NCBI GenBank assembly: GCA_900770385.1
Contig: CAAGKK010000044.1
Location: forward strand, 23,149-87,148
Direction of reading: 5' to 3'
DNA: 64,000 nt
DNA from: Clostridia bacterium
GTDB taxonomy: Bacteria; Bacillota; Clostridia; TANB77; CAG-508
Shown here: positions 1-64,000 of the stretch, one piece after another
How the letters are laid out: the number at the start of each line of letters is the position of its first letter
How positions within the stretch are numbered: the first letter of the stretch is position 1
Notes under the pieces: generated by a model
The model's input: only the letters and a program-made list of their open reading frames with translations
The model's database searches: none
Told to the model about the DNA's origin: nothing
Program-made: the position numbers and the translations under genes

Positions 1-1
1 A

Positions 2-991
2 CAAGATATAGGAATAGATTTAGGAACAGCTACAGTAATTGCATATATAAAAGGAAAAGGAATTGTATTAAGAGAACCATCTGTAGTTGCTGTAGATAAT
101 AACACAGGAGATGTATTAGCAGTAGGGCAAGAAGCTAGAAGAATGCTAGGAAGAACACCAGGAAATATTGTTGCTACAAGACCATTAAAAGATGGAGTAA
201 TATCAGACTATACTGTAACAGAAAAAATGTTAAAGTATTTTATAAACAAAATAGGAGGAAAATCTGTTTTTGCACCTAGAATCATGATATGCATACCTTC
301 ACAAGTTACAGAAGTAGAAAAAAAAGCAGTTATAGATGCTGCTTCTCAAGCAGGTGCTAGAAAAGTATTTTTAATAGAAGAACCAATAGCAGCAGCAATC
401 GGTGCAGGTATAGATATTGCAAAACCATGTGGAAATATGATTGTAGATATAGGCGGAGGTACAACAGATATTGCAGTTATATCATTAGGCGGATCAGTAG
501 TCAGTTCTTCTATAAAAGTGGCAGGAGATAAATTTGACGAAGCAATAGTTAAATATATAAAAAGAAAACACAATGTAATTATAGGAGATAGAACAGCAGA
601 AGAATTAAAAGTAAATATTGGTTGTGTATATCCTAAGATACAAGATGTAGAAATGGATGTTAGAGGTAGAGACTTAGGAACAGGACTTCCTAGAACATTA
701 ACTATTTCTTCTAGTGAAATGATGGAAGCATTACTTGAAACAGCAATGATGATAGTAGATGCAGTTCATGGAGTATTAGAAAAAACACCACCAGAACTTG
801 CAGCTGATATAAGTGATAAAGGTATATATATGACAGGAGGAGGAAGTCTTTTAGACGGGCTAGATAAATTACTACAAGAAAAAACAGGTATCAATGTTAT
901 GATAGCACAAGACACTGTTTCATGTGTAGCTTTAGGAACAGGAAAAGCATTAGATAATTTAGATACATTAGATGGAAGAATGAGAAAATAA
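2..991 (+). CDS. mreB: Rod shape-determining protein MreB (5' end lies upstream of window)
   Basis: Frame open from nt 2 (QDIGIDLGTATVIAYIKGKGIVLREPSVVAV...) and continuous with tracked ORF 143..991; actin-fold motifs DLGT, DIGGGTTD, MTGGGS. Confidence 0.93.
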   Translation, partial: QDIGIDLGTATVIAYIKGKGIVLREPSVVAVDNNTGDVLAVGQEARRMLGRTPGNIVATRPLKDGVISDYTVTEKMLKYFINKIGGKSVFAPRIMICIPSQVTEVEKKAVIDAASQAGARKVFLIEEPIAAAIGAGIDIAKPCGNMIVDIGGGTTDIAVISLGGSVVSSSIKVAGDKFDEAIVKYIKRKHNVIIGDRTAEELKVNIGCVYPKIQDVEMDVRGRDLGTGLPRTLTISSSEMMEALLETAMMIVDAVHGVLEKTPPELAADISDKGIYMTGGGSLLDGLDKLLQEKTGINVMIAQDTVSCVALGTGKALDNLDTLDGRMRK

Positions 992-1010
992 TTAAAATTA
1001 TTTATATACT

Positions 1011-1049
1011 ACAAAATATGGGATGAGTTTTTGCTCACCCATATTTTGT
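1011..1049 (+). terminator. Hairpin after mreB
   Basis: ACAAAATATGGG (1011-1022) pairs with CCCATATTTTGT (1038-1049); inner TGAG/CTCA pairs. Confidence 0.6.
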
Positions 1050-1096
1050 ATAAATGAAAAGGAAATAAGAAATGGAAAATAAAACACAAAAAACAA

Positions 1097-2380
1097 TTGC
1101 ATTTTGTACATTACGGATGCAAAGTAAACCAATACGAAACAAATGCAATGGAACAAAAATTTATACAAGCTGGTTATAAAATAGTTAAATTTAATGAAAA
1201 AGCAGATATATATGTAATAAATACATGCACAGTAACTAATATGTCAGATAAAAAATCTAGACAAATGATAAGAAAAGCAAAACAATTAAATAAAGATGCA
1301 ATTGTTGTAGCTGTTGGATGCTATGTACAAACTGCTAAGGAGAAACTAGAAAACATAGAAGAATTGGACTTAATACTTGGAAACAACGAGAAAAAAGATA
1401 TAGTAAAATATGTTGAAGAACATAAAAACGGTACAAAACAAATTAAGTATAATGATGTTTTACATCAAGAAGAATATGATGAATATGGATTTGTAACACA
1501 TATTGAACAAACAAGGGCAATTGTAAAAATTCAAGATGGATGTGATAGGTTTTGTTCATATTGTGCAATACCATATGCAAGAGGAAGAGTTAGAAGCAGA
1601 AAAATAGAAAACATAATAGAAGAAATAACTAAACTTGCATTAGATGGAATAAAAGAAGTGGTTATTACTGGAATACATATTGCATCATATGGAAAAGACT
1701 TAAAAGAAGATATCACTTTAATAGATGTGTTGGAAAAAATAAATGAAATTGATGGAATAAAAAGAATAAGATTGGGTTCTTTAGAACCTACAATTATAAC
1801 AAAAGATTTTTTACAAAGACTTAGCAAATTAGACAAAATATGTCATCATTTTCATTTATCACTTCAAAGCGGGTGCAATGAAACATTGCAAAGAATGAAC
1901 AGAAAATATACAACAGAAGAATTTAAAAATGTTGTGGAAATGCTAAGAGAAACATATGAAGATGTAATGTTAACAACAGATATCATAGTAGGATTTCCAG
2001 GTGAAACAGAAGAAGAATTCGAAAAAACTTATAATTTTCTTAGTGATATTAATTTTTATAAAATGCATGTTTTTAAATATTCAAAAAGAAATGGAACCAA
2101 AGCAGCTTTGATGCCAAATCAAGTTTCACCTATATTGCAAGAGCAAAGAAGTAAAAAATTAATTGAACTTTCAAAAGAAAACCAAGATAAATATAACAGT
2201 GAATATATAGGAAAAGAAGTAACAGTACTATTTGAAGAGGAAAATGGAGAATACATAAAGGGACATACAGCTAATTATTTGGTTGTAAATATAAAAGGAA
2301 ATATAGCAAAATTGCATAATGAAATTGTTAAAGTTAAGATAACTAGCATATTAGGCGAAGAATTAATAGGAATAATGTAA
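1097..2380 (+). CDS. mtaB: MtaB/MiaB-like radical-SAM tRNA methylthiotransferase (5' end apparently frameshifted; SD-preceded ATG at 1072 is in another frame)
   Basis: GCKVNQYE N-terminal MTTase motif, radical-SAM CDRFCSYC, TRAM-like C-terminus; see finding on 1072-1120. Confidence 0.85.
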   Translation: MHFVHYGCKVNQYETNAMEQKFIQAGYKIVKFNEKADIYVINTCTVTNMSDKKSRQMIRKAKQLNKDAIVVAVGCYVQTAKEKLENIEELDLILGNNEKKDIVKYVEEHKNGTKQIKYNDVLHQEEYDEYGFVTHIEQTRAIVKIQDGCDRFCSYCAIPYARGRVRSRKIENIIEEITKLALDGIKEVVITGIHIASYGKDLKEDITLIDVLEKINEIDGIKRIRLGSLEPTIITKDFLQRLSKLDKICHHFHLSLQSGCNETLQRMNRKYTTEEFKNVVEMLRETYEDVMLTTDIIVGFPGETEEEFEKTYNFLSDINFYKMHVFKYSKRNGTKAALMPNQVSPILQEQRSKKLIELSKENQDKYNSEYIGKEVTVLFEEENGEYIKGHTANYLVVNIKGNIAKLHNEIVKVKITSILGEELIGIM

Positions 2381-2424
2381 TATAAATGTAACCAAATTGT
2401 AACAAACATTTAACACAAAAACTA

Positions 2425-2453
2425 TTGAAAAAAGTGGAGTTTTGTAATATAAA
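2425..2453 (+). promoter_or_regulatory. Sigma-A type promoter
   Basis: TTGAAA (2425-2430), 17-nt spacer, TATAAA (2448-2453). Confidence 0.5.
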
Positions 2454-2499
2454 TATATCAACACAGTATAATAAATATTACTAAAGAGGAGGAAGAAAT

Positions 2500-2757
2500 A
2501 TGAGCGATATGTTTAAACCAGTTGAAACAACTTTACCAGTAAAACAAAGTTTTTGGGGAAATTTCAAAGCATTTTGGTTACAAGAAGTAGATATAGAATT
2601 AACACCAAAACAACAAAAAATAGAAAAAGAAATTAATGAATTCTTATATCAAGAAGTTACATGGCAAAAAATACATGATTTCTTATTTCAAGAAGTTACA
2701 TTTGGAAAAAAGAAACAACAAGAACAACCAGTGCAAGAAACTATAGTAAATGAATAA
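2500..2757 (+). CDS. Small hypothetical protein (85 aa) with three F-x-x-QEV motifs
   Basis: Strong SD AGAGGAGGA 6 nt before ATG; own promoter and terminator; FWLQEVD / FLYQEVT / FLFQEVT repeats. Confidence 0.6.
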   Translation: MSDMFKPVETTLPVKQSFWGNFKAFWLQEVDIELTPKQQKIEKEINEFLYQEVTWQKIHDFLFQEVTFGKKKQQEQPVQETIVNE

Positions 2758-2767
2758 AAATTTAAAA

Positions 2768-2793
2768 AGAATACTTTACAAGTATTCTTTTTT
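2768..2793 (+). terminator. Rho-independent terminator
   Basis: AGAATACTT / AAGTATTCT stem followed by a T-run. Confidence 0.75.
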
Positions 2794-2872
2794 GATATAA
2801 AATAATATAGTCTTAGAAAGACTGTATTATTTACGGATACACATTTTAATTGTATCGGGAATGGAGGAAATT

Positions 2873-3889
2873 ATGGCAGTTAAAGTTGCTATTAATGGTT
2901 TTGGACGCATAGGTCGTCTTGCATTTAGACAAATGTTTGGAGCAGAAGGATATGAAATCGTTGCAATAAACGATTTAACTAGTCCTAAAATGTTAGCTCA
3001 CTTATTAAAATATGACTCAGCACAAAAAAGATATGAAAAAGCTGATACAGTAGTTGCAGGAGAAGATTCAATTACTGTAGATGGTAAAACTATAAAAATA
3101 TATGCTGAAAAGGATGCAAACAATTTACCTTGGGGAGAAATAGGAGTAGATGTTGTTTTAGAGTGTACAGGATTTTACACAACTAAAGAAAAAGCAACAG
3201 CACATATAAATGCAGGTGCAAAAAAAGTAGTTATATCAGCACCAGCTGGTAAAGATCTACCAACAATAGTATATGGAGTAAACGAGAAAATTTTAACACC
3301 AGATGATAAAATTATTTCAGCAGCTTCTTGTACTACAAACTGTTTAGCACCAATGACAAAAGCACTAAATGATTTCGCACCAATTCAATCAGGAATAATG
3401 ACTACAGTTCATGCTTATACAGGAGATCAAATGCTACTTGATGGACCACACAGAAAAGAAGATTTAAGAAGAGCAAGAGCAGCTGCAGTAAATATTGTTC
3501 CAAATTCAACAGGTGCTGCAAAAGCAATAGGATTAGTTATACCAGAACTAAATGGAAAATTAATAGGATCAGCACAAAGAGTTCCAGTTCCAACAGGTTC
3601 TACAACAATATTAATAGCTGTTGTTAAAGGCGAAGATATAACAGTAGAAAAAATAAATGCTGCTATGAAATCACAAGAAAGTGCATCATTTGGATATACA
3701 GAAGAACCTTTAGTATCTTCAGATATTATAGGTATAACATATGGATCATTATTTGATGCTACACAAACAATGGTAACAAAAATAGATGAAGGTTTATATC
3801 AAGTTCAAGTTGTTTCTTGGTATGATAACGAAAATTCATATACTAGCCAAATGGTTAGAACTATAAAATATTTTGCTGAACTAGGCTAG
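2873..3889 (+). CDS. gap: Glyceraldehyde-3-phosphate dehydrogenase (type I)
   Basis: [24 protein letters not shown] active site; GGAGGA SD before ATG 2873 (tracked ORF starts 12 nt earlier). Confidence 0.95.
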
Positions 3890-4002
3890 AAATAAATGTT
3901 AAAAATATAAAAGAGAATGGGGGTTGGAGTTTCGTGTTTGGATTTTTATATTTAATGTTTTGAATTATATCAAAACACAAAATACCAAATACTAAATTCT
4001 GA

Positions 4003-4038
4003 CCTCCAATTTTATATAAATAAAATTGGAGGTTTTTT
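4003..4038 (+). terminator. gap-pgk intergenic terminator/attenuator hairpin that contains the pgk SD
   Basis: CCTCCAATTTTA (4003-4014) pairs with TAAAATTGGAGG (4021-4032), then TTTTTT; GGAGG 4028-4032 is the SD for ATG 4041. Confidence 0.7.
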
Positions 4039-4040
4039 AA

Positions 4041-5225
4041 ATGAATAAAAAGACAGTTAGAGATATTGATGTTAATGGAAAAAAAGTATTAGTTAGATGT
4101 GATTTTAATGTTCCACAAACAGAAGATGGAACTATTACAGACAATAGAAGAATAGTATCAGCACTAGATACTATAAAATATTTAATAGAACATAATGCAA
4201 AAGTTATATTATGCTCTCACTTAGGAAGGCCAAAAGGAGAATTTAAAAAAGAATTTTCACTAGCACCAATAGCAAAAGAATTATCAAAATTATTAGGAAA
4301 AGAAGTAAAACTTGCTAAAGATGTTATAGGAGAAGATGCAAAAGAATTAACAAATAATATGCAAAATGGAGATGTTGTTCTTCTAGAAAATGTTAGATTT
4401 CATAGAGAAGAAACAGATAATGATCCAGAATTTGCTAAGAAACTTGCATCACTTGCAGATATATATGTAAATGATGCATTTGGAACAGCACATAGAGCAC
4501 ATGCTTCTACTGCTGGAGTTGCAGCATATTTACCAGCAGTTTCAGGATTTCTAATTGAAAAAGAAATTAATTTTATGGGAGACGCATTAGAAAACCCAGA
4601 AAGACCATTTATGGCTATATTAGGAGGAAAAAAAGTTTCTGATAAAATTGGTGTTATTGAAAGTTTATTAGAAAAAGTAGATACTCTTTTAATAGGTGGA
4701 GCTATGGCATATACATTCTTTAAATCAATGGGATATGGAGTAGGAAATTCTATTTGCGAATTAGATAAATTAGATTTAGCACAAGATATAATGAAAAAAG
4801 CAAAAGAAAAAGGTGTTAAATTAATGTTACCAGTAGATACAAAAGTTGGTAAAGAATTTAAACCAGATACAGAAAGTAAAGTAGTAAAATTTAGTGAAAT
4901 TCCTGATGGATGGGAAGGATTTGATATCGGACCAGAAACAATTAAGATGTATGTTGAAGAATTACAAAAAGCAAAAACCGTTGTATGGAATGGACCTTTA
5001 GGATTATCTGAATTTGAACAATTTGCAACAGGAACAGACACAATTGCTAAAATGCTATCAGAGTCAGATGCAATAACAATTATAGGTGGAGGAGATTCTG
5101 CAGCAGCAATTGAAAGAATGGGTCTTTCAGATAAATTTTCACACATTTCAACAGGTGGTGGAGCATCATTAGAATTCTTAGAAGGAAAAAAACTTCCAGG
5201 AATAGAATGTTTATTAGATAAATAA
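4041..5225 (+). CDS. pgk: Phosphoglycerate kinase
   Basis: [27 protein letters not shown] motifs. Confidence 0.95.
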
Positions 5226-5230
5226 AAATT

Positions 5231-5292
5231 AAAAATGAATAATATACATGTAGGGGCGGAACCCTGTGTCCGCCCCTGCTACGAAGAAATAC
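5231..5292 (+). repeat. GC-rich hairpin repeat, copy A
   Basis: AAAAATGAATAATATACATGTA-GGGGCGGA-ACCCTGTG-TCCGCCCC-TGCTACGAAGAAATAC; starts 6 nt after the pgk stop. Confidence 0.85.
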
Positions 5293-5314
5293 TAAATATT
5301 ATAGGAGGTCTAAA

Positions 5315-6064
5315 ATGAGAAAAAAAGTAATAGCTGGGAACTGGAAGATGAACATGCTTCCAAATGAAACTATAGAATATATAGAAAAATTTGAAAAGCT
5401 AGTAAAAGATACACAAAATGAAGTTATATTGTGTGTACCATATACTGATTTATTTTATGCTTTACTTTCAGCACAAAACACAAACATTAAAATAGGTGCA
5501 CAAAATATGCACTTTGCAGAAAATGGAGCATACACTGGAGAAGTTTCAGGTAAAATGCTTAAATCAATAGGAGTAGAATATGTAATTATAGGTCACTCAG
5601 AAAGAAGACAATATTTTAATGAAACAGACGAAACTGTTAACAAAAAAATAAAAGCAGCATTTGAAAATGAATTAAAACCAATAGTTTGTGTAGGTGAAAC
5701 TTTAGAACAAAGAGAAGCTGGTAAAACAGCAGAAATTATAACAACCCAAACTAAATTAGCTCTAGATGGACTTAGCAATGAACAAGTAAAAAATACAATT
5801 ATAGCATATGAACCAATATGGGCTATTGGAACTGGAAAAACAGCTACTTCAGAAGATGCTAATAATAGTATAAAAGAAATAAGAAAAGAAATTGAAAAAA
5901 TATATGGAAAAGATATAGCAGAATGTGTTATAATACAATACGGCGGTAGCGTAAAATCATCAAATGCAAAAGAACTTTTTGAAACATCAGACATAGATGG
6001 CGGATTAGTTGGTGGTGCAAGTTTAAAGCCAGATGAGTTTGCAAAAATTGTAAACAGTATTTAG
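5315..6064 (+). CDS. tpiA: Triosephosphate isomerase
   Basis: AGNWKMN, IIGHSERR, AYEPIWAIGTG motifs. Confidence 0.95.
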   Translation: MRKKVIAGNWKMNMLPNETIEYIEKFEKLVKDTQNEVILCVPYTDLFYALLSAQNTNIKIGAQNMHFAENGAYTGEVSGKMLKSIGVEYVIIGHSERRQYFNETDETVNKKIKAAFENELKPIVCVGETLEQREAGKTAEIITTQTKLALDGLSNEQVKNTIIAYEPIWAIGTGKTATSEDANNSIKEIRKEIEKIYGKDIAECVIIQYGGSVKSSNAKELFETSDIDGGLVGGASLKPDEFAKIVNSI

Positions 6065-6085
6065 AAAAGAGGGAAAAAAACAAAA

Positions 6086-7615
6086 ATGGACAAAAAACTA
6101 ACAATGCTAATGATATTAGATGGGTTTGGAAAAAATCCAAATAAAGAAGGTAATGCAATAGAGTTAGCAAACACACCTAATATTGATGAACTAATGAAAA
6201 AAAATCCAACTACAACTATCTACACAAGTGGATTAGCAGTAGGATTACCAGAAGGACAAATGGGAAATTCAGAAGTTGGACATACAAATATTGGGGCAGG
6301 TAGAATAGTATACCAAGAATTAACTAGAATTACAAAATCAATAGAAGATGGAGATTTCTTTAGTAACCAAGAATTAGTTGCGGCTATAGAAAACTGCCAA
6401 AAAAATAATTCAAAATTGCATATAATGGGTCTTTTATCAGATGGAGGAGTTCATAGCCATATGCGTCATCTTTTTGCAGTATTAGAACTTGCAAAAAGAA
6501 AAGGTTTTGAAGATGTTTATGTGCATTGCTTTTTAGACGGAAGAGATACTCCACCAGCATCAGCAGAAGGATATATATTAAAATTAGAAGAAAAAATGAA
6601 AGAAAAAGGTGTTGGTAAAATAGCAACAATAGCAGGTAGATTCTATGCAATGGATAGAGATAAAAGGTGGCAAAGAGTTCAAAAAGCTTATGATGCTATG
6701 GTTAAAGGAGAAGGAGTAAAAGCAACATCAGCAGAAATGGCAATAGAAGCATCTTATCAAAAAGAAGTTTTTGATGAATTTGTTGAACCAACAGTTATAT
6801 ATAGTGGAGATAAACCAATTGCTAAAATAGAAAATAATGATTCTGTAATATTCTTTAATTTTAGACCAGATAGAGCAAGAGAAATTACAAGAACATTAGT
6901 AGACAAAGACTTTTCAGATTTTGAAACAGAAAAATTAAATTTATATTTTGTTTGTTTTACTCAATATGACGAAACAATGCCAAATGTGCACATTGCATTT
7001 AAACCAACAGTATTAAAAAATACTTTTGGAGAATATATAAGTAATAATGGATTAACACAATTAAGAATTGCTGAAACAGAAAAATATGCACATGTAACAT
7101 TCTTCTTTAATGGTGGAAATGAAAAACAATACCCAGGAGAAGATAGAATTTTAGTACCATCTCCAAAAGTAGAAACATATGACATGAAACCAGAAATGAG
7201 TGCATATGAAGTAACAGAAAAAGTATTAGAACAAATAGAAAATGAAAAATATAATGCAATAATATTAAATTTTGCAAATCCAGATATGGTAGGACATACA
7301 GGAAGCCTAGATGCAGCAATTAAAGCAGTAGAAGCAATTGATGAATGTGTAGGAAAAATAGTAAAAGCTGTAGAAAAAGTAAATGGAGTATTACTAATTA
7401 CAGCAGACCATGGAAATGCAGAACAAATGATAGATTATAAAACAGGTGAGCCACATACAGCTCATACTACAAATCCTGTTCCATTAATATTAGTTGGTAT
7501 GGAAGATATAAAACTAAAAGAAGGAAAACTTGCAGATTTAGCACCAACAATGTTAGATATAATGGGCTTAGCAAAACCAGAAGAAATGACAGGAGAATCT
7601 TTAATAGAAAAATAG
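6086..7615 (+). CDS. gpmI: 2,3-bisphosphoglycerate-independent phosphoglycerate mutase
   Basis: ILDGFG, GNSEVGH, ADHGNAE motifs; 509 aa. Confidence 0.95.
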
Positions 7616-7638
7616 TAAATATAATAAGAGGATAAAAA

Positions 7639-8304
7639 GTGGTAGTTCATTCTAAAATAAGAGATATTTATACTCAAATACAAAGTGAGTTATTTTATAT
7701 GATTCCAGAAAAGTGGGATAGAGTTTATCTCTATTCCTCTGTATTAGAGCACCCAAATCATACAGAAACTGGAGAAATGTTTTTTTATTATGTACCTAAA
7801 GGGGTATTAAAAAAGAATCCAGTAAATGTTTATGAAATACCAACAAAATTTAATATTGATGAAGATCAATATTATAAACTTGCAGATAAATTATATTCAG
7901 AAATAAAAAAATTAAGAAATACTTGTATAAAACTAGGAGAAGAAAAGTGGTACAGCATTGTTATTTCTATTGCAAATTTTAAATTTAATGTAGAATACAA
8001 TTATGAAGATTTAAATGACTCTAAATTTGATAGTTATGAAAGACATATTATTTTTAGATATAAATATTTAGACTTTCCATATTCTAGTTATACAAAACAA
8101 GAAAAAAATGTTATACAAGAATATTTACAAGAAAGTAAATACAACAAAGAAAATGTAAAAGTATATACAGAACCTATGTATGAAGCTCCATTTCAAACTA
8201 TAAAAATAAACAGCAAGAATAGTAATATTCAGTATGTAAAAGAGGATGAAATGAAAGCTATGCAAGATGAGAAAAGTATAAAAAATCAAATATTAAAGTA
8301 TTAA
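7639..8304 (+). CDS. YezG/DUF600-family immunity-like protein with ~90 aa C-terminal extension
   Basis: IPEKWDRVYLYSSV...EMFFYYVPKG...YEIP...EEKWYSIVISIANFKFNVEYNYEDL...YERHIIFRYKYL follows the DUF600 pattern; GTG start with AAGAGGA SD, 23 nt after gpmI. Confidence 0.6.
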   Translation: MVVHSKIRDIYTQIQSELFYMIPEKWDRVYLYSSVLEHPNHTETGEMFFYYVPKGVLKKNPVNVYEIPTKFNIDEDQYYKLADKLYSEIKKLRNTCIKLGEEKWYSIVISIANFKFNVEYNYEDLNDSKFDSYERHIIFRYKYLDFPYSSYTKQEKNVIQEYLQESKYNKENVKVYTEPMYEAPFQTIKINSKNSNIQYVKEDEMKAMQDEKSIKNQILKY

Positions 8305-8356
8305 AATGTTATTAATAAATATATTAATATAAACAAAATTGAAAGGAGCAATCAAA

Positions 8357-9049
8357 ATGATTTATTCAAGAGAAGTAGAAAATATGTGTCCAGTAGCAAA
8401 AGGAGTAGACCATGGAACAGCACCAATACCAGAAGAAGGTAAATGGGTAAAAGCAAAGGAAATAAAAGATATTTCTGGTTTTACACATGGAATTGGTTGG
8501 TGTGCACCACAACAAGGAGCTTGTAAATTAACATTAAATATAAAGGAAGGAATAATACAAGAAGCTTTAGTTGAAACAATAGGATGTAGTGGAATGACAC
8601 ATTCTGCAGCTATGGCTGGTGAAATATTAGTTGGAAAAACAATATTAGAAGCATTAAATACAGATTTAGTGTGTGATGCAATAAATACTGCTATGAGAGA
8701 ATTATTCTTACAAATAGTATATGGTAGAAGTCAATCAGCTTTTTCAGAAGGAGGACTTTCTATAGGAGCAGGATTAGAAGATTTAGGAAAAGGACATAGA
8801 AGCCAAGTTGGAACAATTTATAGCACAGCTATAAAAGGACCAAGATATCTAGAACTTGCAGAAGGATATATAACAGATATAGCTTTAGATAAAGATGACC
8901 AAATAATAGGTTATAAATATGTAAACTTAGGAAAAATGATGGATAATATTAAAGCAGGTCTAGATCCAATGGAAGCAATAGAAAAAGCTTCAGGAAAATA
9001 TGGAAGATTTGACGAGGCAGTTAAGGTTATTGATCCTCGTAAAGAATAA
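8357..9049 (+). CDS. NifU/IscU-N-like scaffold-like protein (usual partner of GGGtGRT proteins)
   Basis: Cys-containing segments CPVAKG, GWCAPQQGACKL, IGCSGMTHSAAMAGE; AAAGGAG SD before ATG 8357 (tracked ORF starts at TTG 8339). Confidence 0.55.
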   Translation: MIYSREVENMCPVAKGVDHGTAPIPEEGKWVKAKEIKDISGFTHGIGWCAPQQGACKLTLNIKEGIIQEALVETIGCSGMTHSAAMAGEILVGKTILEALNTDLVCDAINTAMRELFLQIVYGRSQSAFSEGGLSIGAGLEDLGKGHRSQVGTIYSTAIKGPRYLELAEGYITDIALDKDDQIIGYKYVNLGKMMDNIKAGLDPMEAIEKASGKYGRFDEAVKVIDPRKE

Positions 9050-9126
9050 AACTAAAAACAAATTTTGCTTTGTTAGAAAATAATAGATAAAGAAATACTG
9101 AATTGAAATTAAGGAGGAATAAAATT

Positions 9127-10128
9127 ATGGCAGTGACTTTTGAAAGTTATGAAAGAAGAATTGACCAAATAAAACCAGTAATGGAAAAATACGGAATAAA
9201 AGATTTTGAAGATGCATTAAAAATATGTACAGATAAAGGATTTAATCCTTATGAAATAGTAAAAGGAGTTCAACCAATATGCTTTGATAATGCTGCATGG
9301 GCATATACATTAGGAGCAGCTATAGCAATTAAAAAAGGTTGTACAAAAGCTCATGAAGCAGCTAAAGCAATAGGAGAAGGATTACAATCTTTCTGCATAC
9401 CAGGTTCTGTTGCAGATGATAGAAAAGTAGGATTAGGACATGGAAATTTAGCATCAATGCTTTTATCTGAAGAAACAAAATGCTTTGCATTCTTAGCAGG
9501 ACATGAAAGCTTTGCAGCAGCAGAAGGAGCAATAGGAATTGCAAAATCTGCAAACAAAGTTAGAAAAGAGCCATTAAGAGTTATATTAAATGGTTTAGGA
9601 AAAGATGCAGCACAAGTAATATCAAGAATAAATGGATTTACATATGTAAAAACAGACTTTGATTTCTTTACAGGAAAAGTTAAAGTTGTAGAAGAAATAC
9701 CTTACTCAGATGGAGAAAGAAGTAAAGTAAGATGCTATGGAGCTAACGATGTTAGAGAAGGTGTAGCAATAATGTGGTTAGAAGATGTTGATGTTTCTAT
9801 AACAGGTAACTCAACAAACCCAACAAGATTCCAACATCCAGTAGCAGGAACATACAAAAAAGAAAGACTAGAAGCAGGTAAAAAATACTTCTCAGTAGCA
9901 TCAGGTGGTGGAACAGGTAGAACACTACACCCAGACAATATGGCAGCAGGACCAGCTTCATATGGTATGACAGATACAATGGGAAGAATGCACTCAGATG
10001 CACAATTTGCAGGAAGTTCTTCAGTACCAGCACACGTAGAAATGATGGGATTAATTGGAATGGGTAACAACCCAATGGTAGGTGCAACAGTTGCTGTTGC
10101 AGTTGCTGTAGAAGAAGCAATGAAATAA
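9127..10128 (+). CDS. GGGtGRT-motif protein (conserved, function unknown)
   Basis: Signature SGGGTGRTLHPDNMAAGPASYGMTDTMGRMH; AAGGAGGA SD before ATG 9127. Confidence 0.8.
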   Translation: MAVTFESYERRIDQIKPVMEKYGIKDFEDALKICTDKGFNPYEIVKGVQPICFDNAAWAYTLGAAIAIKKGCTKAHEAAKAIGEGLQSFCIPGSVADDRKVGLGHGNLASMLLSEETKCFAFLAGHESFAAAEGAIGIAKSANKVRKEPLRVILNGLGKDAAQVISRINGFTYVKTDFDFFTGKVKVVEEIPYSDGERSKVRCYGANDVREGVAIMWLEDVDVSITGNSTNPTRFQHPVAGTYKKERLEAGKKYFSVASGGGTGRTLHPDNMAAGPASYGMTDTMGRMHSDAQFAGSSSVPAHVEMMGLIGMGNNPMVGATVAVAVAVEEAMK

Positions 10129-10136
10129 GAAAAAAG

Positions 10137-10169
10137 TAGAGTTGCAAAATGAAATGCAACTCTATTTTT
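10137..10169 (+). terminator. Rho-independent terminator
   Basis: TAGAGTTGCA / TGCAACTCTA stem followed by a T-run. Confidence 0.8.
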
Positions 10170-10171
10170 AT

Positions 10172-10200
10172 TCTGTCCGCCCGTGCTACTTAATAAAGAA
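10172..10200 (+). repeat. GC-rich repeat, partial copy D (right half only)
   Basis: CTGTCCGCCCGTGCTAC matches the right arm and tail of copies A/C/E. Confidence 0.6.
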
Positions 10201-10229
10201 ATAAAATTTATTAACTTTCACCAAAAACA

Positions 10230-10258
10230 TTGAAATTAGTAGAAAACAGTAGTATAAT
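10230..10258 (+). promoter_or_regulatory. Sigma-A type promoter of ldh
   Basis: TTGAAA, 17-nt spacer, TATAAT. Confidence 0.6.
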
Positions 10259-10294
10259 AAATAATTGTGAAAAATATAAAGGAAGGTGAAAGGT

Positions 10295-11251
10295 ATGATA
10301 GATAAAAGAAAGGTAGTATTAGTAGGTACAGGATTCGTTGGAATGAGTATGGCATATGCAATTGTCAATCAAGGCATTGGTGTTAATGAATTAGTATTAA
10401 TAGATGTATTAAAAGACAAAGCAGAAGGTGAAGCAATGGATTTATCAGATGGAATTCCTTGTTCACCAAGCCACATGGTTGTAAAAGCAGGAGATTATTC
10501 AGAATGTAAAGATGCAGATATCGTTGTTATAACAGCAGGATTAAATCAAAAACCAGGTCAAACAAGATTAGAATTATCACAAGCGAATGCCAAAATAATG
10601 AAAGATATAACAACACAAATAGTAGCAAGTGGTTTTAAAGGAATATTCTTAATAGCATCAAACCCTGTAGATATTATGACAAAAGTAGTTCAAGAGGTTT
10701 CAAAATTTCCAACTAATAAAGTTATAGGTTCTGGAACAGCACTAGATACATCAAGATTAAGATATCAAATTGGAAAATATTTGGATGTTTCTAGTAAAAA
10801 TATACATGCATATGTTATGGGAGAACATGGTGATTCATCATTTGTTCCATGGGAACATGCATATGTTGGTTGTAAAAGAATGATAGATATAATGAAAGAT
10901 ACTGGAAAAGATTTTGCAGATCTAGATAAAATATATGTAGAAGTAAGAGATTCTGCATATGAAATAATAAATAGAAAAAAAGCTACATATTATGGTATAG
11001 GTATTGGTTTAGCTAGAATAGTTAAAAACATATTAAATAATACAAATGAAATCTTAACAGTTTCTGCTTATTTAAATGGAGAGTATGGACATAAAGATAT
11101 TTATATTGGAGTACCTGCTATAATAAACAGTAACGGTGCAAGAGAATTATTAGAATTAGACTTATCTCTAGAAAATCAAAAAAAATTAAATGAAAGTTGT
11201 GAGATATTAACAGAATATATGAATCAAATAAGAGAAGAAATAAAAGATTAA
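10295..11251 (+). CDS. ldh: L-lactate dehydrogenase
   Basis: VVLVGTGFVGMSMAY Rossmann motif, GEHGDS, ITAGLNQKPGQTRLEL. Confidence 0.92.
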   Translation: MIDKRKVVLVGTGFVGMSMAYAIVNQGIGVNELVLIDVLKDKAEGEAMDLSDGIPCSPSHMVVKAGDYSECKDADIVVITAGLNQKPGQTRLELSQANAKIMKDITTQIVASGFKGIFLIASNPVDIMTKVVQEVSKFPTNKVIGSGTALDTSRLRYQIGKYLDVSSKNIHAYVMGEHGDSSFVPWEHAYVGCKRMIDIMKDTGKDFADLDKIYVEVRDSAYEIINRKKATYYGIGIGLARIVKNILNNTNEILTVSAYLNGEYGHKDIYIGVPAIINSNGARELLELDLSLENQKKLNESCEILTEYMNQIREEIKD

Positions 11252-11265
11252 AATTTTGAAAAGCT

Positions 11266-11298
11266 ATGTATATAGGGGAGGTCAGCCTCTGTCAGCCC
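11266..11298 (+). repeat. GC-rich repeat, degenerate copy F
   Basis: ATGTATATAGGGGAGGTCAGCCTCTGTCAGCCC aligns with copy E; the stem is no longer self-complementary. Confidence 0.55.
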
Positions 11299-11326
11299 AA
11301 GCGGAATTTATTCCGCTTTATTTTTT
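11299..11326 (+). terminator. Rho-independent terminator after ldh
   Basis: AGCGGAA-TTTA-TTCCGCT followed by TTTATTTTTT. Confidence 0.8.
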
Positions 11327-11333
11327 ACCAAAT

Positions 11334-11362
11334 TTGCAAAATTATGTAAATAATGCTATAAT
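11334..11362 (+). promoter_or_regulatory. Sigma-A type promoter
   Basis: TTGCAA, 17-nt spacer, TATAAT. Confidence 0.6.
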
Positions 11363-11479
11363 AGTAGTGCAAAAGCTTTTACTTAAAGCCTCCAAGAGAA
11401 CAAATTGTTCAATAAATAAAAAGGAGGAAAAAATAGGTTTTAGGTAATGCTTAAATAAAATAAGGAGAGTGTTTTATAT

Positions 11480-12523
11480 ATGTCTTTAAATGAAAAATAT
11501 AAAAAAGACTATATAACAGAAATTCATACTATTCGTCCTTTTCGGGGAAGAAAAGTTATGGATCCAAACAAAGAACAGGGAAGCTTAGGAATAATCCGGC
11601 TCGACAAGCTTTCATATCCAAGTGATATGAAAATTGACATCAATGGAATAGAAATCAATCCAATTGCATATGACACCTATGGACATCCCATAGTAAGTGC
11701 AAGTAACTTTGATTACTATAAGGCATTAAAAAGAAATTCGGACAGAAGATCTGACACTTTTTTAACGAAAGTGACTTATCGCCCGAAGCCTTTTTGTGTA
11801 AAACGAGCCATATATGACTCGGAAGATGCAATAAAGAAAGCAGCAATCATTGATGAAAAAAAAGAAAGAGGTTTAAAAGACCTCAAAGAACTGTTAATTT
11901 ATAGGAAGCAAGCAGCTTTTTGTAAATTAAACTTAGACACATATTTGCTTTATGGCAAATATATATTGTCAAATAATGGACATGTATATTGGGCTAAGAA
12001 TATTAAAAGTACTAAATTTTTAGAATCAGTTGTTGCCCAAATAAAAGATGAAGAACTCATTTCCAAGGGAGAAGAAGTTCATGTTCCAGATGAAGGCGAT
12101 GTATGCGCTGTGTGTGGCAAATCTTTTATTCTTAATGATGTAAAAGAAGGATTTGTTTCTGAGAACGAAAAGTTCGAAAAGATACACGAAATGTGTCATT
12201 ACAATTTTACACTTGAAGTTAACCAAAAAAACGCTTCTGCTATTGTAGATTCGGTTTATGAAGGAAATCCAGAAGTTAAAATTGTAAAAGAATGGGACGA
12301 AGAAGATCAAACAGAAAAGGTTTGGTATGTATATGAGACATATCAAGGTACAATAGCAATACGGTTTAAGCGTAAAGTTATTGTAATTAAATGGTTTGAT
12401 AACTTTAAACCATTTAATATAGCACTCTTTGAAGCAGAAAGAGTAACCAAATTCGACAGAGGTATACATGCATGGTCAAAAGACGATGCAATCAGATATC
12501 TCGAAATGGCTAAAAAAGCATAA
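11480..12523 (+). CDS. Hypothetical protein (347 aa) with CxxC...HxxCH putative zinc site
   Basis: AAGGAGAG SD; own promoter and terminator; CAVCGK...HEMCH; visibly more G/C-rich codons than its neighbours; no family recognised. Confidence 0.6.
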   Translation: MSLNEKYKKDYITEIHTIRPFRGRKVMDPNKEQGSLGIIRLDKLSYPSDMKIDINGIEINPIAYDTYGHPIVSASNFDYYKALKRNSDRRSDTFLTKVTYRPKPFCVKRAIYDSEDAIKKAAIIDEKKERGLKDLKELLIYRKQAAFCKLNLDTYLLYGKYILSNNGHVYWAKNIKSTKFLESVVAQIKDEELISKGEEVHVPDEGDVCAVCGKSFILNDVKEGFVSENEKFEKIHEMCHYNFTLEVNQKNASAIVDSVYEGNPEVKIVKEWDEEDQTEKVWYVYETYQGTIAIRFKRKVIVIKWFDNFKPFNIALFEAERVTKFDRGIHAWSKDDAIRYLEMAKKA

Positions 12524-12540
12524 AAAACCTAAAGCCTAAA

Positions 12541-12565
12541 AGAGCCGTAGTTTTTCTACGGCTCT
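12541..12565 (+). terminator. Hairpin terminator
   Basis: AGAGCCGTAG-TTTTT-CTACGGCTCT perfect 10-bp stem. Confidence 0.7.
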
Positions 12566-12616
12566 TAAACTTTATAAAAACACAAACATATTTTTGTAAA
12601 AAATAACAAAAAAGTA

Positions 12617-12645
12617 TTGACAAAACAAAAAAATGTTCGTATAAT
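12617..12645 (+). promoter_or_regulatory. Sigma-A type promoter
   Basis: AAAAAGTA-TTGACA, 17-nt spacer, TATAAT. Confidence 0.65.
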
Positions 12646-12669
12646 ATAAGCGAACAAAGGTTTTAAAAT

Positions 12670-13368
12670 ATGGAGGACTTTAATATGGAAAATATAATAA
12701 AATATACAGTAAACAAAAATTTTAGTGATGATTTATATTTATCAGTACAAAATGGAGAGGTTGTTATTAAAGCCCCTTGGTACTATACCAATAACCAAAT
12801 ACAAAATATAATCAAAGAAAAAAGAAATTGGATTATAAATAAATTAAAAGAGTACGAAGCAAAGAAAGAACAAGAATACATAAGAAACGAAATTGTAAAA
12901 TTATTTGGAGAAGACTGCAAAGTAAAAATAAATTATAAAAATTTAAGGAAACCAATACTAACAGTAGAAGGAAAAAATATAAAAATATGTTTACCAAATA
13001 AATACAAAAAATTAAATAGAGAAGAAATATTAGTTAAATTAATAGAAAAATTATATGAAGTAGTAGCAAATAATGAAATTGAACTAATATTAGAAAAAGT
13101 TAGAAAATTATTGGGTTTTGCTCCAGAAGATTATATTATAAAAAGATTAAAAGAAAACAAAATGGCAGAATGTTTAAGTCAAGAAGGAATAATTGTAATA
13201 AATCCAGATATAGTAAAATATAGCAAAGAAACAATAGAATATATAATAATACATGAATTTTGTCATTTAAAATATAAAACACATTCAAAGAAATTCTACG
13301 AATTAGAAAAAAAGTATATAGGTAAATTAGCAGAAGATAGAGAAATATACAAAAATATAAAATTTTAA
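12670..13368 (+). CDS. DUF45/YgjP-like (M48/WLM-type) metal-dependent hydrolase
   Basis: C-terminal IIIHEFCHLKYKTHSKKFYELEKKY (HExxH followed by H-S-x-x-F); alternative ATG at 12685. Confidence 0.7.
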   Translation: MEDFNMENIIKYTVNKNFSDDLYLSVQNGEVVIKAPWYYTNNQIQNIIKEKRNWIINKLKEYEAKKEQEYIRNEIVKLFGEDCKVKINYKNLRKPILTVEGKNIKICLPNKYKKLNREEILVKLIEKLYEVVANNEIELILEKVRKLLGFAPEDYIIKRLKENKMAECLSQEGIIVINPDIVKYSKETIEYIIIHEFCHLKYKTHSKKFYELEKKYIGKLAEDREIYKNIKF

Positions 13369-13442
13369 TATTGAGAAACACTTAATATTATGTTATAATT
13401 TGAAAAGCGATTAGTTAATAAGCTAAAAAAGGAGGGCTTCAT

Positions 13443-13739
13443 ATGTCTAAAAGAGGAACTAATCGGATAGATATTATTCTTGCAATTCTAGTATTAGTTT
13501 TGGGGATTACATTTTGGCTCCAAATAATATTTGAATTTGTAGGAATACAGGGGTATATTTCAATAATAAATTTCTCTGTTTATATGTTAACAACAGGAAT
13601 ATTAATTCTTTGGTCCTGTTCAGATATTTTAAATAGAGGTTTTATTGGGAAAGTACGAGTGTTTTCTGGATTATTAATATCCTGGCTCGTATTAATACTC
13701 ATTTGTATAATAATTCAATTTTTTAAAGGATTATTATAA
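13443..13739 (+). CDS. Small membrane protein (about 3 TM segments)
   Basis: AAGGAGGG SD; hydrophobic segments; terminator follows. Confidence 0.55.
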   Translation: MSKRGTNRIDIILAILVLVLGITFWLQIIFEFVGIQGYISIINFSVYMLTTGILILWSCSDILNRGFIGKVRVFSGLLISWLVLILICIIIQFFKGLL

Positions 13740-13749
13740 AAATCTAGGT

Positions 13750-13775
13750 GCTAGCCAAATTCTGGCTAGCATTTT
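13750..13775 (+). terminator. Rho-independent terminator
   Basis: GCTAGCCA / TGGCTAGC stem followed by ATTTTA. Confidence 0.65.
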
Positions 13776-13864
13776 ATAATAAATTTATACTATATAAACA
13801 AATTTTAAAAATAAATGCTGGAAATTTAAATAGAAATATGTTATTATATAAAAGTAAATTATAT

Positions 13865-13940
13865 TGGGGTATCGCCAAGCGGTAAGGCATCGGACTCTGA
13901 CTCCGACATTTCCTGTGTTCGAATCACAGTACCCCAGCCA
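13865..13940 (+). tRNA. tRNA-Gln (anticodon CUG), CCA encoded
   Basis: Acceptor TGGGGTA/TACCCCA; anticodon stem TCGGA/TCCGA with loop CTCTGAC (anticodon CTG); T-arm CTGTG-TTCGAAT-CACAG; 3' GCCA. Confidence 0.9.
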
Positions 13941-14011
13941 ATGCAGAAGAATATGTTCTGTTTTTTAGAACATATAATTAAGAAGTCAACCAAAGAATGG
14001 TTGGCTTTTTT

Positions 14012-14046
14012 ATATAGTAGAAAATTTCTCATTTGCTATTATATAA
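14012..14046 (-). repeat. 35-bp palindromic repeat, copy 1 (inverted orientation, 2 stem mismatches)
   Basis: TATATAGTAGAAAATTTCTCATTTGCTATTATATA directly after the T-run of the terminator at ~13985-14011. Confidence 0.7.
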
Positions 14047-14213
14047 AAATAGCTAAACATATACCTTTGAGATTTCCTTATTATATTTGGAAACTCTAAT
14101 TGAGTGAGACCAAATGGCAACATAAAGTCGATATGTTCTATAATACCATATTGAAAATCAACATAAAATATGATAAAATGTTACAGAAGTTATGATGTTT
14201 AGGAGATTATAAT

Positions 14214-15092
14214 ATGTCTAAAAAGAAAAATATAAAAATAGAATTACCAATAGATGAAATAGTAGAAAAATGGGAGCAGGGTACTACACAACAAGAACTT
14301 GCAAAAGAATATAGACTCTCTATAAGAACTATTAATAGAAGAATATCTGAATATTATGAAAAGGAAGGAAAACAAAAACCAAAACGAAAAATAGAAATAC
14401 CAATAGATGAAATAGTAAAGAAATGGGAACAAGGTGTTATAGAAAAAGAACTTGCGAAAGAGTATGGAGTTTCACAAACTACTATTAATAACAGAATATC
14501 TGAATATTACAAAAGGGAAGGAAAACAAAGACCTAAAAAAGAATTGAACCCAAAAATAGAATTACCAATAGAAGAAATAGTAGAGAAATGGAAGCAAGGT
14601 ACCATACAACAAGAACTTGCAAAAGAATATGGAGTTTCAACAACTACCATTACTAAAAGAATAGCAGAATATTACGAAAAAAAAGGAAATAAAAAAACAA
14701 AACCTAAAATAAAATCAAAACAAAAAATAGAGTTATCAATAGATGAAATAGTAAAAAAATGGGAAGAAGGTAGTACACAAACAGAACTTGCAAAAGAATA
14801 TGGTATTTCGTTAACCACTATTAGTAGCAGAATATCTGAATACAATAGAGAAAAAGAAATAAAAACAAAATTACTCAATTATGAAAGTGCCGAAAATAAT
14901 GGAAAGAAATTAAAAATTATGAGAAGTTCATCAATCATTGCAGAGTATTTAAGAAAAGGATTAACAATAGAACAGATAAAAAATATTGCACTAGAAAGAA
15001 ATATTATAATACCACAAAAAGTTATTGAAAAAGCAATTCAAAGAAATGAACAACTAGAAAAAAATAAAGAAGAAGAATCAAGTGAGAGATAA
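14214..15092 (+). CDS. Protein with four tandem helix-turn-helix modules (putative DNA-binding)
   Basis: Four 51-57 aa repeats IE(L/I)PI(D/E)EIV(E/K)KW(E/K)(Q/E)G...ELAKEYG(V/I)S..TI..RI(S/A)EY followed by Lys-rich linkers. Confidence 0.75.
   Translation: MSKKKNIKIELPIDEIVEKWEQGTTQQELAKEYRLSIRTINRRISEYYEKEGKQKPKRKIEIPIDEIVKKWEQGVIEKELAKEYGVSQTTINNRISEYYKREGKQRPKKELNPKIELPIEEIVEKWKQGTIQQELAKEYGVSTTTITKRIAEYYEKKGNKKTKPKIKSKQKIELSIDEIVKKWEEGSTQTELAKEYGISLTTISSRISEYNREKEIKTKLLNYESAENNGKKLKIMRSSSIIAEYLRKGLTIEQIKNIALERNIIIPQKVIEKAIQRNEQLEKNKEEESSER
14238..14858 (+). repeat. Intragenic tandem repeat, 4 units of ~153-171 bp
   Basis: Units start at 14238, 14391, 14556 and 14727. Confidence 0.8.
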
Positions 15093-15167
15093 AAACAAAT
15101 TTGATTCAAATTAAAAAATATGTTATAAATAATCTATAATAATACAAAAGCAAAGGAGAACCGAATT

Positions 15168-17300
15168 ATGAAGATACAAAAAACAGAATTAGATTATTTC
15201 GATTTTTCATTAGAACCAGGATTAAATATAAATAAAAGAATTAGTAAATTTATAGGAAATACTTATGTCTCTGTTGTTACATATTATACAGGAGATGAAC
15301 ATATTAAACAAACATATATATCTTTGCTAAATCAAACTTTTCCTCATTGGGAATGGATAATTGCTACAAGCAAATCAGATGATAGAATAAAAGAACTAAA
15401 AAAGTTAGATAAGAGAATAAAAATAATAGAAATAGAAGAAGAAAGACTTGCAAAAGCACAATATGTTGCTGCTGAAAAGGCAAATAGCGATATATTATTA
15501 TTGTTGCCAGAAAATGATTTGATAGATAAAACCATGATTGAGTGTGGATATTTTACTATGATTACTAATCCAGAAGGTGTATGGGCATATTCGAGAATGG
15601 TTGATTTTGATAAAAAGAAGGTTTTATATAATAAGAAACTTTCAATTTATGAAATGACTAAAGAAAATATAATTTCTAAATGTGCTTTTATAAAAAAAGA
15701 GAAATTCTTAGAGCTAGATGAGTACATGAATTTACCAATGGAAGTAGATGAAGATTGGTATATGTGGTTGTCATTCTTAAGCAAACAATATATACCAATA
15801 AAAATGGACTTTTATGGATATTGGCATAGAAAAGTAATGAAGGAAAAGAATGTTGTATATCATGATAACAAGGAAAACTCAGTAATATCTAAGAAATATA
15901 TAGATAAAGTAAAAAAAGAAATAAAGTATGATACTAGTATCATACAATTTGATAAAATATATCAAATTGATTTCAAAGACATTCCAACTAAAATAGAAAT
16001 ATCAAAGAAGAGTATATTAGAAACAGAAAATAAAAAAAGAATACTAATAATTTTTCCTTGTTTTGTTGTTGGAGGAGCAGATATTTTTACACTAAATTTA
16101 ATAAAAGGACTAAGGAACAAAGGATATGAAATTAGTGTGATTACAACTAAAAAGTGCAATTATGTGTTAAGACAAGAAGTAGAGAAAAATGTAGACGAAT
16201 ATTTTGACTTAACAACATTTTTAAAAGAAAAAGACTGGGCAAGTTTTATATATCATATTATAAAATCAAGAGATATACAGTGCGTATTTTTATCAAACAG
16301 CTTTTATGGGTATTATGCACTACCATGGTTAAAATATCATTTTAAGAAAGTGCCATTTGTAGATTATATACATGCAGAAAACTGGACATTAAGAAACGGA
16401 GGATTTCCAAAAGATTCTAATTCAGTAGCAAATTATTTAGATGCAACATTTACATGTACAAAGCATTTAAAAGAAATGATGTATACTATTATGAATAGAA
16501 GTATAAAAAATATAAAAACAGTATATATAGGAACAGATACTACATTTTATGATAATAGTATAAAATATGATGGAGAAGAAGAACTAATTAAAAAATATGA
16601 AAATGTAAAAACCATACTATTTATAGGAAGAATAGTACATTATAAAAGACCATTGTTTGCAATAGAAGTATTAAAAAGAATATTAGCCAAAAGAAAAGAT
16701 GTAAGACTAATTGTAGTTGGAGATGGGGCTGCTTTTGAAGATTTAAAAGCAAAAGTAGCAAAAGAAAATTTGGAAGAGTATGTGCATTTGTATGGAATGC
16801 AAGATGATGTAAGAAAGTTTTATAAAGTGGCAGATGTTACATTAGTATGTTCTCTAAGAGAAGGATTAACTCTTACAACATATGAATCTTTGTCAATGGG
16901 AGTTCCTGTTGTTTCATGTGATATAGGAGGACAAAAAGAAATAATAGAAAAAGATTGTGGTTATTTAATAAGACCATATCAATTACCAGAGCAACAATTT
17001 GATTTTAATTTTGATGAAGAAGAAATAAAAGAATATGAAGAAGCAATTATTAAAATACTAGATAATAAAGAATGTATTGACTATAAAAATATTTGCAGAC
17101 AAAAAGTTATAAATAGATTTTCAATAACTAAAATGATTAATAACTTAGATAAAGAAATTTCAAAATTAATACAAACAGGTTCAACAATAAAAGAAGAAGA
17201 GTGCAATAATATAGAATTTGCTGAAAGATACTTATTAATTAACGGAATGGTAGAAAATTTAAATAGAACTATTGAAACAAAAAACAAAATAAAAAAATAA
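15168..17300 (+). CDS. Bifunctional glycosyltransferase (N-terminal GT2-like, C-terminal GT4/GT1-like)
   Basis: VSVVTYYTGDEHIKQTYISLLNQTFPHWEWIIA (GT2-like); GRIVHYKRP...VVGDG...REGLTLTTYESLSMGVPVVSCDIGG (GT4 E-x7-E region). Confidence 0.8.
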   Translation: MKIQKTELDYFDFSLEPGLNINKRISKFIGNTYVSVVTYYTGDEHIKQTYISLLNQTFPHWEWIIATSKSDDRIKELKKLDKRIKIIEIEEERLAKAQYVAAEKANSDILLLLPENDLIDKTMIECGYFTMITNPEGVWAYSRMVDFDKKKVLYNKKLSIYEMTKENIISKCAFIKKEKFLELDEYMNLPMEVDEDWYMWLSFLSKQYIPIKMDFYGYWHRKVMKEKNVVYHDNKENSVISKKYIDKVKKEIKYDTSIIQFDKIYQIDFKDIPTKIEISKKSILETENKKRILIIFPCFVVGGADIFTLNLIKGLRNKGYEISVITTKKCNYVLRQEVEKNVDEYFDLTTFLKEKDWASFIYHIIKSRDIQCVFLSNSFYGYYALPWLKYHFKKVPFVDYIHAENWTLRNGGFPKDSNSVANYLDATFTCTKHLKEMMYTIMNRSIKNIKTVYIGTDTTFYDNSIKYDGEEELIKKYENVKTILFIGRIVHYKRPLFAIEVLKRILAKRKDVRLIVVGDGAAFEDLKAKVAKENLEEYVHLYGMQDDVRKFYKVADVTLVCSLREGLTLTTYESLSMGVPVVSCDIGGQKEIIEKDCGYLIRPYQLPEQQFDFNFDEEEIKEYEEAIIKILDNKECIDYKNICRQKVINRFSITKMINNLDKEISKLIQTGSTIKEEECNNIEFAERYLLINGMVENLNRTIETKNKIKK

Positions 17301-17348
17301 TGATTTAAAAAGAAGAAGTTGTCCATAATATACATAAGGAGGTATATT

Positions 17349-18614
17349 ATGGACAATTGTGTTAAGATAAGTAAAATTGAGGCATTGGAAGTTTTTGATT
17401 CAAGAGGAAATCCTACAGTACAAGTTACTATTACATTAGAAAATGGAGTAACAGGAAGGAGTATTGTACCATCAGGAGCTTCAACAGGTAGCTTTGAAGC
17501 AGTAGAATTAAGAGATAATGATAAACATAGGTTATTAGGAAAAGGTGTACAAAAAGCAGTTAATAATGTGAATGAAATTATATCTAAAGAGCTAATTAAC
17601 GAAAATGTATACAATCAGAGAAAAATTGATAATAAATTAATACAACTTGATGGAACAAATAATAAAGGCAAGTTAGGAGCAAATGCAATATTAGGAGTAT
17701 CACTATCATGTGCAAATGCAGCTGCTAAATCTTTAAATATTGAATTATATAAATATATCGGAGGAATAAGTGGAAATAACTTACCAATTCCAATGATGAA
17801 TGTTTTAAATGGAGGTAAACATTCTGATAATAATGTTAATATACAAGAATTTATGATAGTACCATTGAACGGAAGTACATTTAAAGAGAAAATGAGCATT
17901 GCAGTAGAAATATATCATGCACTAAAAGCAATATTAAAGAGAAGCGGATTATCCACAGCAGTGGGAGATGAAGGCGGATTTGCACCAAATTTAACTAGTG
18001 ATGAAGAAGCATTAGAACTATTAGTTGAAGCAATAGAGAGTGCTGGATATAAGCCAGGGGTAGATGTTTCAATAGCGTTAGATGTAGCAGCAACAGAAAT
18101 GTTAGAAGAAGCCAAGAAAAAAGAAAAAAACAATTCATATTTATTTTGGAAAACAAATATAAGCAAAACTACTGAAGAAATGATATTGTATTATGAAGAA
18201 TTAATAAATAAATATCCTATCATTTCTATAGAAGATGGTCTAGCAGAAGAAGATTGGATTGGTTGGAAAGAACTTACTAATAGATTATCAGATAAAATAC
18301 AATTAGTAGGAGACGATTTATTTGTTACCAATATAAACAGATTAGAAAAAGGAATAAAAAATAACATAGCCAATAGTATACTAATAAAACCAAATCAAAT
18401 AGGAACATTAAGTGAAACTCTAGATACAATAAAATATGCGAAAGCTAATGGATATTCTACAATAATATCCCATAGATCAGGAGAAACAGAAGATACATCA
18501 ATTGCAGATTTAGCAGTAGCAACAAACAGTAAATATATAAAAGCAGGAGCACCATGTAGAACAGATAGAGTGTGTAAATATAATAGGTTAATTAATATAG
18601 AAACTATGCTATAA
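17349..18614 (+). CDS. eno: Enolase
   Basis: [36 protein letters not shown]; AAGGAGG SD before ATG 17349 (tracked ORF starts 30 nt earlier). Confidence 0.92.
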
Positions 18615-18648
18615 TTTTGATAAAAACACGAATTTTGTAGCTATAATA

Positions 18649-18677
18649 TTGACAATTTAATTAAAATTATGTAAAAT
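18649..18677 (+). promoter_or_regulatory. Sigma-A type promoter of the aspS leader
   Basis: TTGACA, 17-nt spacer, TAAAAT. Confidence 0.6.
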
Positions 18678-18683
18678 ATTATA

Positions 18684-18899
18684 TGTTAAATAAATATTGC
18701 TATGAAGATGACAAGTAACTAAAGGTTGTTTTTAGAGAATAAATGCCGTGGCTGAAAGCATTTTAAATAAACATAGTTTACGAAACACATTGGAGCAAAC
18801 TAAAATAAAGTGAAAAAATGATCTATCATTTTTTAAATAGGGTGGCACCGCGGAATAGAATTTCGTCCCTGTATGTTATGAAAACATACAGGGATTTTT
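18684..18899 (+). promoter_or_regulatory. T-box riboswitch leader of aspS
   Basis: Stem I closed by TTGCT (18697)/AGCAA (18794); AGAGA box; AGTA/GAA loop elements; T-box sequence AAATAGGGTGGCACCGCGG at 18835-18853; terminator CCCTGTATGTT/AACATACAGGG followed by a T-run. Confidence 0.85.
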
Positions 18900-18921
18900 G
18901 TATTAAAATAAGGAGGAATGA

Positions 18922-20691
18922 ATGAAAATGGATTCATACAGAACAAATAATTGTGGAGAGCTTACAAAACAAGATGTTGGAAAAAATGTTAAAATTGCAG
19001 GCTGGGTACAAACAATAAGAGATTTAGGAGGATTACTATTTATAGACTTAAGAGACCAATATGGAATAACTCAAGCAGTTGTAACAGTAGAAAGTGGTCT
19101 AATAGAAATGGCTTCTAAAATTCCAACCGAATCTACTATATCAATAGAAGGACCAATAAAAATAAGAGATGAAGAAACTATAAATAAAAATATTCCAACT
19201 GGTGAAATAGAAGTTGTTGCAGAAAAAATAGAAATACTAGGAAAGAGGTTAAAAAATTTACCTTTTGAAATCAATTCAGATAAAGCAGTTGGAGAAGATT
19301 TAAGATTAAAATATAGATTTTTAGATTTAAGAAATGAAAAATTAAAAAATAATATTTTATTAAGAGCAAAGGTGTTACAATTTTTAAGAAATCAAATGAT
19401 AGAAAAAGGATTTACAGAAGTTCAAACACCAATACTTACAAGTTCATCACCAGAAGGTGCAAGAGATTACTTAGTACCAAGTAGAGTTCACCCGGGAAAA
19501 TTTTATGCACTTCCACAAGCACCTCAACAGTTTAAACAATTGTTAATGGTATCTGGAATTGATAAATATTTCCAAGTAGCACCATGTTTTAGAGATGAAG
19601 ATGCAAGAGCTGATAGAGCTCCAGGAGAATTTTATCAATTAGATATGGAAATGGCTTTTGCAACACAAGAAGATGTGTTTGGAGTAATGGAGAAAGTTAT
19701 GTATAATACTTTCAAGGAATTTGGAGGAAAAAAGGTAGCTGAATATCCATTTCCAAGAATAGCATATAGAGATGCAATGCTTAAATACGGTACAGATAAA
19801 CCGGACTTAAGAAATCCACTTATTATTAAAGATGTAACAGATATATTCCAAAATATAGAATTTAATGCATTTAAAGGAAAAATTGTAAGAACAATTACTG
19901 TACCAAATGCAATGGAAATTCCAAGAAGATTTTATGATGGAATGGTAGATTTTGCAATAAGTGAATGTGGAGCAAAAGGTTTAGCATGGCTTAAAGTTCT
20001 AGAAGACGGAACACTTCAAGGACCTATAGCTAAATTTATAGATGAAGATGCACAAAATAAATTACTTTCTACAACAGATACAAAAGCTGGAGATGCTATT
20101 TTCTTTATAGCAGAAGCTACAAGAATTGTAGATACACTTGCAGGAAGAATAAGAGCAGAACTAGGAAATAGATTAGATTTAATAGAAAAAGATGTATATA
20201 AATTCTGCTGGATTGTAGATTTTCCAATGTATGAATTAAATGATGAAGGAAATCTAGATTTTTGTCATAACCCATTTTCAATGCCTCAAGGAGGTTTAGA
20301 AGCATTAAATAGCAAAGATCCATTAGACATACTAGCATATCAATATGACATAGTATGTAATGGAATAGAATTATCATCAGGAGCAGTTAGAAATCATGAT
20401 CCAGAGATTATGATAAAAGCATTTGAAATAGCAGGATATGATAAACAAACAATAGAAAATAAATTCCCAGCTTTATTTAATGCTTTCCATTATGGTGCAC
20501 CACCACATGCAGGTATTGCACCTGGTATAGATAGAATGATAATGTTGATGCAAGATGAACCAAGTATTCGTGAAGTTATAGCATTTCCTATGAACAGTAA
20601 AGCACAAGATTTATTAATGGGAGCACCAGGAGAGGTAACAGAAGAACAATTAAGAGATGTTCATATAAAAATAAGAGAAAGTAAAAAATAA
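18922..20691 (+). CDS. aspS: Aspartyl-tRNA synthetase
   Basis: Class II motifs FRDED, QLDMEMAF, GIDRMIM; 589 aa. Confidence 0.95.
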   Translation: MKMDSYRTNNCGELTKQDVGKNVKIAGWVQTIRDLGGLLFIDLRDQYGITQAVVTVESGLIEMASKIPTESTISIEGPIKIRDEETINKNIPTGEIEVVAEKIEILGKRLKNLPFEINSDKAVGEDLRLKYRFLDLRNEKLKNNILLRAKVLQFLRNQMIEKGFTEVQTPILTSSSPEGARDYLVPSRVHPGKFYALPQAPQQFKQLLMVSGIDKYFQVAPCFRDEDARADRAPGEFYQLDMEMAFATQEDVFGVMEKVMYNTFKEFGGKKVAEYPFPRIAYRDAMLKYGTDKPDLRNPLIIKDVTDIFQNIEFNAFKGKIVRTITVPNAMEIPRRFYDGMVDFAISECGAKGLAWLKVLEDGTLQGPIAKFIDEDAQNKLLSTTDTKAGDAIFFIAEATRIVDTLAGRIRAELGNRLDLIEKDVYKFCWIVDFPMYELNDEGNLDFCHNPFSMPQGGLEALNSKDPLDILAYQYDIVCNGIELSSGAVRNHDPEIMIKAFEIAGYDKQTIENKFPALFNAFHYGAPPHAGIAPGIDRMIMLMQDEPSIREVIAFPMNSKAQDLLMGAPGEVTEEQLRDVHIKIRESKK

Positions 20692-20707
20692 TAGTGTAAT
20701 AAATAGT

Positions 20708-20755
20708 CAAGCTTTTCATATAATTTATAAATTAATATGAAAGGCTTGATTTTTT
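20708..20755 (+). terminator. Rho-independent terminator after aspS
   Basis: CAAGCTTTTCATAT / ATATGAAAGGCTTG 14-bp stem (one mismatch) followed by TTTTTT. Confidence 0.8.
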
Positions 20756-21700
20756 ATGGAAAGTGTTATTTATCTAAAATTAATAAAAAATGAAGAAGAT
20801 ATATTTGCTGAAGATTCTAAATTACCTAGTTTATTAAAGAAGATAATATTAAAATATAAGTTGATTTTCAAAATAGCTACAATGGTTAGTACTAATAATT
20901 ATAATATTATGATATTACCATTTAGAAGAATAGATGAAAATAAAATAGAAAAATATTTAAGAAAACAAATAAAGAATAGTAAAATAAATAACACTACAAG
21001 ATTAGTATTAGAAAATAATTTAAAAACAAAAACTGTAGTTAAGCTACTTGAAGATAATGGCATATATTATTTTAAAGGAGAACTAATAAAGAAAATATTA
21101 CTGCCAGAGACATTAAAATATATAAATAAATTACAAAAGAAAGAGCTATTAAAAAGAGAAGTTACTATTTTAGTAAATGATAATAATAAGTTAAATAATT
21201 GGGTTATAAAATACATAGCACAAAATAGCAAAATTACTAAAATTGTAAGCAATAAAATATATAAGTTTAAAGAATTAGAAAATGAACTATATGAAAATCA
21301 TGGAATAGCAGTGCAATTTTCAAATAGTTATCAAAAAAGTTTAGCAAAATCTGATATAATAATAAATTTAGATTTTACACAATTTGAACTAAATGAGTAT
21401 GTAATAAATAATAAAGCAATTGTAATTAATTGCAGTGATAGAGTTATAAAAGCAATTTCAAAACTTTTTAATGGAATAATAATAAATTCTTATAGAATAA
21501 AATTTCCAAAAGAAATAAACAATATATTTGAAAATTCCAAATTGTTAAATGAATATGAAAATATAATATTGTATGAAAGTATTATAAATTGGCACAATAT
21601 TAATTGTGCTGAAATTAGAGGAAAAATAGATAAAGACAAAATAATTATTTCAAAATTAATAGGAATTAATGGGGCAATCAACAAAATAGAATTTAGATAA
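20756..21700 (+). CDS. Hypothetical protein (314 aa, Asn/Lys/Ile-rich)
   Basis: Long ORF in the gene-dense direction; no SD at the tracked ATG (which abuts the terminator), so the start is uncertain; no family recognised. Confidence 0.5.
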   Translation: MESVIYLKLIKNEEDIFAEDSKLPSLLKKIILKYKLIFKIATMVSTNNYNIMILPFRRIDENKIEKYLRKQIKNSKINNTTRLVLENNLKTKTVVKLLEDNGIYYFKGELIKKILLPETLKYINKLQKKELLKREVTILVNDNNKLNNWVIKYIAQNSKITKIVSNKIYKFKELENELYENHGIAVQFSNSYQKSLAKSDIIINLDFTQFELNEYVINNKAIVINCSDRVIKAISKLFNGIIINSYRIKFPKEINNIFENSKLLNEYENIILYESIINWHNINCAEIRGKIDKDKIIISKLIGINGAINKIEFR

Positions 21701-21706
21701 AAAGTA

Positions 21707-21735
21707 TTGACAAAAAATAAAATTCGAGTTAATAT
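21707..21735 (+). promoter_or_regulatory. Sigma-A type promoter of greA
   Basis: AAAAGTA-TTGACA, 17-nt spacer, TAATAT. Confidence 0.6.
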
Positions 21736-21774
21736 ATAAGTCAATCTTAAAAAATCTGATAGGAGATGACAAAA

Positions 21775-22251
21775 ATGGATGAAAAAGAAATACTTTTAAC
21801 CCAAGAAGGATATGACAAATTAGAAAGTGAATTAGAATATTTAAAAACTGAAGAAAGAGCCGAAATTGCAGAAAGAATTAGAGTAGCATTAGGTTTTGGA
21901 GATTTATCAGAAAACTCAGAATATGACGAAGCTAAAAATGCTCAAGCAGCAAATGAAACAAAAATCGCAGATTTAGAAAACAAAATAAGACATGCAAGAA
22001 TTATAGATGAATCAGAAATTGATACAAAAACAGTACAAATAGGTAATAAAGTAAAAGTACATGATTTAGAATTTGATGAAGATATTGAATATACAATAGT
22101 AGGTTCTACAGAAGTAGATTTAGCAAGCAATAAAATATCTAATGAATCACCAATAGGTGCAGCTTTATTAGGTGCTAAGAAAAATCAAACAGTAGAAGCA
22201 AATACACCAGGGGGAATTATTAAATTCAAAATATTATCAATTACTAAATAA
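21775..22251 (+). CDS. greA: Transcription elongation factor GreA
   Basis: LTQEGYDKLESELEYLK...GDLSENSEYDEAKNAQ; AGGAG SD fits ATG 21775. Confidence 0.93.
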   Translation: MDEKEILLTQEGYDKLESELEYLKTEERAEIAERIRVALGFGDLSENSEYDEAKNAQAANETKIADLENKIRHARIIDESEIDTKTVQIGNKVKVHDLEFDEDIEYTIVGSTEVDLASNKISNESPIGAALLGAKKNQTVEANTPGGIIKFKILSITK

Positions 22252-22326
22252 TTTTATTAATATAGAGAAATAATAAAGAAAGGTTAATTTTAAATTTATC
22301 TTTCTTTTTTATTTTACAAAAAAGTA

Positions 22327-22355
22327 TTGAAAAAAAGGAATTGTTGGGGTAAAAT
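22327..22355 (+). promoter_or_regulatory. Sigma-A type promoter
   Basis: AAAAAGTA-TTGAAA, 17-nt spacer, TAAAAT. Confidence 0.55.
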
Positions 22356-22381
22356 TTAAAATGTTATGATGGAGTAGAAAA

Positions 22382-23041
22382 ATGATTACATTAAAAGATA
22401 TCCAGAATAATAAAGAAGTACTTGCTTTATTAAAAGGTTCGCAAAAGCAGTTAAATGAATTAGGTTATACAGAGCATTCTATAAGGCATGTTTCAATAGT
22501 TTCTAAAAGAGCAGGCGAAATTTTAGAAAAACTAGGTTACAATAAGGAAAGAGTAGAATTAGCTAAAATAGCAGGTTATTTACATGATATTGGTAATAGC
22601 GTAAACAGAATAGATCATGCTCAATCAGGCGCATTACTAGCTTATAGCATATTAAAAGATATAGGCTTAGAAACAGAAAAATGTATTGAAATAATGACTG
22701 CTATAGGAAACCATGATGAAGAAACAGGAGAACCAGTAAGCGATATTTCGGCAGCTTTAATATTAGCAGACAAGTCAGATGTTCATAGAAATAGAGTAGT
22801 AAATCCAAATGCAACTAAGTTTCATATACATGATAGAGTAAATTATGCTGTAACAGAATCTAATTTGAATTTAAATAAAAAAAGTAGAATTATTACATTA
22901 GATATTCAAATAGATACCAAAATCTGCCCAGTATTAGACTACTTTGAAATATTTTTAAAAAGAACAATGATGAGCAAATATGCAGCTAAATATTTAAAAC
23001 TATGGTTTGAACTTGTTATTAATGGAACAAGATTATTATAA
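22382..23041 (+). CDS. HD-domain phosphohydrolase
   Basis: HSIRH...GYLHDIGN...GNHDE metal-binding pattern. Confidence 0.8.
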   Translation: MITLKDIQNNKEVLALLKGSQKQLNELGYTEHSIRHVSIVSKRAGEILEKLGYNKERVELAKIAGYLHDIGNSVNRIDHAQSGALLAYSILKDIGLETEKCIEIMTAIGNHDEETGEPVSDISAALILADKSDVHRNRVVNPNATKFHIHDRVNYAVTESNLNLNKKSRIITLDIQIDTKICPVLDYFEIFLKRTMMSKYAAKYLKLWFELVINGTRLL

Positions 23042-23043
23042 AA

Positions 23044-24429
23044 ATGGGAGGAATAATATTGAAAACAACAAAAAAAAGATTAAAACTAGCATTATTAATT
23101 TTAATTTGTATGGCAATCATTTTGGTAGGTTTTTGTGGAATATATGTAAAAGATAAAAACAAATATTCAAACAAAATACCTAACTATAAATTAGCAACAG
23201 ATTTAAAAGGAACAACAGTATTAGAACTAGATGTAGATACTTCAACAAATAAAAATTACTATGATTCAGAAGGAAAAAAAGTTGATTCTTCTGAAGTAAC
23301 AGATGAGAATAAAAGTAATTATACTGAAAAAGAAGAAAAAGTAAATTTAGATGAGAATCTAACTAAAGATAATTATGAAAAAACTTTAAATATATTAAAA
23401 GAAAGATTAAAATTCTTAAAAGTAGATCAATATAGTTTAGATTTAGATACCAAAACAGGAAAAATTGTTTTAAACTTTGCAGATGAATATCCAGATGATG
23501 TAAAGTCTATTTTGCCAATGGAAGGAAAGCTTGAATTAATAGATTCAAACACAAAAGATGTTTTAATAGAAAATTCTAGTATAAAATCATTAGAAACTAC
23601 ATATGCATCAACAGACGATGGATACACGGTATACTTAAATCTAAAATTAAACAAAGAAGGAATAGACAAAATTAATGGCATAGATGGATACAAAACTACA
23701 ACAGACGATAATGGGGAAGTATCAACAAACAAGCTTAAAGTACAATTTGATACAGACGAAATAGCAGAAGTATCTTATGATAATATGGAATTAATAGGAA
23801 AAACATTAAGAGTTACATTAGCAAGTAATATAACATCAAATTCAACATTTACTTCCAAAATGAACACTGCTACTGTAGTTTCTAAATTAACTACAATAGG
23901 AAAAACACCATTAGTATATAAAATAACAGCAGAAGAATATTTAAAAACAAATGTAGATACTAAAGTGGTTTATGGAGCATTAATTGTAACAGCAGTATTA
24001 TTAGTTGCTACATTTATTACATGGATCATTAAATATAAGATGAACGGATTACTAGCTGTAATAGGAACTCTTACCAATATATCTTTAATGACAATCGTAA
24101 TTAGATATACTAATATAGAAATATCATTAAACTCATTATCAGCAATTATAGGATTATTTGTAGTAAACACATATTTAGTAAGTAATATACTAACACATAT
24201 TAAAAATGAAGAAAAAACATTTGCAGAAAATATACAACATGCATATTTAAAATCAATAGATGTATTAATAATAAGTTTATTAATGTTTGTTGTATTTGCA
24301 TTTAGTAAGATGACAGTAATCAATTCTATGGGATTATTATTCTTCTGGGGATGGTTAACAATTGTTCTAGGAAATTTATTATTTACGGTTCCTATGTTAT
24401 ATGTAAAAAGTAGGGAGGTAAGCAAATAA
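23044..24429 (+). CDS. SecD-like membrane protein (divergent)
   Basis: N-terminal TM, large periplasmic-type domain (ATDLKGTTVLELDVD), C-terminal 5-6 TM bundle; probable TTG start at 23059 after GGGAGGA. Confidence 0.5.
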   Translation: MGGIILKTTKKRLKLALLILICMAIILVGFCGIYVKDKNKYSNKIPNYKLATDLKGTTVLELDVDTSTNKNYYDSEGKKVDSSEVTDENKSNYTEKEEKVNLDENLTKDNYEKTLNILKERLKFLKVDQYSLDLDTKTGKIVLNFADEYPDDVKSILPMEGKLELIDSNTKDVLIENSSIKSLETTYASTDDGYTVYLNLKLNKEGIDKINGIDGYKTTTDDNGEVSTNKLKVQFDTDEIAEVSYDNMELIGKTLRVTLASNITSNSTFTSKMNTATVVSKLTTIGKTPLVYKITAEEYLKTNVDTKVVYGALIVTAVLLVATFITWIIKYKMNGLLAVIGTLTNISLMTIVIRYTNIEISLNSLSAIIGLFVVNTYLVSNILTHIKNEEKTFAENIQHAYLKSIDVLIISLLMFVVFAFSKMTVINSMGLLFFWGWLTIVLGNLLFTVPMLYVKSREVSK

Positions 24430-25061
24430 TGAAAAAAATAACAGAAAACAAAAAAATATTGATTATTGCAATATTAATTATAATAGTAGCAGGTATAATA
24501 TTTTTAGCAGTTAAAGGATTTAACAAAGGTATTATTTATGACTCTGCAACAAGAATAGAATGCTATATACCATCAGGATATGAAAAAGCAGATATAGAAA
24601 ATATTACAAATGAAACTTTTAGTAATAAAAATGTAACAGTGCAAGACATTGAAAAGTTAAACCAAATGGTTTCAATAAAAATAAAAGATTATAGTGAAGA
24701 AGAGTTAGAAAACTTTAAAACAAAAATTTCTGAAAAATATGGAATAGACAAAGACAAATTAGAAATATATGAAATAAAAATACCTACAACTAGAATTAGT
24801 ACAATAGTAAAACCTTATGTATTACCAGTAAGTATTGTAACAGTGTTATCTTTAGTTTATATTGCATTAAGAAATATAAAAAGTAAAGAGGCTGTAAAGA
24901 AAGTTATAAAAGTTGCATTAACATTAGTATTAGTAGCTGGTATATACTTTAGTATATTAGTAATAGCTCAAATACCAATTAATGAATATACAATGCCAAT
25001 AGCTTTAATGTTGTATGTACTAACTTTATTAATTGAAGTAATAAAACTAAATAAAGAATAA
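24429..25061 (+). CDS. SecF-like membrane protein (short, divergent)
   Basis: Start overlaps the upstream stop (ATAATG); N-terminal TM, small extracytoplasmic domain and ~3 C-terminal TM; only 210 aa. Confidence 0.4.
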   Translation: MKKITENKKILIIAILIIIVAGIIFLAVKGFNKGIIYDSATRIECYIPSGYEKADIENITNETFSNKNVTVQDIEKLNQMVSIKIKDYSEEELENFKTKISEKYGIDKDKLEIYEIKIPTTRISTIVKPYVLPVSIVTVLSLVYIALRNIKSKEAVKKVIKVALTLVLVAGIYFSILVIAQIPINEYTMPIALMLYVLTLLIEVIKLNKE

Positions 25062-25080
25062 TAAAATAAAGCGGAATAAA

Positions 25081-25121
25081 TTCTACACGGGCGGACAGAG
25101 GAGTCCGCCCATATATACGAT
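25081..25121 (-). repeat. GC-rich hairpin repeat, copy E (between convergent genes)
   Basis: Minus strand reads TCGTATATAT-GGGCGGAC-TCCTCT-GTCCGCCC-GTGTAGAA and starts 1 nt after the mutS2 stop. Confidence 0.8.
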
Positions 25122-25124
25122 TTA

Positions 25125-27506
25125 TTATATCGTTTTATTCTTTTTTAATTCAACAACAGTTACTCCCATTTCACCCTCACCAAATGTACCATTTCTAAAA
25201 CTTTTAACATAAGGATTATTTTTTAAGAAAGTATGAATGCCAGCACGAAGTTTTCCTGTACCTTTGCCATGTACAATTCTAATTGTTTCTAAGCTACTTA
25301 AAGAACAACTATCTAAGTATTTATCTATTAAGTATATTGCTTGATCAACATTTAAACCAATAACATTAATTTCATTTGAAATACTTTTTTGAGTCAAATG
25401 TAATGTAGAAGAGGTATTAGTTTTCTTAATATTTTTAGGTTTAGATAAATCTAATTCTAGGTTATTAATATCTACATTTAATTTGGTATTTTCAACCTGA
25501 ACTTGAACTTTTCCATTTTTTACATTGCCTATAATAATACCACTTTTATTTAAATTAGTAATAATAACTTTTGTTCCTTTTGGTAAATCAGAACTTGTTA
25601 AAGTACCAGTAGATATTTCTTTATCTGAAGAATTTATATTTCGTAGAGATGTATTTAAATCATTTCTTAAATTATTTAAATCTTTAATTTTAGAAGAAGT
25701 ATCTGTGCCTAAAATATCATTCATTTGTTTTATAATTTTTGTAGAATCATCTTTAGCTTTTAATAATATATCTCTCGCTTCAATTTTTGCGTTTTCAATA
25801 ATTTCTTTTTCTTTATCCTTAACATCTTTATTATCTTTTTGAAGTTCTAATTTTAACTTTTCTATTTCAACTGTATCAGAATCTATTTTTTCTTTTTGCT
25901 TTTCAATTTCTGACTTAGTATCATATATATTTTTTAAAATATCTTCTATTTTTATGTCATTAGAATCAACTAAAGAAATAGCTCTATCTAATATTTTCTT
26001 ATTAAGTCCTAATTTTTGAGAAATAGCAAAAGCATTACTTTTGCCAGGTATTCCTAATATTATGTGATATGTTGGCTTTAGATTTTCAACATCAAACTCA
26101 GCACTAGCATTAATATATCCATCGTGTGTTAGGGCATAATTTTTAATTTCTTGATAATGAGTAGTGGATATACAAAGAGCACCTAAGTTATGAAAAAATT
26201 CTAAAATACTAATAGCTAAACTACTTCCTTCAATAGGATCTGTACCAGAACCTAATTCATCCACTAATATTAAGCTTTGACAAGTTGCATGATTTGTTAT
26301 ATTTATTATTGTTTTTATGTGAGATGAAAAAGTACTTAAAGATTCTGAAATACTTTGATTATCACCAATATCCGCAAAAATATTATCAAAAATAAAAATA
26401 CTACTATTTTCATTAGCAGGAATCATAATACCGCTATAAGCCATTAAATGTAATAAGCCAACTGTTTTTAAACTTACAGTTTTACCTCCAGTGTTAGGTC
26501 CTGTAATTACTAATGTAGAATAGGTAGTTCCTAAAGATAAATCTATTGGAACTACAATATTTTTATCTATTAATGGATGTCTTGCTTTTATTAAGTTAAA
26601 TTCTTTCTTTTCATTAATTTTAGGAAGAATACCGTTAATACTAATAGAATATTTAGCTTTTGCAAATATAAAGTCAATCCTTCCTAGAAGTCTAACATTA
26701 TTTTCTAATTCATTAATAATAAGTGAAAATTTAGTAGAAATGTTAGAGAGAATTTTTTCTATTTCTATATTTTCTTTTATTTTTAAAGTACTTATTTCGT
26801 TGTTCATATTAAACACAATAGTAGGTTCTATAAAAACGGTAGAACCACTTGAAGATATGTCATGTATAAGTCCATTTATATTGTTCCTATATTCATCTTT
26901 TACAGGTATTACATACCTATTATCTCTAATGGTTATAATAGGGTCCATAAGATATTTTGAGTATGTAGGGGAATGTATAAAATGATTTAATTTATCTTTT
27001 ATATTTTGCTCTAATGTTTTTTTTGCTCTTCTTATAGAATATAAAGTGTCGGAAGCTCTATCATCAATAGTATTTTCATCAATTATTTTAGAAAATACTT
27101 CTCTTTCTAAATTTAAATTTATATACAAATTATTAAATAGAGGCTTTAATATATTAAAATCAAAATTTATACTTTTAGATAATTCATCAAAAAATGAATA
27201 TAATTCACGAGACATTTTTAATACAGAGGTTAAATCCAAAATTTCTTTTGGAGATAATATATTCTGACTATCCAACTTTTTCAAATGAACAGAAATATCA
27301 TTAAATTCCCCAATAGGTGGAGCACCATATTTATTTATAATATCAACAGCTTGATTAGTTTGAAGTAATCTATTAGATACTTCTGCAGAATTAAAAGATG
27401 GTTGTAATTCTCTAATTAATTTTTTTCCAATATAAGTTTTACTAAAACCTAATAATATATCTAATATTTTATTATATTCTAAAATTTCTAAAGTACTATT
27501 ATTCAT
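25125..27506 (-). CDS. mutS2: Endonuclease MutS2 (MutS-II ATPase with C-terminal Smr domain)
   Basis: GPNTGGKTVSLKTVGL Walker A, DELGSGTDP, C-terminal Smr (IRIVHGKGTGKLR). Confidence 0.93.
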   Translation of the reverse strand: MNNSTLEILEYNKILDILLGFSKTYIGKKLIRELQPSFNSAEVSNRLLQTNQAVDIINKYGAPPIGEFNDISVHLKKLDSQNILSPKEILDLTSVLKMSRELYSFFDELSKSINFDFNILKPLFNNLYINLNLEREVFSKIIDENTIDDRASDTLYSIRRAKKTLEQNIKDKLNHFIHSPTYSKYLMDPIITIRDNRYVIPVKDEYRNNINGLIHDISSSGSTVFIEPTIVFNMNNEISTLKIKENIEIEKILSNISTKFSLIINELENNVRLLGRIDFIFAKAKYSISINGILPKINEKKEFNLIKARHPLIDKNIVVPIDLSLGTTYSTLVITGPNTGGKTVSLKTVGLLHLMAYSGIMIPANENSSIFIFDNIFADIGDNQSISESLSTFSSHIKTIINITNHATCQSLILVDELGSGTDPIEGSSLAISILEFFHNLGALCISTTHYQEIKNYALTHDGYINASAEFDVENLKPTYHIILGIPGKSNAFAISQKLGLNKKILDRAISLVDSNDIKIEDILKNIYDTKSEIEKQKEKIDSDTVEIEKLKLELQKDNKDVKDKEKEIIENAKIEARDILLKAKDDSTKIIKQMNDILGTDTSSKIKDLNNLRNDLNTSLRNINSSDKEISTGTLTSSDLPKGTKVIITNLNKSGIIIGNVKNGKVQVQVENTKLNVDINNLELDLSKPKNIKKTNTSSTLHLTQKSISNEINVIGLNVDQAIYLIDKYLDSCSLSSLETIRIVHGKGTGKLRAGIHTFLKNNPYVKSFRNGTFGEGEMGVTVVELKKNKTI

Positions 27507-27660
27507 TTTTTTGTCCTTTCAATATTTTAAACACTATTATTATACTATGTTTCAGCAATTATATCAACCTAATTATAAAAAGCAAATAATATAATAAAAT
27601 ATATTGCAAATTACTAAATATTTGTATAAAATATATCTAAATAAAAGATTGGAGAAAAAA

Positions 27661-28503
27661 ATGTCACAAATAATAGATGGAAAAAATTTAGCAAAAAATA
27701 TTAGAGAAAGTTTAAAGGACGAAGTAAAAGAATTGAAGAATGCGGAAATTTATCCTAAACTTGCAGTTATAATGGTAGGGGATGATAAAGCATCAAAAGT
27801 ATATGTTAAAAATAAAAGCAAAGCATGTGAAGATGTTGGAATAGCATACGAAGAATACTTATTACCAGCAAGTACAAAAATGCAAGAACTATTAGAACTA
27901 ATAGAAAAATTAAACAATGACGAAACAATACATGGAATATTGGTACAAAGTCCATTACCAAATGGATTAGATGCTAATGAAGCATTTAGAACAATTTCAC
28001 CTAAAAAAGATGTAGATGGATTTCATCCAATCAATGTTGGAAAATTAAGTTTAAACCAAGATTGTTTTATATCATGCACACCATATGGAATTATAAAAAT
28101 GTTAGAAAGTTATAATATACCAATAGAAGGTGCGAATGCTGTTATTATAGGAAGAAGTAATATAGTTGGAAAGCCATTGGCCAAATGTTTATTAAATAAA
28201 AATGCAACAGTAACAGTATGTCATTCTAAAACAAAAAACTTAAAAGAAATAACTAAAAATGCAGATATATTAATAGCAGCAATAGGAAAGCCTAAGTTTG
28301 TAACAGAAGATATGGTAAAAAACGGTGCTACTGTTATAGATGTTGGAATAAATAGAACTGATGATGGCAAATTAGTGGGGGATACAGATTTTGAAAATAT
28401 AAAAGAAAAGGTACAATATATAACACCAGTGCCAGGCGGAGTAGGACCAATGACAATAGCAATGCTTATGTATAATGTAGTAAAAGCTGCAAAGCAACAA
28501 TAA
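27661..28503 (+). CDS. folD: Bifunctional methylenetetrahydrofolate dehydrogenase/cyclohydrolase
   Basis: MSQIIDGK..., VGDDKASKVYVKNK, GRSNIVGKP, PVPGGVGPMT; tracked ORF is N-terminally over-extended. Confidence 0.93.
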   Translation: MSQIIDGKNLAKNIRESLKDEVKELKNAEIYPKLAVIMVGDDKASKVYVKNKSKACEDVGIAYEEYLLPASTKMQELLELIEKLNNDETIHGILVQSPLPNGLDANEAFRTISPKKDVDGFHPINVGKLSLNQDCFISCTPYGIIKMLESYNIPIEGANAVIIGRSNIVGKPLAKCLLNKNATVTVCHSKTKNLKEITKNADILIAAIGKPKFVTEDMVKNGATVIDVGINRTDDGKLVGDTDFENIKEKVQYITPVPGGVGPMTIAMLMYNVVKAAKQQ

Positions 28504-28517
28504 AGAAATAATTAAAA

Positions 28518-28542
28518 GGGAGCGAGAATATCGCTCCCTTTT
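28518..28542 (+). terminator. Rho-independent terminator
   Basis: GGGAGCGA-GAATA-TCGCTCCC followed by TTTT. Confidence 0.85.
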
Positions 28543-28576
28543 ATTATCTTATAAAAAATAGGAGGTAATAAAAATA

Positions 28577-29233
28577 ATGAAATATAAAGTTATAAAAATA
28601 AATATAGATAGTAAATATTATCCAGAAAGATTAAAAAACATAGCTTGTCCACCAAAGCAACTATATTGTTTGGGCAATTTAAAACTTTTAAACTGTAATA
28701 ATACTATTGGAATTATTGGATCAAGAAACTGTAGTAAGTATGGAGAAAAAGTATCAAAAGCTTTTGGCTTTAATTTAGCAAAACAAGATATGTGTGTAAT
28801 AAGTGGACTTGCTAAAGGGATAGATTCTTTTTCACATATAGGAGCTTTAAATGCAAATGGAAAAACAATAGCAGTACTAGGAAGCGGATTGGATAATATT
28901 TACCCAAAGGAAAATATTTACTTGTTTAATAGTATTATTAATAATGACGGGTTAATAATAAGCGAATATCAATTAGGAACTAAGCCATTAAAACAAAACT
29001 TTCCAGCAAGAAATAGAATTATAAGTGGTTTAAGTGATAGTATTCTTGTGGTAGAGGCAAGGGAAAATAGTGGCACTAATATAACCGTTGATTTTGCATT
29101 AGAACAAGGAAAAGATGTATTTGTTATTCCAGGAAATATATATTCAAAAACAAGTAATGGTACTAATTTTTTAATAAAAGAAGGGGCAATTCCAGTGACT
29201 AACTACGAAGATATATTGAATTATAGAAGATAA
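28577..29233 (+). CDS. dprA: DNA-processing protein DprA (short form, Rossmann core only)
   Basis: GIIGSRNCSKYG, ISGLAKGIDSFSH, FPARNRIISGLS. Confidence 0.8.
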   Translation: MKYKVIKINIDSKYYPERLKNIACPPKQLYCLGNLKLLNCNNTIGIIGSRNCSKYGEKVSKAFGFNLAKQDMCVISGLAKGIDSFSHIGALNANGKTIAVLGSGLDNIYPKENIYLFNSIINNDGLIISEYQLGTKPLKQNFPARNRIISGLSDSILVVEARENSGTNITVDFALEQGKDVFVIPGNIYSKTSNGTNFLIKEGAIPVTNYEDILNYRR

Positions 29234-29325
29234 ATTTTAACAAAGAATTAATTAATAATATGAATGAGGGTGGACAAATTTACTTGCTCACCAATTACAA
29301 AGAAAAATTATTTTTGGCTAAATGC

Positions 29326-29355
29326 TTGACAATTGTAATGTTTGGGTATTATAAT
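29326..29355 (+). promoter_or_regulatory. Sigma-A type promoter of the rimP-nusA-infB operon
   Basis: TTGACA, 18-nt spacer, TATAAT. Confidence 0.6.
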
Positions 29356-29376
29356 ATAAAAGCATAAGAAATAACT

Positions 29377-29403
29377 AGAGAGTGGGAACAAATCCCACTC
29401 TCT
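29377..29403 (+). promoter_or_regulatory. Perfect 11-bp leader hairpin upstream of rimP
   Basis: AGAGAGTGGGA-ACAAA-TCCCACTCTCT, 10 nt before the rimP SD; no T-run. Confidence 0.5.
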
Positions 29404-29425
29404 AATACATATAGGAGGAATTTGA

Positions 29426-29881
29426 TTGTCTAAAATAGAAGAAAAAGTTGAAAGCTTATTATCAAGTGTTATTAATCAATTAGGTTATGAGCTTTATGAT
29501 GTAGAGTATGCAAAAGAAGGAAAAGATTACTTTTTAAGAATATTTATTGATAAGCCAGAAGGAATAGATTTAAACGACTGCGAAAAAGTAAATAATGCAA
29601 TTAATGAACTTTTAGATGAAGCAGATTATATAAAAGAACAATATTTTTTAGAAGTTTCTTCACCAGGAATAGAAAGAATCCTTAGAAAAGATAAGCATCT
29701 AAAAGATAATATTGGAAGTATGGTTGAACTAAAGCTTTTTAAATCAATTAATAAAGAAAAGAATCTTGTAGGATATTTAAAATCTTACGATGAAAATTTT
29801 ATAACTATAGAAAAAGACAATAAAGAAATACAAGTAGAAAGAAAAAATATTTCTATAATAAAAACAGTATATGAATGGTAA
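29426..29881 (+). CDS. rimP: Ribosome maturation factor RimP
   Basis: TTG start after AGGAGGA; LGYELYDVEY...YFLRIFIDKPEGIDLNDCEKV. Confidence 0.9.
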   Translation: MSKIEEKVESLLSSVINQLGYELYDVEYAKEGKDYFLRIFIDKPEGIDLNDCEKVNNAINELLDEADYIKEQYFLEVSSPGIERILRKDKHLKDNIGSMVELKLFKSINKEKNLVGYLKSYDENFITIEKDNKEIQVERKNISIIKTVYEW

Positions 29882-29959
29882 AAGTTATTTATTAAATTTA
29901 AAATTATTATATAAACTCACTAAGTAAAAAAAGCAAAGTGAGGAGAGGAGGAAGATAAA

Positions 29960-31063
29960 ATGAAAGAAGCAATAGATAATAAAGAATTAGTAATTGCTTT
30001 AGAAGAATTAGAAAAAGAGAAAGGTATAAAAAAAGATTATATTATAGAATCAATAGAAACTGCACTACTTACAGCATATAAAAGAAACTTTGATTCAGCA
30101 GAAAATGTTAAGGTAATAATGGACCCAGTAACAGGAGCTGCTCACTTATATGCAGTAAAAGAAGTAGTTGAAAAAGTAGAAGATTCTAATCTTCAGATAG
30201 TATTAGAAGAAGCTAAAAAAATAGATAAAAAAGCAAAAGTTGGGGAAACAGTAGATATAGAATTAGCACCTAAAAACTTTGGAAGAATAGCAGCTCAAAC
30301 AGCAAAACAAGTAATTATACAAAAACTAAGAGAAGCAGAAAGAGATGTATTATATACAGAATTTAACGATAGAAAAGGTGAAATCGTTTCAGGAATTATT
30401 CAAAAAGCAGATGGTGGAGTTGTAGTTTTAGATTTAGGAAAACTTGAAGGAATAATGCCTTTAAAAGAACAAATTCCAACAGAAACATATAGAGTAAATG
30501 ATAAAATAAGAGGTTATGTTTCAGATGTTGTAAGAGGAGCTAAAGGAAATCCACAAGTAATTGTATCTAGAGCAGCAAATGATTTTGTTAGAAAATTGTT
30601 CGAATTTGAAATACCAGAAATTTATGAAGGTTTAATAGAAATAAAAAGTGTTTCAAGAGACCCAGGTAATAGATGTAAAGTGGCAGTATATGCAACTAAC
30701 CCAGATATAGACCCTGTTGGTTCTTGTGTAGGACAAAAGGGAATAAGAATTCAAAATATTATAAATGAATTACATGGTGAAAAAATAGATGTTATAGAAT
30801 GGAATGAAGATCCTTCAATATTTATTTCAGCAGCTTTATTACCAGCACAAGTTATGGCTGTAGATATTAAAGATGAAGAAAAATTTGCACAAGTAATTGT
30901 TCCAGATGATCAATTATCACTAGCTATAGGAAAATCTGGTCAAAATGCTAGACTTGCAGCAAAACTTACAAATTGGAAAATTGATATAAAATCAGAAAGT
31001 CAATTCAGAGAAATGCTAGAAAAAATGCAAGATACTGAAGAAACTGAACAAGTAGAGGAATAA
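29960..31063 (+). CDS. nusA: Transcription termination/antitermination factor NusA
   Basis: S1 and KH domains; GSCVGQKGIRIQ, LAIGKSGQNARLA. Confidence 0.95.
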   Translation: MKEAIDNKELVIALEELEKEKGIKKDYIIESIETALLTAYKRNFDSAENVKVIMDPVTGAAHLYAVKEVVEKVEDSNLQIVLEEAKKIDKKAKVGETVDIELAPKNFGRIAAQTAKQVIIQKLREAERDVLYTEFNDRKGEIVSGIIQKADGGVVVLDLGKLEGIMPLKEQIPTETYRVNDKIRGYVSDVVRGAKGNPQVIVSRAANDFVRKLFEFEIPEIYEGLIEIKSVSRDPGNRCKVAVYATNPDIDPVGSCVGQKGIRIQNIINELHGEKIDVIEWNEDPSIFISAALLPAQVMAVDIKDEEKFAQVIVPDDQLSLAIGKSGQNARLAAKLTNWKIDIKSESQFREMLEKMQDTEETEQVEE

Positions 31064-31101
31064 TAAAATTAATTATACACTATAATTAAAGGAGGAATAC
31101 T

Positions 31102-31362
31102 TTGAAAAAGATACCTTTAAGAACATGTATGGGTTGTAATGAGAAAAAAACTAAAAAAGAATTAATTAGAATTGTAAAAGATAAAGAAGGCAATATATGT
31201 GTAGATAAAACAGGAAAAAAAGAAGGCAGGGGAGCATACATTTGTGACAATATTAATTGCTTAGAAAAGGTAATTAAAACTAAAAGATTAGAAAAGGTTT
31301 TAGATACCAAAATTTCAGAAGAAATTTATAATAATCTAAGGAGTGTCATAGATGATAAGTAA
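31102..31362 (+). CDS. ylxR: YlxR/DUF448 RNA-binding protein
   Basis: PLRTCMGCNEKKTKKELIRIV...GRGAYIC; TTG start after AAGGAGGA. Confidence 0.88.
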   Translation: MKKIPLRTCMGCNEKKTKKELIRIVKDKEGNICVDKTGKKEGRGAYICDNINCLEKVIKTKRLEKVLDTKISEEIYNNLRSVIDDK

Positions 31363-31678
31363 AAAGGAAAAAGTGTATGGTTTATTAGGATTATCTATGA
31401 AAGCGGGAAAAGTTGTGTTTGGAACAGAGAGCTGTATAGATATGATTAATAAAAGAAAAATAAAATTATTAATCTTAGCTGAAGATTCTTCGGAAAGAAC
31501 TATTAATAATTTTAAGCAAAAAGCACAAGATAATGAGTTGCCAGTATATATTTTTGGAAATAAGTTTGAATTAAGTAAGGCAATAGGAAAAGAAAATAAG
31601 ACTGTTTTAGGAATTAAAGATAAAAACTTAGCGGAAGCTATAAAAAAAATATTAGATGGGGGTGATGTTATTGGGTAA
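31352..31678 (+). CDS. ylxQ: L7Ae-family protein YlxQ
   Basis: [35 protein letters not shown]. Confidence 0.85.
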
Positions 31679-34523
31679 ATTAAAAGTTCATGAATTAGCA
31701 AAAGAATTAGGAAAAACGAGCAAAGATATTATCGCAATAGCACAAAGCTTAGGAGCAAAAGTAAACACACACATGAGTTCATTAGAAGATGATATGGTTT
31801 TAAAAATAAAAAATAAAATAAAGGGAGAAAAAACTACGGATACTAAGAATAATAAAAAAGAAGAAGCAAAAGAAGTAAAAAAAGAGAAAAATGAAAGTCC
31901 AGTAATTATTAGAAGACAAGTTATTATATCTGATGAGGAAATAAAAAAACAAGAGGAAGCAGAAAAAAAGAAAAAGCAAGAACAACAAAGAAATAGTCAA
32001 GTCGGTTTTGTAGAAAGAAATAGAAATAAAGACTATAACATTGTATATAGAAATAAACCAACTAAACCTATGACTGTTAGTGAATTATTTGGATTGAAAG
32101 ACAATAAAAAAGAAGAAAAGAAAGAAGTTGTGGAAAAAGAAGAAAAAGTTTCTGCAGAGCCAACAGTTAAAGAAGAAGTAAAAAAAGAACCACAAGTACA
32201 ATCTAATAATAGACCAAATAATAATTACGAAAATAGAAATAATAATCAATATATGAACAACAGAAATAATCAATATAATAATAGAAACAATAATATGAAC
32301 AGAGCAAACAACAATAATCAATATAATAACAATAGAAATAACAATAATTATCAAAGAAATAATAATAACAATAATGGTCGTCCTACATTTAATAATAGAA
32401 ATAATAATAATTATCATAAAAGGCCACTTGATGAAAAGGGTATAGAGAAAAATATTAAAAATATAATGTCAAGTGATATAATAGAAAAAGATAGTGTTAG
32501 AGATTATAATAATAAAAATGCTAATAAACAAAAAAATAATAATAGATATGATGAAAATAAGGCAAAGAAACCAAATAAAAATAGAAGAAATGTTTCAGAG
32601 TTTGATGAAGATAAATTAAAAAGCTTAAAACAAGAAAGAAGCTTGTCTAATATGTTTAATGATCAAGAAGGTGGAATGCTTGATTATTATGATTTAACTA
32701 CTGCAAGAGGAAGAAAAAATAAAAGAAGAATTAATAAAAATGATGAAGAAAGAACAAAACAAAAAATATTCCAATTAACAGAAATAACAATTCCTGAAAC
32801 TATTTCTGTTAAAGATTTTGCAGCAGAAATTAAGAAAACTAGTGGAGAAGTTATTAAAAAATTATTGGGCTATGGAATTATGGCAACAATAAATAATGAT
32901 ATTGATTTCGATACAGCATTTTTAATTGCTGAAGAGTTTGGAATTAAAGCTATAAAGAAAGAAACTGTAACAGAAGAAGATATATTATTTGATGAAAGTG
33001 AAGATTCAGCAGAAGAATTAGAAGCAAGACCACCAGTAATAGTTGTAATGGGGCATGTTGATCATGGTAAAACATCATTACTAGATGCTATTAGAAGCAC
33101 AAATGTAATAGAAGGAGAAGCAGGAGGAATTACACAACATATAGGTGCATCACAAGTAGAAGTAAATGGAAGAATGATTACTTTCTTAGATACACCTGGA
33201 CATGAAGCATTTACAAGCATGAGGGCCAGAGGAGCTCAAGTTACAGATATTGCAATACTTGTAGTAGCAGCAAACGATGGTGTAAAACCACAAACAGTAG
33301 AAGCTATCAATCATGCTAAAGCAGCAGGAATACCAATAATAGTAGCAGTAAATAAAATAGATCTTGAAGGTGCTAATGTAGAAAAAGTTAAAGAAGAATT
33401 AACGAAATATGAATTAGTACCAGAAGAATGGGGAGGAGATACAATTTTTGTTCCAATATCTGCTAAAAAGAAAATAAATATAGATACTTTACTAGAAATG
33501 GTATTATTAGTAGCAGATATGAAAGAATTAAAAGCTAATCCAAACAAACAATCTAAAGGTGTTGTAATAGAAGCTAAATTGGATAAAACAAGAGGACCAG
33601 TAGCAACAATGCTTGTACAAAGAGGAACATTAGATGTTGGAGATACAATTGTTGTTGGATCTGTTATTGGTAGAATAAGAGCTATGACAAACTTTAAAGG
33701 TAAAAAGGTTAAAAAAGCAGGACCTTCTATGCCAGTTGAGATTGTAGGACTAACAGAAGTTCCAGTTGCTGGAGAAACTTTCTATGAAGTCGAAGATGAA
33801 AAAACAGCAAAACATTTAATAGAAAGAAGAAAACGCCAAGAAAGAGAAAAATCTATTAATAGTACAGCAAAGGTTTCTCTAAATGATTTATTTAATCAAA
33901 TAGAAAAAGGAAAATTAAAAGAATTAAATATTATAGTAAAAGCAGATGTACAAGGTAGTGTTGAAGCTGTAAAACAAAGCTTAGAAAAATTATCTAATGA
34001 TCAAGTTCAAGTAAAAGTAATTCATGCTAATGTTGGTGGGGTTACAGAAACAGATGTAACACTTGCCAAAGTTTCAAATGCAATTATAATAGCATTCAAT
34101 GTAAGACCAGAGCCATTAGCAAGAGATATGGCAGATAAAGAAGAAGTTGAAATAAAACAATATTCAGTTATTTATCATGCTATAGAAGATATAGAAGCTG
34201 CAATGAAGGGAATGTTAGATCCAGAATTTGAAGAAAAAGTTATTGGAAATGCAGAAATAAGACAAACATTTAAAGTTTCAAATGTTGGAACTATTGCCGG
34301 ATGCTATGTAACAAATGGAAAAGTTTCAAGAAATGCAGGAATAAGAATAATAAGAGACAATGTTGTTATACATGAAGGAAAACTAATATCATTAAAGAGA
34401 TTTAAAGATGATGTAAAAGAAGTAGCAACAGGATATGAATGTGGTATTCAAATAGAAAACTTTAATGACATAAAAGAAGGAGATATCTTAGAAGTGTATG
34501 TTATGGAGGAAATTAAAAAATAA
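31656..34523 (+). CDS. infB: Translation initiation factor IF-2 (start somewhere in 31656-31671)
   Basis: [11 protein letters not shown]-terminus; [22 protein letters not shown]-domain; long Asn-rich insert. Confidence 0.95.
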
Positions 34524-34586
34524 ATAATGAATAATATGCATGTATGGGCGGAACCCCGTGTCCGCCCGCAACCCGCGAGGAATACT
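34524..34586 (+). repeat. GC-rich hairpin repeat, copy B
   Basis: ATAATGAATAATATGCATGTAT-GGGCGGA-ACCCCGTG-TCCGCCC-GCAACCCGCGAGGAATAC; starts at the first nt after the infB stop. Confidence 0.85.
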
Positions 34587-34604
34587 TAAATAAAGGAGAT
34601 AAAA

Positions 34605-34964
34605 ATGCAAAAGAATAATAATAGATTTAATAGAGTTGATGAAGAATTAAAAAAGCAAGTTAGTAGCATTATCATGAATGATATTAAAGATCCAAATTTA
34701 ACAGGTCTAATAAGTGTAACAAAAGCAAAAGTTACTCCAGATTTAAAATATGCAAAGGTATATGTTAGCATTTTAAATGCAAAAAATGTAAAACAAGATT
34801 TAGCAATATTAAAGAAAACTTCTGGTTTAACAAGAAGCTTATTAGCTAAAAGAATGAATTTAAGGATTACACCAGAAATTATATTTGAACTAGATGATTC
34901 AATGGAATATGGAGCAAAAATAGATTCAATATTAAAAGATATTATGAAAGATATTAAAGAATAA
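34605..34964 (+). CDS. rbfA: Ribosome-binding factor A
   Basis: RVDEELKKQVSSII...VTKAKVTPDLKYAKVYVS. Confidence 0.9.
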   Translation: MQKNNNRFNRVDEELKKQVSSIIMNDIKDPNLTGLISVTKAKVTPDLKYAKVYVSILNAKNVKQDLAILKKTSGLTRSLLAKRMNLRITPEIIFELDDSMEYGAKIDSILKDIMKDIKE

Positions 34965-34984
34965 TATGTTAGGAGACTAATAAA

Positions 34985-35941
34985 ATGACTATTGATAATA
35001 TAAAAGAAGAAATTAATAAAGCAAATGATATAGTAATATTAACTCACGAAACTCCAGATGGTGATGCTATAGGTAGTGCACTTGCAATGTATTTAGCATT
35101 GAAAAAAATTAACAAAAATGTAGATGTAATTATTCCAGAATATCCAAAAACATTTGAATTTTTACCAGGTGCAAACGAAATAAAAAATGAAGGAAAGAAA
35201 ACACCATATGATTTAGCTATTTCTGTTGATGTGACAGGAATAAAAAGATTAAATGGGTTTGGAAGTTATTTTGAAAATGCAAATAGCAAAATACAAATAG
35301 ATCATCATGAAGCTAATGATATGTTTGCAGATTTTAATTTTGTAAATCCAGCTTCACCAGCTTGCGCACAGATATTAATATTGGTAATTGAACAATTAGG
35401 TATAGAGATAGATAAAGAAATAGGAACTTGTTTACTTACTGGAATCATTACAGATACAGGAGGATTTAAATACGAAGGAGTAACAGCAGAAACTTTTGAA
35501 TTTGCATCATGGCTATTAACCAAAGGTGTAGATGTATCTGATATTTATAAAAGAGTTCTTCAAATGAATACTAGAGCAAATTTTGAGCTAAGAAAAATAA
35601 TTATAGATAGAATGGAATTTCTATTTGATAATAAAATAACTTTTACATATATAACACTTGATGATATGAAAAAGGCAAATGCAGCAAGTGGAGATCATGA
35701 AGGACTAGTAGAAGTTGGAAGAGATATAGAAGGAGTAGCAGTTTCTATATTCTTAAGAGAAATTGATGGTGGATTTAAAGTATCATTACGCTCAAATAAT
35801 GATATTAATGTTTCTAATGTTGCAATTAATTTTAATGGTGGAGGACATAGAAGAGCAGCTGGTTGCAATATAATGGAAAACTTTGAATTAGCAAAACAAA
35901 AAATAATTAAAGCAGTAGAAACTGAAATAAAAAGAAGTTAA
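34985..35941 (+). CDS. nrnA: DHH/DHHA1 phosphoesterase (NrnA-like oligoribonuclease/pAp phosphatase)
   Basis: HETPDGDAIGS, IDHH, GGGHRRAAG. Confidence 0.85.
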   Translation: MTIDNIKEEINKANDIVILTHETPDGDAIGSALAMYLALKKINKNVDVIIPEYPKTFEFLPGANEIKNEGKKTPYDLAISVDVTGIKRLNGFGSYFENANSKIQIDHHEANDMFADFNFVNPASPACAQILILVIEQLGIEIDKEIGTCLLTGIITDTGGFKYEGVTAETFEFASWLLTKGVDVSDIYKRVLQMNTRANFELRKIIIDRMEFLFDNKITFTYITLDDMKKANAASGDHEGLVEVGRDIEGVAVSIFLREIDGGFKVSLRSNNDINVSNVAINFNGGGHRRAAGCNIMENFELAKQKIIKAVETEIKRS

Positions 35942-35948
35942 ATATTAT

Positions 35949-36836
35949 TTAACTTCTTTTTATTTCGAAAGATTTATTTTTCAAATAGTTTAATATCCCA
36001 GAATCTGTTTTAAAATTAAAACAAATTTTGTATGCACATAATTCTTGAGTTTTTTTCTTAAACTTTTTATTTATTGTATTATTTCCATATTTTCCATCAC
36101 CTAAAATAGGATGACCTATAAAAGCAAGGTGAGCTCTTATTTGATGTGTTTTTCCAGTATGCAATTCTACTTCTAAAGTTGAAAGATTATTATCTAAATC
36201 CTCATGTAAAACTTTATAGGAAGTAATAATTTTTTGATATCCTTTTTTAGGAGAAGAGCTAATATATACAATAGCCTTTTTACTATCTTTAAACAAATAA
36301 TCTTCTAAAACAGCTTCCTTTTTATCTAGTATGCCGATTACAGTACACTTATAAATTTTTGTGATTTCTTTAGCAGAAAATTTTGAATTTAATATTTCTA
36401 AGCTAGCTTGGTTTTTAGCAAATATAATTAATCCTGAAGTATTTCTATCTAATCTATGACATGGATATGGAAATTCTGCTTCTAGGTTTGTATATTTTTG
36501 TTGTAAAAGATATGTAATGCAATTATGAGAATTATTAATAACTTCAATATCTTTTGGCTTATTCAAAATAATTATATTTTCATCCTCATAAACCATATCA
36601 AAATTAACTGTTTTATATAAGTATGAATCACTAATATAAACGGAAATAATATCTCCAGTAAAAACATTTATATTATCATTTATTCTTTTATTATTTATTT
36701 TAATATCTTTTTGTTTTAATGCTTTAAATACTAAAGAAGAAGTAAGTCCGTTAAATGTATCTAAAAGAACAGTATGTATTTTTTTATTATTATATTTTTT
36801 ATCAATACTAAATTCAACCATGAATATATTATACAA
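35949..36836 (-). CDS. RluA-family pseudouridine synthase
   Basis: HRLDRNTSGLIIFAKN catalytic motif, GKTHQIRAHL; N-terminal S4-like segment; alternative start at 36821. Confidence 0.85.
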   Translation of the reverse strand: MYNIFMVEFSIDKKYNNKKIHTVLLDTFNGLTSSLVFKALKQKDIKINNKRINDNINVFTGDIISVYISDSYLYKTVNFDMVYEDENIIILNKPKDIEVINNSHNCITYLLQQKYTNLEAEFPYPCHRLDRNTSGLIIFAKNQASLEILNSKFSAKEITKIYKCTVIGILDKKEAVLEDYLFKDSKKAIVYISSSPKKGYQKIITSYKVLHEDLDNNLSTLEVELHTGKTHQIRAHLAFIGHPILGDGKYGNNTINKKFKKKTQELCAYKICFNFKTDSGILNYLKNKSFEIKRS

Positions 36837-36922
36837 AAAATATTATAAAAAAACAAGAAATGTTATATATATTTAGTTCTATTAATAAAATGTATACATA
36901 TAGTTTAATGGGAGGAATATTT

Positions 36923-37324
36923 ATGAATGAGAATTCAATGAATAATTTTTTAGAAGAAAGAGAAGAGAAAAAGTATTTTAATATTGTAAAGGGAATAGGA
37001 GTAGCTTTTATTATTACTCTTTTAGGAATTTTTGTATTTTCATTGCTTTTAACATATACTAAAATTTCTGAAAATACAATTTCGCCTGTAATTATAATAA
37101 TTTCTGCTATTAGTATACTTATAGGAGCTAATATAAGTACAAGAAATTTAAGCAAAAATGGGATGTTAAATGGTGCGCTAATAGGAGGAATATATATATT
37201 GCTAATATATCTTATATCTAGTATTATAAATTCTCAGTTTTCAGTTAATATATATTCAGTTTTTATGATAATATTTGGAATTATAGCAGGTTTGATTGGT
37301 GGAATATTAGGAATAAACTCTTAA
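36923..37324 (+). CDS. TIGR04086/YrzE-like membrane protein
   Basis: GGGAGGA SD before ATG 36923; KGIGVAFIITLL...GANISTRNLSKNGMLNGALIGGIY. Confidence 0.7.
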   Translation: MNENSMNNFLEEREEKKYFNIVKGIGVAFIITLLGIFVFSLLLTYTKISENTISPVIIIISAISILIGANISTRNLSKNGMLNGALIGGIYILLIYLISSIINSQFSVNIYSVFMIIFGIIAGLIGGILGINS

Positions 37325-37365
37325 AATCTATTTACATAAAGTCTAAAATGTGATATAATATTTTT

Positions 37366-37562
37366 ACATTATGCGAGGAGGTCAGGCGCATTGTGTAAAT
37401 AAAACTGAATTCAATAAGGGAAAATTCTGAAGGCAACTGAAAGGGTATAACGAAAATTTAATATTACCGCTTACAAAAAAAGTTAAGCAAACCTACTCTC
37501 AATATTCTCTTATCTTATTTGGTCTTCCGATTTTTTCATTCGAATTAATCGGAAGTTTTTTT
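37366..37562 (+). ncRNA. Candidate small non-coding RNA (~197 nt, identity unknown)
   Basis: TTTACA (37331), 17-nt spacer, TATAAT (37354); no ORF; ends in CTTCCGATT/AATCGGAAG hairpin followed by T7 (37524-37562); neighbouring genes are on the other strand. Confidence 0.5.
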
Positions 37563-37569
37563 ATTTTTT

Positions 37570-37604
37570 TATATAGTAGGAAATGAGAAATTTCCTACTA
37601 TATA
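37570..37604 (+). repeat. 35-bp perfect palindromic repeat, copy 2
   Basis: TATATAGTAGGAAAT-GAGAA-ATTTCCTACTATATA directly after the terminator T-run. Confidence 0.85.
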
Positions 37605-37653
37605 AAAAATGCCAATAATTTATATTGGCATTTTTTTCTTTTATTTTATATGT

Positions 37654-38559
37654 TTATTTTTTTGAATCATCTTTCATTACTTCTTTAATAGCACCTAAAC
37701 TACTTAAAGCAGATGTAGCTTCAAAAGGAATAAATACTTTATTTGCTTCACCATCAGCTACTTCTTTTAATGCTTCTAAAGATTTTAATTGAATTATTTT
37801 ATCATCAGGTTTTGCAGTTTTTAATGCACCATAAACCATTTCAATTTCTTTAGCTTTAGCTTCTGCAACTTTCTTTATAGCTTCAGCTTCACCGGCAGCC
37901 TTTCTTATTCTAGATTCTTTATCTGCTTCAGCTTCTAAAATTGCAGCTTCTTTTTGACCTTCTGCGATTGTTATTGCTGATTGTCTTTCACCTTCAGCTT
38001 GTAAAATTAATGCTCTTTTATTTCTTTCAGCATTCATTTGTTTTTCCATGGCATCACGGATATCTGCAGGTGGAGTAATATCTTTAATTTCTACTCTATC
38101 AACTTTACAACCCCATTGATCAGTAGCTTCATCTAATATAACTCTCAATTTATCATTAATAGCATCTCTTGAACTAAATGTTTGGTCTAAGTCCATTTTA
38201 CCAACAATATCACGAATTGTTGTGATTGCTAAATATTCAATACCTTTTTTCAATGATTGAATTTCATATACAGCTTTTGCTGGGTCAGTAATTTTGTAGA
38301 AAACAACAGTATCTATTGTAATTGTAACATTATCTTGAGTGATAACTCCTTGTGGTGGAACATCCATTGTTTGTTGTTTTAAACTAACAACAGAACGAAC
38401 TTGATCAATAAAAGGAATTATAATTGTAAGACCTGCATCTGCTACTTTATAAAACTTTCCTAATCTTTCTATAATGTATACCTCAGATTGTTTTACTATT
38501 TTAATTGTTTTAAATGCGATAACTAAAATAATTAGTAATAAAATTATTAAAAATACCAT
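37654..38559 (-). CDS. SPFH/band-7 (stomatin-like) protein
   Basis: VKQSEVYIIERLGKFYK...IDTVVFYKITDP...RVEIKDITPP; coiled-coil Ala/Glu-rich tail. Confidence 0.9.
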   Translation of the reverse strand: MVFLIILLLIILVIAFKTIKIVKQSEVYIIERLGKFYKVADAGLTIIIPFIDQVRSVVSLKQQTMDVPPQGVITQDNVTITIDTVVFYKITDPAKAVYEIQSLKKGIEYLAITTIRDIVGKMDLDQTFSSRDAINDKLRVILDEATDQWGCKVDRVEIKDITPPADIRDAMEKQMNAERNKRALILQAEGERQSAITIAEGQKEAAILEAEADKESRIRKAAGEAEAIKKVAEAKAKEIEMVYGALKTAKPDDKIIQLKSLEALKEVADGEANKVFIPFEATSALSSLGAIKEVMKDDSKK

Positions 38560-38616
38560 TTTAATCCTCCTAAATTTATATAAATTAAGTTAAAAAACTT
38601 AAATATTAAAAACTAA

Positions 38617-39036
38617 TTAATACCTAACAACAGCTTTTACACCGTCTATATTTAAAATTTCAACTTCCATTCCTTCATCTATTTTAGAATCATCTACACT
38701 CTTGGCAGACCAAACTTCATTACCAACTTTAATTTGACCTTGTCCAGATATAGGATCTATTGCTTGAGTTACAATTCCTTTTTTTCCTATAATAGAATAA
38801 GCATTTGTTTGAACTGTTTGTGTTGATGCAACTTTATTTGCAAAAGGTCTAGTAAGAAATAAAAGAATAGTTGAAGATATTATAAATACTCCTGTTTGAA
38901 TAGCAAGATTTCCTGTAAAAAAGCTAACAATCATAGCAATTAATGCACCAATTGCAAACCAAAATACTAAAAATCCAACAGTAGCTATTTCAACAACTAA
39001 GAATATCCCAGCAAGGATTAACCAAAACTGCCACAT
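38617..39036 (-). CDS. NfeD-family membrane protein
   Basis: 3 TM plus C-terminal OB-like GQIKVGNEVWSAKS; upstream partner of the SPFH gene. Confidence 0.85.
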   Translation of the reverse strand: MWQFWLILAGIFLVVEIATVGFLVFWFAIGALIAMIVSFFTGNLAIQTGVFIISSTILLFLTRPFANKVASTQTVQTNAYSIIGKKGIVTQAIDPISGQGQIKVGNEVWSAKSVDDSKIDEGMEVEILNIDGVKAVVRY

Positions 39037-39225
39037 AAAAATACCTCCAGTAACTTAAATAACAATAACATTATAACATAAAATTGATATAAAATAAATA
39101 ATTTTAGGGAAAATAATACAAAATTATATTTTTTTATATTTTTTGTGTTTTTCCTTCACTTGAAAAATTTTTTATGTTATATTATAAATACATTAATAAA
39201 TACAATTTTCAATAAGGAGTATCAA

Positions 39226-40905
39226 ATGAGAAAAAATCGTAATAAAAGTGAAATGAAAATTAATTATAAAAATATATTAAAAATAGTAATACCTATATTA
39301 ATTATAATTATATTTTTACTAATAATTAATTATGTAAGAAAAGATAAAAATAATGATAAAATAGATTTAATTATAAATAATAATGTTGTTACTGCAAAAC
39401 TAAAAAAGGACCTATACAAAAATGATAAATCTGTTATATATATGTCAATGCAAGATGTAAAAAACTATTTAGATAAATACATATATATAGATAAAACAGA
39501 AAATAAAATTATTACAACATATGGAGAGAAAGTAACAGTGCTTCCATATAACGACACTAATATTACAATAAATGATTCTAATCTTAAGATTTTGTCAGGA
39601 GCAGAGTTAAATAATGGAGATACATATCTTCCTATTTCTCAATTATCTAAAGCATATAATATGGACATGACATATTTGGAAGAACAAAATACACTTATAT
39701 TAGACTCATTAGAAAGAGAATTAGTAACTGCTACAGTATCTAAGAAACTTACAGTTAAGAAAAAAGATACTTCATTTTCAAGTACAGTAGATAAAATAGC
39801 AACTGGCGAAAATGTGATTTTAATTAGTGAAAATGGAAAATGGGCAAAAATAAGAACTGCAAGAGGAAAAATAGGTTATGTAAAAACATCAAAATTAAAA
39901 AACAAATATTATGTGAGAAATAAAGTAGAAAAACAAGAACAAACAGAAAAAATAAATTTAGTATGGGATTATTATTCAGAATATGCTAAAGCTCCAAATA
40001 GAGCAGGAACAACAATTGACGGAGTGAATGTTGTTTCACCATCATTTTTTTCATTAGTATCAAATGGAAATGGAAAAATATTTAGTAATGTTGGAACAAA
40101 TGGAATAAATTATATAAATTGGGCAAAACAAAATAATTACAAAGTTTGGGCAATGGTATCTAATAATTCATATAAAGATACTACATCTGTAATTCTAAAT
40201 TCATATACATTAAGAACAAATTTAATAAACAGTATTGTTGATTTGGCAAATCAATATAATTTAGATGGAATTAATATTGACTTTGAAAATATGAATGAAT
40301 CTGATAAAGATATGTTTTCTAGATTTATAATAGAATTAAAACCTAAATTACAAGAAGCTGGAAAAGTTTTATCAGTAGATGTAACAGCACCAGATGGAGG
40401 TGGCTCATGGTCAATGTGCTACAATAGAAATGTAATTGGAGATGTGGCAGATTACATTGTATTTATGGCTTATGACCAATATGGTTCAACATCAGCCAAA
40501 GAAGGAACAACAGCAGGATTTAATTGGGTAGAAACAAATTTAAAAAAATTTATAGATAGAGAAGAAATAAAATCAAAGAAAATAATTTTAGGTATACCAC
40601 TTTATACGAGATTGTGGACAGAAAAGGATGGAAAAGTAACTAGTAAAATAGTTAATATGAAAGCTGTAAATGATGTATTACCTAAAGATGTTACTAAAAA
40701 TTGGAACGATGAACTTAAACAAAATTATGTAGAATATACTAAAGATGGAGCAACATACAAAATGTGGATTGAAGATGAAGAGTCAATAAGAGCAAAAGTT
40801 TCATTAGTTAGTCAATATAATTTAGCAGGAACTGCTGCATGGGCAAAAGATAGAGAAAATAAAGAAATATGGACAGTAATAAAAGAGGAACTAAATAAAA
40901 AATAA
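39226..40905 (+). CDS. GH18 glycosyl hydrolase (YaaH/YdhD-like) with N-terminal anchor and SH3-like domain
   Basis: LDGINIDFENM catalytic DxxDxDxE region, MAYDQYG; AAGGAG SD before ATG 39226. Confidence 0.8.
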   Translation: MRKNRNKSEMKINYKNILKIVIPILIIIIFLLIINYVRKDKNNDKIDLIINNNVVTAKLKKDLYKNDKSVIYMSMQDVKNYLDKYIYIDKTENKIITTYGEKVTVLPYNDTNITINDSNLKILSGAELNNGDTYLPISQLSKAYNMDMTYLEEQNTLILDSLERELVTATVSKKLTVKKKDTSFSSTVDKIATGENVILISENGKWAKIRTARGKIGYVKTSKLKNKYYVRNKVEKQEQTEKINLVWDYYSEYAKAPNRAGTTIDGVNVVSPSFFSLVSNGNGKIFSNVGTNGINYINWAKQNNYKVWAMVSNNSYKDTTSVILNSYTLRTNLINSIVDLANQYNLDGINIDFENMNESDKDMFSRFIIELKPKLQEAGKVLSVDVTAPDGGGSWSMCYNRNVIGDVADYIVFMAYDQYGSTSAKEGTTAGFNWVETNLKKFIDREEIKSKKIILGIPLYTRLWTEKDGKVTSKIVNMKAVNDVLPKDVTKNWNDELKQNYVEYTKDGATYKMWIEDEESIRAKVSLVSQYNLAGTAAWAKDRENKEIWTVIKEELNKK

Positions 40906-41078
40906 AAGCAAACACCTACATTGTTTAAATGGCATTGTAGGTGTTTGTTTTAAAAAATATAGTAAAAATCTTGTGTTTGATATTTATATATATTCATAAA
41001 TTATAAAAAAATAGTTGTAAAAAATGATATAAACTGATATACTTTAATAGATTATTTAATAAACTAAGGAGGTAAATT

Positions 41079-41519
41079 ATGAGTGAAGAAAACAATAAAG
41101 AAACAATAGAAGAAATAGAAAATGTATCAGAAGAAAATGGTATAAAAATTGCAGATGATGTTGTTGCAATTATTGCTGGAAAAGCGGCGTCAGAAGTAAG
41201 TGGAGTATTTGGAATGGCCGGAGGATTTGCCGGAGGAATTACAGAAGTATTTGGAAAAAAGAATTTTTCAAAAGGAATAAAAGTAGATGTACAAGAACAA
41301 AGTGTAAAAATAGATGTAAATATTATAGTAGAATATGGAGCAAGAATTCCAGATATAGCATTTGAAATACAAAATAGAGTTAAAAAAGCTGTAGAAAGTA
41401 TGACAGGATTAAAAGTATTAGAAGTAAATGTACATGTACAAGGAGTAAATACAGACATACAAAACAAAGAAAAAGAAGAAATAAAAGAAGACAAACAAGA
41501 GAATAATTCAGAAGAATAA
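41079..41519 (+). CDS. Asp23/Gls24-family alkaline shock protein
   Basis: IKIADDVVAIIAGKAASEVSGVFGM... Confidence 0.88.
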   Translation: MSEENNKETIEEIENVSEENGIKIADDVVAIIAGKAASEVSGVFGMAGGFAGGITEVFGKKNFSKGIKVDVQEQSVKIDVNIIVEYGARIPDIAFEIQNRVKKAVESMTGLKVLEVNVHVQGVNTDIQNKEKEEIKEDKQENNSEE

Positions 41520-41539
41520 GAAAAACGGAGGAAATAAAA

Positions 41540-42094
41540 ATGAAATTTTTAGAAAAATTATCTTTAGCAATATTTTCAACAATTATATTAATATTATCTT
41601 TAGTAATATGCTTATTAGTATTTGGATGGTTAAAAGCTACTAGTATAGTATATTTATTACAATTAGCATTATCAACTTCAGTAGCATCAAATATTATGTT
41701 AGTGGTAGCAATAGTGCTTATGTTATTAGCAATAAAATGTATTTTCTTTTCATCAAATGATGAAACAGAAAAATCAGAAGGTATCTTATTAGAAAATGAA
41801 AATGGTAAATTATTAATATCAGTGGAAACAATAGAAAATTTAATAAAAGGTGTGGTATCAGGATTTGCAAATGTTAAATCTTCAAATTGCAAAGTTGTAT
41901 TAGATAGACAAGTTAATAATGTAAGAGTAGAACTAAATTTAACTGTTGCAGCAGGTACTGTTATTAAAGAATTATCAGTAAATATTCAAGATAGAATAAA
42001 AGAAGTGGTAAAAAAGACTACAGAATTAGAAATTAAAGAGATTAATATAAAAATAAAAGACATAGATGTTGCTAAAGTGCCTCAAAATGATTAG
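41540..42094 (+). CDS. amaP: AmaP-like membrane anchor protein
   Basis: Two N-terminal TM plus soluble domain; conserved position after asp23. Confidence 0.65.
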   Translation: MKFLEKLSLAIFSTIILILSLVICLLVFGWLKATSIVYLLQLALSTSVASNIMLVVAIVLMLLAIKCIFFSSNDETEKSEGILLENENGKLLISVETIENLIKGVVSGFANVKSSNCKVVLDRQVNNVRVELNLTVAAGTVIKELSVNIQDRIKEVVKKTTELEIKEINIKIKDIDVAKVPQND

Positions 42095-42105
42095 GAGGAG
42101 ATAAA

Positions 42106-42309
42106 ATGGAAGAAGTTAAAAAATTTATAAAGGAATATAGTGGTGCAATTATAGGAGGGCTTGTTGCGGTACTTATATTATGCACACAGTTGTATAAATT
42201 AATTATTGGAATTATCTTAATTGCAATGGGAATATTTATAGGAAATTATATTCAAAGAAATAAAGATGATGTAAAAGAAAAAGTAAAAAAAATTATAGAT
42301 AAAATGTAA
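42106..42309 (+). CDS. DUF2273-like small membrane protein
   Basis: 67 aa, two TM; conserved asp23-amaP-DUF2273 arrangement. Confidence 0.6.
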
Positions 42310-42319
42310 GGAGAAAAAC

Positions 42320-42730
42320 ATGAACAGATCAGCTGCGAGAGAAGAAGCATTTAAGGTTTTATATAGTTTAGAAGTACAAAAAAAAGAAGAAATAAAAGAA
42401 CAATTAGAATTATATATGCAAAATGAAAATATTACAGATGAAAATACAGTATCTTATATAAATTCAACAATAGAAGGAATTTATAATAATAGTGATACAA
42501 TAGAACAAAAAATTTCAGATAATTTAAAAAAAGACTGGAAAATAGAAAGAATTTCTAAAATAGATTTAGCTTTATTAAAGCTTGCTATTTATGAAATACT
42601 TTATACAGATACTCCATATAAAGTGGCAATAAATGAAGTATTAGAGCTTTCAAAAAAATATAGTGAAGAAAGTTCATCTAACTTTATAAATGGAGTTTTG
42701 GCAAGTATTGTAAAAGAAAACGAGGAGTAA
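42320..42730 (+). CDS. nusB: Transcription antitermination factor NusB
   Basis: [17 protein letters not shown]..., [12 protein letters not shown]. Confidence 0.9.
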
Positions 42731-42732
42731 TA

Positions 42733-43920
42733 ATGAGGCCAGAGCCAATTACAGTAACACAATTAAATAGTTATATAAAAGATAAAATATCAAATGATGA
42801 ATTTTTAAATAATGTGTATATAAAAGGAGAAATATCTAATTTTAAACATCATTACACTGGACACTTATATTTCACATTAAAAGATGAAAACTCATTAATA
42901 AAATGTATCATGTTTAAAACATATACATCTCATTTAGACTTTGAACCTAAAGATGGTATGAAAGTATTAATATTAGGTACAGTATCTGTGTTTGAAAGAG
43001 ATGGAGTATATCAAATATATTGCAAAGCTATGCAAGAAGATGGATTAGGAAGCTTATATACTGCATATGAAAAATTAAAGCAACAATTGGAGATAGAAGG
43101 ACTTTTTAAAGAAGAACATAAAAAGGAAATTCCTAAAATGTCTAAGGTTATTGGAGTATTAACATCACAGACAGGATCTGTCATTCGAGATATTATAAAT
43201 GTAAGTACAAGAAGAAATCCAAATGTGTGTATAAAGCTATTGCCAGTACCAGTTCAAGGAGAAGGAGCAGCAAATAAAATAGCAGATGCCATAAGAATAA
43301 TGAACGAAAAAAATATTGCAGATGTATTAATTTTAGCAAGAGGAGGAGGTTCATTAGAAGATTTATGGCCTTTTAATGAAGAGATAGTAGCAAGAGCAAT
43401 ATACAATTCTGAGATACCTATAATATCAGCAGTAGGTCATGAAACTGATTTTACTATTTCAGACTTTGTTTCAGACTTAAGGGCACCAACCCCATCTGCA
43501 GCAGCAGAACTTGCAGTACCAGACATAGCAAAAATAAAAAGCGATATAGATAAATATAAAAGTAGGTTAAAATTAGCATTAAATAAAAAGTTAGAATTAA
43601 TAAGGCTAAGATATAACTCTTGTATAAATACAAGAGCATTTAAAAATCCTTATGAAAAAATCCAAAATTATTATATACTTTTGGATAATTATATAAAGAT
43701 GATAACTATAAATGCCAACAATAACTATAAGGAATGTAAAAATAACTTTATAAATTTAACAGCTAAGCTAGATTCATTAAGCCCATTAAAAACACTTACA
43801 AGAGGGTATGTAATAGCACAAAAAGAAGATAAAGTAGTAAAATCTGCAAAACAGTTAGAAAAAAATGATAATATAGAATTAATATTTTCAGATGGAAAAA
43901 AACAGGCACAAATAATGTAA
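42733..43920 (+). CDS. xseA: Exodeoxyribonuclease VII large subunit
   Basis: ITVTQLNSYIK...GEISNFKHHYTGHLYFTLKD, ARGGGSLEDLW. Confidence 0.93.
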   Translation: MRPEPITVTQLNSYIKDKISNDEFLNNVYIKGEISNFKHHYTGHLYFTLKDENSLIKCIMFKTYTSHLDFEPKDGMKVLILGTVSVFERDGVYQIYCKAMQEDGLGSLYTAYEKLKQQLEIEGLFKEEHKKEIPKMSKVIGVLTSQTGSVIRDIINVSTRRNPNVCIKLLPVPVQGEGAANKIADAIRIMNEKNIADVLILARGGGSLEDLWPFNEEIVARAIYNSEIPIISAVGHETDFTISDFVSDLRAPTPSAAAELAVPDIAKIKSDIDKYKSRLKLALNKKLELIRLRYNSCINTRAFKNPYEKIQNYYILLDNYIKMITINANNNYKECKNNFINLTAKLDSLSPLKTLTRGYVIAQKEDKVVKSAKQLEKNDNIELIFSDGKKQAQIM

Positions 43921-43992
43921 TTAATGTGTGTAGAGGTAGACGACTCTTACGCCAACATACTCAAAAAAACACTAAAATATAAGGAGGCTAAT

Positions 43993-44220
43993 ATGGCAAC
44001 AGACAAGAATTTTGAAGAGATGATGCAAGAATTAGAAAAAATATCACAAGACCTAGAAAATGGAGATTTAACATTAGATGAATCAGTAAAAAAGTTTGAA
44101 AAGGGTATTGAACTTTCTAAGGAATGCTCAAAAGTATTAGAAGAGGCAGAAAAGAAAATAACCATTTTGATAAAAGATGGAGATGAATTAAAAGAAGAAA
44201 AATTTGATATAAATGAATAA
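43993..44220 (+). CDS. xseB: Exodeoxyribonuclease VII small subunit
   Basis: AAGGAGG SD before ATG 43993; FEEMMQELEKISQDLENGDLTLDESVKKFEKG. Confidence 0.9.
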   Translation: MATDKNFEEMMQELEKISQDLENGDLTLDESVKKFEKGIELSKECSKVLEEAEKKITILIKDGDELKEEKFDINE

Positions 44221-44248
44221 GTAAAAAAATAAAAGGGGTTAATTTAAA

Positions 44249-44692
44249 ATGGAGAATACATTGATAGGAGTTTTTACAAATAAATATATTTATATTCCAT
44301 TTTTATTATGGTTTGGAATACAAGTATTTAAATTAGTTTATGATTTAGTAAAAACTAAAAAATTTAATTTTAAAAGAATAATGGGAGCAGGTGGAATGCC
44401 TAGTTCTCATTCAGCAGTTGTTACTTCACTTACAACTTTAGTAGGAAAAGATGTTGGAGTAAATTCTCCGGTTTTTGCTATTGCATTAATATTTTCTTTT
44501 GTTGTAATGTATGATGCATGTGGAGTAAGAAGAGCAGCTGGAAAACAGGCAAAAGTATTAAATGATATTGTAAATACACCAGGTTTATCAAACATACAAG
44601 TTCAAGAAAAATTACAAGAAGCATTGGGGCATACACCAGTTCAAGTATTTGTTGGAGCATTAATTGGAATAATAGCTGGATTAATATTTTAA
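44249..44692 (+). CDS. Divergent PAP2/DUF212 (YuiD-like) membrane protein
   Basis: GGMPSSHSAVV...MYDACGVRRAAGKQA. Confidence 0.8.
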   Translation: MENTLIGVFTNKYIYIPFLLWFGIQVFKLVYDLVKTKKFNFKRIMGAGGMPSSHSAVVTSLTTLVGKDVGVNSPVFAIALIFSFVVMYDACGVRRAAGKQAKVLNDIVNTPGLSNIQVQEKLQEALGHTPVQVFVGALIGIIAGLIF

Positions 44693-44709
44693 ATAGATTT
44701 GGAGGTGCA

Positions 44710-46374
44710 ATGATGACTGATATAGAAATTGCAAGAAATACTAAATTAGAAAAGATTACAGATGTGGCTAAAAAGCTAGAAATATCAGACGAAGAGTTAG
44801 AACTTTATGGTAAATATAAAGCAAAAATATCTAGTGAAGTATATAAAAAATTAGAAAATAAAAAGGATGGAAAATTAGTTTTAGTTACAGCAATAAATCC
44901 AACACCATTAGGAGAAGGAAAAACAACAATATCTATAGGATTAGCAGATGGACTTAAAAAAATTGGTAAACAATCTATATTAGCGTTAAGAGAGCCTTCT
45001 TTAGGACCAGTATTTGGAATAAAAGGAGGAGCTACAGGAGGAGGTCACTCACAAATAGCTCCAATGGAAGATATAAATTTGCATTTTACTGGGGATTTAC
45101 ACGCAATTACCTCTGCTAATAATTTGCTGTCAGCAATTATAGATAATCATATATTTTTTGGAAATGAGTTAAAGATAAAAAAAGTAATTTTGAAAAGGTG
45201 TGTAGATTTAAATGATAGACAACTAAGACAAATAACATGTGGACTATCAGGCGAAAAAGGAATGGTTCCTAGAACAGATGGATTTAATATTACAGTTGCT
45301 TCAGAAATAATGGCAATAATGTGCTTAGCAAAAGATTTAAAAGATTTAAAAAGAAGACTTGGAAATATAGTAATTGGTTATAATGAAGAAGAAAAACCAG
45401 TTAAAGCAAAAGATTTAAAAGCAGAAGGAAGTTTAACCGTATTATTAAAAGATGCATTTAAACCTAATTTAGTACAAACATTAGAACATACACCTGCAAT
45501 AGTACATGGAGGACCATTTGCAAATATTGCACATGGTTGTAATAGCATAGTAGCTACTAAACTAGCTTTAAAACTTGCAGATTATACAATAACAGAAGCA
45601 GGTTTTGGAGCAGACTTAGGAGCAGAAAAATTCTTAAATATAAAATGTAGAACAGCCAATATAGAACCTAATGCAGTTGTTTGTGTAGCAACAATGAAGG
45701 CCTTAAAATATCATGGTGGAGTAAAAAAAGAAGATATTAAGTTAGAAAATATAGAAGCATTAGAAAGAGGAACTAAAAATTTATTTAAACATATAAACAA
45801 CTTAAAAAATAAATTTGGACAAAATGTAATTGTAGCAATAAATGAGTATGTAGATGATTCAAAAAAAGAAATAGAATTTTTAAAGAATAAATTAACTGAA
45901 AAAAACATAGAAATGAGCCTAGTTCAAAGTTGGGAATATGGCGGTAAAGGAGCTATAGATTTAGCAAATAAAGTAGTAAAGCTATGTGAAAATGAAAGTA
46001 AACTAAAATTTACATATCCTATAGAACTAACAATTAAAGAAAAAATAGAAAGAATAGCTAAAGAAATATATGGAGCAGAAGGAATTGAAATAAATGAAGA
46101 AGCTTTAGAAAAAATTAGATTCATAGAAGAAAATAATTATGACAAGTTACCAATATGTATTGCCAAAACACAATATTCTTTATCTGATGATAGCAAAAAT
46201 TTAGAGTGCTTAGAACCATTTAAAATCCATGTTAAAGACATAATTCTAAATGCTGGAGCAGAATTTATTGTGGTAATTACAGGAAAAATATTTACAATGC
46301 CAGGACTTCCTAAAGTTCCAGCAGCGGAAAATATAGATATTGACGAAAATGGAAACATAGTAGGAATTTTTTAA
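44710..46374 (+). CDS. fhs: Formate--tetrahydrofolate ligase
   Basis: AINPTPLGEGKTT P-loop; 554 aa. Confidence 0.95.
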   Translation: MMTDIEIARNTKLEKITDVAKKLEISDEELELYGKYKAKISSEVYKKLENKKDGKLVLVTAINPTPLGEGKTTISIGLADGLKKIGKQSILALREPSLGPVFGIKGGATGGGHSQIAPMEDINLHFTGDLHAITSANNLLSAIIDNHIFFGNELKIKKVILKRCVDLNDRQLRQITCGLSGEKGMVPRTDGFNITVASEIMAIMCLAKDLKDLKRRLGNIVIGYNEEEKPVKAKDLKAEGSLTVLLKDAFKPNLVQTLEHTPAIVHGGPFANIAHGCNSIVATKLALKLADYTITEAGFGADLGAEKFLNIKCRTANIEPNAVVCVATMKALKYHGGVKKEDIKLENIEALERGTKNLFKHINNLKNKFGQNVIVAINEYVDDSKKEIEFLKNKLTEKNIEMSLVQSWEYGGKGAIDLANKVVKLCENESKLKFTYPIELTIKEKIERIAKEIYGAEGIEINEEALEKIRFIEENNYDKLPICIAKTQYSLSDDSKNLECLEPFKIHVKDIILNAGAEFIVVITGKIFTMPGLPKVPAAENIDIDENGNIVGIF

Positions 46375-46450
46375 AAATATATTTGTATAATTTAATCATT
46401 TTTGTGAAAAAATAAAATTAAATTTAATTTTTTACAAAGGTGATTTTTTT

Positions 46451-47134
46451 ATGAAGTTAAAAAACAAAAAAGCATTTACAGTTTTAATAATATTTATAAT
46501 ATTGTTAATTCTATATAATATATTTTTAGAAAATAGTATTGTACTAGGATTATCTAAATATGGATCTAGAGGAAACGAAGTAAAACAGATACAAACTAAA
46601 TTAAAGCGATGGGGATATTACAAAGGAAGTGTAGATGGAATTTATGGAAGCAGAACACTTTCGGCAGTAAAGAGTTTTCAAAAGAAAAATGGACTAACAG
46701 TTGATGGGATTGCGGGTACAAAAACTCTAAATGCTATGGGAATATACTCATCATCATCTAGTAGCAATACAAGCAGTTCAAATTCAACTAACTTAAACTT
46801 ATTAAGTAGATTAGTTTATGCAGAATCAAGAGGAGAGCCTTATTCTGGTCAAGTTGCAGTGGCTGCAGTAGTATTAAATAGAGTTAGTAGTTCTTCTTTT
46901 CCAAATACTATAGCTGGAGTAATATATCAATCTGGAGCTTTTGATGCTGTTAGTGATGGACAAATAAATATGACACCTGATGCCACAGCGAAAAAAGCAG
47001 CACAAGATGCAATTAATGGTTGGGATCCTTCATATGGAGCAATATATTATTTTAATCCTAATACAGCAACAAATAAATGGATATGGTCAAGGCCATTAAC
47101 TGTTGTAATAGGTAAGCATAGATTTTGTAAATAG
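46451..47134 (+). CDS. SleB/CwlJ-family cell-wall hydrolase with PG-binding domain
   Basis: PG_binding_1-like GSRGNEVKQIQTKLKRWGYY...VDGIAGTKTL; Hydrolase_2-like YAESRGEPYSGQVAVAAVVLNRV. Confidence 0.85.
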   Translation: MKLKNKKAFTVLIIFIILLILYNIFLENSIVLGLSKYGSRGNEVKQIQTKLKRWGYYKGSVDGIYGSRTLSAVKSFQKKNGLTVDGIAGTKTLNAMGIYSSSSSSNTSSSNSTNLNLLSRLVYAESRGEPYSGQVAVAAVVLNRVSSSSFPNTIAGVIYQSGAFDAVSDGQINMTPDATAKKAAQDAINGWDPSYGAIYYFNPNTATNKWIWSRPLTVVIGKHRFCK

Positions 47135-47179
47135 AATACTATAAAAAAGAAAGCTTAAAATACATTATGCTTTCTTTTT

Positions 47180-47212
47180 TATATAGTAGAAAATGAGAAA
47201 TTTTCTACTATA
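47180..47212 (+). repeat. Palindromic repeat, copy 3
   Basis: TATATAGTAGAAAAT-GAGAA-ATTTTCTACTATA directly after the terminator T-run. Confidence 0.8.
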
Positions 47213-47289
47213 ATGACAATACTATTTTTCCTTGACAAAAATTTATAATATTGATAACATATTAATGAAAAATGAAAGGAAAAAAGCTA

Positions 47290-47790
47290 ATGTTTTACCC
47301 AAGAGATTATTTTAAAAGTGTAACTCAAATTACTAAAAAATATTTAGATGAAAATAGAATTCAAGCAATAATTCTAGATGTAGATAATACTTTAATTGAC
47401 TATGATAAAAATCTATCTCAAGAAATAATAAGCTGGGCTAACACCTTAAAAGATAGTGGGATTAAAATGGTTATATTGTCTAATAGCAATAAAAAAGAAA
47501 AAGTAAGACATGTAGCAGAAAAATTAAACATAGAATATCTATTCTTTGGAATGAAACCATTAAAAAGAGGTTTTAAAAAAGCAAAAAAAATATTACAAAT
47601 AGAAGAAAATAATAAAATTGCAGTAGTTGGGGACCAGATTTTTACTGATATTATAGGTGCAAATAGAATGAAAATGTATTCAATTCTAGTAGAACCAATA
47701 GAAAAGAGAGATATTTGGATTACTGTTTTAAAAAGACCAATAGAAAACTATATAAAAGATAAATATCTAAAAACAAAAGGAGGCAAATAA
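47290..47790 (+). CDS. yqeG: YqeG-family HAD phosphatase
   Basis: AIILDVDNTL, VILSNSN, VGDQIFTDI; tracked ORF starts at 47272. Confidence 0.85.
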   Translation: MFYPRDYFKSVTQITKKYLDENRIQAIILDVDNTLIDYDKNLSQEIISWANTLKDSGIKMVILSNSNKKEKVRHVAEKLNIEYLFFGMKPLKRGFKKAKKILQIEENNKIAVVGDQIFTDIIGANRMKMYSILVEPIEKRDIWITVLKRPIENYIKDKYLKTKGGK

Positions 47791-48539
47791 TGTACTTTCA
47801 TGATGTACACATACTAATATATGTAGCAATAGCTATACTAGGCTTTATTTTAGGTAAGTTTATAAATTATTGTAATTATAAATTTTTAAATGAAGAAAAA
47901 ATAATAAGCAAAGATTTATTTAGTAAAGAAAAAAAATACAAAAATAATATAATATTACCATTAATTAATGCAGTTATTTATATAATACTACTTTATACAT
48001 TTGGAATAGGAAAAAGCTATCTAGATAATATAGAACTTATAAGATATTTATGTTTAACTCCTATGCTTTTGTCAGTATTCATAATTGATTATAAAAAACA
48101 AATTATCCCTAATAGATTAAATTTAACAATGTTTGAAATAGGCTTAATATTATTATTTGCAGTAGGCATATTTAATGCAAATATTGCAATAGATATGTTT
48201 TTAGGAATGTTAGTTGGTGGTGGAATATTCCTATTAATTACGCTTCTTGGTGGCTTAATTGCAGGAAAAGAAGCAATGGGATTTGGTGATGTAAAGTTAA
48301 TGGCTGCATTAGGCTTATATTTTGGTGTTGCAAATATAATTATGATTACTTTGATTTCTTTTCTATTAGGGGCAATAATTAGCATTATACTATTAGTAAC
48401 TAAAATAAAGAAAACTAGTGAATATATACCATTTGGTCCATTTATAGTAATGGCAACTTTTATAATGATGGTTGTTCCATTTGAAGTGGCATTTTCAATA
48501 TTAGTTACTATATTTTCGTTAGGATTAATGAGAGTATAA
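47790..48539 (+). CDS. Type IV prepilin peptidase (A24 family)
   Basis: Polytopic membrane protein; GKEAMGFGDVKLMAALGLYFG and IPFGPF motifs; start overlaps the yqeG stop. Confidence 0.85.
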   Translation: MYFHDVHILIYVAIAILGFILGKFINYCNYKFLNEEKIISKDLFSKEKKYKNNIILPLINAVIYIILLYTFGIGKSYLDNIELIRYLCLTPMLLSVFIIDYKKQIIPNRLNLTMFEIGLILLFAVGIFNANIAIDMFLGMLVGGGIFLLITLLGGLIAGKEAMGFGDVKLMAALGLYFGVANIIMITLISFLLGAIISIILLVTKIKKTSEYIPFGPFIVMATFIMMVVPFEVAFSILVTIFSLGLMRV

Positions 48540-48573
48540 ACTATAAAATATTTGTTAAATATAGGAGGAATAT

Positions 48574-49638
48574 ATGAATGAAAAATTAAGATGTTTAAGA
48601 AATAAAATAAGAACAATGGATTTAGATGGTATGATAGTATCAAATCCAGTTAATATAAAATATTTAACAAATATAGAGGCAGAAGGAACATTAGTATTAG
48701 CTAGAAAAGAAAATTTTTTTATAACAGATGGAAGATACATAGAAGATGTTAATAGTACATTAACAATTAATGATGAAATTATAGTATGCGATATTAAAGA
48801 TTTGTCAAAAGAAGATTTTGAAAATTTCTTTTTGTTTTGCGAAAATATAGGATTTGAAGAAAATTATTTAACATATGCTAAATATAAAGAATATATGTAT
48901 AAATATAGAGTGAACAACTTTGTAGAAACAGAAAATATAATAGAAAAACAAAGAGCAATAAAAGATGAAGAAGAGATTAGAAAAATTTCAAAAGCATGTA
49001 ATTTAACAGATGATTGTTTCGAATATATTACAAAATTTATAAAAAAAGGAATGACAGAAAAAGAAATAGCAAATGAAATAGAAAAATATTTTAAAACGCA
49101 TGGTGCAGATGCTCTTTCTTTTGAAACAATTGTAGCTTCTGGTCAAAATTCTTCAAAACCACATGCAGTTCCAACAGATAGAAAAATACAATCTGGAGAT
49201 GCTATTACAATAGATATGGGATGTGTATATGAGGGATATTGCTCAGATATGACTAGAACAATATTTGTAGATGAAATAAACAAAGAAGTACAAGAGATAT
49301 ATCAGTTAGTATTAAAGAATCAAAAACAAACTATTAATGAAATGCGAGAAGGAATGGTTTGCAAAAATGTTGCTAAAATGGTAGTAAACGATTTTGAACT
49401 TAATAACCATACATTGATTCATGGTTTGGGACATGGAGTAGGATTAGATATTCATGAGTTACCTGTATTAGGAACTAAGTCAGAAGTTATACTTAAATCT
49501 AATATGGTAATTACAGATGAACCAGGAATTTATATACCAGGAAAATTTGGAATAAGAATAGAAGATACAGTTCTTGTTGGAAAATCAGTGGGTATACCAC
49601 TTACAAAATCTTCAAAAGAAATTACTATTATAAAATAA
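48574..49638 (+). CDS. pepP: Xaa-Pro aminopeptidase/dipeptidase (M24B)
   Basis: HGLGHGVGLDIHELP, GIRIEDTV. Confidence 0.9.
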   Translation: MNEKLRCLRNKIRTMDLDGMIVSNPVNIKYLTNIEAEGTLVLARKENFFITDGRYIEDVNSTLTINDEIIVCDIKDLSKEDFENFFLFCENIGFEENYLTYAKYKEYMYKYRVNNFVETENIIEKQRAIKDEEEIRKISKACNLTDDCFEYITKFIKKGMTEKEIANEIEKYFKTHGADALSFETIVASGQNSSKPHAVPTDRKIQSGDAITIDMGCVYEGYCSDMTRTIFVDEINKEVQEIYQLVLKNQKQTINEMREGMVCKNVAKMVVNDFELNNHTLIHGLGHGVGLDIHELPVLGTKSEVILKSNMVITDEPGIYIPGKFGIRIEDTVLVGKSVGIPLTKSSKEITIIK

Positions 49639-49664
49639 AAGAAAGAATTTAAAAATTCTTTCTT

Positions 49665-50510
49665 TTATTTTATTCTTAGAAATTTATAATTATCTAAGTT
49701 ATTTATTTCTTTAGTAATATAACCATCTTCATAAATAGAAGAATTATCATTTTCAAAAGGGATTTCAAAACCAACATTACAAATATAGTACTCATTAGCA
49801 TCATTTATTATATTTATATCAAAAGAAACATTAGCTTTAATACTTCTCATAGGAATGCTTGCTCGTTTTAAAATCTTTCCGCTATATTCTATTTGTTGTT
49901 CTGAATATAAGAAATTTGTTTTTACATCTTTATTATAAAATCCTAGTATTAAAGGACTAGATAAATTTTTATCTATAGAATTATTTGAATTATTAATATT
50001 AGCAATATCAGACTCTATGTTAAAATAAAAATTATCATTTATTTTATTCTCGTCTGAGTATGAAGACCTACCAAAATCGGTTTTGGATTTTTTATATAAA
50101 CAAGGTGTACCATATTCTGTAGGAGTAATAGAAATATTATTTATATAAAATTCTTTAACAGTATTTTTATTGCTATTTGAATTAGGAGAATTGTTTAAAT
50201 ATATTGCAATATCAGTATATTGAGATATATTTAAATTCCATACGGCATTATTTAATTCTTTAGCATCTACAGTAGCAGAGGAAAATAAAACGATTTTATT
50301 TAAAGAAAATACTGTTTCATCGTTTAAAGACGAGATTTTTGTATACTCTTTTTCAAAGTTTCCCTTAATAAATATATTACGAATAAAATAAAGATATATA
50401 AAAATAAATATAATTAACAAAATACTTAGAAAATAAATTATTCTAAGTGTTTTCTTATTTAAATTTTTTAAGTTTATTTTATTTCTTTTTCTAGTATTAG
50501 TTCTTCTCAT
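49665..50510 (-). CDS. Hypothetical membrane-anchored protein (281 aa)
   Basis: Basic N-terminus plus one TM, then an Asn/Ser-rich extracytoplasmic part; no family recognised. Confidence 0.55.
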   Translation of the reverse strand: MRRTNTRKRNKINLKNLNKKTLRIIYFLSILLIIFIFIYLYFIRNIFIKGNFEKEYTKISSLNDETVFSLNKIVLFSSATVDAKELNNAVWNLNISQYTDIAIYLNNSPNSNSNKNTVKEFYINNISITPTEYGTPCLYKKSKTDFGRSSYSDENKINDNFYFNIESDIANINNSNNSIDKNLSSPLILGFYNKDVKTNFLYSEQQIEYSGKILKRASIPMRSIKANVSFDINIINDANEYYICNVGFEIPFENDNSSIYEDGYITKEINNLDNYKFLRIK

Positions 50511-50619
50511 TTGTTACTCCTTAGTAATGTTAATATAATATAAGATTTGAATAAAATCAATATAAAAAAATAAATTGACAAAAAAAATATATAGCTTTAA
50601 AATAAAATAGGTGAAACAT

Positions 50620-51879
50620 ATGAAAAAAATCGAAATATATGATAAAAAGTGGAAAAACATAGCAATTATCACAGCAATAATAATAGCAGTTATAATTATT
50701 GTTGCTATTATTATAAATAGAATTGTGCATTATAAAGTAAAGCAAGAAGTGGTTGCTACTGAAGCTAAATCAAGTAATGAATTATTAAAAGATAATGAAA
50801 TTGAGTGGTTTGAAAACAATGACGATAAACAAAATGATATATATGATATTATAAATGAAAATGTAAATAAAACAGAAAAAGAAGAAATACAAACAGAAAC
50901 TGTCGAACTAGAATATGAAACAGAATATACAAATAACGAAGAACTTCCAAAAGGTATGGTAAAAGTTTTGCAACAAGGAGAAGATGGAAAACAAGAATTA
51001 ATAATTAGAAAAAAATACAATGGAGAAGAATTGGTAAGTGATGAACAAATAGGTAGAAAGATAACATCTCCATGTATTAATAAAATCGTAGAAGTAGGAA
51101 CAGCATCATACTATGATAAACATACAATAAAAGTGGGAGAAACAGTATATTCTACACCATATAATTTAGCTATAAGAGAAAACCCAGAAAAAACTGCAGA
51201 AGTGTTAATAAAAATAAGCCAGGATTCAAAATTAAAAATTTTGAAAAAATCTAGTAGTTGGTATTATGTGGAATATGGCTCTTACTATGGATGGGTAGAA
51301 AAAGACTGCGTAACATATTTAAACCCAACTAAAAATACTTATAACAATAAAAATGATAAATATACAAAAGCACAATTACTAGCAAAATTAAATAAAAACA
51401 TTGACTTAAGTAAACCAAGTGGCTTTTCATTAGAACAGTTTAAAAAGGTATTATCAAATAATAATCAAGATAAAAATAAAGTATTAGAAAATAATGCTGA
51501 GTATTTTTATTATATAGAACAACAATATGGAATAAATGGAGTATTTGTAGCAGCTATAGGTATACATGAAAGTGCGTGGGGAACATCTAAAATTGCAAGA
51601 GATAAAAAGAATTTGTTTGGTTATGGAGCATATGACATGAGTGCATATTCAAGTGCATACTCTTACAATGGATATGCAGCAGGAATAGATATGATAGCCA
51701 GAGTATTAGTAAAACATTATCTAAATCCAAAAGGAACTAGTATTTATGATGGAGAAAAAGCAACAGGAAGGTTTTATGATGGAAAAACATTAACAGCAGT
51801 TAATAAAAGATATGCAACAGACAAAAATTGGAGCAGTAGTGTGTACACTTGGATGCAATATTTATATAAAAGATTATAA
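50620..51879 (+). CDS. Cell-wall hydrolase: TM, G5, SH3b and GH73 N-acetylglucosaminidase domains
   Basis: G5-like LPKGMVKVLQQGEDGKQELIIRKKY; SH3-like SWYYVEYGSYYGWV; GH73 AAIGIHESAWGTSKIA...NLFGYGAYD; AGGTGA SD before ATG 50620. Confidence 0.8.
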   Translation: MKKIEIYDKKWKNIAIITAIIIAVIIIVAIIINRIVHYKVKQEVVATEAKSSNELLKDNEIEWFENNDDKQNDIYDIINENVNKTEKEEIQTETVELEYETEYTNNEELPKGMVKVLQQGEDGKQELIIRKKYNGEELVSDEQIGRKITSPCINKIVEVGTASYYDKHTIKVGETVYSTPYNLAIRENPEKTAEVLIKISQDSKLKILKKSSSWYYVEYGSYYGWVEKDCVTYLNPTKNTYNNKNDKYTKAQLLAKLNKNIDLSKPSGFSLEQFKKVLSNNNQDKNKVLENNAEYFYYIEQQYGINGVFVAAIGIHESAWGTSKIARDKKNLFGYGAYDMSAYSSAYSYNGYAAGIDMIARVLVKHYLNPKGTSIYDGEKATGRFYDGKTLTAVNKRYATDKNWSSSVYTWMQYLYKRL

Positions 51880-51945
51880 AAAATGAATAATATCCGTGTA
51901 GGGGGCGGACAGCTCTGTTTGCCCGCTGGCTACGAAGAAACACTA
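51880..51945 (+). repeat. GC-rich hairpin repeat, copy C
   Basis: AAAAATGAATAATATCCGTGTA-GGGGGCGGACAGCTCTGTTTGCCCGC-TGGCTACGAAGAAACAC; starts at the first nt after the stop at 51877-51879. Confidence 0.8.
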
Positions 51946-51955
51946 TAAAAATATC

Positions 51956-51984
51956 TTTACAATAAAATAAATTTAATATATAAT
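51956..51984 (+). promoter_or_regulatory. Sigma-A type promoter of the pilin-like LRR gene
   Basis: TTTACA, 17-nt spacer, TATAAT. Confidence 0.6.
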
Positions 51985-52017
51985 TTAATCAAATAAAAAC
52001 GAAAGAAGGAAAAATAT

Positions 52018-53844
<1,827 letters not shown>

Positions 53845-54000
53845 AAAAGTAGTGTTATATCTAACAGATGAACAAAAAAATGATAATACAAAAATACCAA
53901 GAACTTGGCAGAAAGATGTAACAAACGTAAAAGAATGGACAGAAACAATAGATAATGAAAAAGTGATATGGACTGTGACTGAATAAAATAGCTAATAAAA

Positions 54001-54026
54001 TACCGCCCGTTTTACAGGCGGTATTT
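54001..54026. terminator. Bidirectional terminator between the LRR gene and tetR
   Basis: AAAA-TACCGCC...GGCGGTA-TTT. Confidence 0.75.
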
Positions 54027-54036
54027 ATTATGATAT

Positions 54037-54657
54037 TTAACTTTTATTATCATTTAAAAGCATATTGGTTATTTGTATAATTGCAACATCAATCATTTTA
54101 TTATAATCTAATTCTTTATGACCATGATATACAATCTCATGGCAAATATCATCTATTATATGCATAGAAATATGAACCTTTTCATAAATATTTTCAATAT
54201 GAAAATTATTTTCTGTTAATACATTAACTATTTTTTTTGTCATATACATTTCGTGCTTTTGAAAGAATATGGCTATTTCTTTATCCAAATGTATCATAGC
54301 AGTAATCTCCTCGTGAGCAATTTGAGATAACTTGTGATTTTCTATAAACTTATTAATCATTTTATTTAAAACTATAGGTAAATCTTCTTTTTTTATTTTT
54401 TGATCGATATCTATTTTTAACATAGGATAGAATATATCAGATGAGTACTTTTCAATACCTTCAATTAATATATCATGTTTATCTTTAAAATATTGATAAA
54501 CAATTCCAGTTGATACACCTGCATATTTAGCAATTTCAGCAGTATTAGTATTATAATATCCTTTTTTACATATAAGATCAAAGCCTGCTTCTATTATTTT
54601 ATTTCTTTTTTCAATGGAACGCTTTTGAATAGGCGTTCTTACTTCATTTAAGCTCAT
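54037..54657 (-). CDS. TetR-family transcriptional regulator
   Basis: TAEIAKYAGVSTGIVYQYFKDK HTH; AAGGAG SD before ATG 54657 (tracked ORF is over-extended to 54741). Confidence 0.9.
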   Translation of the reverse strand: MSLNEVRTPIQKRSIEKRNKIIEAGFDLICKKGYYNTNTAEIAKYAGVSTGIVYQYFKDKHDILIEGIEKYSSDIFYPMLKIDIDQKIKKEDLPIVLNKMINKFIENHKLSQIAHEEITAMIHLDKEIAIFFQKHEMYMTKKIVNVLTENNFHIENIYEKVHISMHIIDDICHEIVYHGHKELDYNKMIDVAIIQITNMLLNDNKS

Positions 54658-54723
54658 AAAATAAATCTCCTTAATATATTTATAATTAATATTATAAGTA
54701 AAAATAAAATAAAAGTCAAACAA

Positions 54724-54804
54724 ATATGAAAAAACTTTCATATTATATTGACTTTTTCTTTTAATATTATTATAATTCTTAGCAGAAATATGAAATTAAT
54801 TTCA
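54724..54804. promoter_or_regulatory. Divergent control region: two palindromes flanking a sigma-A promoter
   Basis: ATATGAAA-AAAC-TTTCATAT (54724-54743); TTGACT, 17-nt spacer, TATAAT (54748-54776); TGAAATTAATTTCA (54791-54804). Confidence 0.6.
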
Positions 54805-54818
54805 ATTAAGGAGGAATT

Positions 54819-55529
54819 ATGGAAAAAATAGTAGAGTTACAAAATGTTAGTAAAGTATATAAAATAGGTGAAAGCGAGTTTAAAGCTCTCGATAATATTG
54901 ATTTGTCTATAAACAAAGGCGAATTTGTAGTAGTACTTGGACCATCAGGAGCTGGAAAATCTACTCTATTAAATTTAATTGGTGGAATGGATTCACCAAC
55001 AAAAGGAAAAATAAAAATAGATGGAGAGGAAATTTCTAAATATAATGAAAATAAACTAAGTGAATACAGAGCAGAAAATATTGGATTTATATTTCAATTT
55101 TATAATATACTTCCAACATTAACAGTTTTAGAAAATGTTGAACTTGTAAAAGATGTTGTAAAAAATGGAAATGATAGCAAAAAAGCAATAGAGGCAGTAG
55201 GATTAAGCAAACATATGAATAAATTTCCAAATCAATTATCAGGAGGAGAACAACAAAGAGTTTCAATTGCCAGAGCAATTGCTAAAAATCCTAAATTACT
55301 ATTATGTGATGAACCAACAGGAGCATTAGACTCTAAAACTGGTGTTGAAGTTTTGAAATTATTAAAAAAACAATGCGATGGAAATAATGGTGCTAATACA
55401 GTAATAATAGTAACTCATAATAGTTTATTTGCAGATATAGCAGATACAGTTATAAGAGTGAAAAATGGAAAAATAGAAAGTGTAACTGCAAATCCAAATC
55501 CTAAAAAGATTGATGAGGTGAAGTGGTAA
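54819..55529 (+). CDS. ABC transporter ATP-binding protein (MacB/LolD-like)
   Basis: GPSGAGKST Walker [27 protein letters not shown]. Confidence 0.92.
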
Positions 55530-55530
55530 T

Positions 55531-57930
55531 ATGTTATTTAAAAAATGCTTAAGAGATATTAAATTAAATAAATCTCAATTTTTAAATATATTTATAATGG
55601 TATTTTTAGGAATATTTGTTTTTGCGGGAATTCATTCATATATGGATGGAATGAGAACCAGTGGGGAAAGATTTTATGAAAATAACAATTTAGCAGATCT
55701 ATGGCTTTCAGGTGAAAACTTTTCAAAAGATGATTTAGAAGATGTTAAAAAAATAGATAATGTTAATGATGCTGAAAGAACATTAATACTAAAAACGGAA
55801 CTATTAGACTACAATGATGTAGTGCTTGAGGCTAATTTTATTGAAAGCAATAATATATGCGAAATGTATGTGCAAGAAGGAGAAGCTTTTGATAAAAATA
55901 AAAAAGGCGTTTGGCTTGATAGTTATTTAGCTAAAAATCTTGGAATAAATCTTGGAGACGAAATAAAATTTAAATATGAGAAATATGAAATGAAAGAAAA
56001 AGTTGTTGGTTTAGTATATACACCAGATCATATATATAATGTTAAAGATCAAACAGCAATTTTTCCGAACCATAAAGATTTTGGATTTATATATTTATCA
56101 ATTAATGAATTTCCAGATCAATTAATATACGATAAAATTAGAGATAAAATGAAAGATGAAAATCCTTATTTAAAAAACGTAGATATCACTAATAAAATGA
56201 TAGAAGAAAATATAAAGGATTTTGATATATCAGATTACTATGTATTTACTAATGTATTGGTAGACTTAAAAGATACCAGTAAAATAGAAGATACTAAAAG
56301 AACAATTGAAAATGAAATCGAATCAGTTTTAGCTGTTACAGATAGAGAAGCAAATGCTTCATATGTAACATTAAATTCTGAAATCGAAGAAGGAAATACA
56401 TATTCTAGTGTATTTACATTATTATTTTTATTTATTGCAATGTTATCTGTAATTACAACCATGAATAGATTTGTAAAAAAACAAAGAGCACAAATAGGAA
56501 CATTAAAAGCTTTAGGAATCAAAAAAAGAAAAATAACAATGCATTATGTAGGATATGGATTTACAATAAGTTTAGTAGCAAGTGTACTGGGACTTATACT
56601 GGGAAATATAGTAATAGGCAATTTTTTTATGAATATGGAAATGGAATATTTTGAAATCCCAGCTTACAGTACAATAATTCTACCTATTGTATATGAATTA
56701 TCAATAGCTGTTATATTAATAGTAACTTTTGTTACATATTTATCATGTAGAAGTATATTAAAAGAACCTGCGGTTGAAGCATTAAGGGTTGAAATACCAA
56801 AAGTTAAAAATACAAAATTCGATTTGACTACAAAAGGAGTATTTAAAAAAGCCTCAATTTCAACTAAATGGAATATAAGAGATATTTGTAGAAATAAAGG
56901 AAGAAGCCTTATGGCAATTGTTGGTGTTATAGGCTGTACAATGTTACTTGTTTGTGCTTTTGGAATGCTTGATACTATGAATTCATACTTAGAATGGGAA
57001 TTTGATGTTTTAAATGATTTTAAATATAAAGTTTCTTTAAGTAATGAATATAGCAACAGTGATTTAGACTCATTAAAAGAAAAATATGGAGATGCAACAA
57101 GTGCAACTGTTGGCATTGAAGTACAAATAAATGATAAGAAAGAAGCAAATACACTTGTGGTTAATGATGCAACAGATTATTTAAAATATACAAACCATAA
57201 AAAGAAATATATAAATCTAAGTGATGATGGAATATATCTTACAGAAAAGCTTGCTGACAAATGGAATATAAAGGTTGGCGATGAAATTAAATTTCACTTG
57301 TTTGGAGATGAAGAGTGGTATACTTGTAAAGCTGTAGGTTTAAATCGTGATCCACAAAATCAAAATTTAAATATTACAAGAAAATGTTATGAAAATTTAG
57401 GGCTTGAATATAAACCGGATTCTTTATATACAAATGACGATTTGAGTAATGCTAAAAACTTAGATGGAGTAAATACAATTCAAAGTATAGAGAATTTAAA
57501 AGATGGAATACAAAGTATGCTAAAAACTGTAAAAACAATGGTATGTTTATTAGTTGTTGTATCTGGAATACTTTCAGCAGTAATTATATATAACTTAGGA
57601 ATATTATCATTTAGTGAAAAGCAATACCAATTTGCAACATTAAAAGTACTTGGGTTTAAAGATAAGCAAATAAAGAAGATATTTGTAAAACAAAACTTAT
57701 GGCTTTCAGTAATTGGAATTATAATAGGTTTACCTCTTGGAAGCATAATGCTTAAGTATATATTTGAAGCAGCATTAGGAGATAATTATGATTTTGTTGC
57801 TATAGTTAAAACAATGTCATATATTTATGCAGCAGTTGGAAGTTATATTGTATCAGTTATAGTTAATAAGCTATTAGCTAAAAAAGTAAAAAATATAGAC
57901 ATGGTAACAAGCCTAAAAGGAAATGAATAA
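55531..57930 (+). CDS. ABC transporter permease with duplicated FtsX-like modules
   Basis: 799 aa; two 4-TM FtsX-type modules, each with a large extracytoplasmic loop. Confidence 0.85.
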   Translation: MLFKKCLRDIKLNKSQFLNIFIMVFLGIFVFAGIHSYMDGMRTSGERFYENNNLADLWLSGENFSKDDLEDVKKIDNVNDAERTLILKTELLDYNDVVLEANFIESNNICEMYVQEGEAFDKNKKGVWLDSYLAKNLGINLGDEIKFKYEKYEMKEKVVGLVYTPDHIYNVKDQTAIFPNHKDFGFIYLSINEFPDQLIYDKIRDKMKDENPYLKNVDITNKMIEENIKDFDISDYYVFTNVLVDLKDTSKIEDTKRTIENEIESVLAVTDREANASYVTLNSEIEEGNTYSSVFTLLFLFIAMLSVITTMNRFVKKQRAQIGTLKALGIKKRKITMHYVGYGFTISLVASVLGLILGNIVIGNFFMNMEMEYFEIPAYSTIILPIVYELSIAVILIVTFVTYLSCRSILKEPAVEALRVEIPKVKNTKFDLTTKGVFKKASISTKWNIRDICRNKGRSLMAIVGVIGCTMLLVCAFGMLDTMNSYLEWEFDVLNDFKYKVSLSNEYSNSDLDSLKEKYGDATSATVGIEVQINDKKEANTLVVNDATDYLKYTNHKKKYINLSDDGIYLTEKLADKWNIKVGDEIKFHLFGDEEWYTCKAVGLNRDPQNQNLNITRKCYENLGLEYKPDSLYTNDDLSNAKNLDGVNTIQSIENLKDGIQSMLKTVKTMVCLLVVVSGILSAVIIYNLGILSFSEKQYQFATLKVLGFKDKQIKKIFVKQNLWLSVIGIIIGLPLGSIMLKYIFEAALGDNYDFVAIVKTMSYIYAAVGSYIVSVIVNKLLAKKVKNIDMVTSLKGNE

Positions 57931-58080
57931 AAATAAGGCAAACTTTTATGTTTGCTTTATTTTTTGTGCTAATATTCTTTTAAAAAAATATTTCAAAAAA
58001 AACTTGTTTTTTTATATGTTCTAGTGTATGATATTGTAAGATATGATTAGTATACGGAAATAGCGAAAGGAGAAAGATAT

Positions 58081-58482
58081 ATGAAAAAAGTTGTAGCAAT
58101 TATTTTTATTTTAATTTGTATATTTTCAATATCTACAATTTATGCTACTAATAATAATCAAATTATGAATAATGAAACGGAAAATCAATTAGTACAAATA
58201 AAAGATAAAGAATTAAAAAGTTTAGAAGACTATAAACAAGCATATGGTTCAGAAAGCTATGGTTTAACAGCATATCTTTTGGGAAAAATAAGAATATATA
58301 GTATACCATTTTGCTTTATAGGAATTGCTGTTGGAGCAATATATCAATATGTAATAGGTATAAGGAAAATCGATATTAGAGACAGAGGATTTGCACTATG
58401 CATTGCCTTTGTTACAATTTTCGTGATATGTCAGGTATTACCGCTAATATTTGCTATTGTAGTAAAAAGTTGGAGGGGTTAA
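58081..58482 (+). CDS. Small membrane protein (signal/anchor plus 2 TM)
   Basis: AAAGGAG SD; 133 aa; 3 nt before the next gene. Confidence 0.6.
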   Translation: MKKVVAIIFILICIFSISTIYATNNNQIMNNETENQLVQIKDKELKSLEDYKQAYGSESYGLTAYLLGKIRIYSIPFCFIGIAVGAIYQYVIGIRKIDIRDRGFALCIAFVTIFVICQVLPLIFAIVVKSWRG

Positions 58483-58485
58483 CAA

Positions 58486-60870
58486 ATGAAAGTTTTATTT
58501 GCTGTTAGTAATGAAAATATATCTACACAAATAGTAAAAAGATATCAAAAAGAATATAAAGAAATAATATCATATAAGAATATGTATTATTTTAATGCTG
58601 TTGTAAAAGAACTTCAAAGAGATAAATCTTACGACAGAATAGTTATAGGAGAAGATCTAGAACCATTTTCTAATAATAACTATGATGCTATAGATAAATT
58701 TATATTTGATAAATTAGACAGTATTAGTGATGAAGCAACAGGTAGTGAAGGAGATATTCCAATTATTTTAATATGCGCAGATAGAAGAGCAAAAGCAGAT
58801 CCAATGTTAGTAAAATTATTTGGATTAGGAATATATAATGCGCTATTAGGACCAGATAAAAGTATAGAAAATGTATGCAAGATGATTAACAGACCTCGTA
58901 GCAAAAAAGAAGCTAAAATTTATTATAAAATAGATTCAGATGAAGTTAATTATCAAAGTGAAAATGAAGATACTGTTAGTGAAGTAGAAATAAAAAATAT
59001 ATTAGCTCATTATAAGAGATTGGGAAAAAATGAAGATAGATATGTAGAAAGCTTTAATAATATTGCTGCACAATATAATGATGCACAATTAAGAATTATA
59101 ACAAAATTCTTACCATTAAATGTAAAAGCAGTTTTAGAAGAGCAATCTCCTAAATATCAATCAGTTATGACATTTGGAGATACTGCTTCAGCTATAAACA
59201 GCAGTATGAATCAACAAAAGAAAAAAGATGAAGGTTTAAAAATGGGCTTCTTAAATACTAATAGTGGAAGACCAACTAGACCAGTAATTGTGCCAACAGC
59301 TGTTAATAAAGCAGGAAGAAAAATAGGAACATCTGCAGTTCAACAACAGCAACCTCAAGTTCAAAGAACAATAAATCAAAATTCTTATCAAACTGGTAAC
59401 AATTATTCACCAGCAAGACCTGCTCAAATGCCAAGAATGCCGGAACCTGAAATTGCACCAGTTATGCCAGAACCTGAAGAAGATTTTGAAACAGTAGAAA
59501 TGAATACACCTTCTGTACCAGTTGTAGAAGAAGTACAACCAGTAAAAAGAGGAAGGGGTAGACCTAAGAAAAATGTAGAGCCTATTGAACAAATTGAAAA
59601 CAAACCAAAAAGAGGAAGAGGTAGACCTAAAAAAGTAGTAGAAGAACCAGTGTTACCAGGCTTTGACGAAGACGAAGAACCAACACTACCAGGTTTTGAA
59701 GATCAAAATGAAGAACCAACATTGCCAGGTTTTGATGTATCAAACAGCGAACCAACTTTACCAGGTTTCGATGAACCAGAAGAAGAAATGACTTTACCAG
59801 GATTTGATAATGTTCAAGAAAAACAAGATACTATGTTACCAGGCTTTGATACACCACAAACAATGTCAAATAATAATGTTAACCAATATTCAAGACCAGA
59901 GCCAAGTGGAACAATGTCAAGTTATGGATCAACAAATTCACTTTCTAACTATTCTAATAGCTCTAGTAATTCATACTATTCAAATTCTAGTATGAGTGCA
60001 ACAAATCTATTATCAAAAGATAAGAAAGTTGTAGCATTTGTTGGAACTACTAAAAATGGAACATCATTCTTAGTAAATAATTTAGGAAAAACATGTGCTA
60101 GTATGGGAATAAAAACGGCTATATTAGACTTAACCACAAATAGAAACTCATATTATATATTTACAAATAATGATGAAAAATTAAGAGGAATAGCATATGA
60201 ATCTATAAAAAAACTAAGAAGCGGTATAGCAAGTGGAATAGCAGCAGATAAAAACTTAGATGTATATACAGCTTTACCAGATGATAGAAATGTTCCTTTA
60301 CAAGATGTTAATGGAATATTATCAACTTTAATTCAAAATTATTCTTTAGTGTTAATGGATTGCGATTTCTCAACACCAGTAGAATATTTTGGAGCAACTC
60401 AAGAAATTTATATAGTACAAAGTTTAGATATTCTTACAATACAACCAATGACAGCATTTTTAAGGGATTTAAAGAGTAAAGAGATATTAAGAGAAGAAAA
60501 AATAAGGGTTATTATTAATAAAGAAGTAAGAGTAAGAGGATTAACACCAAAAGCAATAATTGGTGGACTAGCATTTTATAATGATCCATCAATGTCATTT
60601 ATGACAGAATTATTTAATAAAGATAATGTAAAATACTGTACAGTGCCTTTTGATGAAATAACATATATAAAATATTTGGAAAATGTTATGGACTGCGAAA
60701 TATCAACAAATGGATATTCTAGAGAATTTAATATGAAGATGAAAGAGTTAGCAAGCATGGTATATCCTTTAATTGGAAATAAGTATAAGCCAGTTGGAGA
60801 CTATTCTTCTAATAATAGGTTCTCTTCTAATATGAATAGTACATTGGAACAAATGAAAAGAAATTATTAA
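58486..60870 (+). CDS. Receiver-like N-domain, AT-hooks (x2), LPGF(D/E) motifs (x6), Ser/Asn-rich linker and atypical ParA/MinD (TadZ/CpaE-like) domain
   Basis: MKVLFAVSNE...DRIVIGEDLEP...IPIILICA (CheY-like layout); KRGRGRPKK twice; KVVAFVGTTKNGTSFLVNNLG atypical P-loop; LVLMDCDF Walker-B-like. Confidence 0.7.
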   Translation: MKVLFAVSNENISTQIVKRYQKEYKEIISYKNMYYFNAVVKELQRDKSYDRIVIGEDLEPFSNNNYDAIDKFIFDKLDSISDEATGSEGDIPIILICADRRAKADPMLVKLFGLGIYNALLGPDKSIENVCKMINRPRSKKEAKIYYKIDSDEVNYQSENEDTVSEVEIKNILAHYKRLGKNEDRYVESFNNIAAQYNDAQLRIITKFLPLNVKAVLEEQSPKYQSVMTFGDTASAINSSMNQQKKKDEGLKMGFLNTNSGRPTRPVIVPTAVNKAGRKIGTSAVQQQQPQVQRTINQNSYQTGNNYSPARPAQMPRMPEPEIAPVMPEPEEDFETVEMNTPSVPVVEEVQPVKRGRGRPKKNVEPIEQIENKPKRGRGRPKKVVEEPVLPGFDEDEEPTLPGFEDQNEEPTLPGFDVSNSEPTLPGFDEPEEEMTLPGFDNVQEKQDTMLPGFDTPQTMSNNNVNQYSRPEPSGTMSSYGSTNSLSNYSNSSSNSYYSNSSMSATNLLSKDKKVVAFVGTTKNGTSFLVNNLGKTCASMGIKTAILDLTTNRNSYYIFTNNDEKLRGIAYESIKKLRSGIASGIAADKNLDVYTALPDDRNVPLQDVNGILSTLIQNYSLVLMDCDFSTPVEYFGATQEIYIVQSLDILTIQPMTAFLRDLKSKEILREEKIRVIINKEVRVRGLTPKAIIGGLAFYNDPSMSFMTELFNKDNVKYCTVPFDEITYIKYLENVMDCEISTNGYSREFNMKMKELASMVYPLIGNKYKPVGDYSSNNRFSSNMNSTLEQMKRNY
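59650..59850 (+). repeat. Six short-motif repeats encoding (E)P(T/V/M)LPGF(D/E) in an acidic linker
   Basis: TTACCAGG(C/T/A)TT(T/C)GA recurs at 59653, 59686, 59722, 59758, 59794 and 59836. Confidence 0.9.
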
Positions 60871-60900
60871 TACAAAAAAAAGAGGTGAAAATTCTAAAAA

Positions 60901-62019
60901 ATGGGCATGATAATAATAATAGTAATACTTGTTATGATAGTTCTAGCATTACTTGCTTATAATGTTGTCATTCATAAAAAAATAGAAGGTTTCGAAAATA
61001 CTAATCAAAGAATTCAGAGCTTAAATGTATTGCAAGAATTTATGAGTACAATAGGAGAAGAAGAAACAGTAGATAACAAAATAACAAAGATTAATAATAT
61101 CTTAATAGAAAAATACGACATAAAATATTCAACTATAGTAGTTTTTGATGGAGCAGAATATGTAATAAAAGCAACCAATGTAAACGAAAAACACTGGGAT
61201 ACTATGAGAAATCTTCAATCAGAAGAAATATTTCAAGACAGCATTATGTCAGCTACGCCTAAATCTATAACGGTAGATAATGAGCAAGAAAAATTACCAT
61301 ACCAAAAAGTAGAATTTGGAAGAGCAAAATCAGCAATATTCTTCCCTTTGTATATTGATAATATTTATATTGGATATTGGATTATAGAAAGTGGAATACC
61401 ACATGCTTTTGATAAATTAGATACAACTATATTAGAAGTTGTAAAAGAAAATATTATATCTGTTTTAAAATCAGTTGCATATCAATCAACAGTAGAAAGT
61501 TTACCAAGAAAGGATTTATACTCAGAATTAACAACAGGTGAGTATTTATATGGAAAAGGTAAGAGAATTATAGATAAATATCCAACATCTACAATATGTA
61601 TGTTTAGAATTACAAATTTAGAGGAAATAAATAAAACAACTAATAGAGAAACTGGAAATAATGTTATAACAAGTGTAAGTAGATATGTAAGAGAAAGTAT
61701 ATCTTCAGAATATTTATTTGTAAGATATATGGGACCTAAATTTGTAATAGCATTTTCAGGAGTAGATGTTGATGGATCAACAGGATTTTTACAAGACTTA
61801 AAAAATGGAATAGAAAACTTAAAAATAAATGTTGAAGGTTTAGAAGAAACAAAACCAACCAAGAAATCAAAAAAGACAACAATAACAGAAGTTATTCCAA
61901 AAATTAATATAGTAGTAACTACATATTATAAAGGAACAGCATTAGAAAGTGTAACTCAAAAATTAGAAGAATACTTAGATAATGCGCCAAAAGAAGAAAA
62001 TGATATTAATGAAATTTAA
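60901..62019 (+). CDS. Membrane-anchored GAF-like protein with degenerate GGDEF domain
   Basis: N-terminal TM; the C-terminal region aligns to the GGDEF layout (RKDLYSELT..., [37 protein letters not shown]) with GGDEF replaced by MGPKF. Confidence 0.6.
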
Positions 62020-62033
62020 AGGAGGTTTTGAAT

Positions 62034-62288
62034 ATGGATTTTGATAAAACAATGAACTTTACAGTAGAAAGAGATAAAAGCATAAAGGCTAGAGAAATAT
62101 TAAAAAAAGTGTACAATGCTTTACAAGAAAAGGGATATAATCCTATAAACCAAATAGTAGGATATATTTTATCTGGCGATCCTACATATATTACAAGCTA
62201 TAATGATGCAAGAAATTTAATAAGACAAATAGAAAGAGATGAATTACTAGAAAAAATGGTAAGAAATTATATTGGACTAGACGAATAA
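62034..62288 (+). CDS. ireB: IreB-family regulatory phosphoprotein (UPF0297)
   Basis: [45 protein letters not shown]. Confidence 0.88.
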
Positions 62289-62348
62289 ATGCTTTTTTGA
62301 GTACTTGTATTTAACTAGTTTAAATATAATATGAAAAGGAATTAAATT

Positions 62349-62762
62349 ATGAGAACAATGGGAATTGATTATGGAGATAGCAGAGTAGGAATAGCATTAA
62401 CAGATGCCCTAGGTATAACTGCTCAAGGTTTGGAAACAATACACCATAATGGAAATGATAAAATAGTTCTAAAAAGATTAGAAGAAATAATAAATGAATA
62501 TGAAGTTGATACAATAGTAATAGGAATGCCATACAAATTAAACGGCGATAAAGCAGAAAGAGTAGAAATTACTGAAAAATTTATTCAAAAGTTAAAATGT
62601 AAGTTTAATAAAGTGAAAATAGAAAAAGTAGATGAAAGACTAACTACAGTAGCTGCACATAGAACAATGAATTTTTTAGAAATTAAGAATTCTAAAAAAA
62701 GAAATATAGTCGATACAATATCTGCAGTTTACATATTGGAAAGTTATATGAACAAAAAATAG
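62349..62762 (+). CDS. ruvX: Holliday junction resolvase-like RuvX/YqgF
   Basis: MGIDYGDSRVGIALTD, IVIGMPYKLNG. Confidence 0.9.
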   Translation: MRTMGIDYGDSRVGIALTDALGITAQGLETIHHNGNDKIVLKRLEEIINEYEVDTIVIGMPYKLNGDKAERVEITEKFIQKLKCKFNKVKIEKVDERLTTVAAHRTMNFLEIKNSKKRNIVDTISAVYILESYMNKK

Positions 62763-62817
62763 TTATTAATGTTGTAGAAATACAATTTTTTATAAAAATT
62801 TGAAAGGAGAACTAGAG

Positions 62818-63123
62818 ATGAGTGAAGATATGAACAATGTTCCAGAAAATGAAGAAATGGACAATATCATAGTATTAAATGATGAAGAAGGAAACGAAGT
62901 TGAATTTGAATTCCTTGATTTAATAGAATATGAAGGAGAAGAATATGTAGTATTATTACCAGCAGAAGAAACAGACGATGCTGGAGAGGTAGTTATATTA
63001 CAAGTAGAAGATATTGATACAGATGAAGAATCTTATATAAGTGTAGAAGATGAAGATACATTAAATAAAGTATTTGATATCTTTAAAGATAAATTTAAAG
63101 ACGAATTTAATTTTGTAGACTAA
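62818..63123 (+). CDS. DUF1292 protein
   Basis: IIVLNDEEGNEVEFEFLDLIEYEGEEYVVLLP; AAAGGAG SD before ATG 62818. Confidence 0.85.
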   Translation: MSEDMNNVPENEEMDNIIVLNDEEGNEVEFEFLDLIEYEGEEYVVLLPAEETDDAGEVVILQVEDIDTDEESYISVEDEDTLNKVFDIFKDKFKDEFNFVD

Positions 63124-63135
63124 TAAAAAGAGACA

Positions 63136-63354
63136 TTATGCAATTTTCTGCGTAATGTCTCTTATATATTTTCCTATTTCATTGTCGGACAAACAAAATA
63201 TATTAATTAATTTATTTAAAATATCTCTTCTAGGAAGATCTTCTTCATTATCTATTCTAACATATTGTCTAAGGCTAATATTCAATTTTTCTGCCATTTG
63301 TTCTTGGGTAAACCCAAGATTTTTTCTTTTTTCCTTAATCAAAATTATCACCAT
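63136..63354 (-). CDS. XRE-family HTH transcriptional regulator (72 aa)
   Basis: IKEKRKNLGFTQEQMAEKLNISLRQYVRIDN; divergent from the pilin-like gene. Confidence 0.8.
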   Translation of the reverse strand: MVIILIKEKRKNLGFTQEQMAEKLNISLRQYVRIDNEEDLPRRDILNKLINIFCLSDNEIGKYIRDITQKIA

Positions 63355-63386
63355 AAAAATTATTACATAAAAAAACAGAATAGTAT

Positions 63387-63415
63387 ATTGACATTAAAAG
63401 TCATGTAATATAAAA
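63387..63415 (+). promoter_or_regulatory. Sigma-A type promoter of the second pilin-like gene
   Basis: TTGACA, 17-nt spacer, TAAAAT. Confidence 0.6.
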
Positions 63416-63472
63416 TAAATTGTGAATTTATGATACTAAACTGGAAATACTTATAAAACAAAGGAGGAAAAA

Positions 63473-64000
63473 ATGAAAGAAACAAAAGCATTAAAAAAAG
63501 AAAAGGGTATAACTTTATTAGCATTAATTATAACAATTATAGTTTTGCTTATATTAGCAATGGTCTCAATAAAATTAGTAAAAGATGGAGCTATTATACA
63601 ACATGCTAAAAATGCTACAAGCATATATTCAGATGAACAAATAATAGAAAAGGTAAAACTTGCATATTCGGCAACGAAGATGGATTCAATTTCTGCAAAG
63701 TATAGTTTTTGGAGCGGTGAATTTGAAAATAAATTAAGAGAAAATATTCAAAAATCATTTCCAGATAGTAAAGTTGAAGTGAAACAAGATAAAGATGATG
63801 ATGAAAATAGAATATATTCAGTGATTATAGATGATTTAGAATTAATAATTACAGAAGATGGAAATGTGTCTAAAAATATTACAATTGAATCTCTTTTAGC
63901 AAAATACAATGGAAGATGGATATTTGCAGAAGGAGATGAAAGAGTAGTTGTTTATTATGGAAAAGGACCAAGTATATTAAACCTTCAAGAAGAAATACAA
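63473..64000 (+). CDS. Pilin-like N-terminus surface protein, paralog of 52018 (3' end outside window)
   Basis: AAAGGAGGA SD; MKETKALKKEKGITLLALIITIIVLLILAMVSIKLV...; I translated it by hand and the frame stays open to nt 64000; not in the ORF track because no stop falls inside the window. Confidence 0.8.
   Translation, partial: MKETKALKKEKGITLLALIITIIVLLILAMVSIKLVKDGAIIQHAKNATSIYSDEQIIEKVKLAYSATKMDSISAKYSFWSGEFENKLRENIQKSFPDSKVEVKQDKDDDENRIYSVIIDDLELIITEDGNVSKNITIESLLAKYNGRWIFAEGDERVVVYYGKGPSILNLQEEIQ

Follow-up and report, generated by a model that had tools for sequence, protein, structure and literature searches.

The stretch of DNA analysed here (hereafter the window) is 64 kb long and belongs to an uncultured bacterium of about 27% G+C which, according to exact-protein look-ups, is present in many human-gut assemblies, including Hadza samples. 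The G+C content of the window averages 24-31%, and of the nine GC-rich islands in it six are accounted for by a single family of hairpins, whose copies lie in the pgk-tpiA and infB-rbfA spacers, next to mutS2, 3' of a G5/SH3/glucosaminidase gene and at a few other places (Table 1). The pattern GGGCGGA-N8-TCCGCCC, allowing up to three mismatches, has five matches in the window as against 0.01 expected from dinucleotide-preserving shuffles. A previous examination of the letters alone, referred to below as the sequence-only reading, had described a family of six elements, A to F. In the present work, the positions concerned were re-read and scored with a covariance model made from 30 aligned family members, which was run over the whole window with its filters off. 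All six elements were found in the window sequence where they had been placed, D and F as relics, and a further copy, G, had been missed. The model recovers five copies, namely A, B, C and E, with scores of 33 to 48.1 bits, and G; copy D, of which the right half alone subsists, was not detected by this run and was read directly. Since the family model scores the sense orientation about 40 bits above the antisense one, the orientation of the hairpin is well defined.

Table 1. Hairpin copies in the 64-kb window, with their parts, their setting and their covariance-model matches
Copy	Positions	Strand	Setting	Parts	Model match
A	5226-5292	+	pgk-tpiA spacer; pgk ends at 5225	leader (S-linker remnant) 5226-5249, with head ATGAATAATAT 5235-5245; GTAG 5250-5253; stem GGGCGGA 5254-5260 / TCCGCCC 5269-5275; loop 5261-5268; second foot CTAC 5279-5282; tail GAAGAAATAC 5283-5292	5244-5283, 48.1 bits
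D	10173-10189	+	directly after terminator-like hairpin 10137-10164 (site flagged on minus strand, 10164-10137)	right half of REP and second foot CTGTCCGCCCGTGCTAC	
F	11266-11328	+		decayed REP GGGGAGGTCAGCCTCTGTCAGCCC 11275-11298; intact small terminator module AAGCGGAATTTATTCCGCTT 11299-11318, then T run	8.1 bits (noise level)
E	25081-25121	-	between convergent ORF 24429-25061 and mutS2, which ends at 25125 (minus)	type-2 hairpin 25089-25110, loop CTCCTCTG; then damaged small terminator module GTGTAGAATTTATTCCGCTTT (minus strand)	25081-25120, 45.2 bits
B	34524-34586	+	infB-rbfA spacer; infB ends at 34523	head 34527-34537; stem-loop 34546-34567; tail diverged, CCGCGAGGAATAC	34536-34575, 48.1 bits
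C	51880-51945	+	3' of G5/SH3/glucosaminidase gene, which ends at 51879	head 51883-51893; GTAG; stem-loop 51903-51924; tail CTACGAAGAAACAC	51892-51932, 33 bits
G	52123-52162	+	in frame in ORF 52018-53844	remainder of type-2 hairpin 52133-52154	20.1 bits, E = 0.003

Copies A and B are located within the pgk-tpiA and infB-rbfA operons and are therefore probably transcribed. Folded as RNA, the spacer that contains copy A gives -24.5 kcal/mol (z -3.6) and the one that contains copy E gives -24.2 kcal/mol (z -5.4), while the copy B hairpin alone gives -14.4 kcal/mol (centroid structure). As had been claimed, A, B and E have perfectly paired stems, and the arms of copy C, GGGCGGAC/GTTTGCCC, display two C>T changes on the 3' side that create the two G-T (G-U) pairs to which attention had been drawn. 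It is also correct that a T run is missing after A, B and C and that the tail of F, with its T run, looks like a terminator; the terminator search flagged that tail as such. Copy G is a type-2 hairpin that has lost 6 nt of its left arm and persists as an in-frame relic encoding the peptide N-V-D-A-S-V-R-P. The ORF that contains it is a surface-protein gene, an example of insertion of the repeat into coding sequence.

The core of the good copies reads (T)GTAG-GGGCGGA-8 nt-TCCGCCC. The palindromic unit is 22 nt long with a stem of 7-8 bp, which is within the 20-40 nt of the GC-rich palindromes known as REPs, and the base of the stem is GGG...CCC, that is, three G-C pairs, in all copies. The tag conforms to the GT[AG]G signature of REPs: it is GTAG in A and C, and GTAG directly precedes GGGCGGA or one of its one-base variants in 20 of the 30 aligned family members. 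The tag of copy B is GTAT in the window and GTAG in five of ten other strains; that of copy E is ATAT in the window, and other strains have ATAG-GGGCGGACGCCTCTGTCCGCCC. In A, C and D the stem is followed, after 3-4 nt, by CTAC, the reverse complement of the tag placed on the far side of the hairpin, and a CTAC-containing tail is found in about 14 of some 42 related copies. Both the double foot and the three G-C pairs are thus those of subclass 2.4, or RAYT group 4, REPs (see below). Two main subtypes can be told apart by their loops, ACCC(C/T)GTG and CGCCTCTG. The family is dispersed: conspecific and related contigs totalling some 270 kb contain about 42 non-redundant copies, almost all in intergenic positions. 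The doublets are nearly all direct, with a linker of 57 nt (the S linker, see below) or of about 200 nt between the hairpins, a single inverted pair having been found (L129), so that the organization is not that of BIMEs or REPINs; inverted pairing characterizes many, but not all, families of REPs. The hairpin itself has neither terminal inverted repeats nor target duplications. Rfam 15, used at the gathering threshold, reports only a tRNA in the window, an Rfam E-value scan of five related loci, long linker included, returned nothing credible, and a literature search with the literal hairpin sequence retrieved only unrelated eukaryotic oligonucleotides.

The sequence-only reading had treated the conserved stretches on either side of the hairpin as the head and tail of one 62-nt element. 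Comparison of the 20 loci returned by a metagenome scan for head plus hairpin leads to a different picture, in which each marks the edge of a longer conserved linker module. The head ATGAATAATAT is the 3' end of an AT-rich linker of 57 nt, the S linker (GCAAAAATCAAATGAATAATTAATAATGAAAAATTAAAAATGAATAATATATATGTAG, with ...AAATGAATAATTAATAATGAAAAATTAAAAATGAATAATATATATGTAG), which joins two hairpins head to tail. The tail CTACGAAGAAA, which belongs to a module of consensus CTAC-RAAGRAATAC, is the start of a second linker, whose long form of about 200 nt carries a nested element of about 125 nt with terminal inverted repeats (TTCAGCCTACATTTTGAGCAC...GTCTCAAAATAGTCTGAA) and TATAAAT-like flanks. An "I" module, in part an inverted form of the S linker, closes this second linker. 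The combination of long linker and nested element is found at at least seven distinct sites with identical junctions, which implies either that composite units are copied whole or that the nested element targets the long linker. Two other modules accompany the hairpin: a recurrent 3' partner, the small intrinsic-terminator module GAGCGGAATTTATTCCGCTTTGTT, which is the tail that had been noticed after E and F and whose combination with the hairpin recurs in related contigs, and a recurrent 5' partner, an AT-rich terminator-like palindrome that also stands alone in the window at 14006, 37565 and 47175. Hairpins and AT-rich modules together form arrays, mostly head to tail, that occupy intergenic spacers, and the solo copies A, B and C retain only 20-30 nt of leader.

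About 20 of 22 arrays are oriented like the neighbouring genes. Nearly all genes in the window follow the direction of the GC skew, however, and co-orientation is therefore as well explained by a replication-strand bias of insertion as by selection at the RNA level. A similar caution applies to stop codons. The distances that had been given to the ends of pgk, infB, the G5/SH3/glucosaminidase gene and mutS2 are correct for the element boundaries then in use, and placement just after a stop codon holds within the window; as a rule for the family it breaks down in the related contigs, which contain arrays between divergent genes, one anti-oriented array and in-frame copies inside genes. Where a genome is compact and one gene orientation dominates, nearly any intergenic element lies directly downstream of a gene. 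With short spacers, and leaders so AT-rich that TAA occurs in several frames, adjacency to stops is largely a matter of geometry.

Comparison of strains indicates that units are gained and lost at fixed sites. Of eight strains compared at the pgk-tpiA site, six have a single hairpin, and the other two (L001 and L003) have two hairpins separated by 222 nt. This insert corresponds to the long linker, and the inner 175 nt of the L001 version were found neither in the window nor in IMG/VR. A second polymorphic site contains one hairpin in L146 and two in L133. Conversely, the infB-rbfA and mutS2 elements (B and E) are present in ten of ten strains. At both sites the stem is invariant; what varies is the G-run, the loop and the tail. 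The G-run that precedes the stem is GGG, GGGG or GGGGGG according to the strain, and the ATG of the head is replaced by CTG in one strain. Among the approximately 42 non-redundant copies, C>T changes in the 3' arm (about six) are balanced by G>A changes in the 5' arm (about five), and no compensatory double change was observed. This symmetry points to GC-to-AT decay and not to selection on a sense RNA, and it makes copy C a decaying copy: its two wobble pairs are real, but their reading as the mark of RNA selection does not hold.

To see how far the hairpin extends beyond this lineage, one representative genome per species (185,579 species) was scanned for TGTA-N1-3-GGGCGGA-N7-9-TCCGCCC. The pattern was found in at least 120 loci or genomes, with at least 138 matches, and the hosts among the matches listed include Acidobacteriota, Chloroflexi, Clostridia, Bacteroidota, several proteobacterial classes, Poribacteria and others; phage contigs contain the hairpin as well. 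The base that follows TGTA, although left free in the pattern, is G in 124 of the 138 matches listed. Stem position 8 is paired in 132 of these 138, whereas shuffles average 73 and do not exceed 83, and the 132 pairs are C-G (94), T-A (26), G-C (7) and A-T (5). The bias toward G and the covariation at position 8 indicate that the matches are not due to chance and that the hairpin is a widespread GTAG-tagged element whose structure is maintained. Stem covariation, the check that had been proposed for an RNA role, is seen across phyla at position 8, while within the lineage there are no compensatory pairs among the roughly 42 copies. All-against-all clustering of the ORFs that flank the 120 loci listed gave no family consistently located beside the hairpin, the sole exception being a small cluster of RayT-like ORFs that contain it.

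At four loci among those listed, the hairpin is in frame inside an ORF resembling Y1_Tnp/REP_Tyr_transpos. These ORFs match Pfam Y1_Tnp and display the motifs RLxxYDYSxxGAYFIT, PNHIH (the HUH motif) and WQRNYYEHIIRNE. Their best NCBIfam match is REP_Tyr_transpos, with 67.6 bits, which is under the 80-bit equivalog cut-off, whereas transpos_IS200 scores 18 bits; a profile made from them matches the E. coli TnpA_REP structure (PDB 4er8) and has at least 8000 homologues, many of which are named "REP element-mobilizing transposase RayT". The hairpin is translated as VGADxxVRP between HuH and Y in three of the loci (L041, L055 and L124), and lies upstream of HuH in L024 and P0121, where it is the type-2 hairpin of the organism studied here, GGGCGGACGCCTCTGTCCGCCC, read as NVGADASVRP. 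The peptide of copy G matches this sequence. REPs in frame within tnpA_REP are therefore observed, in genomes other than that of this species.

The enzyme and its repeats also occur together in relatives. The representative genomes L016, L024, L026 and L077 ("uncultured Clostridium sp." or "Clostridia bacterium", 25-30% G+C) are 70-79% identical in nucleotide sequence to the contigs that bear the family, and RayT genes with REPs inside and around them were found in L024 and L149-L158, whose shared genes are 65-80% identical. Intact RayT genes of relatives (P0122, P0124 and P0125) encode 174-180 aa, several others being fragmented; REPs of the form GTAG-GGGTCGGCGTCC...GACGACCC lie inside these genes and are also scattered around them. 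In L157, a near-copy of the type-2 hairpin lies 430 nt upstream of the RayT gene. The same arrangement, with a REP of its own, is found in a low-GC gut bacterium without nucleotide similarity to this one (L179-L181). A further candidate, L132, was discarded because it encodes an Rpn-like protein. When four RayT proteins were compared by tblastn with the window and with conspecific and related contigs totalling 272 kb, the only matches were to hairpin-encoded peptides and no RayT gene was detected; protein-database and gene-context searches for RayT reached the relatives and the one unrelated low-GC gut bacterium, never this species. The cognate RayT of the species may be absent, in which case the REPs would be fossils, or may be elsewhere in the genome.

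These properties are those of a described class of repeats. In the classification of Quentin et al. (2018, PMC6006769), REPs of subclass 2.4 are long, have a 5' GT[AG]G and three G-C pairs at the base of the stem, include "double-foot" forms, GT[AG]G...C[TC]AC, and occur in frame within tnpA_REP between HuH and Y; the subclass, which corresponds to RAYT group 4 of Bertels et al., is distributed patchily over many phyla (PMC6006769), and RAYT group 4 was recorded in 17 bacterial classes (Bertels et al. 2017, PMC5581495). A GTAG super-family of REPs, with in-frame insertions into genes, had been described by Di Nocera et al. (2013, PMC3733652); the hosts in that study belong to phyla other than Firmicutes, a word that is also absent from the text of PMC6006769. 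I conclude that the hairpins are probably GTAG-tagged double-foot REPs of the type linked to RayT (TnpA_REP) HUH/Y1 enzymes, that is, of subclass 2.4 or RAYT group 4. The sequence-only reading had listed a REP/MITE-like mobile element as one option among several, an option that is now supported, and had matched the family to no named one; there is indeed no Rfam match, but the elements can be named as above, and what is described here is an extension of a known family, not a new RNA element. Some observations weigh against this assignment: the arrays are mostly direct, unlike the inverted REP/iREP pairs of classical BIMEs and REPINs, no RayT gene was found in the window or in the approximately 270 kb of conspecific and related contigs, the score of the RayT-like ORFs is below the equivalog cut-off, and the co-orientation of arrays with flanking genes fits RNA-level selection as well as an insertion bias.

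The alternative that deserves most consideration is that the hairpin is a selected cis-acting RNA element, such as a 3' stabilizer, a processing or protein-binding site, a pause or an attenuator, and that its dispersal is secondary. Copies A and B would suit such a role, being in conserved operons and folding stably without a U tract, as would the invariance of the stem over ten strains at infB-rbfA and mutS2 amid variable loops and flanks, the co-orientation of most arrays with genes, and the precedent of E. coli REPs, for which effects on mRNA stability, attenuation and translation have been reported. Against it stand the lack of an Rfam match in the window and five related loci, the equal decay of the two arms with no wobble bias on the sense strand and no compensatory pairs within the lineage, and the arrays that lie between divergent genes or, in one case, are anti-oriented; gene orientation and replication direction are also confounded in this genome. 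The hairpin turns up, besides, in unrelated phyla, on phage contigs and, in frame, within protein and RayT genes, a distribution that fits a site recognized at the DNA level better than an RNA element, and I consider the RNA explanation unlikely. A separate alternative, in which the hairpins are ordinary intrinsic terminators, can draw on the tail of F and the same module in related contigs, which are canonical small terminators, and on the frequent proximity of the REP to AT-rich terminator-like hairpins. The terminator is a module separate from the GC hairpin, however, and A, B and C, which were not flagged and have no T run, sit inside operons, where the ribosome-binding site of the following gene comes immediately after them; this alternative is very improbable.

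A mobile origin of another kind has also to be weighed, in which the units are MITEs or PATEs derived from IS200/IS605-type or other insertion sequences and are moved by a conventional transposase and not by RayT. In its favour, the elements described here have hairpins at their boundaries, their units come and go, and at seven sites or more the linker houses a genuine small element that has terminal inverted repeats. The hairpin, however, is devoid of terminal inverted repeats and target duplications, no IS200/TnpB-type ORF adjoins any copy, the GTAG tag and the double foot are REP traits, and the associated proteins fit REP_Tyr_transpos far better than transpos_IS200; this origin is accordingly given a low probability, lower than that of the RNA element. 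Lastly, the conserved ATG, located 0-9 nt past stop codons, could be the start of a micro-ORF (MNNI...) coupled to the upstream stop codon, and in A and C it is in frame with a YEE(I/T)L encoded by the tail. This proposal was rejected because the reading frame shifts from strain to strain through indels in the G-run and the ATG is CTG in one strain; moreover, no Shine-Dalgarno sequence is present, and the ATG belongs to a non-coding linker that is repeated before many hairpins. Its probability is practically nil.

If the hairpins are REPs, a pathway for their spread can be outlined by extrapolation from E. coli TnpA_REP (PMC8266576, PMC3479197). A RayT-type enzyme would recognize GTAG together with the hairpin in single-stranded DNA, and would cut and join DNA alongside. 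Units made of a hairpin and a linker would thereby be gained or lost beside existing hairpins, recombination or slippage between the repeated hairpins might add to this turnover, and the copies would afterwards decay through GC-to-AT mutation. By analogy with REPs of E. coli, the transcribed hairpins of A and B, which have no U tract, might act as a barrier to 3' exonucleases or as weak attenuators; any such effect on host mRNA is regarded as a side effect and not as the reason why the family exists. A more specific proposal is that the lineage has a distinct mode of spread, in which units consisting of hairpin, AT-rich linker and hairpin, sometimes with the nested terminal-inverted-repeat element, propagate as direct repeats co-oriented with transcription, possibly without a resident RayT (trans-mobilized or fossil), and are perhaps recruited, along with the terminator modules, as mRNA punctuation inside operons. 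I put it forward as a speculative possibility, with the odds against it.

The closest known counterparts are the subclass 2.4 REPs themselves, which share with the present family the GTAG at the foot of the stem, the three G-C pairs, the CTAC on the 3' side, the dispersed and mostly extragenic copies, the in-frame copies in RayT and other genes, and the patchy distribution over phyla. The differences lie in the host, a gut bacterium of about 27% G+C with Clostridia-labelled relatives, in the long conserved AT-rich linkers and mostly direct repeats, and in the fact that no resident RayT was located in the window and about 270 kb. The REPs and BIMEs of E. coli and the REPINs of Pseudomonas (RAYT groups 2 and 3) likewise combine a GTAG tag with a GC-rich palindrome and form mosaic arrays with linker motifs, some inside operons and with reported effects on mRNA; they are inverted REP pairs, with another stem sequence and another RayT subclass, whereas the pairs described here are mostly direct. 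The ends of IS200/IS605 elements and PATEs are similar in that they are bounded by hairpins and that an HUH/Y1 enzyme recognizes hairpins in single-stranded DNA; here, by contrast, there is no tnpA or tnpB between the hairpins, a GTAG tag is present, and the associated proteins are of the RayT type. The BOX elements of pneumococcus, to which the arrays are likened by description only, also consist of short conserved modules in variable number in the intergenic regions of a low-GC Gram-positive genome. They are not known to carry a GTAG-tagged GC hairpin or to be linked to RayT.

What is new here is the host lineage and the lineage-specific, mostly direct mosaic arrangement; the current understanding of REPs is left unchanged. 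The work adds a low-GC gut lineage, with Clostridia-labelled relatives, to the hosts of GTAG-tagged REPs, among which Firmicutes do not figure in PMC3733652 or PMC6006769. Naming the repeat in a common uncultured gut bacterium also prevents its mis-annotation as a small RNA, a terminator or a micro-ORF. Finally, the gain and loss of units at fixed sites would provide markers for strain typing, and would offer a natural system in which to study how RayT enzymes of subclass 2.4 move REPs.

Related contigs show the GTAG-tagged hairpin repeat (REP) joined to more than one kind of module. An AT-rich palindrome family with the consensus TTTTTTATATAGTAG(G/A)AAATGAGAAATTT(C/T)CTACTATA has three copies in the window, and in related contigs the same palindrome lies immediately 5' of REP hairpins (L131:5504, L134:9548 and L138:2493). 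The palindrome is therefore a further module of the mosaic, in which REP hairpins and AT-rich linkers form intergenic arrays. At seven or more sites, the linker between REPs also holds a nested element of ~125 nt, bounded by the terminal inverted repeats TTCAGCCTACATTTTGAGCAC...GTCTCAAAATAGTCTGAA and by TATAAAT-like flanks; it had no match in Rfam or in IMG/VR.

Features in and around the REP mosaic and repeats within ORFs of the window
Feature	Location	Remark
AT-rich palindrome family	window 14006-14043, 37565-37602, 47175-47212	terminator-like look
Nested element in inter-REP linker	L001 2745-2938; L135 7288-7490; L130, L134, L137, L143, L145, L148	outside window
Rpn-like (YhgA-type) protein gene	L132 1045-1926	215 nt downstream of REP array
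Four repeats of ~163 nt	window 14234-14885	in ORF 14214-15092
N/Q-rich repeats, 24-nt period	window 32199-32373	infB N-terminal part
(CA)15 dinucleotide run	window 52049-52078	5' part of ORF 52018-53844
36-nt repeats coding for EPTLPGF	window 59641-59808	in ORF 58486-60870

The foot of the hairpin varies between strains. At two independent sites, positions 5250-5257 (copy A) and 34542-34549 (copy B) of the window, a run of Gs separates GTA from CGGA. Comparison with L001-L008 and L159-L168, which hold the corresponding sites of other strains, showed this run to be GGG, GGGG or GGGGGG depending on the strain. This length variation makes the foot of the hairpin look like a small hotspot of homopolymer slippage.

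The ATGTAG-GGGCGGA...TCCGCCC hairpin is also present in 29 viral contigs of IMG/VR (L182-L210). One of these, L187, carries two inverted copies 2.5 kb apart amid six consecutive forward-strand ORFs, the first copy separating two of the ORFs and the second lying 3' of the last one. An Rpn-like gene follows a REP array in contig L132. In relatives (L155, L157, L158 and L024), the genes for RayT, the REP-linked HUH/Y1 transposase, are directly followed by short ORFs that encode a related HTH_Rpn_C region at the C-terminus. An Rpn-type gene may be a recurrent RayT neighbour.

Three sets of repeats are also found within coding sequence. The ORF with the four ~163-nt repeats matches many helix-turn-helix families. 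ORF 52018-53844, which has a good ribosome-binding site, encodes a 608-aa product with a prepilin-like hydrophobic segment (KGITLLALIITIIVLLIL) and no Pfam match. Both the in-frame REP relic (copy G, 52123-52162, + strand) and the (CA)15 run lie in this ORF, and I consider the latter a candidate slipped-strand phase-variation switch.

Follow-up and report, generated by a model that had tools for sequence, protein, structure and literature searches.

The window (the whole 64-kb stretch of DNA that was analysed) contains three tightly packed genes, here called A, B and C, followed by ireB, ruvX and a DUF1292 gene. All of the features lie on the plus strand:

57938–57965, +, hairpin GCAAAC-ttttat-GTTTGC with a T-run (sequence read, palindrome scan)
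58005–58033, +, predicted promoter: TTGTTT (58005–58010), 17-nt spacer, TATGAT (58028–58033) (sequence, block conservation)
58081–58482, +, gene A, 133-aa membrane protein (ORF call, topology, synteny)
58486–60870, +, gene B, 794 aa (ORF call)
58486–58890, +, B aa 1–135, (βα)5 pseudo-receiver of receiver fold (AF2, Foldseek, alignment)
58960–59175, +, B aa 159–230, five-helix bundle (AF2, Foldseek)
59176–59994, +, B aa 231–503, intrinsically disordered linker rich in P/E/S/N (pLDDT <50, composition)
59545–59571, +, AT-hook 1, KRGRGRPKK, B aa 354–362 (motif search, conservation)
59608–59634, +, AT-hook 2, KRGRGRPKK, B aa 375–383 (motif search, conservation)
59653–59853, +, six acidic LPGF[DE] short linear motifs, B aa 390–456 (motif search)
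59998–60780, +, B aa 505–765, ParA/MinD-fold (SIMIBI) domain (AF2 pLDDT 70–90, Foldseek)
60037–60069, +, degenerate Walker-A loop FVGTTKNGTSF, B aa 518–528 (alignment)
60820–60867, +, B aa 779–794, FSSNMNSTLEQMKRNY, conserved C-terminal amphipathic helix (structure prediction, alignment)
60901–62019, +, gene C, 372 aa, one N-terminal TM and a dead GGDEF domain (Pfam, structure, alignment)
62028/62035–62288, +, ireB (Pfam IreB, 4.6e-40)
62349–62762, +, ruvX (Pfam RuvX, 1.3e-39)
62800–63123, +, DUF1292 gene (Pfam DUF1292, 2.4e-16)
63128–63163, +, first intrinsic-terminator-like hairpin 3′ of the cluster, 15 pairs (scan)

The ORF calls and the sequence bear out three points of an earlier note on this DNA: the three ORFs, the gaps of 3 nt (A–B) and 30 nt (B–C) between them, and the TTGTTT-17-TATGAT promoter. 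The −35 element of this promoter matches the consensus at only three of six positions and hence was not listed by a consensus scan. In nine related upstream regions the block CTTGT[AT]TTTTTT...TAGTGTATGATA varies little or not at all, and its retention despite diverged flanks supports a genuine promoter at 58005–58033; an RBS 5′ of gene A is conserved as well. The hairpin upstream of it is likely to be the terminator of the preceding ABC-permease gene and the 5′ boundary of the transcription unit; analogous hairpins are also found upstream in loci L002 and L004. At the other end, ireB starts either 8 nt after C with a TTG (62028) or 15 nt after it with an ATG (62035) that is preceded by an AGGAGG RBS. 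The scan of the plus strand from 58081 to 63123 finds no terminator-like site, in keeping with the earlier reading that none precedes ireB, and the hairpin at 63128–63163 is the likely 3′ end of the operon. Because B or B–C lies directly 5′ of ireB–ruvX in 17 of the 18 loci compared and no terminator stands between them, the genes described earlier as merely following the cluster probably belong to the same operon, co-transcribed with A–B–C from the conserved promoter of the latter. Operon neighbours in Firmicutes are often unrelated in function; ruvX and the DUF1292 gene travel with ireB, and we know of no common pathway for them.

A, B and C each have over 5,000 relatives in the database (5229 for A), all from uncultured low-GC gut Clostridia. 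With the exception of the GGDEF domain of C, neither Pfam nor NCBIfam gives a significant family for A, B or C, and the source gives them no name either. None of them has a characterised orthologue, in keeping with the earlier description of the cluster as uncharacterised. A lies immediately 5′ of B in 18/18 loci (B identities of 28–76%) and C is present in 15 of these; the intergenic gaps are 1–46 nt, with the exception of a 77-nt A–B gap in L013. B abuts ireB in two of the loci without C; in the third, L013, a terminator and a miaA-like gene come after A–B, and the link to ireB is thus not obligatory. The invariable partner gene of B is the small membrane protein A. The proposal of a functional three-gene cluster is sustained by synteny that is kept down to 28–40% identity, although C is not a universal member. 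One could argue that A, B and C are unrelated neighbours whose adjacency has no functional meaning, on the general ground that operons can hold unrelated genes. This reading is effectively refuted by the constant A–B adjacency (gaps of 1–77 nt), by the frequency of C and by upstream flanking genes that differ between lineages while the module stays. The A–B–C module is fixed in the chromosome and specific to one lineage, that of uncultured low-GC gut Clostridia, and we are highly confident of its architecture and conservation as described here.

Protein A, with three TM segments, starts with an N-terminal signal/anchor (aa 1–25); an exposed stretch of variable sequence comes next, and then a conserved hairpin of two TM segments (aa ~66–132) that contains a QVLPLIFA motif. 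Its cytoplasmic loop of only ~10 residues offers little surface for contact with B, which has no TM segment.

The N-terminal domain of B is predicted with high quality by AF2 (pLDDT 90.8, and ~95 for the pseudo-receiver). Foldseek recovers receiver folds (VraR, 3.3e-4; ComE REC, 1e-3; CpaE N-domain, 2.8e-3 with TM 0.63–0.70; NarL), as expected for the CheY-like domain that had been recognized from the sequence. The alignment has no conserved Asp at the phospho-acceptor position and an invariant Glu56, and canonical phosphorylation would not be possible. The bundle that follows (invariant Q196 and I205, net charge of about −2) aligns, together with the receiver fold, with entire response regulators of the NarL/VraR/CitB type. 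The linker is ~270 aa long here and ranges from 53 to 859 aa across the family. Its two AT-hooks and six LPGF[DE] motifs, already noted earlier, are far above chance: across the six frames of the window RGRP occurs twice, both times in B (1.2e-3 expected per 794 aa), and LPGF is found six times in B against 3.5e-3 expected. All 59 close homologues (alignment A1) keep the RGRP cores unchanged within a linker that is otherwise unalignable, and LPGF[DE] is present in 0–9 copies per protein in the same set; the subclade of this B is characterized by two canonical AT-hooks and 2–9 copies of the acidic motif. Both kinds of motif are under selection. However, 28 of the 81 full-length family representatives, about one third, have no AT-hook. 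For this reason nucleoid tethering, proposed earlier as the core function, cannot be that of the family, and DNA tethering by AT-hooks would be a subclade feature.

These features could also describe a DNA-binding transcription regulator, in which a pseudo-response regulator that has AT-hooks and a helical domain of HTH-like kind would autoregulate the ireB operon or control other genes, with A and C as sensing partners and the fused MinD-like domain as an antiactivator or membrane-sequestration switch, like a one-chain FleQ–FleN. The best Foldseek matches of aa 1–232 are indeed full-length REC+HTH proteins (VraR, 3.3e-4; RcsB; NarL), along with phage CitB-type regulators (2.9e-4 and 5.1e-4), in alignments that span 235–241 columns, but the rmsd of 11–16 Å across the full-length alignments indicates domain-wise similarity only. 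FleN and the FleQ–FleN complex are among the matches of the C-terminal domain, and B stands at the head of an operon that is open to its control. On the other hand, Pfam detects no HTH family in B even at E ≤ 10, the helical domain is slightly acidic with few conserved basic residues, and the AT-hooks are missing from a third of the family. We consider a regulator unlikely.

The C-terminal domain of B has a ParA/MinD fold, with Foldseek matches from 8e-8 to 1e-5 that include 3ea0 (8e-8), TadZ (PDB entry 3fkq, 2.3e-6), BB_S35, FleN, BcsQ and MinD. Its P-loop is as atypical as previously described: both Walker-A lysines are replaced, with Thr521 in the place of the signature Lys and Thr526 in that of the P-loop Lys, and in the alignment with PGAGKS of CapB (BY-kinase Walker A) a Thr stands in place of the Lys. 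The consensus G-x-x-K-x-G-[TVI]-[ST]-F is found in 79/81 representatives and GK[ST] in none of the 81. The glycines, the Ser/Thr and two Asp of the nucleotide loop are kept (site residues G520, G525, D548, D625 and N678, which are invariant, and conserved S527), and the missing lysines do not prove that nucleotide binding or hydrolysis has been lost. A working ParA/MinD-type ATPase, which would rely on an ATP-driven gradient to segregate the chromosome or some other cargo and use AT-hooks instead of the usual nonspecific DNA-binding surface, would agree with the fold, the Walker A′ and Walker B aspartates, the P-loop glycines and the AT-hooks. It is nevertheless highly improbable: the signature and catalytic lysines are absent in 81/81 representatives, the cluster contains no ParB, MinE or MinC-like activator and the AT-hooks are not universal.

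B ends in a helix predicted at residues 781–793, with F779, M783, L787 and M790 conserved; it is moderately amphipathic and polar overall (hydrophobic moment 0.43, compared with a mean of 0.24, about +1.5 s.d.). We regard aa 779–794 as a candidate membrane- or partner-binding tail. Distant members of the family carry basic-hydrophobic tails of the KKGLFG or RRGLFG type, which resemble the membrane-targeting sequence of MinD/FlhG, that of MinD closely (for the concept, see PMC7439463). The bundle at aa 159–230, the C-terminal amphipathic helix and these distant tails were missing from the earlier note.

The layout of B had been likened to that of TadZ/CpaE, and Foldseek recovers both folds: 4n0p (2.8e-3), 4dad (2e-2) and TadZ from E. 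rectale (3fkq, 2.3e-6). Pfam annotation of the 48 ORFs of the window finds no tad/cpa secretion genes, as stated earlier; one related gene, a Peptidase_A24 prepilin peptidase (47790–48539), lies 10 kb upstream. B might be a genuine TadZ/CpaE that has diverged very far and localizes a Flp/Tad pilus machine whose genes lie elsewhere in the genome. The missing P-loop Lys, the prepilin peptidase and a T2SSE ATPase ~6 kb upstream in locus L012 would be compatible with this. However, the TadZ matches are no better than those with generic ParA, MinD and FleN, and no CpaE/TadZ match is found in Pfam or NCBIfam. Of the Walker-like consensus K/RGGxGxS/T of TadZ, a protein described as confined to Tad systems (bioRxiv 10.64898/2026.07.08.737194), the TTKNGTS of B keeps only G-x-S. 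Moreover, tadA/B/C, flp or rcp adjoin B in 0/18 loci, where the fixed neighbours are A, C and ireB. B was thus rejected as a TadZ on its motif and its neighbourhood, and we judge this identity very improbable.

Protein C has one TM segment (aa 1–28), a conserved domain (aa ~35–200) and a GGDEF domain (aa ~201–365). The conserved domain has no HMM or PDB sequence match and is GAF-like by sequence pattern alone. In the GGDEF domain, MGPKF replaces the GGDEF motif, DxD is lost and SSEY stands at the position of the RxxD I-site. The degenerate GGDEF of the earlier note is thereby confirmed: C is anchored in the membrane, and its GGDEF domain has lost the active site and has no I-site. Six residues (N244, R249, G252, N253, R275 and G278) are invariant across 27–86% identity. 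The module might be a cyclic-dinucleotide effector system, in which the degenerate GGDEF of C would detect c-di-GMP or a different nucleotide and C would relay the signal to B, as in BcsE–BcsQ or FleQ–FleN. The GGDEF fold of C is secure, the six invariant residues suggest a conserved pocket, BcsQ and FleN are structural neighbours of B and BcsE–BcsQ provides a precedent (PMC7439463). Yet both known c-di-GMP/GTP-binding modes are missing because C has neither RxxD nor the metal-binding Asp nor a GGDEF motif, A–B persists without C in three loci, and there is no DGC, PDE or PilZ gene among the annotated ORFs of the window. Sensory input by C through c-di-GMP, as suggested earlier, finds no support in the sequence, and the effector reading appears distinctly unlikely.

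Our preferred reading, which we advance tentatively as a whole, is that A–B–C is a noncatalytic MinD-fold membrane scaffold linked to envelope control. For B itself, we give even odds to a novel, noncatalytic membrane scaffold of this fold. We infer all of the functional steps from folds and neighbourhood. B would be a static or ligand-gated dimerizing scaffold, a mode of action also proposed for TadZ, rather than an oscillator driven by ATP hydrolysis like MinD/ParA, and would be held at the membrane by protein A, by its own amphipathic tail and by C where present; the dead GGDEF of C would dock on the MinD-fold domain of B as BcsE-GGDEF* does on BcsQ. In the AT-hook subclade, the hooks could also link this complex to the AT-rich chromosome, and a client protein could be recruited through the LPGF[DE] motifs, which are multivalent. 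Neither the AT-hooks nor C can be essential to the core mechanism since 28/81 representatives and 3/18 loci, respectively, are without them. The most likely biological role, although itself doubtful, is to organize envelope growth or division in space with respect to the nucleoid; it is suggested by the probable transcriptional fusion of the module to ireB, the ReoM/MurA peptidoglycan-synthesis checkpoint, as IreB/ReoM controls MurA stability and peptidoglycan synthesis (PMC8528326).

Compared with known systems, B resembles TadZ/CpaE (3fkq, 4n0p and 4dad) in its atypical, nonphosphorylatable receiver followed by a ParA/MinD fold without the P-loop Lys, and TadZ/CpaE is likewise presumed to be a localization scaffold rather than an ATPase motor. 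B differs in the position of its lysine, two residues later (G-x-x-K-x-G-T-S), in its helical bundle, in the disordered linker of 270 aa that carries the AT-hooks and LPGF[DE] motifs, in its C-terminal helix, and in being always beside membrane protein A and usually beside a dead GGDEF protein and ireB. In the BcsE/BcsQ/BcsF system (with or without BcsR), which regulates cellulose secretion of the E. coli type, a GGDEF* domain binds a MinD-like protein and a small membrane protein recruits the complex (PMC7439463). Both systems contain receiver and GGDEF domains that are degenerate, a SIMIBI protein of MinD/ParA fold that ends in a tail, and a short polypeptide in the membrane, a likeness at the level of folds, with no detectable sequence homology. 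In A–B–C, however, REC* and MinD fold are parts of one protein and the GGDEF* has a membrane anchor of its own; to bind c-di-GMP, BcsE uses an RxxD that C does not have, BcsQ keeps ATP binding, and no bcsA/bcsB or other synthase is found in the neighbourhood of A–B–C.

MinD and FlhG (FleN) have the same fold as B, a C-terminal amphipathic or basic-hydrophobic tail and a role in spatial organization at the membrane, and FleN pairs with the degenerate-REC regulator FleQ. In contrast, B has lost both lysines of KGGxxGK[ST], which makes an ATP-sandwich dimer and stimulated hydrolysis unlikely; it has no MinC/MinE or FlhF partner and carries a large N-terminal extension and a disordered linker. Noc, the nucleoid-occlusion protein of Bacillus, belongs to the CTPases of the ParB family and has specific binding sites. 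The analogy is functional only, in that B would likewise couple chromosome and membrane through DNA binding and an amphipathic element; there is no homology, as B has a ParA/MinD fold with generic AT-hooks that a third of the family lacks. The genome has a GC content of 27% and thus offers plentiful AT-rich minor groove for AT-hooks. No paper in the literature searched brings together an AT-hook and a ParA-like protein. With KRGRGRPKK as its core, the motif of B is a textbook AT-hook of type I, like those of eukaryotic HMGA proteins, and AT-hook-like RGR motifs are found in the bacterial proteins CarD, H-NS and Lsr2, whereas in B the carrier of the AT-hooks would be a ParA/MinD-fold scaffold.

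ORF calling placed the three genes of the cluster, which encode a small membrane protein (A), a 794-aa protein (B) and a membrane GGDEF-like protein (C), where the earlier note had read them, with gaps of 3 nt between A and B and 30 nt between B and C. The cluster and its flanks comprise the following features.

Features of the cluster and its flanks (window coordinates)
57938-57965, + strand: hairpin and T-run ending the upstream FtsX-type ABC permease gene
58005-58033, + strand: promoter TTGTTT-17-TATGAT, read from the sequence and conserved in nine upstream regions
58081-58482, + strand: gene A, ORF of 133 aa
58486-60870, + strand: gene B, ORF of 794 aa
60901-62019, + strand: gene C, ORF of 372 aa
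Start TTG at 62028 or, more likely, ATG at 62035 behind AGGAGG, + strand: ireB (Pfam IreB, 4.6e-40)
Start 62349, + strand: ruvX (Pfam RuvX, 1.3e-39)
Start 62800, + strand: DUF1292 gene (Pfam DUF1292, 2.4e-16)
63128-63163, + strand: first terminator-like site 3′ of the cluster, just past the DUF1292 gene (scan)

The promoter is present as proposed in the earlier note; it is absent from the list of the consensus scan because its −35 element matches the consensus at only three of six positions. A block CTTGT[AT]TTTTTT...TAGTGTATGATA and the RBS GGAGAAA are kept across the nine aligned homologous upstream regions amid diverged surroundings, and the promoter was therefore accepted. The scan found no + strand terminator-like site from the start of the cluster until 63128-63163, in agreement with the claim that none precedes ireB–ruvX–DUF1292, and A–B–C–ireB–ruvX–DUF1292 (58081-63123) is a probable single transcription unit. 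No riboswitch or leader RNA was detected upstream of A by Rfam, whose sole match in the window is a tRNA-Gln elsewhere. The upstream ABC transporter was considered as a part of the module and rejected, because relatives do not keep it beside A and the terminator lies in between. Downstream, a convergent 72-aa ORF (63136-63354, − strand) carries an XRE-type HTH-like sequence (LGFTQEQMAEKLNISLRQYVRIDN); the hairpin at 63128-63163 is bidirectional, being common to this ORF and to the end of the DUF1292 gene.

The order A–B–C–ireB–ruvX–DUF1292 is identical in eleven close loci, in which B is 51–72% identical. We further examined the loci of six distant B representatives (28–41% identity). Those of P0317, P0361 and P0300 retain A–B–C–ireB–ruvX, those of P0386 and P0355 pass from A–B directly to ireB–ruvX–DUF1292, C being missing, and that of P0338 shows A–B, then a terminator, then a miaA-like gene. 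In every distant locus, an HMM built from the close A sequences matches a small ORF directly 5′ of B (E from 1e-26 to 7e-6). Over the 18 loci compared, A–B is found in 18/18, C in 15/18 and ireB directly downstream in 17/18. The synteny expected of a functional cluster thus holds in related genomes down to 28% identity. It is the A–B pair that is universal, however, and not the three-gene cluster originally described, since C is missing from three loci; similarly, the adjacency of ireB–ruvX–DUF1292 had been recognized, but neither the near-constancy of the ireB link nor the universality of the A–B pairing. That the three genes are neighbours by chance is refuted by this synteny, and we give that explanation practically no weight.

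The genes 5′ of A vary by lineage (ABC transporter, PBP5-type carboxypeptidase, ScpB or radical-SAM genes). A PBP5-type D-Ala-D-Ala carboxypeptidase gene (Peptidase_S11) lies directly 5′ of A at L013:4237-5379 and L018:2844-3941, loci of a C-less or distant clade, and gives the module another, independent neighbour with a cell-wall function. In L013, the locus without ireB after B, a strong hairpin (AAAATGCGGAAAAAGATTTTTCCGCATTTT; L013:8284-8330) stands directly 3′ of B and the next gene is miaA-like; A–B can therefore exist as a self-contained unit. In two distant lineages, another small conserved gene directly precedes A (L014:1254-1643 and L017:4517-4879); its cytoplasmic products have 120–129 aa and share 48% identity. 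That of L014 ends in an amphipathic, MinD-MTS-like tail, KKIGFFKRIFK (hydrophobic moment 0.60). The window and the other loci contain no homologue of this gene, which may belong to the module as an additional, lineage-specific part.

For B, a 90%-clustered database contains at least 6786 relatives, and a 50%-clustered library 591 representatives at E ≤ 1e-3, 223 of these at E ≤ 1e-30. An N-module, a variable linker and a C-domain are common to all of the representatives listed. The named records are all ‘uncultured Clostridia/Clostridium’ MAGs from human (Hadza, UMGS, HGM) and rabbit gut, and no names or accessions were found among the members of five clusters of family sequences.

The window (GC about 27%) has the gene content of ordinary chromosome, with mreB, a glycolysis block, eno, aspS, greA, mutS2, folD, dprA, nusA, infB, xseA, fhs and cell-wall hydrolase genes. 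We rejected a mobile-element or plasmid-partition reading, as the neighbours of the cluster serve glycolysis, translation and the cell wall and chromosomal synteny is conserved, and a defence-system reading, given that PADLOC returned no match and the gene context is housekeeping. By Pfam, no ParB, MinE/MinC or FlhF family is present in the cluster or the window. Elsewhere in the window, a 292-aa protein (14214-15092, +) gives weak matches to 28 HTH Pfam families at several positions, as if four or five HTH units were arrayed in tandem; its gene adjoins the tRNA-Gln (13865-13940) and a large GT2+GT4 glycosyltransferase gene (15168-17300). A YezG-like polymorphic-toxin immunity protein gene (7639-8304, +; 1.1e-26), followed by a 236-aa ORF without a Pfam match (pair 7639-9049), is inserted between the gap–pgk–tpi–pgm glycolysis block and a GGGtGRT-family gene (9103-10128). 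Further ORFs without a Pfam family at E ≤ 1e-5 lie at 52018-53844 (+, 608 aa), 49665-50510 (−, 281 aa), 23044-25061 (+, 461 + 210 aa), 20756-21700 (+, 314 aa) and 11480-12523 (+, 347 aa).

B, whether whole or split into its N- and C-domains, has no significant match in Pfam, NCBIfam, PADLOC or PDB sequences, and relaxing the threshold to E ≤ 10 brought no Pfam or NCBIfam match for the protein or for either domain alone; the best sequence-level match of the family profile is the BY-kinase CapB (E = 0.039). In a first full-length AF2 model the N-domain had a pLDDT below 50 and aa 505–765 one of 70–90, and a second model of aa 1–232, computed from a diverse family alignment of 29 sequences, reached 90.8. 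Together with Foldseek, these models recovered both the receiver-shaped N-domain and the atypical ParA/MinD C-domain read earlier from the sequence. Residues 1–135 are modelled as a (βα)5 CheY/receiver fold, followed by a five-helix bundle (helices at aa 166–229, within the segment aa 159–230), and the linker (aa 231–503) is predicted to be disordered (pLDDT below 50). In the PDB, aa 1–232 match VraR (3.3e-4), ComE-REC, RcsB, NarL, 4dad (2e-2) and the N-domain of CpaE (4n0p; E = 2.8e-3, TM 0.63–0.70, r.m.s.d. 3.3 Å), the last two at the fold level only. In the register taken from the secondary structure of the model, strand β1 ends in Ser8-Asn9-Glu10 and β3 in Gly/Ser55, an invariant Glu56 and a variable residue 57; no Lys-Pro follows β5, and the conserved phospho-acceptor Asp, acidic pair and Lys of receivers are not found. 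As modelled, the receiver of B is a pseudo-receiver.

Full-length response regulators with a receiver and an HTH are among the matches of the N-module, and are again its best matches in a viral structure library. They hint that the helical bundle may be an HTH, and they fit a reading of B as a fused FleQ/FleN-like transcription regulator. Yet no HTH model matches B and the helical bundle is slightly acidic, which makes such a regulator unlikely.

Residues 505–765 adopt a ParA/MinD (SIMIBI) fold in the model, with 169 PDB chains matched at E ≤ 1e-3. The matches include 3ea0 (8e-8), Borrelia BB_S35, FleN, BcsQ, MinD, Soj and NifH at 11–16% identity, with ParA and HypB also among the top folds. 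One may wonder whether B is a true TadZ, as its N-terminal receiver fold matches CpaE 4n0p and its C-domain matches TadZ of E. rectale (3fkq; 2.3e-6). The latter match is, however, no better than those to generic ParA, MinD or FleN, and no CpaE/TadZ sequence model matches B. Moreover, the Walker-A-like motif of TadZ is K/RGGxGxS/T (bioRxiv 10.64898/2026.07.08.737194), of which the T-T-K-N-G-T-S of B fits only the last three positions. Neither the window nor the 18 loci contain tadA, tadB/C, flp or rcpA adjacent to the cluster, and the window has no T2SSE, T2SSF or Flp gene by Pfam annotation, bearing out the remark in the earlier note that tad/cpa secretion genes are lacking. We thus consider the chance that B is a true TadZ to be slim. 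The only pilus-related gene of the window encodes a Peptidase_A24 prepilin leader peptidase (47790-48539, +; 1.6e-18) and lies 10 kb 5′ of the cluster, between HAD phosphatase and M24 peptidase genes; in L012, another of the homologous loci, a T2SSE gene lies about 6 kb away.

The nucleotide loop, FVGTTKNGTSF (aa 518–528), indeed has no GK(S/T), and this degeneracy is fixed across the family: the consensus G-x-x-K-x-G-[TVI]-[ST]-F is present in 79 of the 81 full-length representatives and GK[ST] in none (0/81). Thr521 occupies the position of the signature lysine of MinD/ParA, and in the family profile alignment Thr526 falls on the catalytic Walker A lysine of CapB; KGGxxGK[ST] is not found, both lysines being replaced. 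B as a working ParA ATPase, with both lysines and the activator missing, is accordingly very improbable. On the other hand, the nucleotide-site residues Gly520, Gly525, Asp548, Asp625 and Asn678 are invariant in the alignment, which suggests that the pocket is probably still in use. Asp548 (after β2) and Asp625 (in LMDCD) are tentatively assigned to Walker A′ and Walker B by strand position, not by superposition. We infer that the pocket is not a canonical ATP-sandwich switch.

B ends in a conserved C-terminal helix, FSSNMNSTLEQMKRNY (predicted by AF2 at aa 781–793), with a hydrophobic moment of 0.43 compared with a protein-wide mean of 0.24 (s.d. 0.13). Distant members end instead in KKGLFG, RRGLFG or KFKLFGK tails and have a second, GLFGILK-like motif right after the N-module. 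The tails of these members resemble the membrane-targeting sequence of MinD, as in the E. coli protein, and of FlhG. The concept of such a membrane-targeting sequence has been described (PMC7439463).

The two AT-hooks (KRGRGRPKK, aa 354–362 and 375–383; Pfam AT_hook, two stretches, E = 0.047 for this short motif) and the six LPGF[DE] motifs (aa 390–456) are present in the linker as the earlier note had counted them, far above chance expectation. RGRP occurs only twice in the six frames of the 64-kb window, both times in B (1.2e-3 expected per 794 aa), and LPGF six times in B (3.5e-3 expected) and never in about 14,500 residues of the other window proteins. Across 59 homologues of 56–78% identity the RGRP cores never change, in the midst of a linker that can hardly be aligned, and the LPGF copy number ranges from 0 to 9. 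Among the 81 representatives, 48 have two AT-hooks, three have three, two have one and 28 have none; the linkers of the hook-less members span 53–541 aa and are rich in E/K/R/Q or Pro. The AT-hooks are a subclade trait, and the proposed DNA tether may apply to this subclade but not to the whole family. In seven distant homologues without hooks (P0347, P0355, P0357, P0358, P0373, P0386 and P0390), the linker is rich in E/K/R/Q/A, resembles a coiled coil or a single helix and lies between two basic GLFG motifs, RGLFGILKE directly following the N-module and KKGLFG ending the protein (columns ~300–312 and C-termini of the alignment of diverse B homologues); the loci of P0355 and P0386 also lack C. 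In the library searched, we found no paper pairing an AT-hook with ParA-like proteins and none on an LPGF motif in bacteria.

A is predicted to have an N-terminal signal or anchor and a conserved C-terminal two-TM hairpin, and its 5229 database relatives have neither a Pfam family nor a name. C has one N-terminal TM, a conserved region (aa 35–200) and a GGDEF domain. The conserved region, GAF-like by sequence pattern alone, has no Pfam match, and C has no PDB sequence match outside the GGDEF part. The GGDEF assignment is secure: PF00990 scores 24.0–26.5 bits (cut-off 23.8), is precomputed for 119 of the 120 C homologues listed, and the family profile matches DosC in the PDB (6.8e-11). HMM searches of the three proteins gave no Pfam or NCBIfam family for A or B and GGDEF alone for C.

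The GGDEF domain is degenerate, as previously suspected: in the residue-level alignment GGDEF is replaced by MGPKF (RYMGPKF) and the DxD metal site by R.T. An RxxD I-site is also lacking, with SSEY at the position five residues upstream of GGDEF and none conserved in the alignment of C homologues, whereas degenerate-GGDEF c-di-GMP receptors of the PelD/BcsE/YdaK type carry one. By these features C is not a cyclase, nor can it be recognized as an I-site c-di-GMP receptor, and the sensory role previously ascribed to it finds no support. Its pocket residues Asn244, Arg249, Gly252, Asn253, Arg275 and Gly278 are nonetheless invariant. A cyclic-dinucleotide effector system is improbable, as C has no I-site and is dispensable in some lineages.

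Taken together, the cluster is a conserved operon-like module centred on a TadZ-like layout, a pseudo-receiver with a lysine-less ParA/MinD fold, to which a helical bundle, an extended disordered linker and a C-terminal helix are added; a dedicated small membrane protein accompanies it, as does, in most lineages, a membrane-anchored dead GGDEF protein. We are highly confident of this architecture. For B as a membrane scaffold without an ATP switch, the odds seem to us evenly balanced. B would then be a scaffold that does not oscillate and is kept at the membrane by its own tail together with A and C; in this subclade the AT-hooks would further tether it to the AT-rich chromosome, and the LPGF[DE] repeats would provide multivalent client binding. 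The position of the module, almost invariably 5′ of ireB, suggests that the process organized is envelope growth or division, a role that we propose only tentatively. IreB/ReoM is a substrate of the PASTA kinase and controls MurA stability and peptidoglycan synthesis (PMC8528326). More speculative still, and in our view rather doubtful, A–B(–C) could be a previously unrecognized Min/Noc-like spatial regulator, founded on principles other than those of Min and Noc, in a large uncultured branch of gut Clostridia: a switch-less MinD-fold hub that is membrane-anchored, bound to the AT-rich nucleoid by its AT-hooks and client-recruiting by its LPGF[DE] motifs. The MinD-fold protein would have lost its ATP switch to become a multivalent, partly disordered hub anchored by A, wired to the PASTA-kinase/IreB peptidoglycan checkpoint transcriptionally and perhaps by Ser/Thr phosphorylation of its S/T/N-rich linker.

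Bacterial cells are organized in space chiefly by proteins of the ParA/MinD family, and little is understood about members that have lost the ATP switch, TadZ among them. Here, a lysine-less MinD fold is combined in one chain with a pseudo-receiver, AT-hooks and short linear motifs in several copies, alongside two dedicated membrane partners and an all but fixed place 5′ of ireB, the gene of the IreB (ReoM) cell-wall checkpoint. Each part (degenerate receiver, AT-hook, MinD fold and degenerate GGDEF) is of a known kind, but neither the family nor its architecture, partners or genomic position has been described. Thousands of its sequences occur in human, rabbit and other gut metagenomes, yet A and B have no Pfam or NCBIfam family and C only GGDEF, the sequences of all three families carry no source names, and we found no paper on them. 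If the scaffold reading is true, it would offer a handle on envelope, division or nucleoid organization in a major uncultured gut lineage and a natural case in which a MinD fold became a static, multivalent hub; if it is wrong, the family is nevertheless large and unannotated and merits a domain entry.

The closest mechanistic precedent for the module is the Bcs regulatory set. BcsE, a degenerate REC-GGDEF protein, binds the MinD-fold BcsQ via its degenerate GGDEF domain, and the short membrane polypeptide BcsF brings the BcsE–BcsQ complex to the membrane (PMC7439463). The logic of the A–B(–C) module resembles that of both TadZ and BcsE/F/Q.

Follow-up and report, generated by a model that had tools for sequence, protein, structure and literature searches.

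An HMGA/CarD-like module of AT-hooks and acidic LPGF motifs in the linker of a MinD/ParA-fold protein family from uncultured Clostridia

A 794-aa protein encoded by an uncultured member of the Clostridia carries two AT-hooks in its linker and, directly behind them, six LPGF motifs in a strongly acidic array. As comparisons with homologs show, the linker in this low-GC lineage has acquired a module similar to those of HMGA and CarD, situated between an N-terminal domain and a C-terminal P-loop domain of MinD/ParA-type fold. With a confidence that falls somewhat short of even, we read the protein as a nucleoid-tethered scaffold of TadZ/CpaE-type descent with multivalent acidic-hydrophobic docking motifs. 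The window, i.e., the whole stretch of DNA analyzed, comprises 64,000 nucleotides with 27% GC, and a run of A/T of at least 6 bp occurs once per 26 bp. The features considered here are the following.

58081..58482, + strand: gene of a 133-aa membrane protein (ORF list), its stop lying 4 nt ahead of the start of the 794-aa ORF
58486..60870, + strand: 794-aa protein (ORF list), member of an unannotated family
58486..59190, + strand: aa 1-235, N-terminal domain made up of a beta/alpha part and then a helical bundle
59233-59253, + strand: linker motif GLKMGFL, (near-)invariant columns, with variants in hook-less and coiled-coil members
59278-59304, + strand: linker motif RPVIVPTAV, (near-)invariant columns, likewise with variants in hook-less and coiled-coil members
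59545..59571, + strand: AT-hook 1, KRGRGRPKK, aa 354-362 (Pfam AT_hook); G358, R359 and P360 invariant
59608..59634, + strand: AT-hook 2, KRGRGRPKK, aa 375-383 (Pfam AT_hook); R378 invariant, G379, R380 and P381 near-invariant
59641..59853, + strand: six [ED][ED]x[TVM]-LPGF-[DE] units forming an acidic array, a degenerate 36-nt tandem repeat with a net charge of about -19
59863..60000, + strand: low-complexity segment rich in S (38%), N (20%) and Y (11%)
60001..60867, + strand: C-terminal domain with predicted MinD/ParA-type (SIMIBI) P-loop fold (AF2, Foldseek, hhalign)
60043-60066, + strand: degenerate P-loop GTTKNGTS within the C-terminal domain
60118-60138, + strand: LDLT within the C-terminal domain
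60349-60369, + strand: MDCDF within the C-terminal domain
60820-60867, + strand: amphipathic C-terminal tail FSSNMNSTLEQMKRNY (helical moment)
60901..62019, + strand: 372-aa protein, a single TM segment plus a degenerate GGDEF domain (Pfam GGDEF, E 3.7e-5)
62028..63123, + strand: ireB, ruvX and DUF1292 genes (Pfam), the constant downstream synteny anchor

The hook pair and the acidic LPGF array

The two copies of KRGRGRPKK in the 794-aa ORF are separated by 21 aa from start to start, as the first-pass annotation had described; its interval for the first hook (59545-59571) is correct, while that for the second was one base off and is shifted from 59607-59633 to 59608-59634. The proposed identification as core AT-hooks was confirmed, with the isolated 39-aa hook segment, which has a net charge of +8, scoring 30 bits against Pfam AT_hook (PF02178) over two matched stretches (cutoff 17.4), and the score within the 269-aa linker context being 16.7 bits, slightly below the 17.4-bit cutoff. 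KRGRGRPKK is nearly identical to KRGRGRPRK, with which the series of hooks in human HMGA1 begins. Taken together, the pair is supported as canonical AT-hooks with predicted DNA binding. In 100,000 shuffles of the linker (270 aa), [RK]GRP[RK] occurred 0.001 times on average and LPGF 0.002 times, each at most once, compared with two and six observed occurrences, respectively. Moreover, when the 64-kb window was translated in all six frames, basic-flanked GRP and LPGF were confined to the frame of ORF 58486-60870.

The six LPGF[D/E] motifs reported for the ORF were all recovered, starting at aa 390, 401, 413, 425, 437, and 451 in the contexts EEPVLPGFDE, EEPTLPGFED, EEPTLPGFDV, SEPTLPGFDE, EEMTLPGFDN, and QDTMLPGFDT. 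Their spacings of 11, 12, 12, 12, and 14 aa narrow the range of 10-14 aa given before to 11-14 aa. A peptide of two to three units reads EEPTLPGFEDQNEEPTLPGFDV, and the net charge of aa 388-460 amounts to -19. The codons differ among the units (GGC/GGT/GGA, TTT/TTC, TTA/CTA/TTG), which agrees with the earlier description. In its nucleotide sequence, the array is a 36-nt tandem repeat, degenerate to 77-81% matches, and it therefore originated by duplication, though not recently. The view that selection on the peptide rather than recent duplication explains the array stands as to selection, but duplication has its part as well, the 36-nt repeat being diverged and its copy number variable among species. 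Both duplication and selection operate in the evolution of the array.

The conservation of the motifs was followed in the 120 closest homologs, sharing 60-76% identity with the 794-aa protein, all of which (120/120) retain 1-4 hooks and 2-9 LPGF motifs; likewise, 2-3 hooks and 1-8 PhiPGPhi motifs were found in 83/83 species-level loci. The logo of 657 motifs from 120 orthologs reads [ED][ED]x[TVI]LPGF-D-[DE]-[IV]-[ED], with the LPGF core kept in 100% of the motifs and a preference for T/V/I in position -1 as well as for I/V in position +6. In an alignment of 68 sequences, columns conserved to at least 90% are confined, within the middle of the linker (aa 280-505), to the cores of the hooks and of LPGF. 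The spacers between them vary freely. Identical 12 nt were shared by just 106 of 544 within-gene LPGF pairs, i.e., 81% of the pairs differ. Purifying selection on the peptide motifs, hooks as well as LPGF, is hence supported at the level of sequence. Among 60 hook-bearing clusters (50% identity), the hook-to-hook spacing is mostly 17-28 aa, the 100 aa following the hooks have a net charge of -10 or lower in 53, and the median charge is -21.5 after the last hook vs. -6 upstream. Arrays devoid of hooks are rare (2/40), and some orthologs feature an exact 13-aa periodicity. Two hooks with an acidic segment behind them thus make up a conserved module.

Apart from the family of the 794-aa protein, no protein in 1.13 Mb of related loci carried an acidic [LM]PGF[DE] array. 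A metagenome pattern scan restricted them to the same family among the 120 loci listed, and the other matches among those listed were unrelated PGF repeats in high-GC or short ORFs. The search of related genomes and databases recommended along with the first-pass annotation has consequently located the array in this family alone, within these 1.13 Mb and 120 loci. Several short motifs of known function were compared with the array. The sliding-clamp motif QL[SD]LF resembles the variants IDLF and NLFDL only and is unlike LPGF. With the C-terminal peptide of FtsZ, D-[IL]-P-x-F-[LM]-[RK], the array has [IL]PxF in common, but the residues behind the phenylalanine are acidic in the array instead of hydrophobic and basic, and lineages with IDLF or LLDL have lost the proline. 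A free C-terminus is required by the SSB tip, DDD[IL]PF, which is therefore a poor fit to an internal array.

In other lineages of the family, LPGF is replaced by LPGL/M, IPGL/V, MPGF, IDLF, LLDLD, or LEDIDLD, and this motif flavor shifts between lineages while the periodicity persists. LPGF is accordingly one lineage's form of a looser acid-flanked Phi-x-x-Phi-[DE] motif; the changing hydrophobic core fits a fuzzy or co-evolving interaction and also mere composition. Across the family, linkers range from 74 to 765 aa and comprise coiled coils, KEVPV repeats, and acidic repeats. Syntenic relatives lacking hooks and array include one branch with a coiled-coil linker and another with a short linker, and the module is therefore dispensable for the core role of the family. 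Orthologs without both motifs, put forward earlier as a case against the importance of the motifs, thus do exist among syntenic members, and they count only if function is retained. Hooks and array are, on the same grounds, a clade-specific add-on and not part of the family core.

The two-domain scaffold, its gene neighborhood, and plasmid relatives

No TM segment was found in the 794-aa protein, which is accordingly predicted to be cytoplasmic. With E values of up to 0.01 allowed, the whole protein matched none of the Pfam and NCBIfam models, and a PDB sequence search with the full-length profile matched no solved structure. Clustering at 50% identity divides the family into 851 clusters, and relatives occur in 430 GTDB species. 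These are exclusively uncultured Clostridia from gut and oral habitats, in the main from gut metagenomes, and every member is annotated as 'hypothetical protein' in its source. Literature searches on ParA-like proteins, AT-hooks, and Clostridium returned nothing on this family, and none of the papers found joined LPGF with AT-hooks; matches for LPGFD, LPGFE, and TLPGF were unrelated and stemmed mainly from peptide-screening, epitope, and venom papers. By its sequence relationships, the protein represents an undescribed chromosomal family. A defense system received no support from PADLOC, which did not match any of the three genes. Phage origin was rejected as well, with no tblastn match among 50,697 phage records and the LPGF array being absent from viral contigs.

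The AF2 model of the C-terminal domain (pLDDT 79, pTM 0.81) retrieved MinD, Borrelia ParA, FleN, FlhG, and Soj as top Foldseek matches (E 1e-7 to 1e-6, probability 1.00), and the TM scores of 0.55-0.71 to MinD/ParA/FlhG/FleN go along with merely 11-19% identity. The isolated domain yielded no relevant match to Pfam (CbiA/AAA_31/ParA) or NCBIfam (MinD/ParA) models at E up to 10, and the deviant Walker-A signature K-G-G-x-G-K-[ST] is absent, the sequence being GTTKNGTS. Here the P-loop lysine is replaced by threonine, as GTS aligns on GKS of CapB and of a plasmid homolog in profile alignments. The first-pass designation as ParA-like is hence justified at the level of fold and profile (Foldseek, hhalign) and does not extend to family HMMs, the deviant Walker-A, or the P-loop lysine. 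Nearly all members with a detectable P-loop follow the pattern G-x-x-K-x-G-x-[ST], the exceptions including GTTQNGTS, GAHGNGTS, and GAHNSGNS. The invariant lysine two residues upstream in the P-loop might support nucleotide binding, and 'pseudo-ATPase' is therefore to be taken as an inference. The sole PDB match by sequence to the C-domain profile was CapB with a marginal E of 0.004. A CapB-like BY-kinase is rejected, given the exchange of the Walker-A lysine for threonine and the presence of isolated C-terminal tyrosines instead of a tyrosine cluster.

The N-terminal domain is the best-conserved region of the protein (83-94% identity among orthologs). AF2 modeled it with low confidence (pLDDT 64), and the Foldseek list for this model consists mostly of receiver domains, all of them weak (E >0.05). 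An hhalign comparison with the Spo0A receiver was not significant (probability 3.6%). Going by the model, the beta/alpha part may be receiver-like.

Relatives of both domains were found on plasmids. The N-domain matched a Clostridium plasmid protein in hhalign with a probability of 98.7% (E 3e-16) and the C-domain a plasmid CbiA-domain protein with 95.5%. The plasmid homologs, from Clostridium botulinum and C. beijerinckii, have an intact GKS, match Pfam CbiA/MinD, and gave reciprocal matches to the chromosomal family when searched in reverse. The sequence comparison thus shows that the two domains are both homologous to the Clostridium plasmid protein. The plasmid gene adjoins a SAF/CpaB-like gene and a gene of a T2SS/T4P/T4SS-family ATPase, making the cluster weakly Tad-like (CpaB E 0.0015, TadA-family E 0.008, both short of the cutoff).

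On the chromosome, the family gene lies between a small membrane-protein gene and ireB-ruvX-DUF1292. The 133-aa membrane protein of the window has three hydrophobic segments (aa 1-19, 66-84, and 99-117), and a small membrane-protein gene precedes the homolog in 83/85 loci, the deep-branch loci L084 and L085 included. The downstream 372-aa protein matches Pfam GGDEF marginally (24.0 bits vs. a 23.8-bit cutoff), and a diguanylate cyclase with intact GG[DE]EF was rejected because the site reads RYMGPKF instead. Such a degenerate-GGDEF gene follows in 82/85 loci and is missing from the deep-branch loci; it is thus the co-conserved downstream neighbor in the hook-bearing branch.

Candidate functions and comparison with known systems

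The localization factor TadZ/CpaE of the Tad (type IVc) pilus consists of an atypical receiver and a MinD/ParA-like domain. TadZ is the Tad pilus component implicated in polar localization, and a 'TadZ-like atypical receiver domain' has been mentioned (PMC11217815). The 794-aa protein shares the arrangement of an N-terminal alpha/beta part followed by a MinD/ParA-fold P-loop domain, TadZ being compared here by description. It differs by the absence of Tad genes beside the chromosomal gene, the missing P-loop lysine, and the insertion of a disordered linker of 270 aa that bears the hooks and the acidic repeats; the receiver-likeness of its N-domain is not significant in Foldseek and hhalign. 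With MinD, ParA, FlhG, and FleN, it shares the fold of the C-domain and a short, amphipathic C-terminal tail, and the deep-branch members terminate in KKGLF or KRGIFG, ends that resemble the membrane-targeting sequence of MinD. In contrast to these proteins, it lacks the KGGxGK[ST] signature, the P-loop lysine, and a family HMM match; moreover, DNA would presumably be contacted via the AT-hooks and not via an ATP-dependent dimer surface as in MinD/ParA.

According to the tentatively preferred scaffold reading, the family would descend from a two-domain protein of TadZ/CpaE type with a possible atypical receiver and a MinD/ParA-fold domain, and the protein would act as a non-enzymatic or slow-cycling scaffold instead of a ParA-type ATPase motor. 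By way of its hooks, it could be held in the minor groove of the AT-rich chromosome without sequence specificity, and this would replace the DNA binding that depends on ATP in true ParA proteins. With their acidic flanks, the six LPGF units might serve as multivalent docking sites or 'stickers' gathering several copies of a partner at the nucleoid. This partner may be the membrane protein encoded upstream, the membrane-anchored protein with the degenerate GGDEF, or, in trans, the folded domains of the 794-aa protein itself. Together with the neighboring membrane proteins, the amphipathic C-terminal tail could link the assembly to the membrane. A candidate role of the LPGF array as a multivalent docking array is plausible. 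Possible, if doubtful, is the more specific idea that the acid-flanked Phi-P-G-Phi-[DE] array constitutes a new bacterial class of multivalent motifs which recruits a specific partner to the chromosome via the AT-hooks; this partner could be the degenerate-GGDEF protein or an ireB-linked envelope or cell-cycle factor.

Two further systems offer partial parallels. HubP is known to recruit ParA-like ATPases. Polar hubs of the HubP/FimV type are described as carrying long acidic regions in the cytoplasm (PMC12918733), and the likeness to the 794-aa protein lies in such a large acidic stretch within a cytoplasmic part of a landmark or scaffold. The 794-aa protein differs in lacking LysM, TM, and FimV domains as well as any homology, and in carrying the acidic array inside the ParA-fold protein itself, beside the DNA hooks. 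Regarding the Firmicute BY-kinase CapB, its membrane activator CapA is encoded upstream of capB, and a small membrane-protein gene likewise lies immediately upstream of the 794-aa gene.

The main rival to the docking-scaffold reading is autoinhibition of the hooks, which we regard as rather unlikely. In an autoregulation of HMGA/CarD type, the acidic array would fold as an electrostatic DNA mimic onto the hooks or the DNA-binding face of the P-loop domain and gate or tune nucleoid binding, with the regularly spaced hydrophobic residues merely reinforcing the intramolecular contact. Besides the direct adjacency of hooks (+8) and acidic segment (-19), the order of the two in 53/60 clusters and the near-constant co-occurrence of arrays and hooks are in line with this, and drift of the hydrophobic core would be more tolerable in a fuzzy intramolecular contact. 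HMGA1 offers a precedent with three hooks followed by an acidic tail. Similarly, CarD of Myxococcus xanthus pairs an acidic segment with four RGRP hooks in its unfolded, HMGA-like C-terminal domain (PMC4374960). The 794-aa protein shares with both the combination of K/R-flanked RGRP hooks and a strongly acidic segment in a disordered region. In CarD, however, the acidic segment precedes the hooks and an RNA-polymerase-binding domain is fused, whereas the hooks come first in the 794-aa protein; in addition, its module, unlike those of HMGA and CarD, sits between the two domains of a P-loop scaffold. We know of no periodic Phi-P-G-Phi in the acidic part of HMGA or CarD. Against autoregulation, charge alone would not need the invariant L-P-G-F core with preferred flanks found in 657 motifs, and 6-9 copies exceed the need of two hooks.

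An improbable alternative is a condensate, in which the linker would drive self-association or complex coacervation on DNA by stickers and spacers, without a specific partner pocket. The linker has a P/Q-rich part besides the basic hooks, the acidic array with one aromatic residue per ~12 aa, and the S/N/Y-rich segment; Phi-P-G-Phi is reminiscent of elastin VPGVG, and copy number (1-9) and motif flavor vary with the periodicity being kept. Nevertheless, the basis of this explanation is purely compositional, the strongly net-negative array would oppose homotypic coacervation, and other branches are devoid of any such linker. Least probable of all is a neutral spacer that merely separates the folded domains, its repeats slipping and its motifs conserved by concerted evolution of the tandem repeat: the 36-nt repeat, the exact 13-aa periodicity, and the variable length and type of the linkers would agree with it, but both hooks and at least one PhiPGPhi occur in 83/83 species-level genes, motif cores are the sole conserved mid-linker columns, most within-gene motif pairs differ in their codons (81%), and the hook spacing is constrained.

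If the more specific idea of a partner-recruiting motif class is true, the family would represent a nucleoid-tethered hub on an inactivated TadZ/ParA scaffold, and thus a positioning system that trades ATP-driven DNA binding for eukaryote-style minor-groove hooks. Under the scaffold reading, the linker would harbor the second bacterial HMGA-type module of hooks plus acidic segment, after that of myxobacterial CarD, within a ParA/MinD-fold protein which is devoid of the catalytic lysine and has apparently outsourced its DNA contact to AT-hooks. LPGF would be a candidate for a new docking motif, and the findings would offer a way of approaching the conserved, as yet unexplained block of genes that precedes ireB-ruvX in these organisms.

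Hooks and repeats in the linker

Two KRGRGRPKK AT-hooks and six acid-flanked LPGF(D/E) motifs had been reported by the first-pass annotation, and both elements are present in the ~270-aa linker between the folded domains of the 794-aa protein; solely the second hook, placed at 59607-59633, had to be shifted by one base. The isolated hook segment (net charge +8) reaches 30 bits in Pfam AT_hook (cutoff 17.4 bits), in agreement with the proposed identity. The LPGF copies start at aa 390, 401, 413, 425, 437 and 451, are each directly followed by D or E and mostly preceded by EEP[TV], and the array segment is as acidic as described (net charge -19).

Features of the 794-aa gene and its surroundings (nucleotide positions in the window)
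47790-48539, type IV prepilin peptidase gene (Peptidase_A24), ~10 kb upstream
58486..60870, + strand, 794-aa ORF (ORF call)
59233-59253, linker motif GLKMGFL, conserved near the N-terminal end of the linker
59278-59304, linker motif RPVIVPTAV, conserved near the N-terminal end of the linker
59545-59571 (aa 354-362), + strand, AT-hook 1, KRGRGRPKK (motif search)
59608-59634 (aa 375-383), + strand, AT-hook 2, KRGRGRPKK (motif search)
59863-60000, S/N/Y-rich, prion-like low-complexity segment (S 38%, N 20%, Y 11%)
60043-60066, P-loop GTTKNGTS, Thr at the canonical Walker-A Lys
60820-60867, C-terminal tail FSSNMNSTLEQMKRNY (16 aa), amphipathic helix
60901-62019, + strand, 372-aa protein with one N-terminal TM segment and degenerate GGDEF domain (MGPKF for GGDEF), accompanying the hook-bearing branch in 82/85 loci

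Shuffling the 270-aa linker over 100,000 rounds gave on average 0.002 LPGF and 0.001 basic-flanked GRP motifs, with a maximum of one of either, and a six-frame translation of the 64-kb window contained neither in any other frame. Database searches scored 6786 of 8000 candidates as relatives at E<=0.001, a count which low-complexity matches may inflate; none of them carried a name or Pfam domain. All of the best 120 homologs (60-76% identity) possess both elements, with one to four hooks (mostly two) and two to nine LPGF motifs. Likewise, relatives turned up in 430 stretches when one genome per GTDB species was scanned, all from uncultured Clostridia MAGs of largely animal and human gut samples, and each of the 83 full-length genes recovered encodes two to three hooks along with one to eight Phi-P-G-Phi motifs. 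Alignment of 68 sequences showed strong conservation of the N- and C-terminal domains, and the only mid-linker columns (aa 280-505) conserved to at least 90% are the hook and LPGF cores. The extended motif, derived from 657 instances, reads [ED][ED]x[TVI]-LPGF-D-[DE]-[IV]-[ED].

The codons of the LPGF copies vary as previously stated, identical 12 nucleotides occurring in just 106 of 544 within-gene pairs. Shuffling, homolog counts, alignment columns and codon differences together argue that the motifs are real and non-random and that purifying selection acts on them in this clade. The earlier claim of peptide selection thus holds. The array DNA is nonetheless a degenerate 36-nt tandem repeat (77-81% matches); the array grew by tandem duplication and still varies in copy number.

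Extent of the module within the family

Among 50%-identity cluster representatives of the hook-bearing branch, most members show two hooks at a distance of 17-28 aa and, after them, a strongly acidic stretch, with a net charge of <=-10 in the 100 aa after the hooks in 53 of 60. The hydrophobic core drifts within the family, with the versions LPGF, LPGL/M, IPGL/V, MPGF, IDLF/NLFDL, LLDLDD (10 copies) and LEDIDLD (12 copies). Arrays without hooks are nearly absent (2/40), and in hook-less branches the whole linker is swapped for an E/K/Q/A-rich coiled-coil-like segment or a short linker, e.g., the KEVPV repeats of the hook-less 617-aa relative P0421.

The suggested search for such arrays elsewhere returned members of this family, whereas acidic [LM]PGF[DE] arrays were found neither in other ORFs of 1.13 Mb of related loci nor in viral contigs. 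In the metagenome pattern scan, all low-GC long-ORF hits among the matches listed belonged to this family. The scan also gave long ORFs with PGF[DE] repeats of other kinds (metagenome contigs L157, L172, L097 and L153), which are unrelated and represent different families from other habitats, e.g., an 882-aa ORF of 57% GC with EETPGFEGGxGHELE repeats and another with GPGFDDFGFGPGPG repeats. No paper describing the LPGF motif was found in the literature searched.

Variants of RPVIVPTAV are kept in hook-less members (e.g., VIVPTEI, IIIPRV), and even the coiled-coil branch retains the motif G-L-x-G-Phi-L (RGLFGIL, KGILGFL). GLKMGFL and RPVIVPTAV may matter more to the core function of the family than hooks or LPGF. 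The S/N/Y-rich segment separates the acidic array from the P-loop domain.

Domains, fold and plasmid homologs

The hook segment, scanned in isolation, matched AT_hook; otherwise the protein, whole or by domain, had no match among Pfam, NCBIfam or PADLOC models. For aa 505-794, AF2 gave a confident model (pLDDT 79, pTM 0.81), which resembles MinD, Borrelia ParA, FleN, FlhG, Soj, NifH and BcsQ (E ~1e-7, TM 0.55-0.71), with a sequence identity of only 11-19%. By sequence, the C-domain profile matched a single kind of protein with a solved structure, the BY-kinase CapB (E 0.004), aligning GTSKNGTS over EAPGAGKS, so that threonine replaces the P-loop lysine. The label 'ParA-like' is therefore borne out at fold level for the C-domain, but not by curated family models or the P-loop lysine. 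Nearly all members with a detectable P-loop share G-x-x-K-x-G-x-[ST]; with few exceptions, family members retain a lysine two residues before the replaced one. The site could comprise a relocated catalytic lysine or be dead.

The N-domain model is weak (AF2 pLDDT 64), and its Foldseek matches were mainly response-regulator receiver domains, none with E <0.05; similarity of its profile to the Spo0A receiver was not significant. The C-terminal tail has a hydrophobic moment of 1.07 vs 1.16 for the E. coli MinD membrane-targeting sequence. Tails of other branches and the plasmid paralog (KKGLFR, KRGIFG, NKFFGRRK) resemble MinD-type membrane-targeting tails.

A tblastn search of plasmids with the N-domain revealed a ~545-aa 'hypothetical protein' (26-29% identity) of Clostridium botulinum and C. 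beijerinckii, which shares the two-domain layout and features a short KEVPV-type linker, an intact P-loop (SSGKS), Pfam CbiA/MinD/ParA above threshold and a MinD-like tail. Hhalign connected both the N-domain (probability 98.7%, E 3e-16) and the C-domain (95.5%, E 1.4e-8) of the 794-aa protein with this plasmid protein, again placing GTS on GKS, and the plasmid protein as query found the chromosomal family among its weaker matches. Its gene is followed by genes for a SAF-domain protein weakly similar to CpaB and a RefSeq 'ATPase, T2SS/T4P/T4SS family' weakly similar to TadA-family ATPases. This order resembles that of a Tad-type cluster; a receiver-like and ParA-like protein in such a cluster is TadZ/CpaE (PMC11217815). 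An (I/V)KEVPV(D/E)(K/R)E repeat linker is common to P0421, a chromosomal-type relative, and the plasmid paralog (L206:8001-9641), and this linker type may be ancestral.

Gene neighbourhood and proposed role

A gene order of 133-aa membrane protein, 794-aa gene homolog, membrane-anchored degenerate GGDEF protein, ireB, ruvX and DUF1292 was seen in 70 of 85 loci; most others show a shorter stretch in the same order, probably on truncated contigs. In a deep branch, the membrane gene and ireB-ruvX-DUF1292 are present and the GGDEF-like gene is missing, and the oral-metagenome short-linker branch also lies upstream of ireB. The 794-aa protein has no TM segment, while its upstream and downstream neighbours feature three and one hydrophobic segments, respectively. 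As the 372-aa protein accompanies the hook-bearing branch and is missing from the coiled-coil branch, it is a candidate partner of hooks and array. Besides the prepilin peptidase gene, no further pilus genes occurred among ten ORFs scanned (42.7-55.5 kb) or adjoining the 794-aa gene. Four genes (52018-57930) separate a G5/SH3/glucosaminidase gene (50611-51879) from the 133-aa membrane gene, encoding a 608-aa ORF without Pfam match, a minus-strand TetR regulator, an ABC ATPase and an FtsX-type permease. The glucosaminidase gene is the immediate upstream neighbour in related loci L001-L003, and the four genes have the appearance of a lineage-specific insertion.

HMGA proteins combine RGRP hooks with an unfolded acidic segment, a design for which CarD of Myxococcus is a known bacterial case (PMC4374960), and the 794-aa protein shows the same pairing. 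Since the window has 27% GC and contains one A/T tract of >=6 bp per 26 bp, the hooks are predicted to bind almost anywhere on the AT-rich chromosome. For the array, neighbours linked to the membrane or domains of the protein itself would be the most economical candidate partners. The main rival is autoinhibition, in which the array would mimic DNA and fold back on the hooks. Weaker alternatives are condensates that form without any specific partner and a linker acting as neutral spacer; the evidence for selection speaks against the latter. Hooks and acidic array form a clade-specific module that was added to a conserved TadZ-like scaffold, within its variable linker; this scaffold has lost the canonical P-loop lysine. 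We infer that the 794-aa protein is a putative nucleoid-tethered scaffold with multivalent acidic Phi-P-G-Phi docking units.
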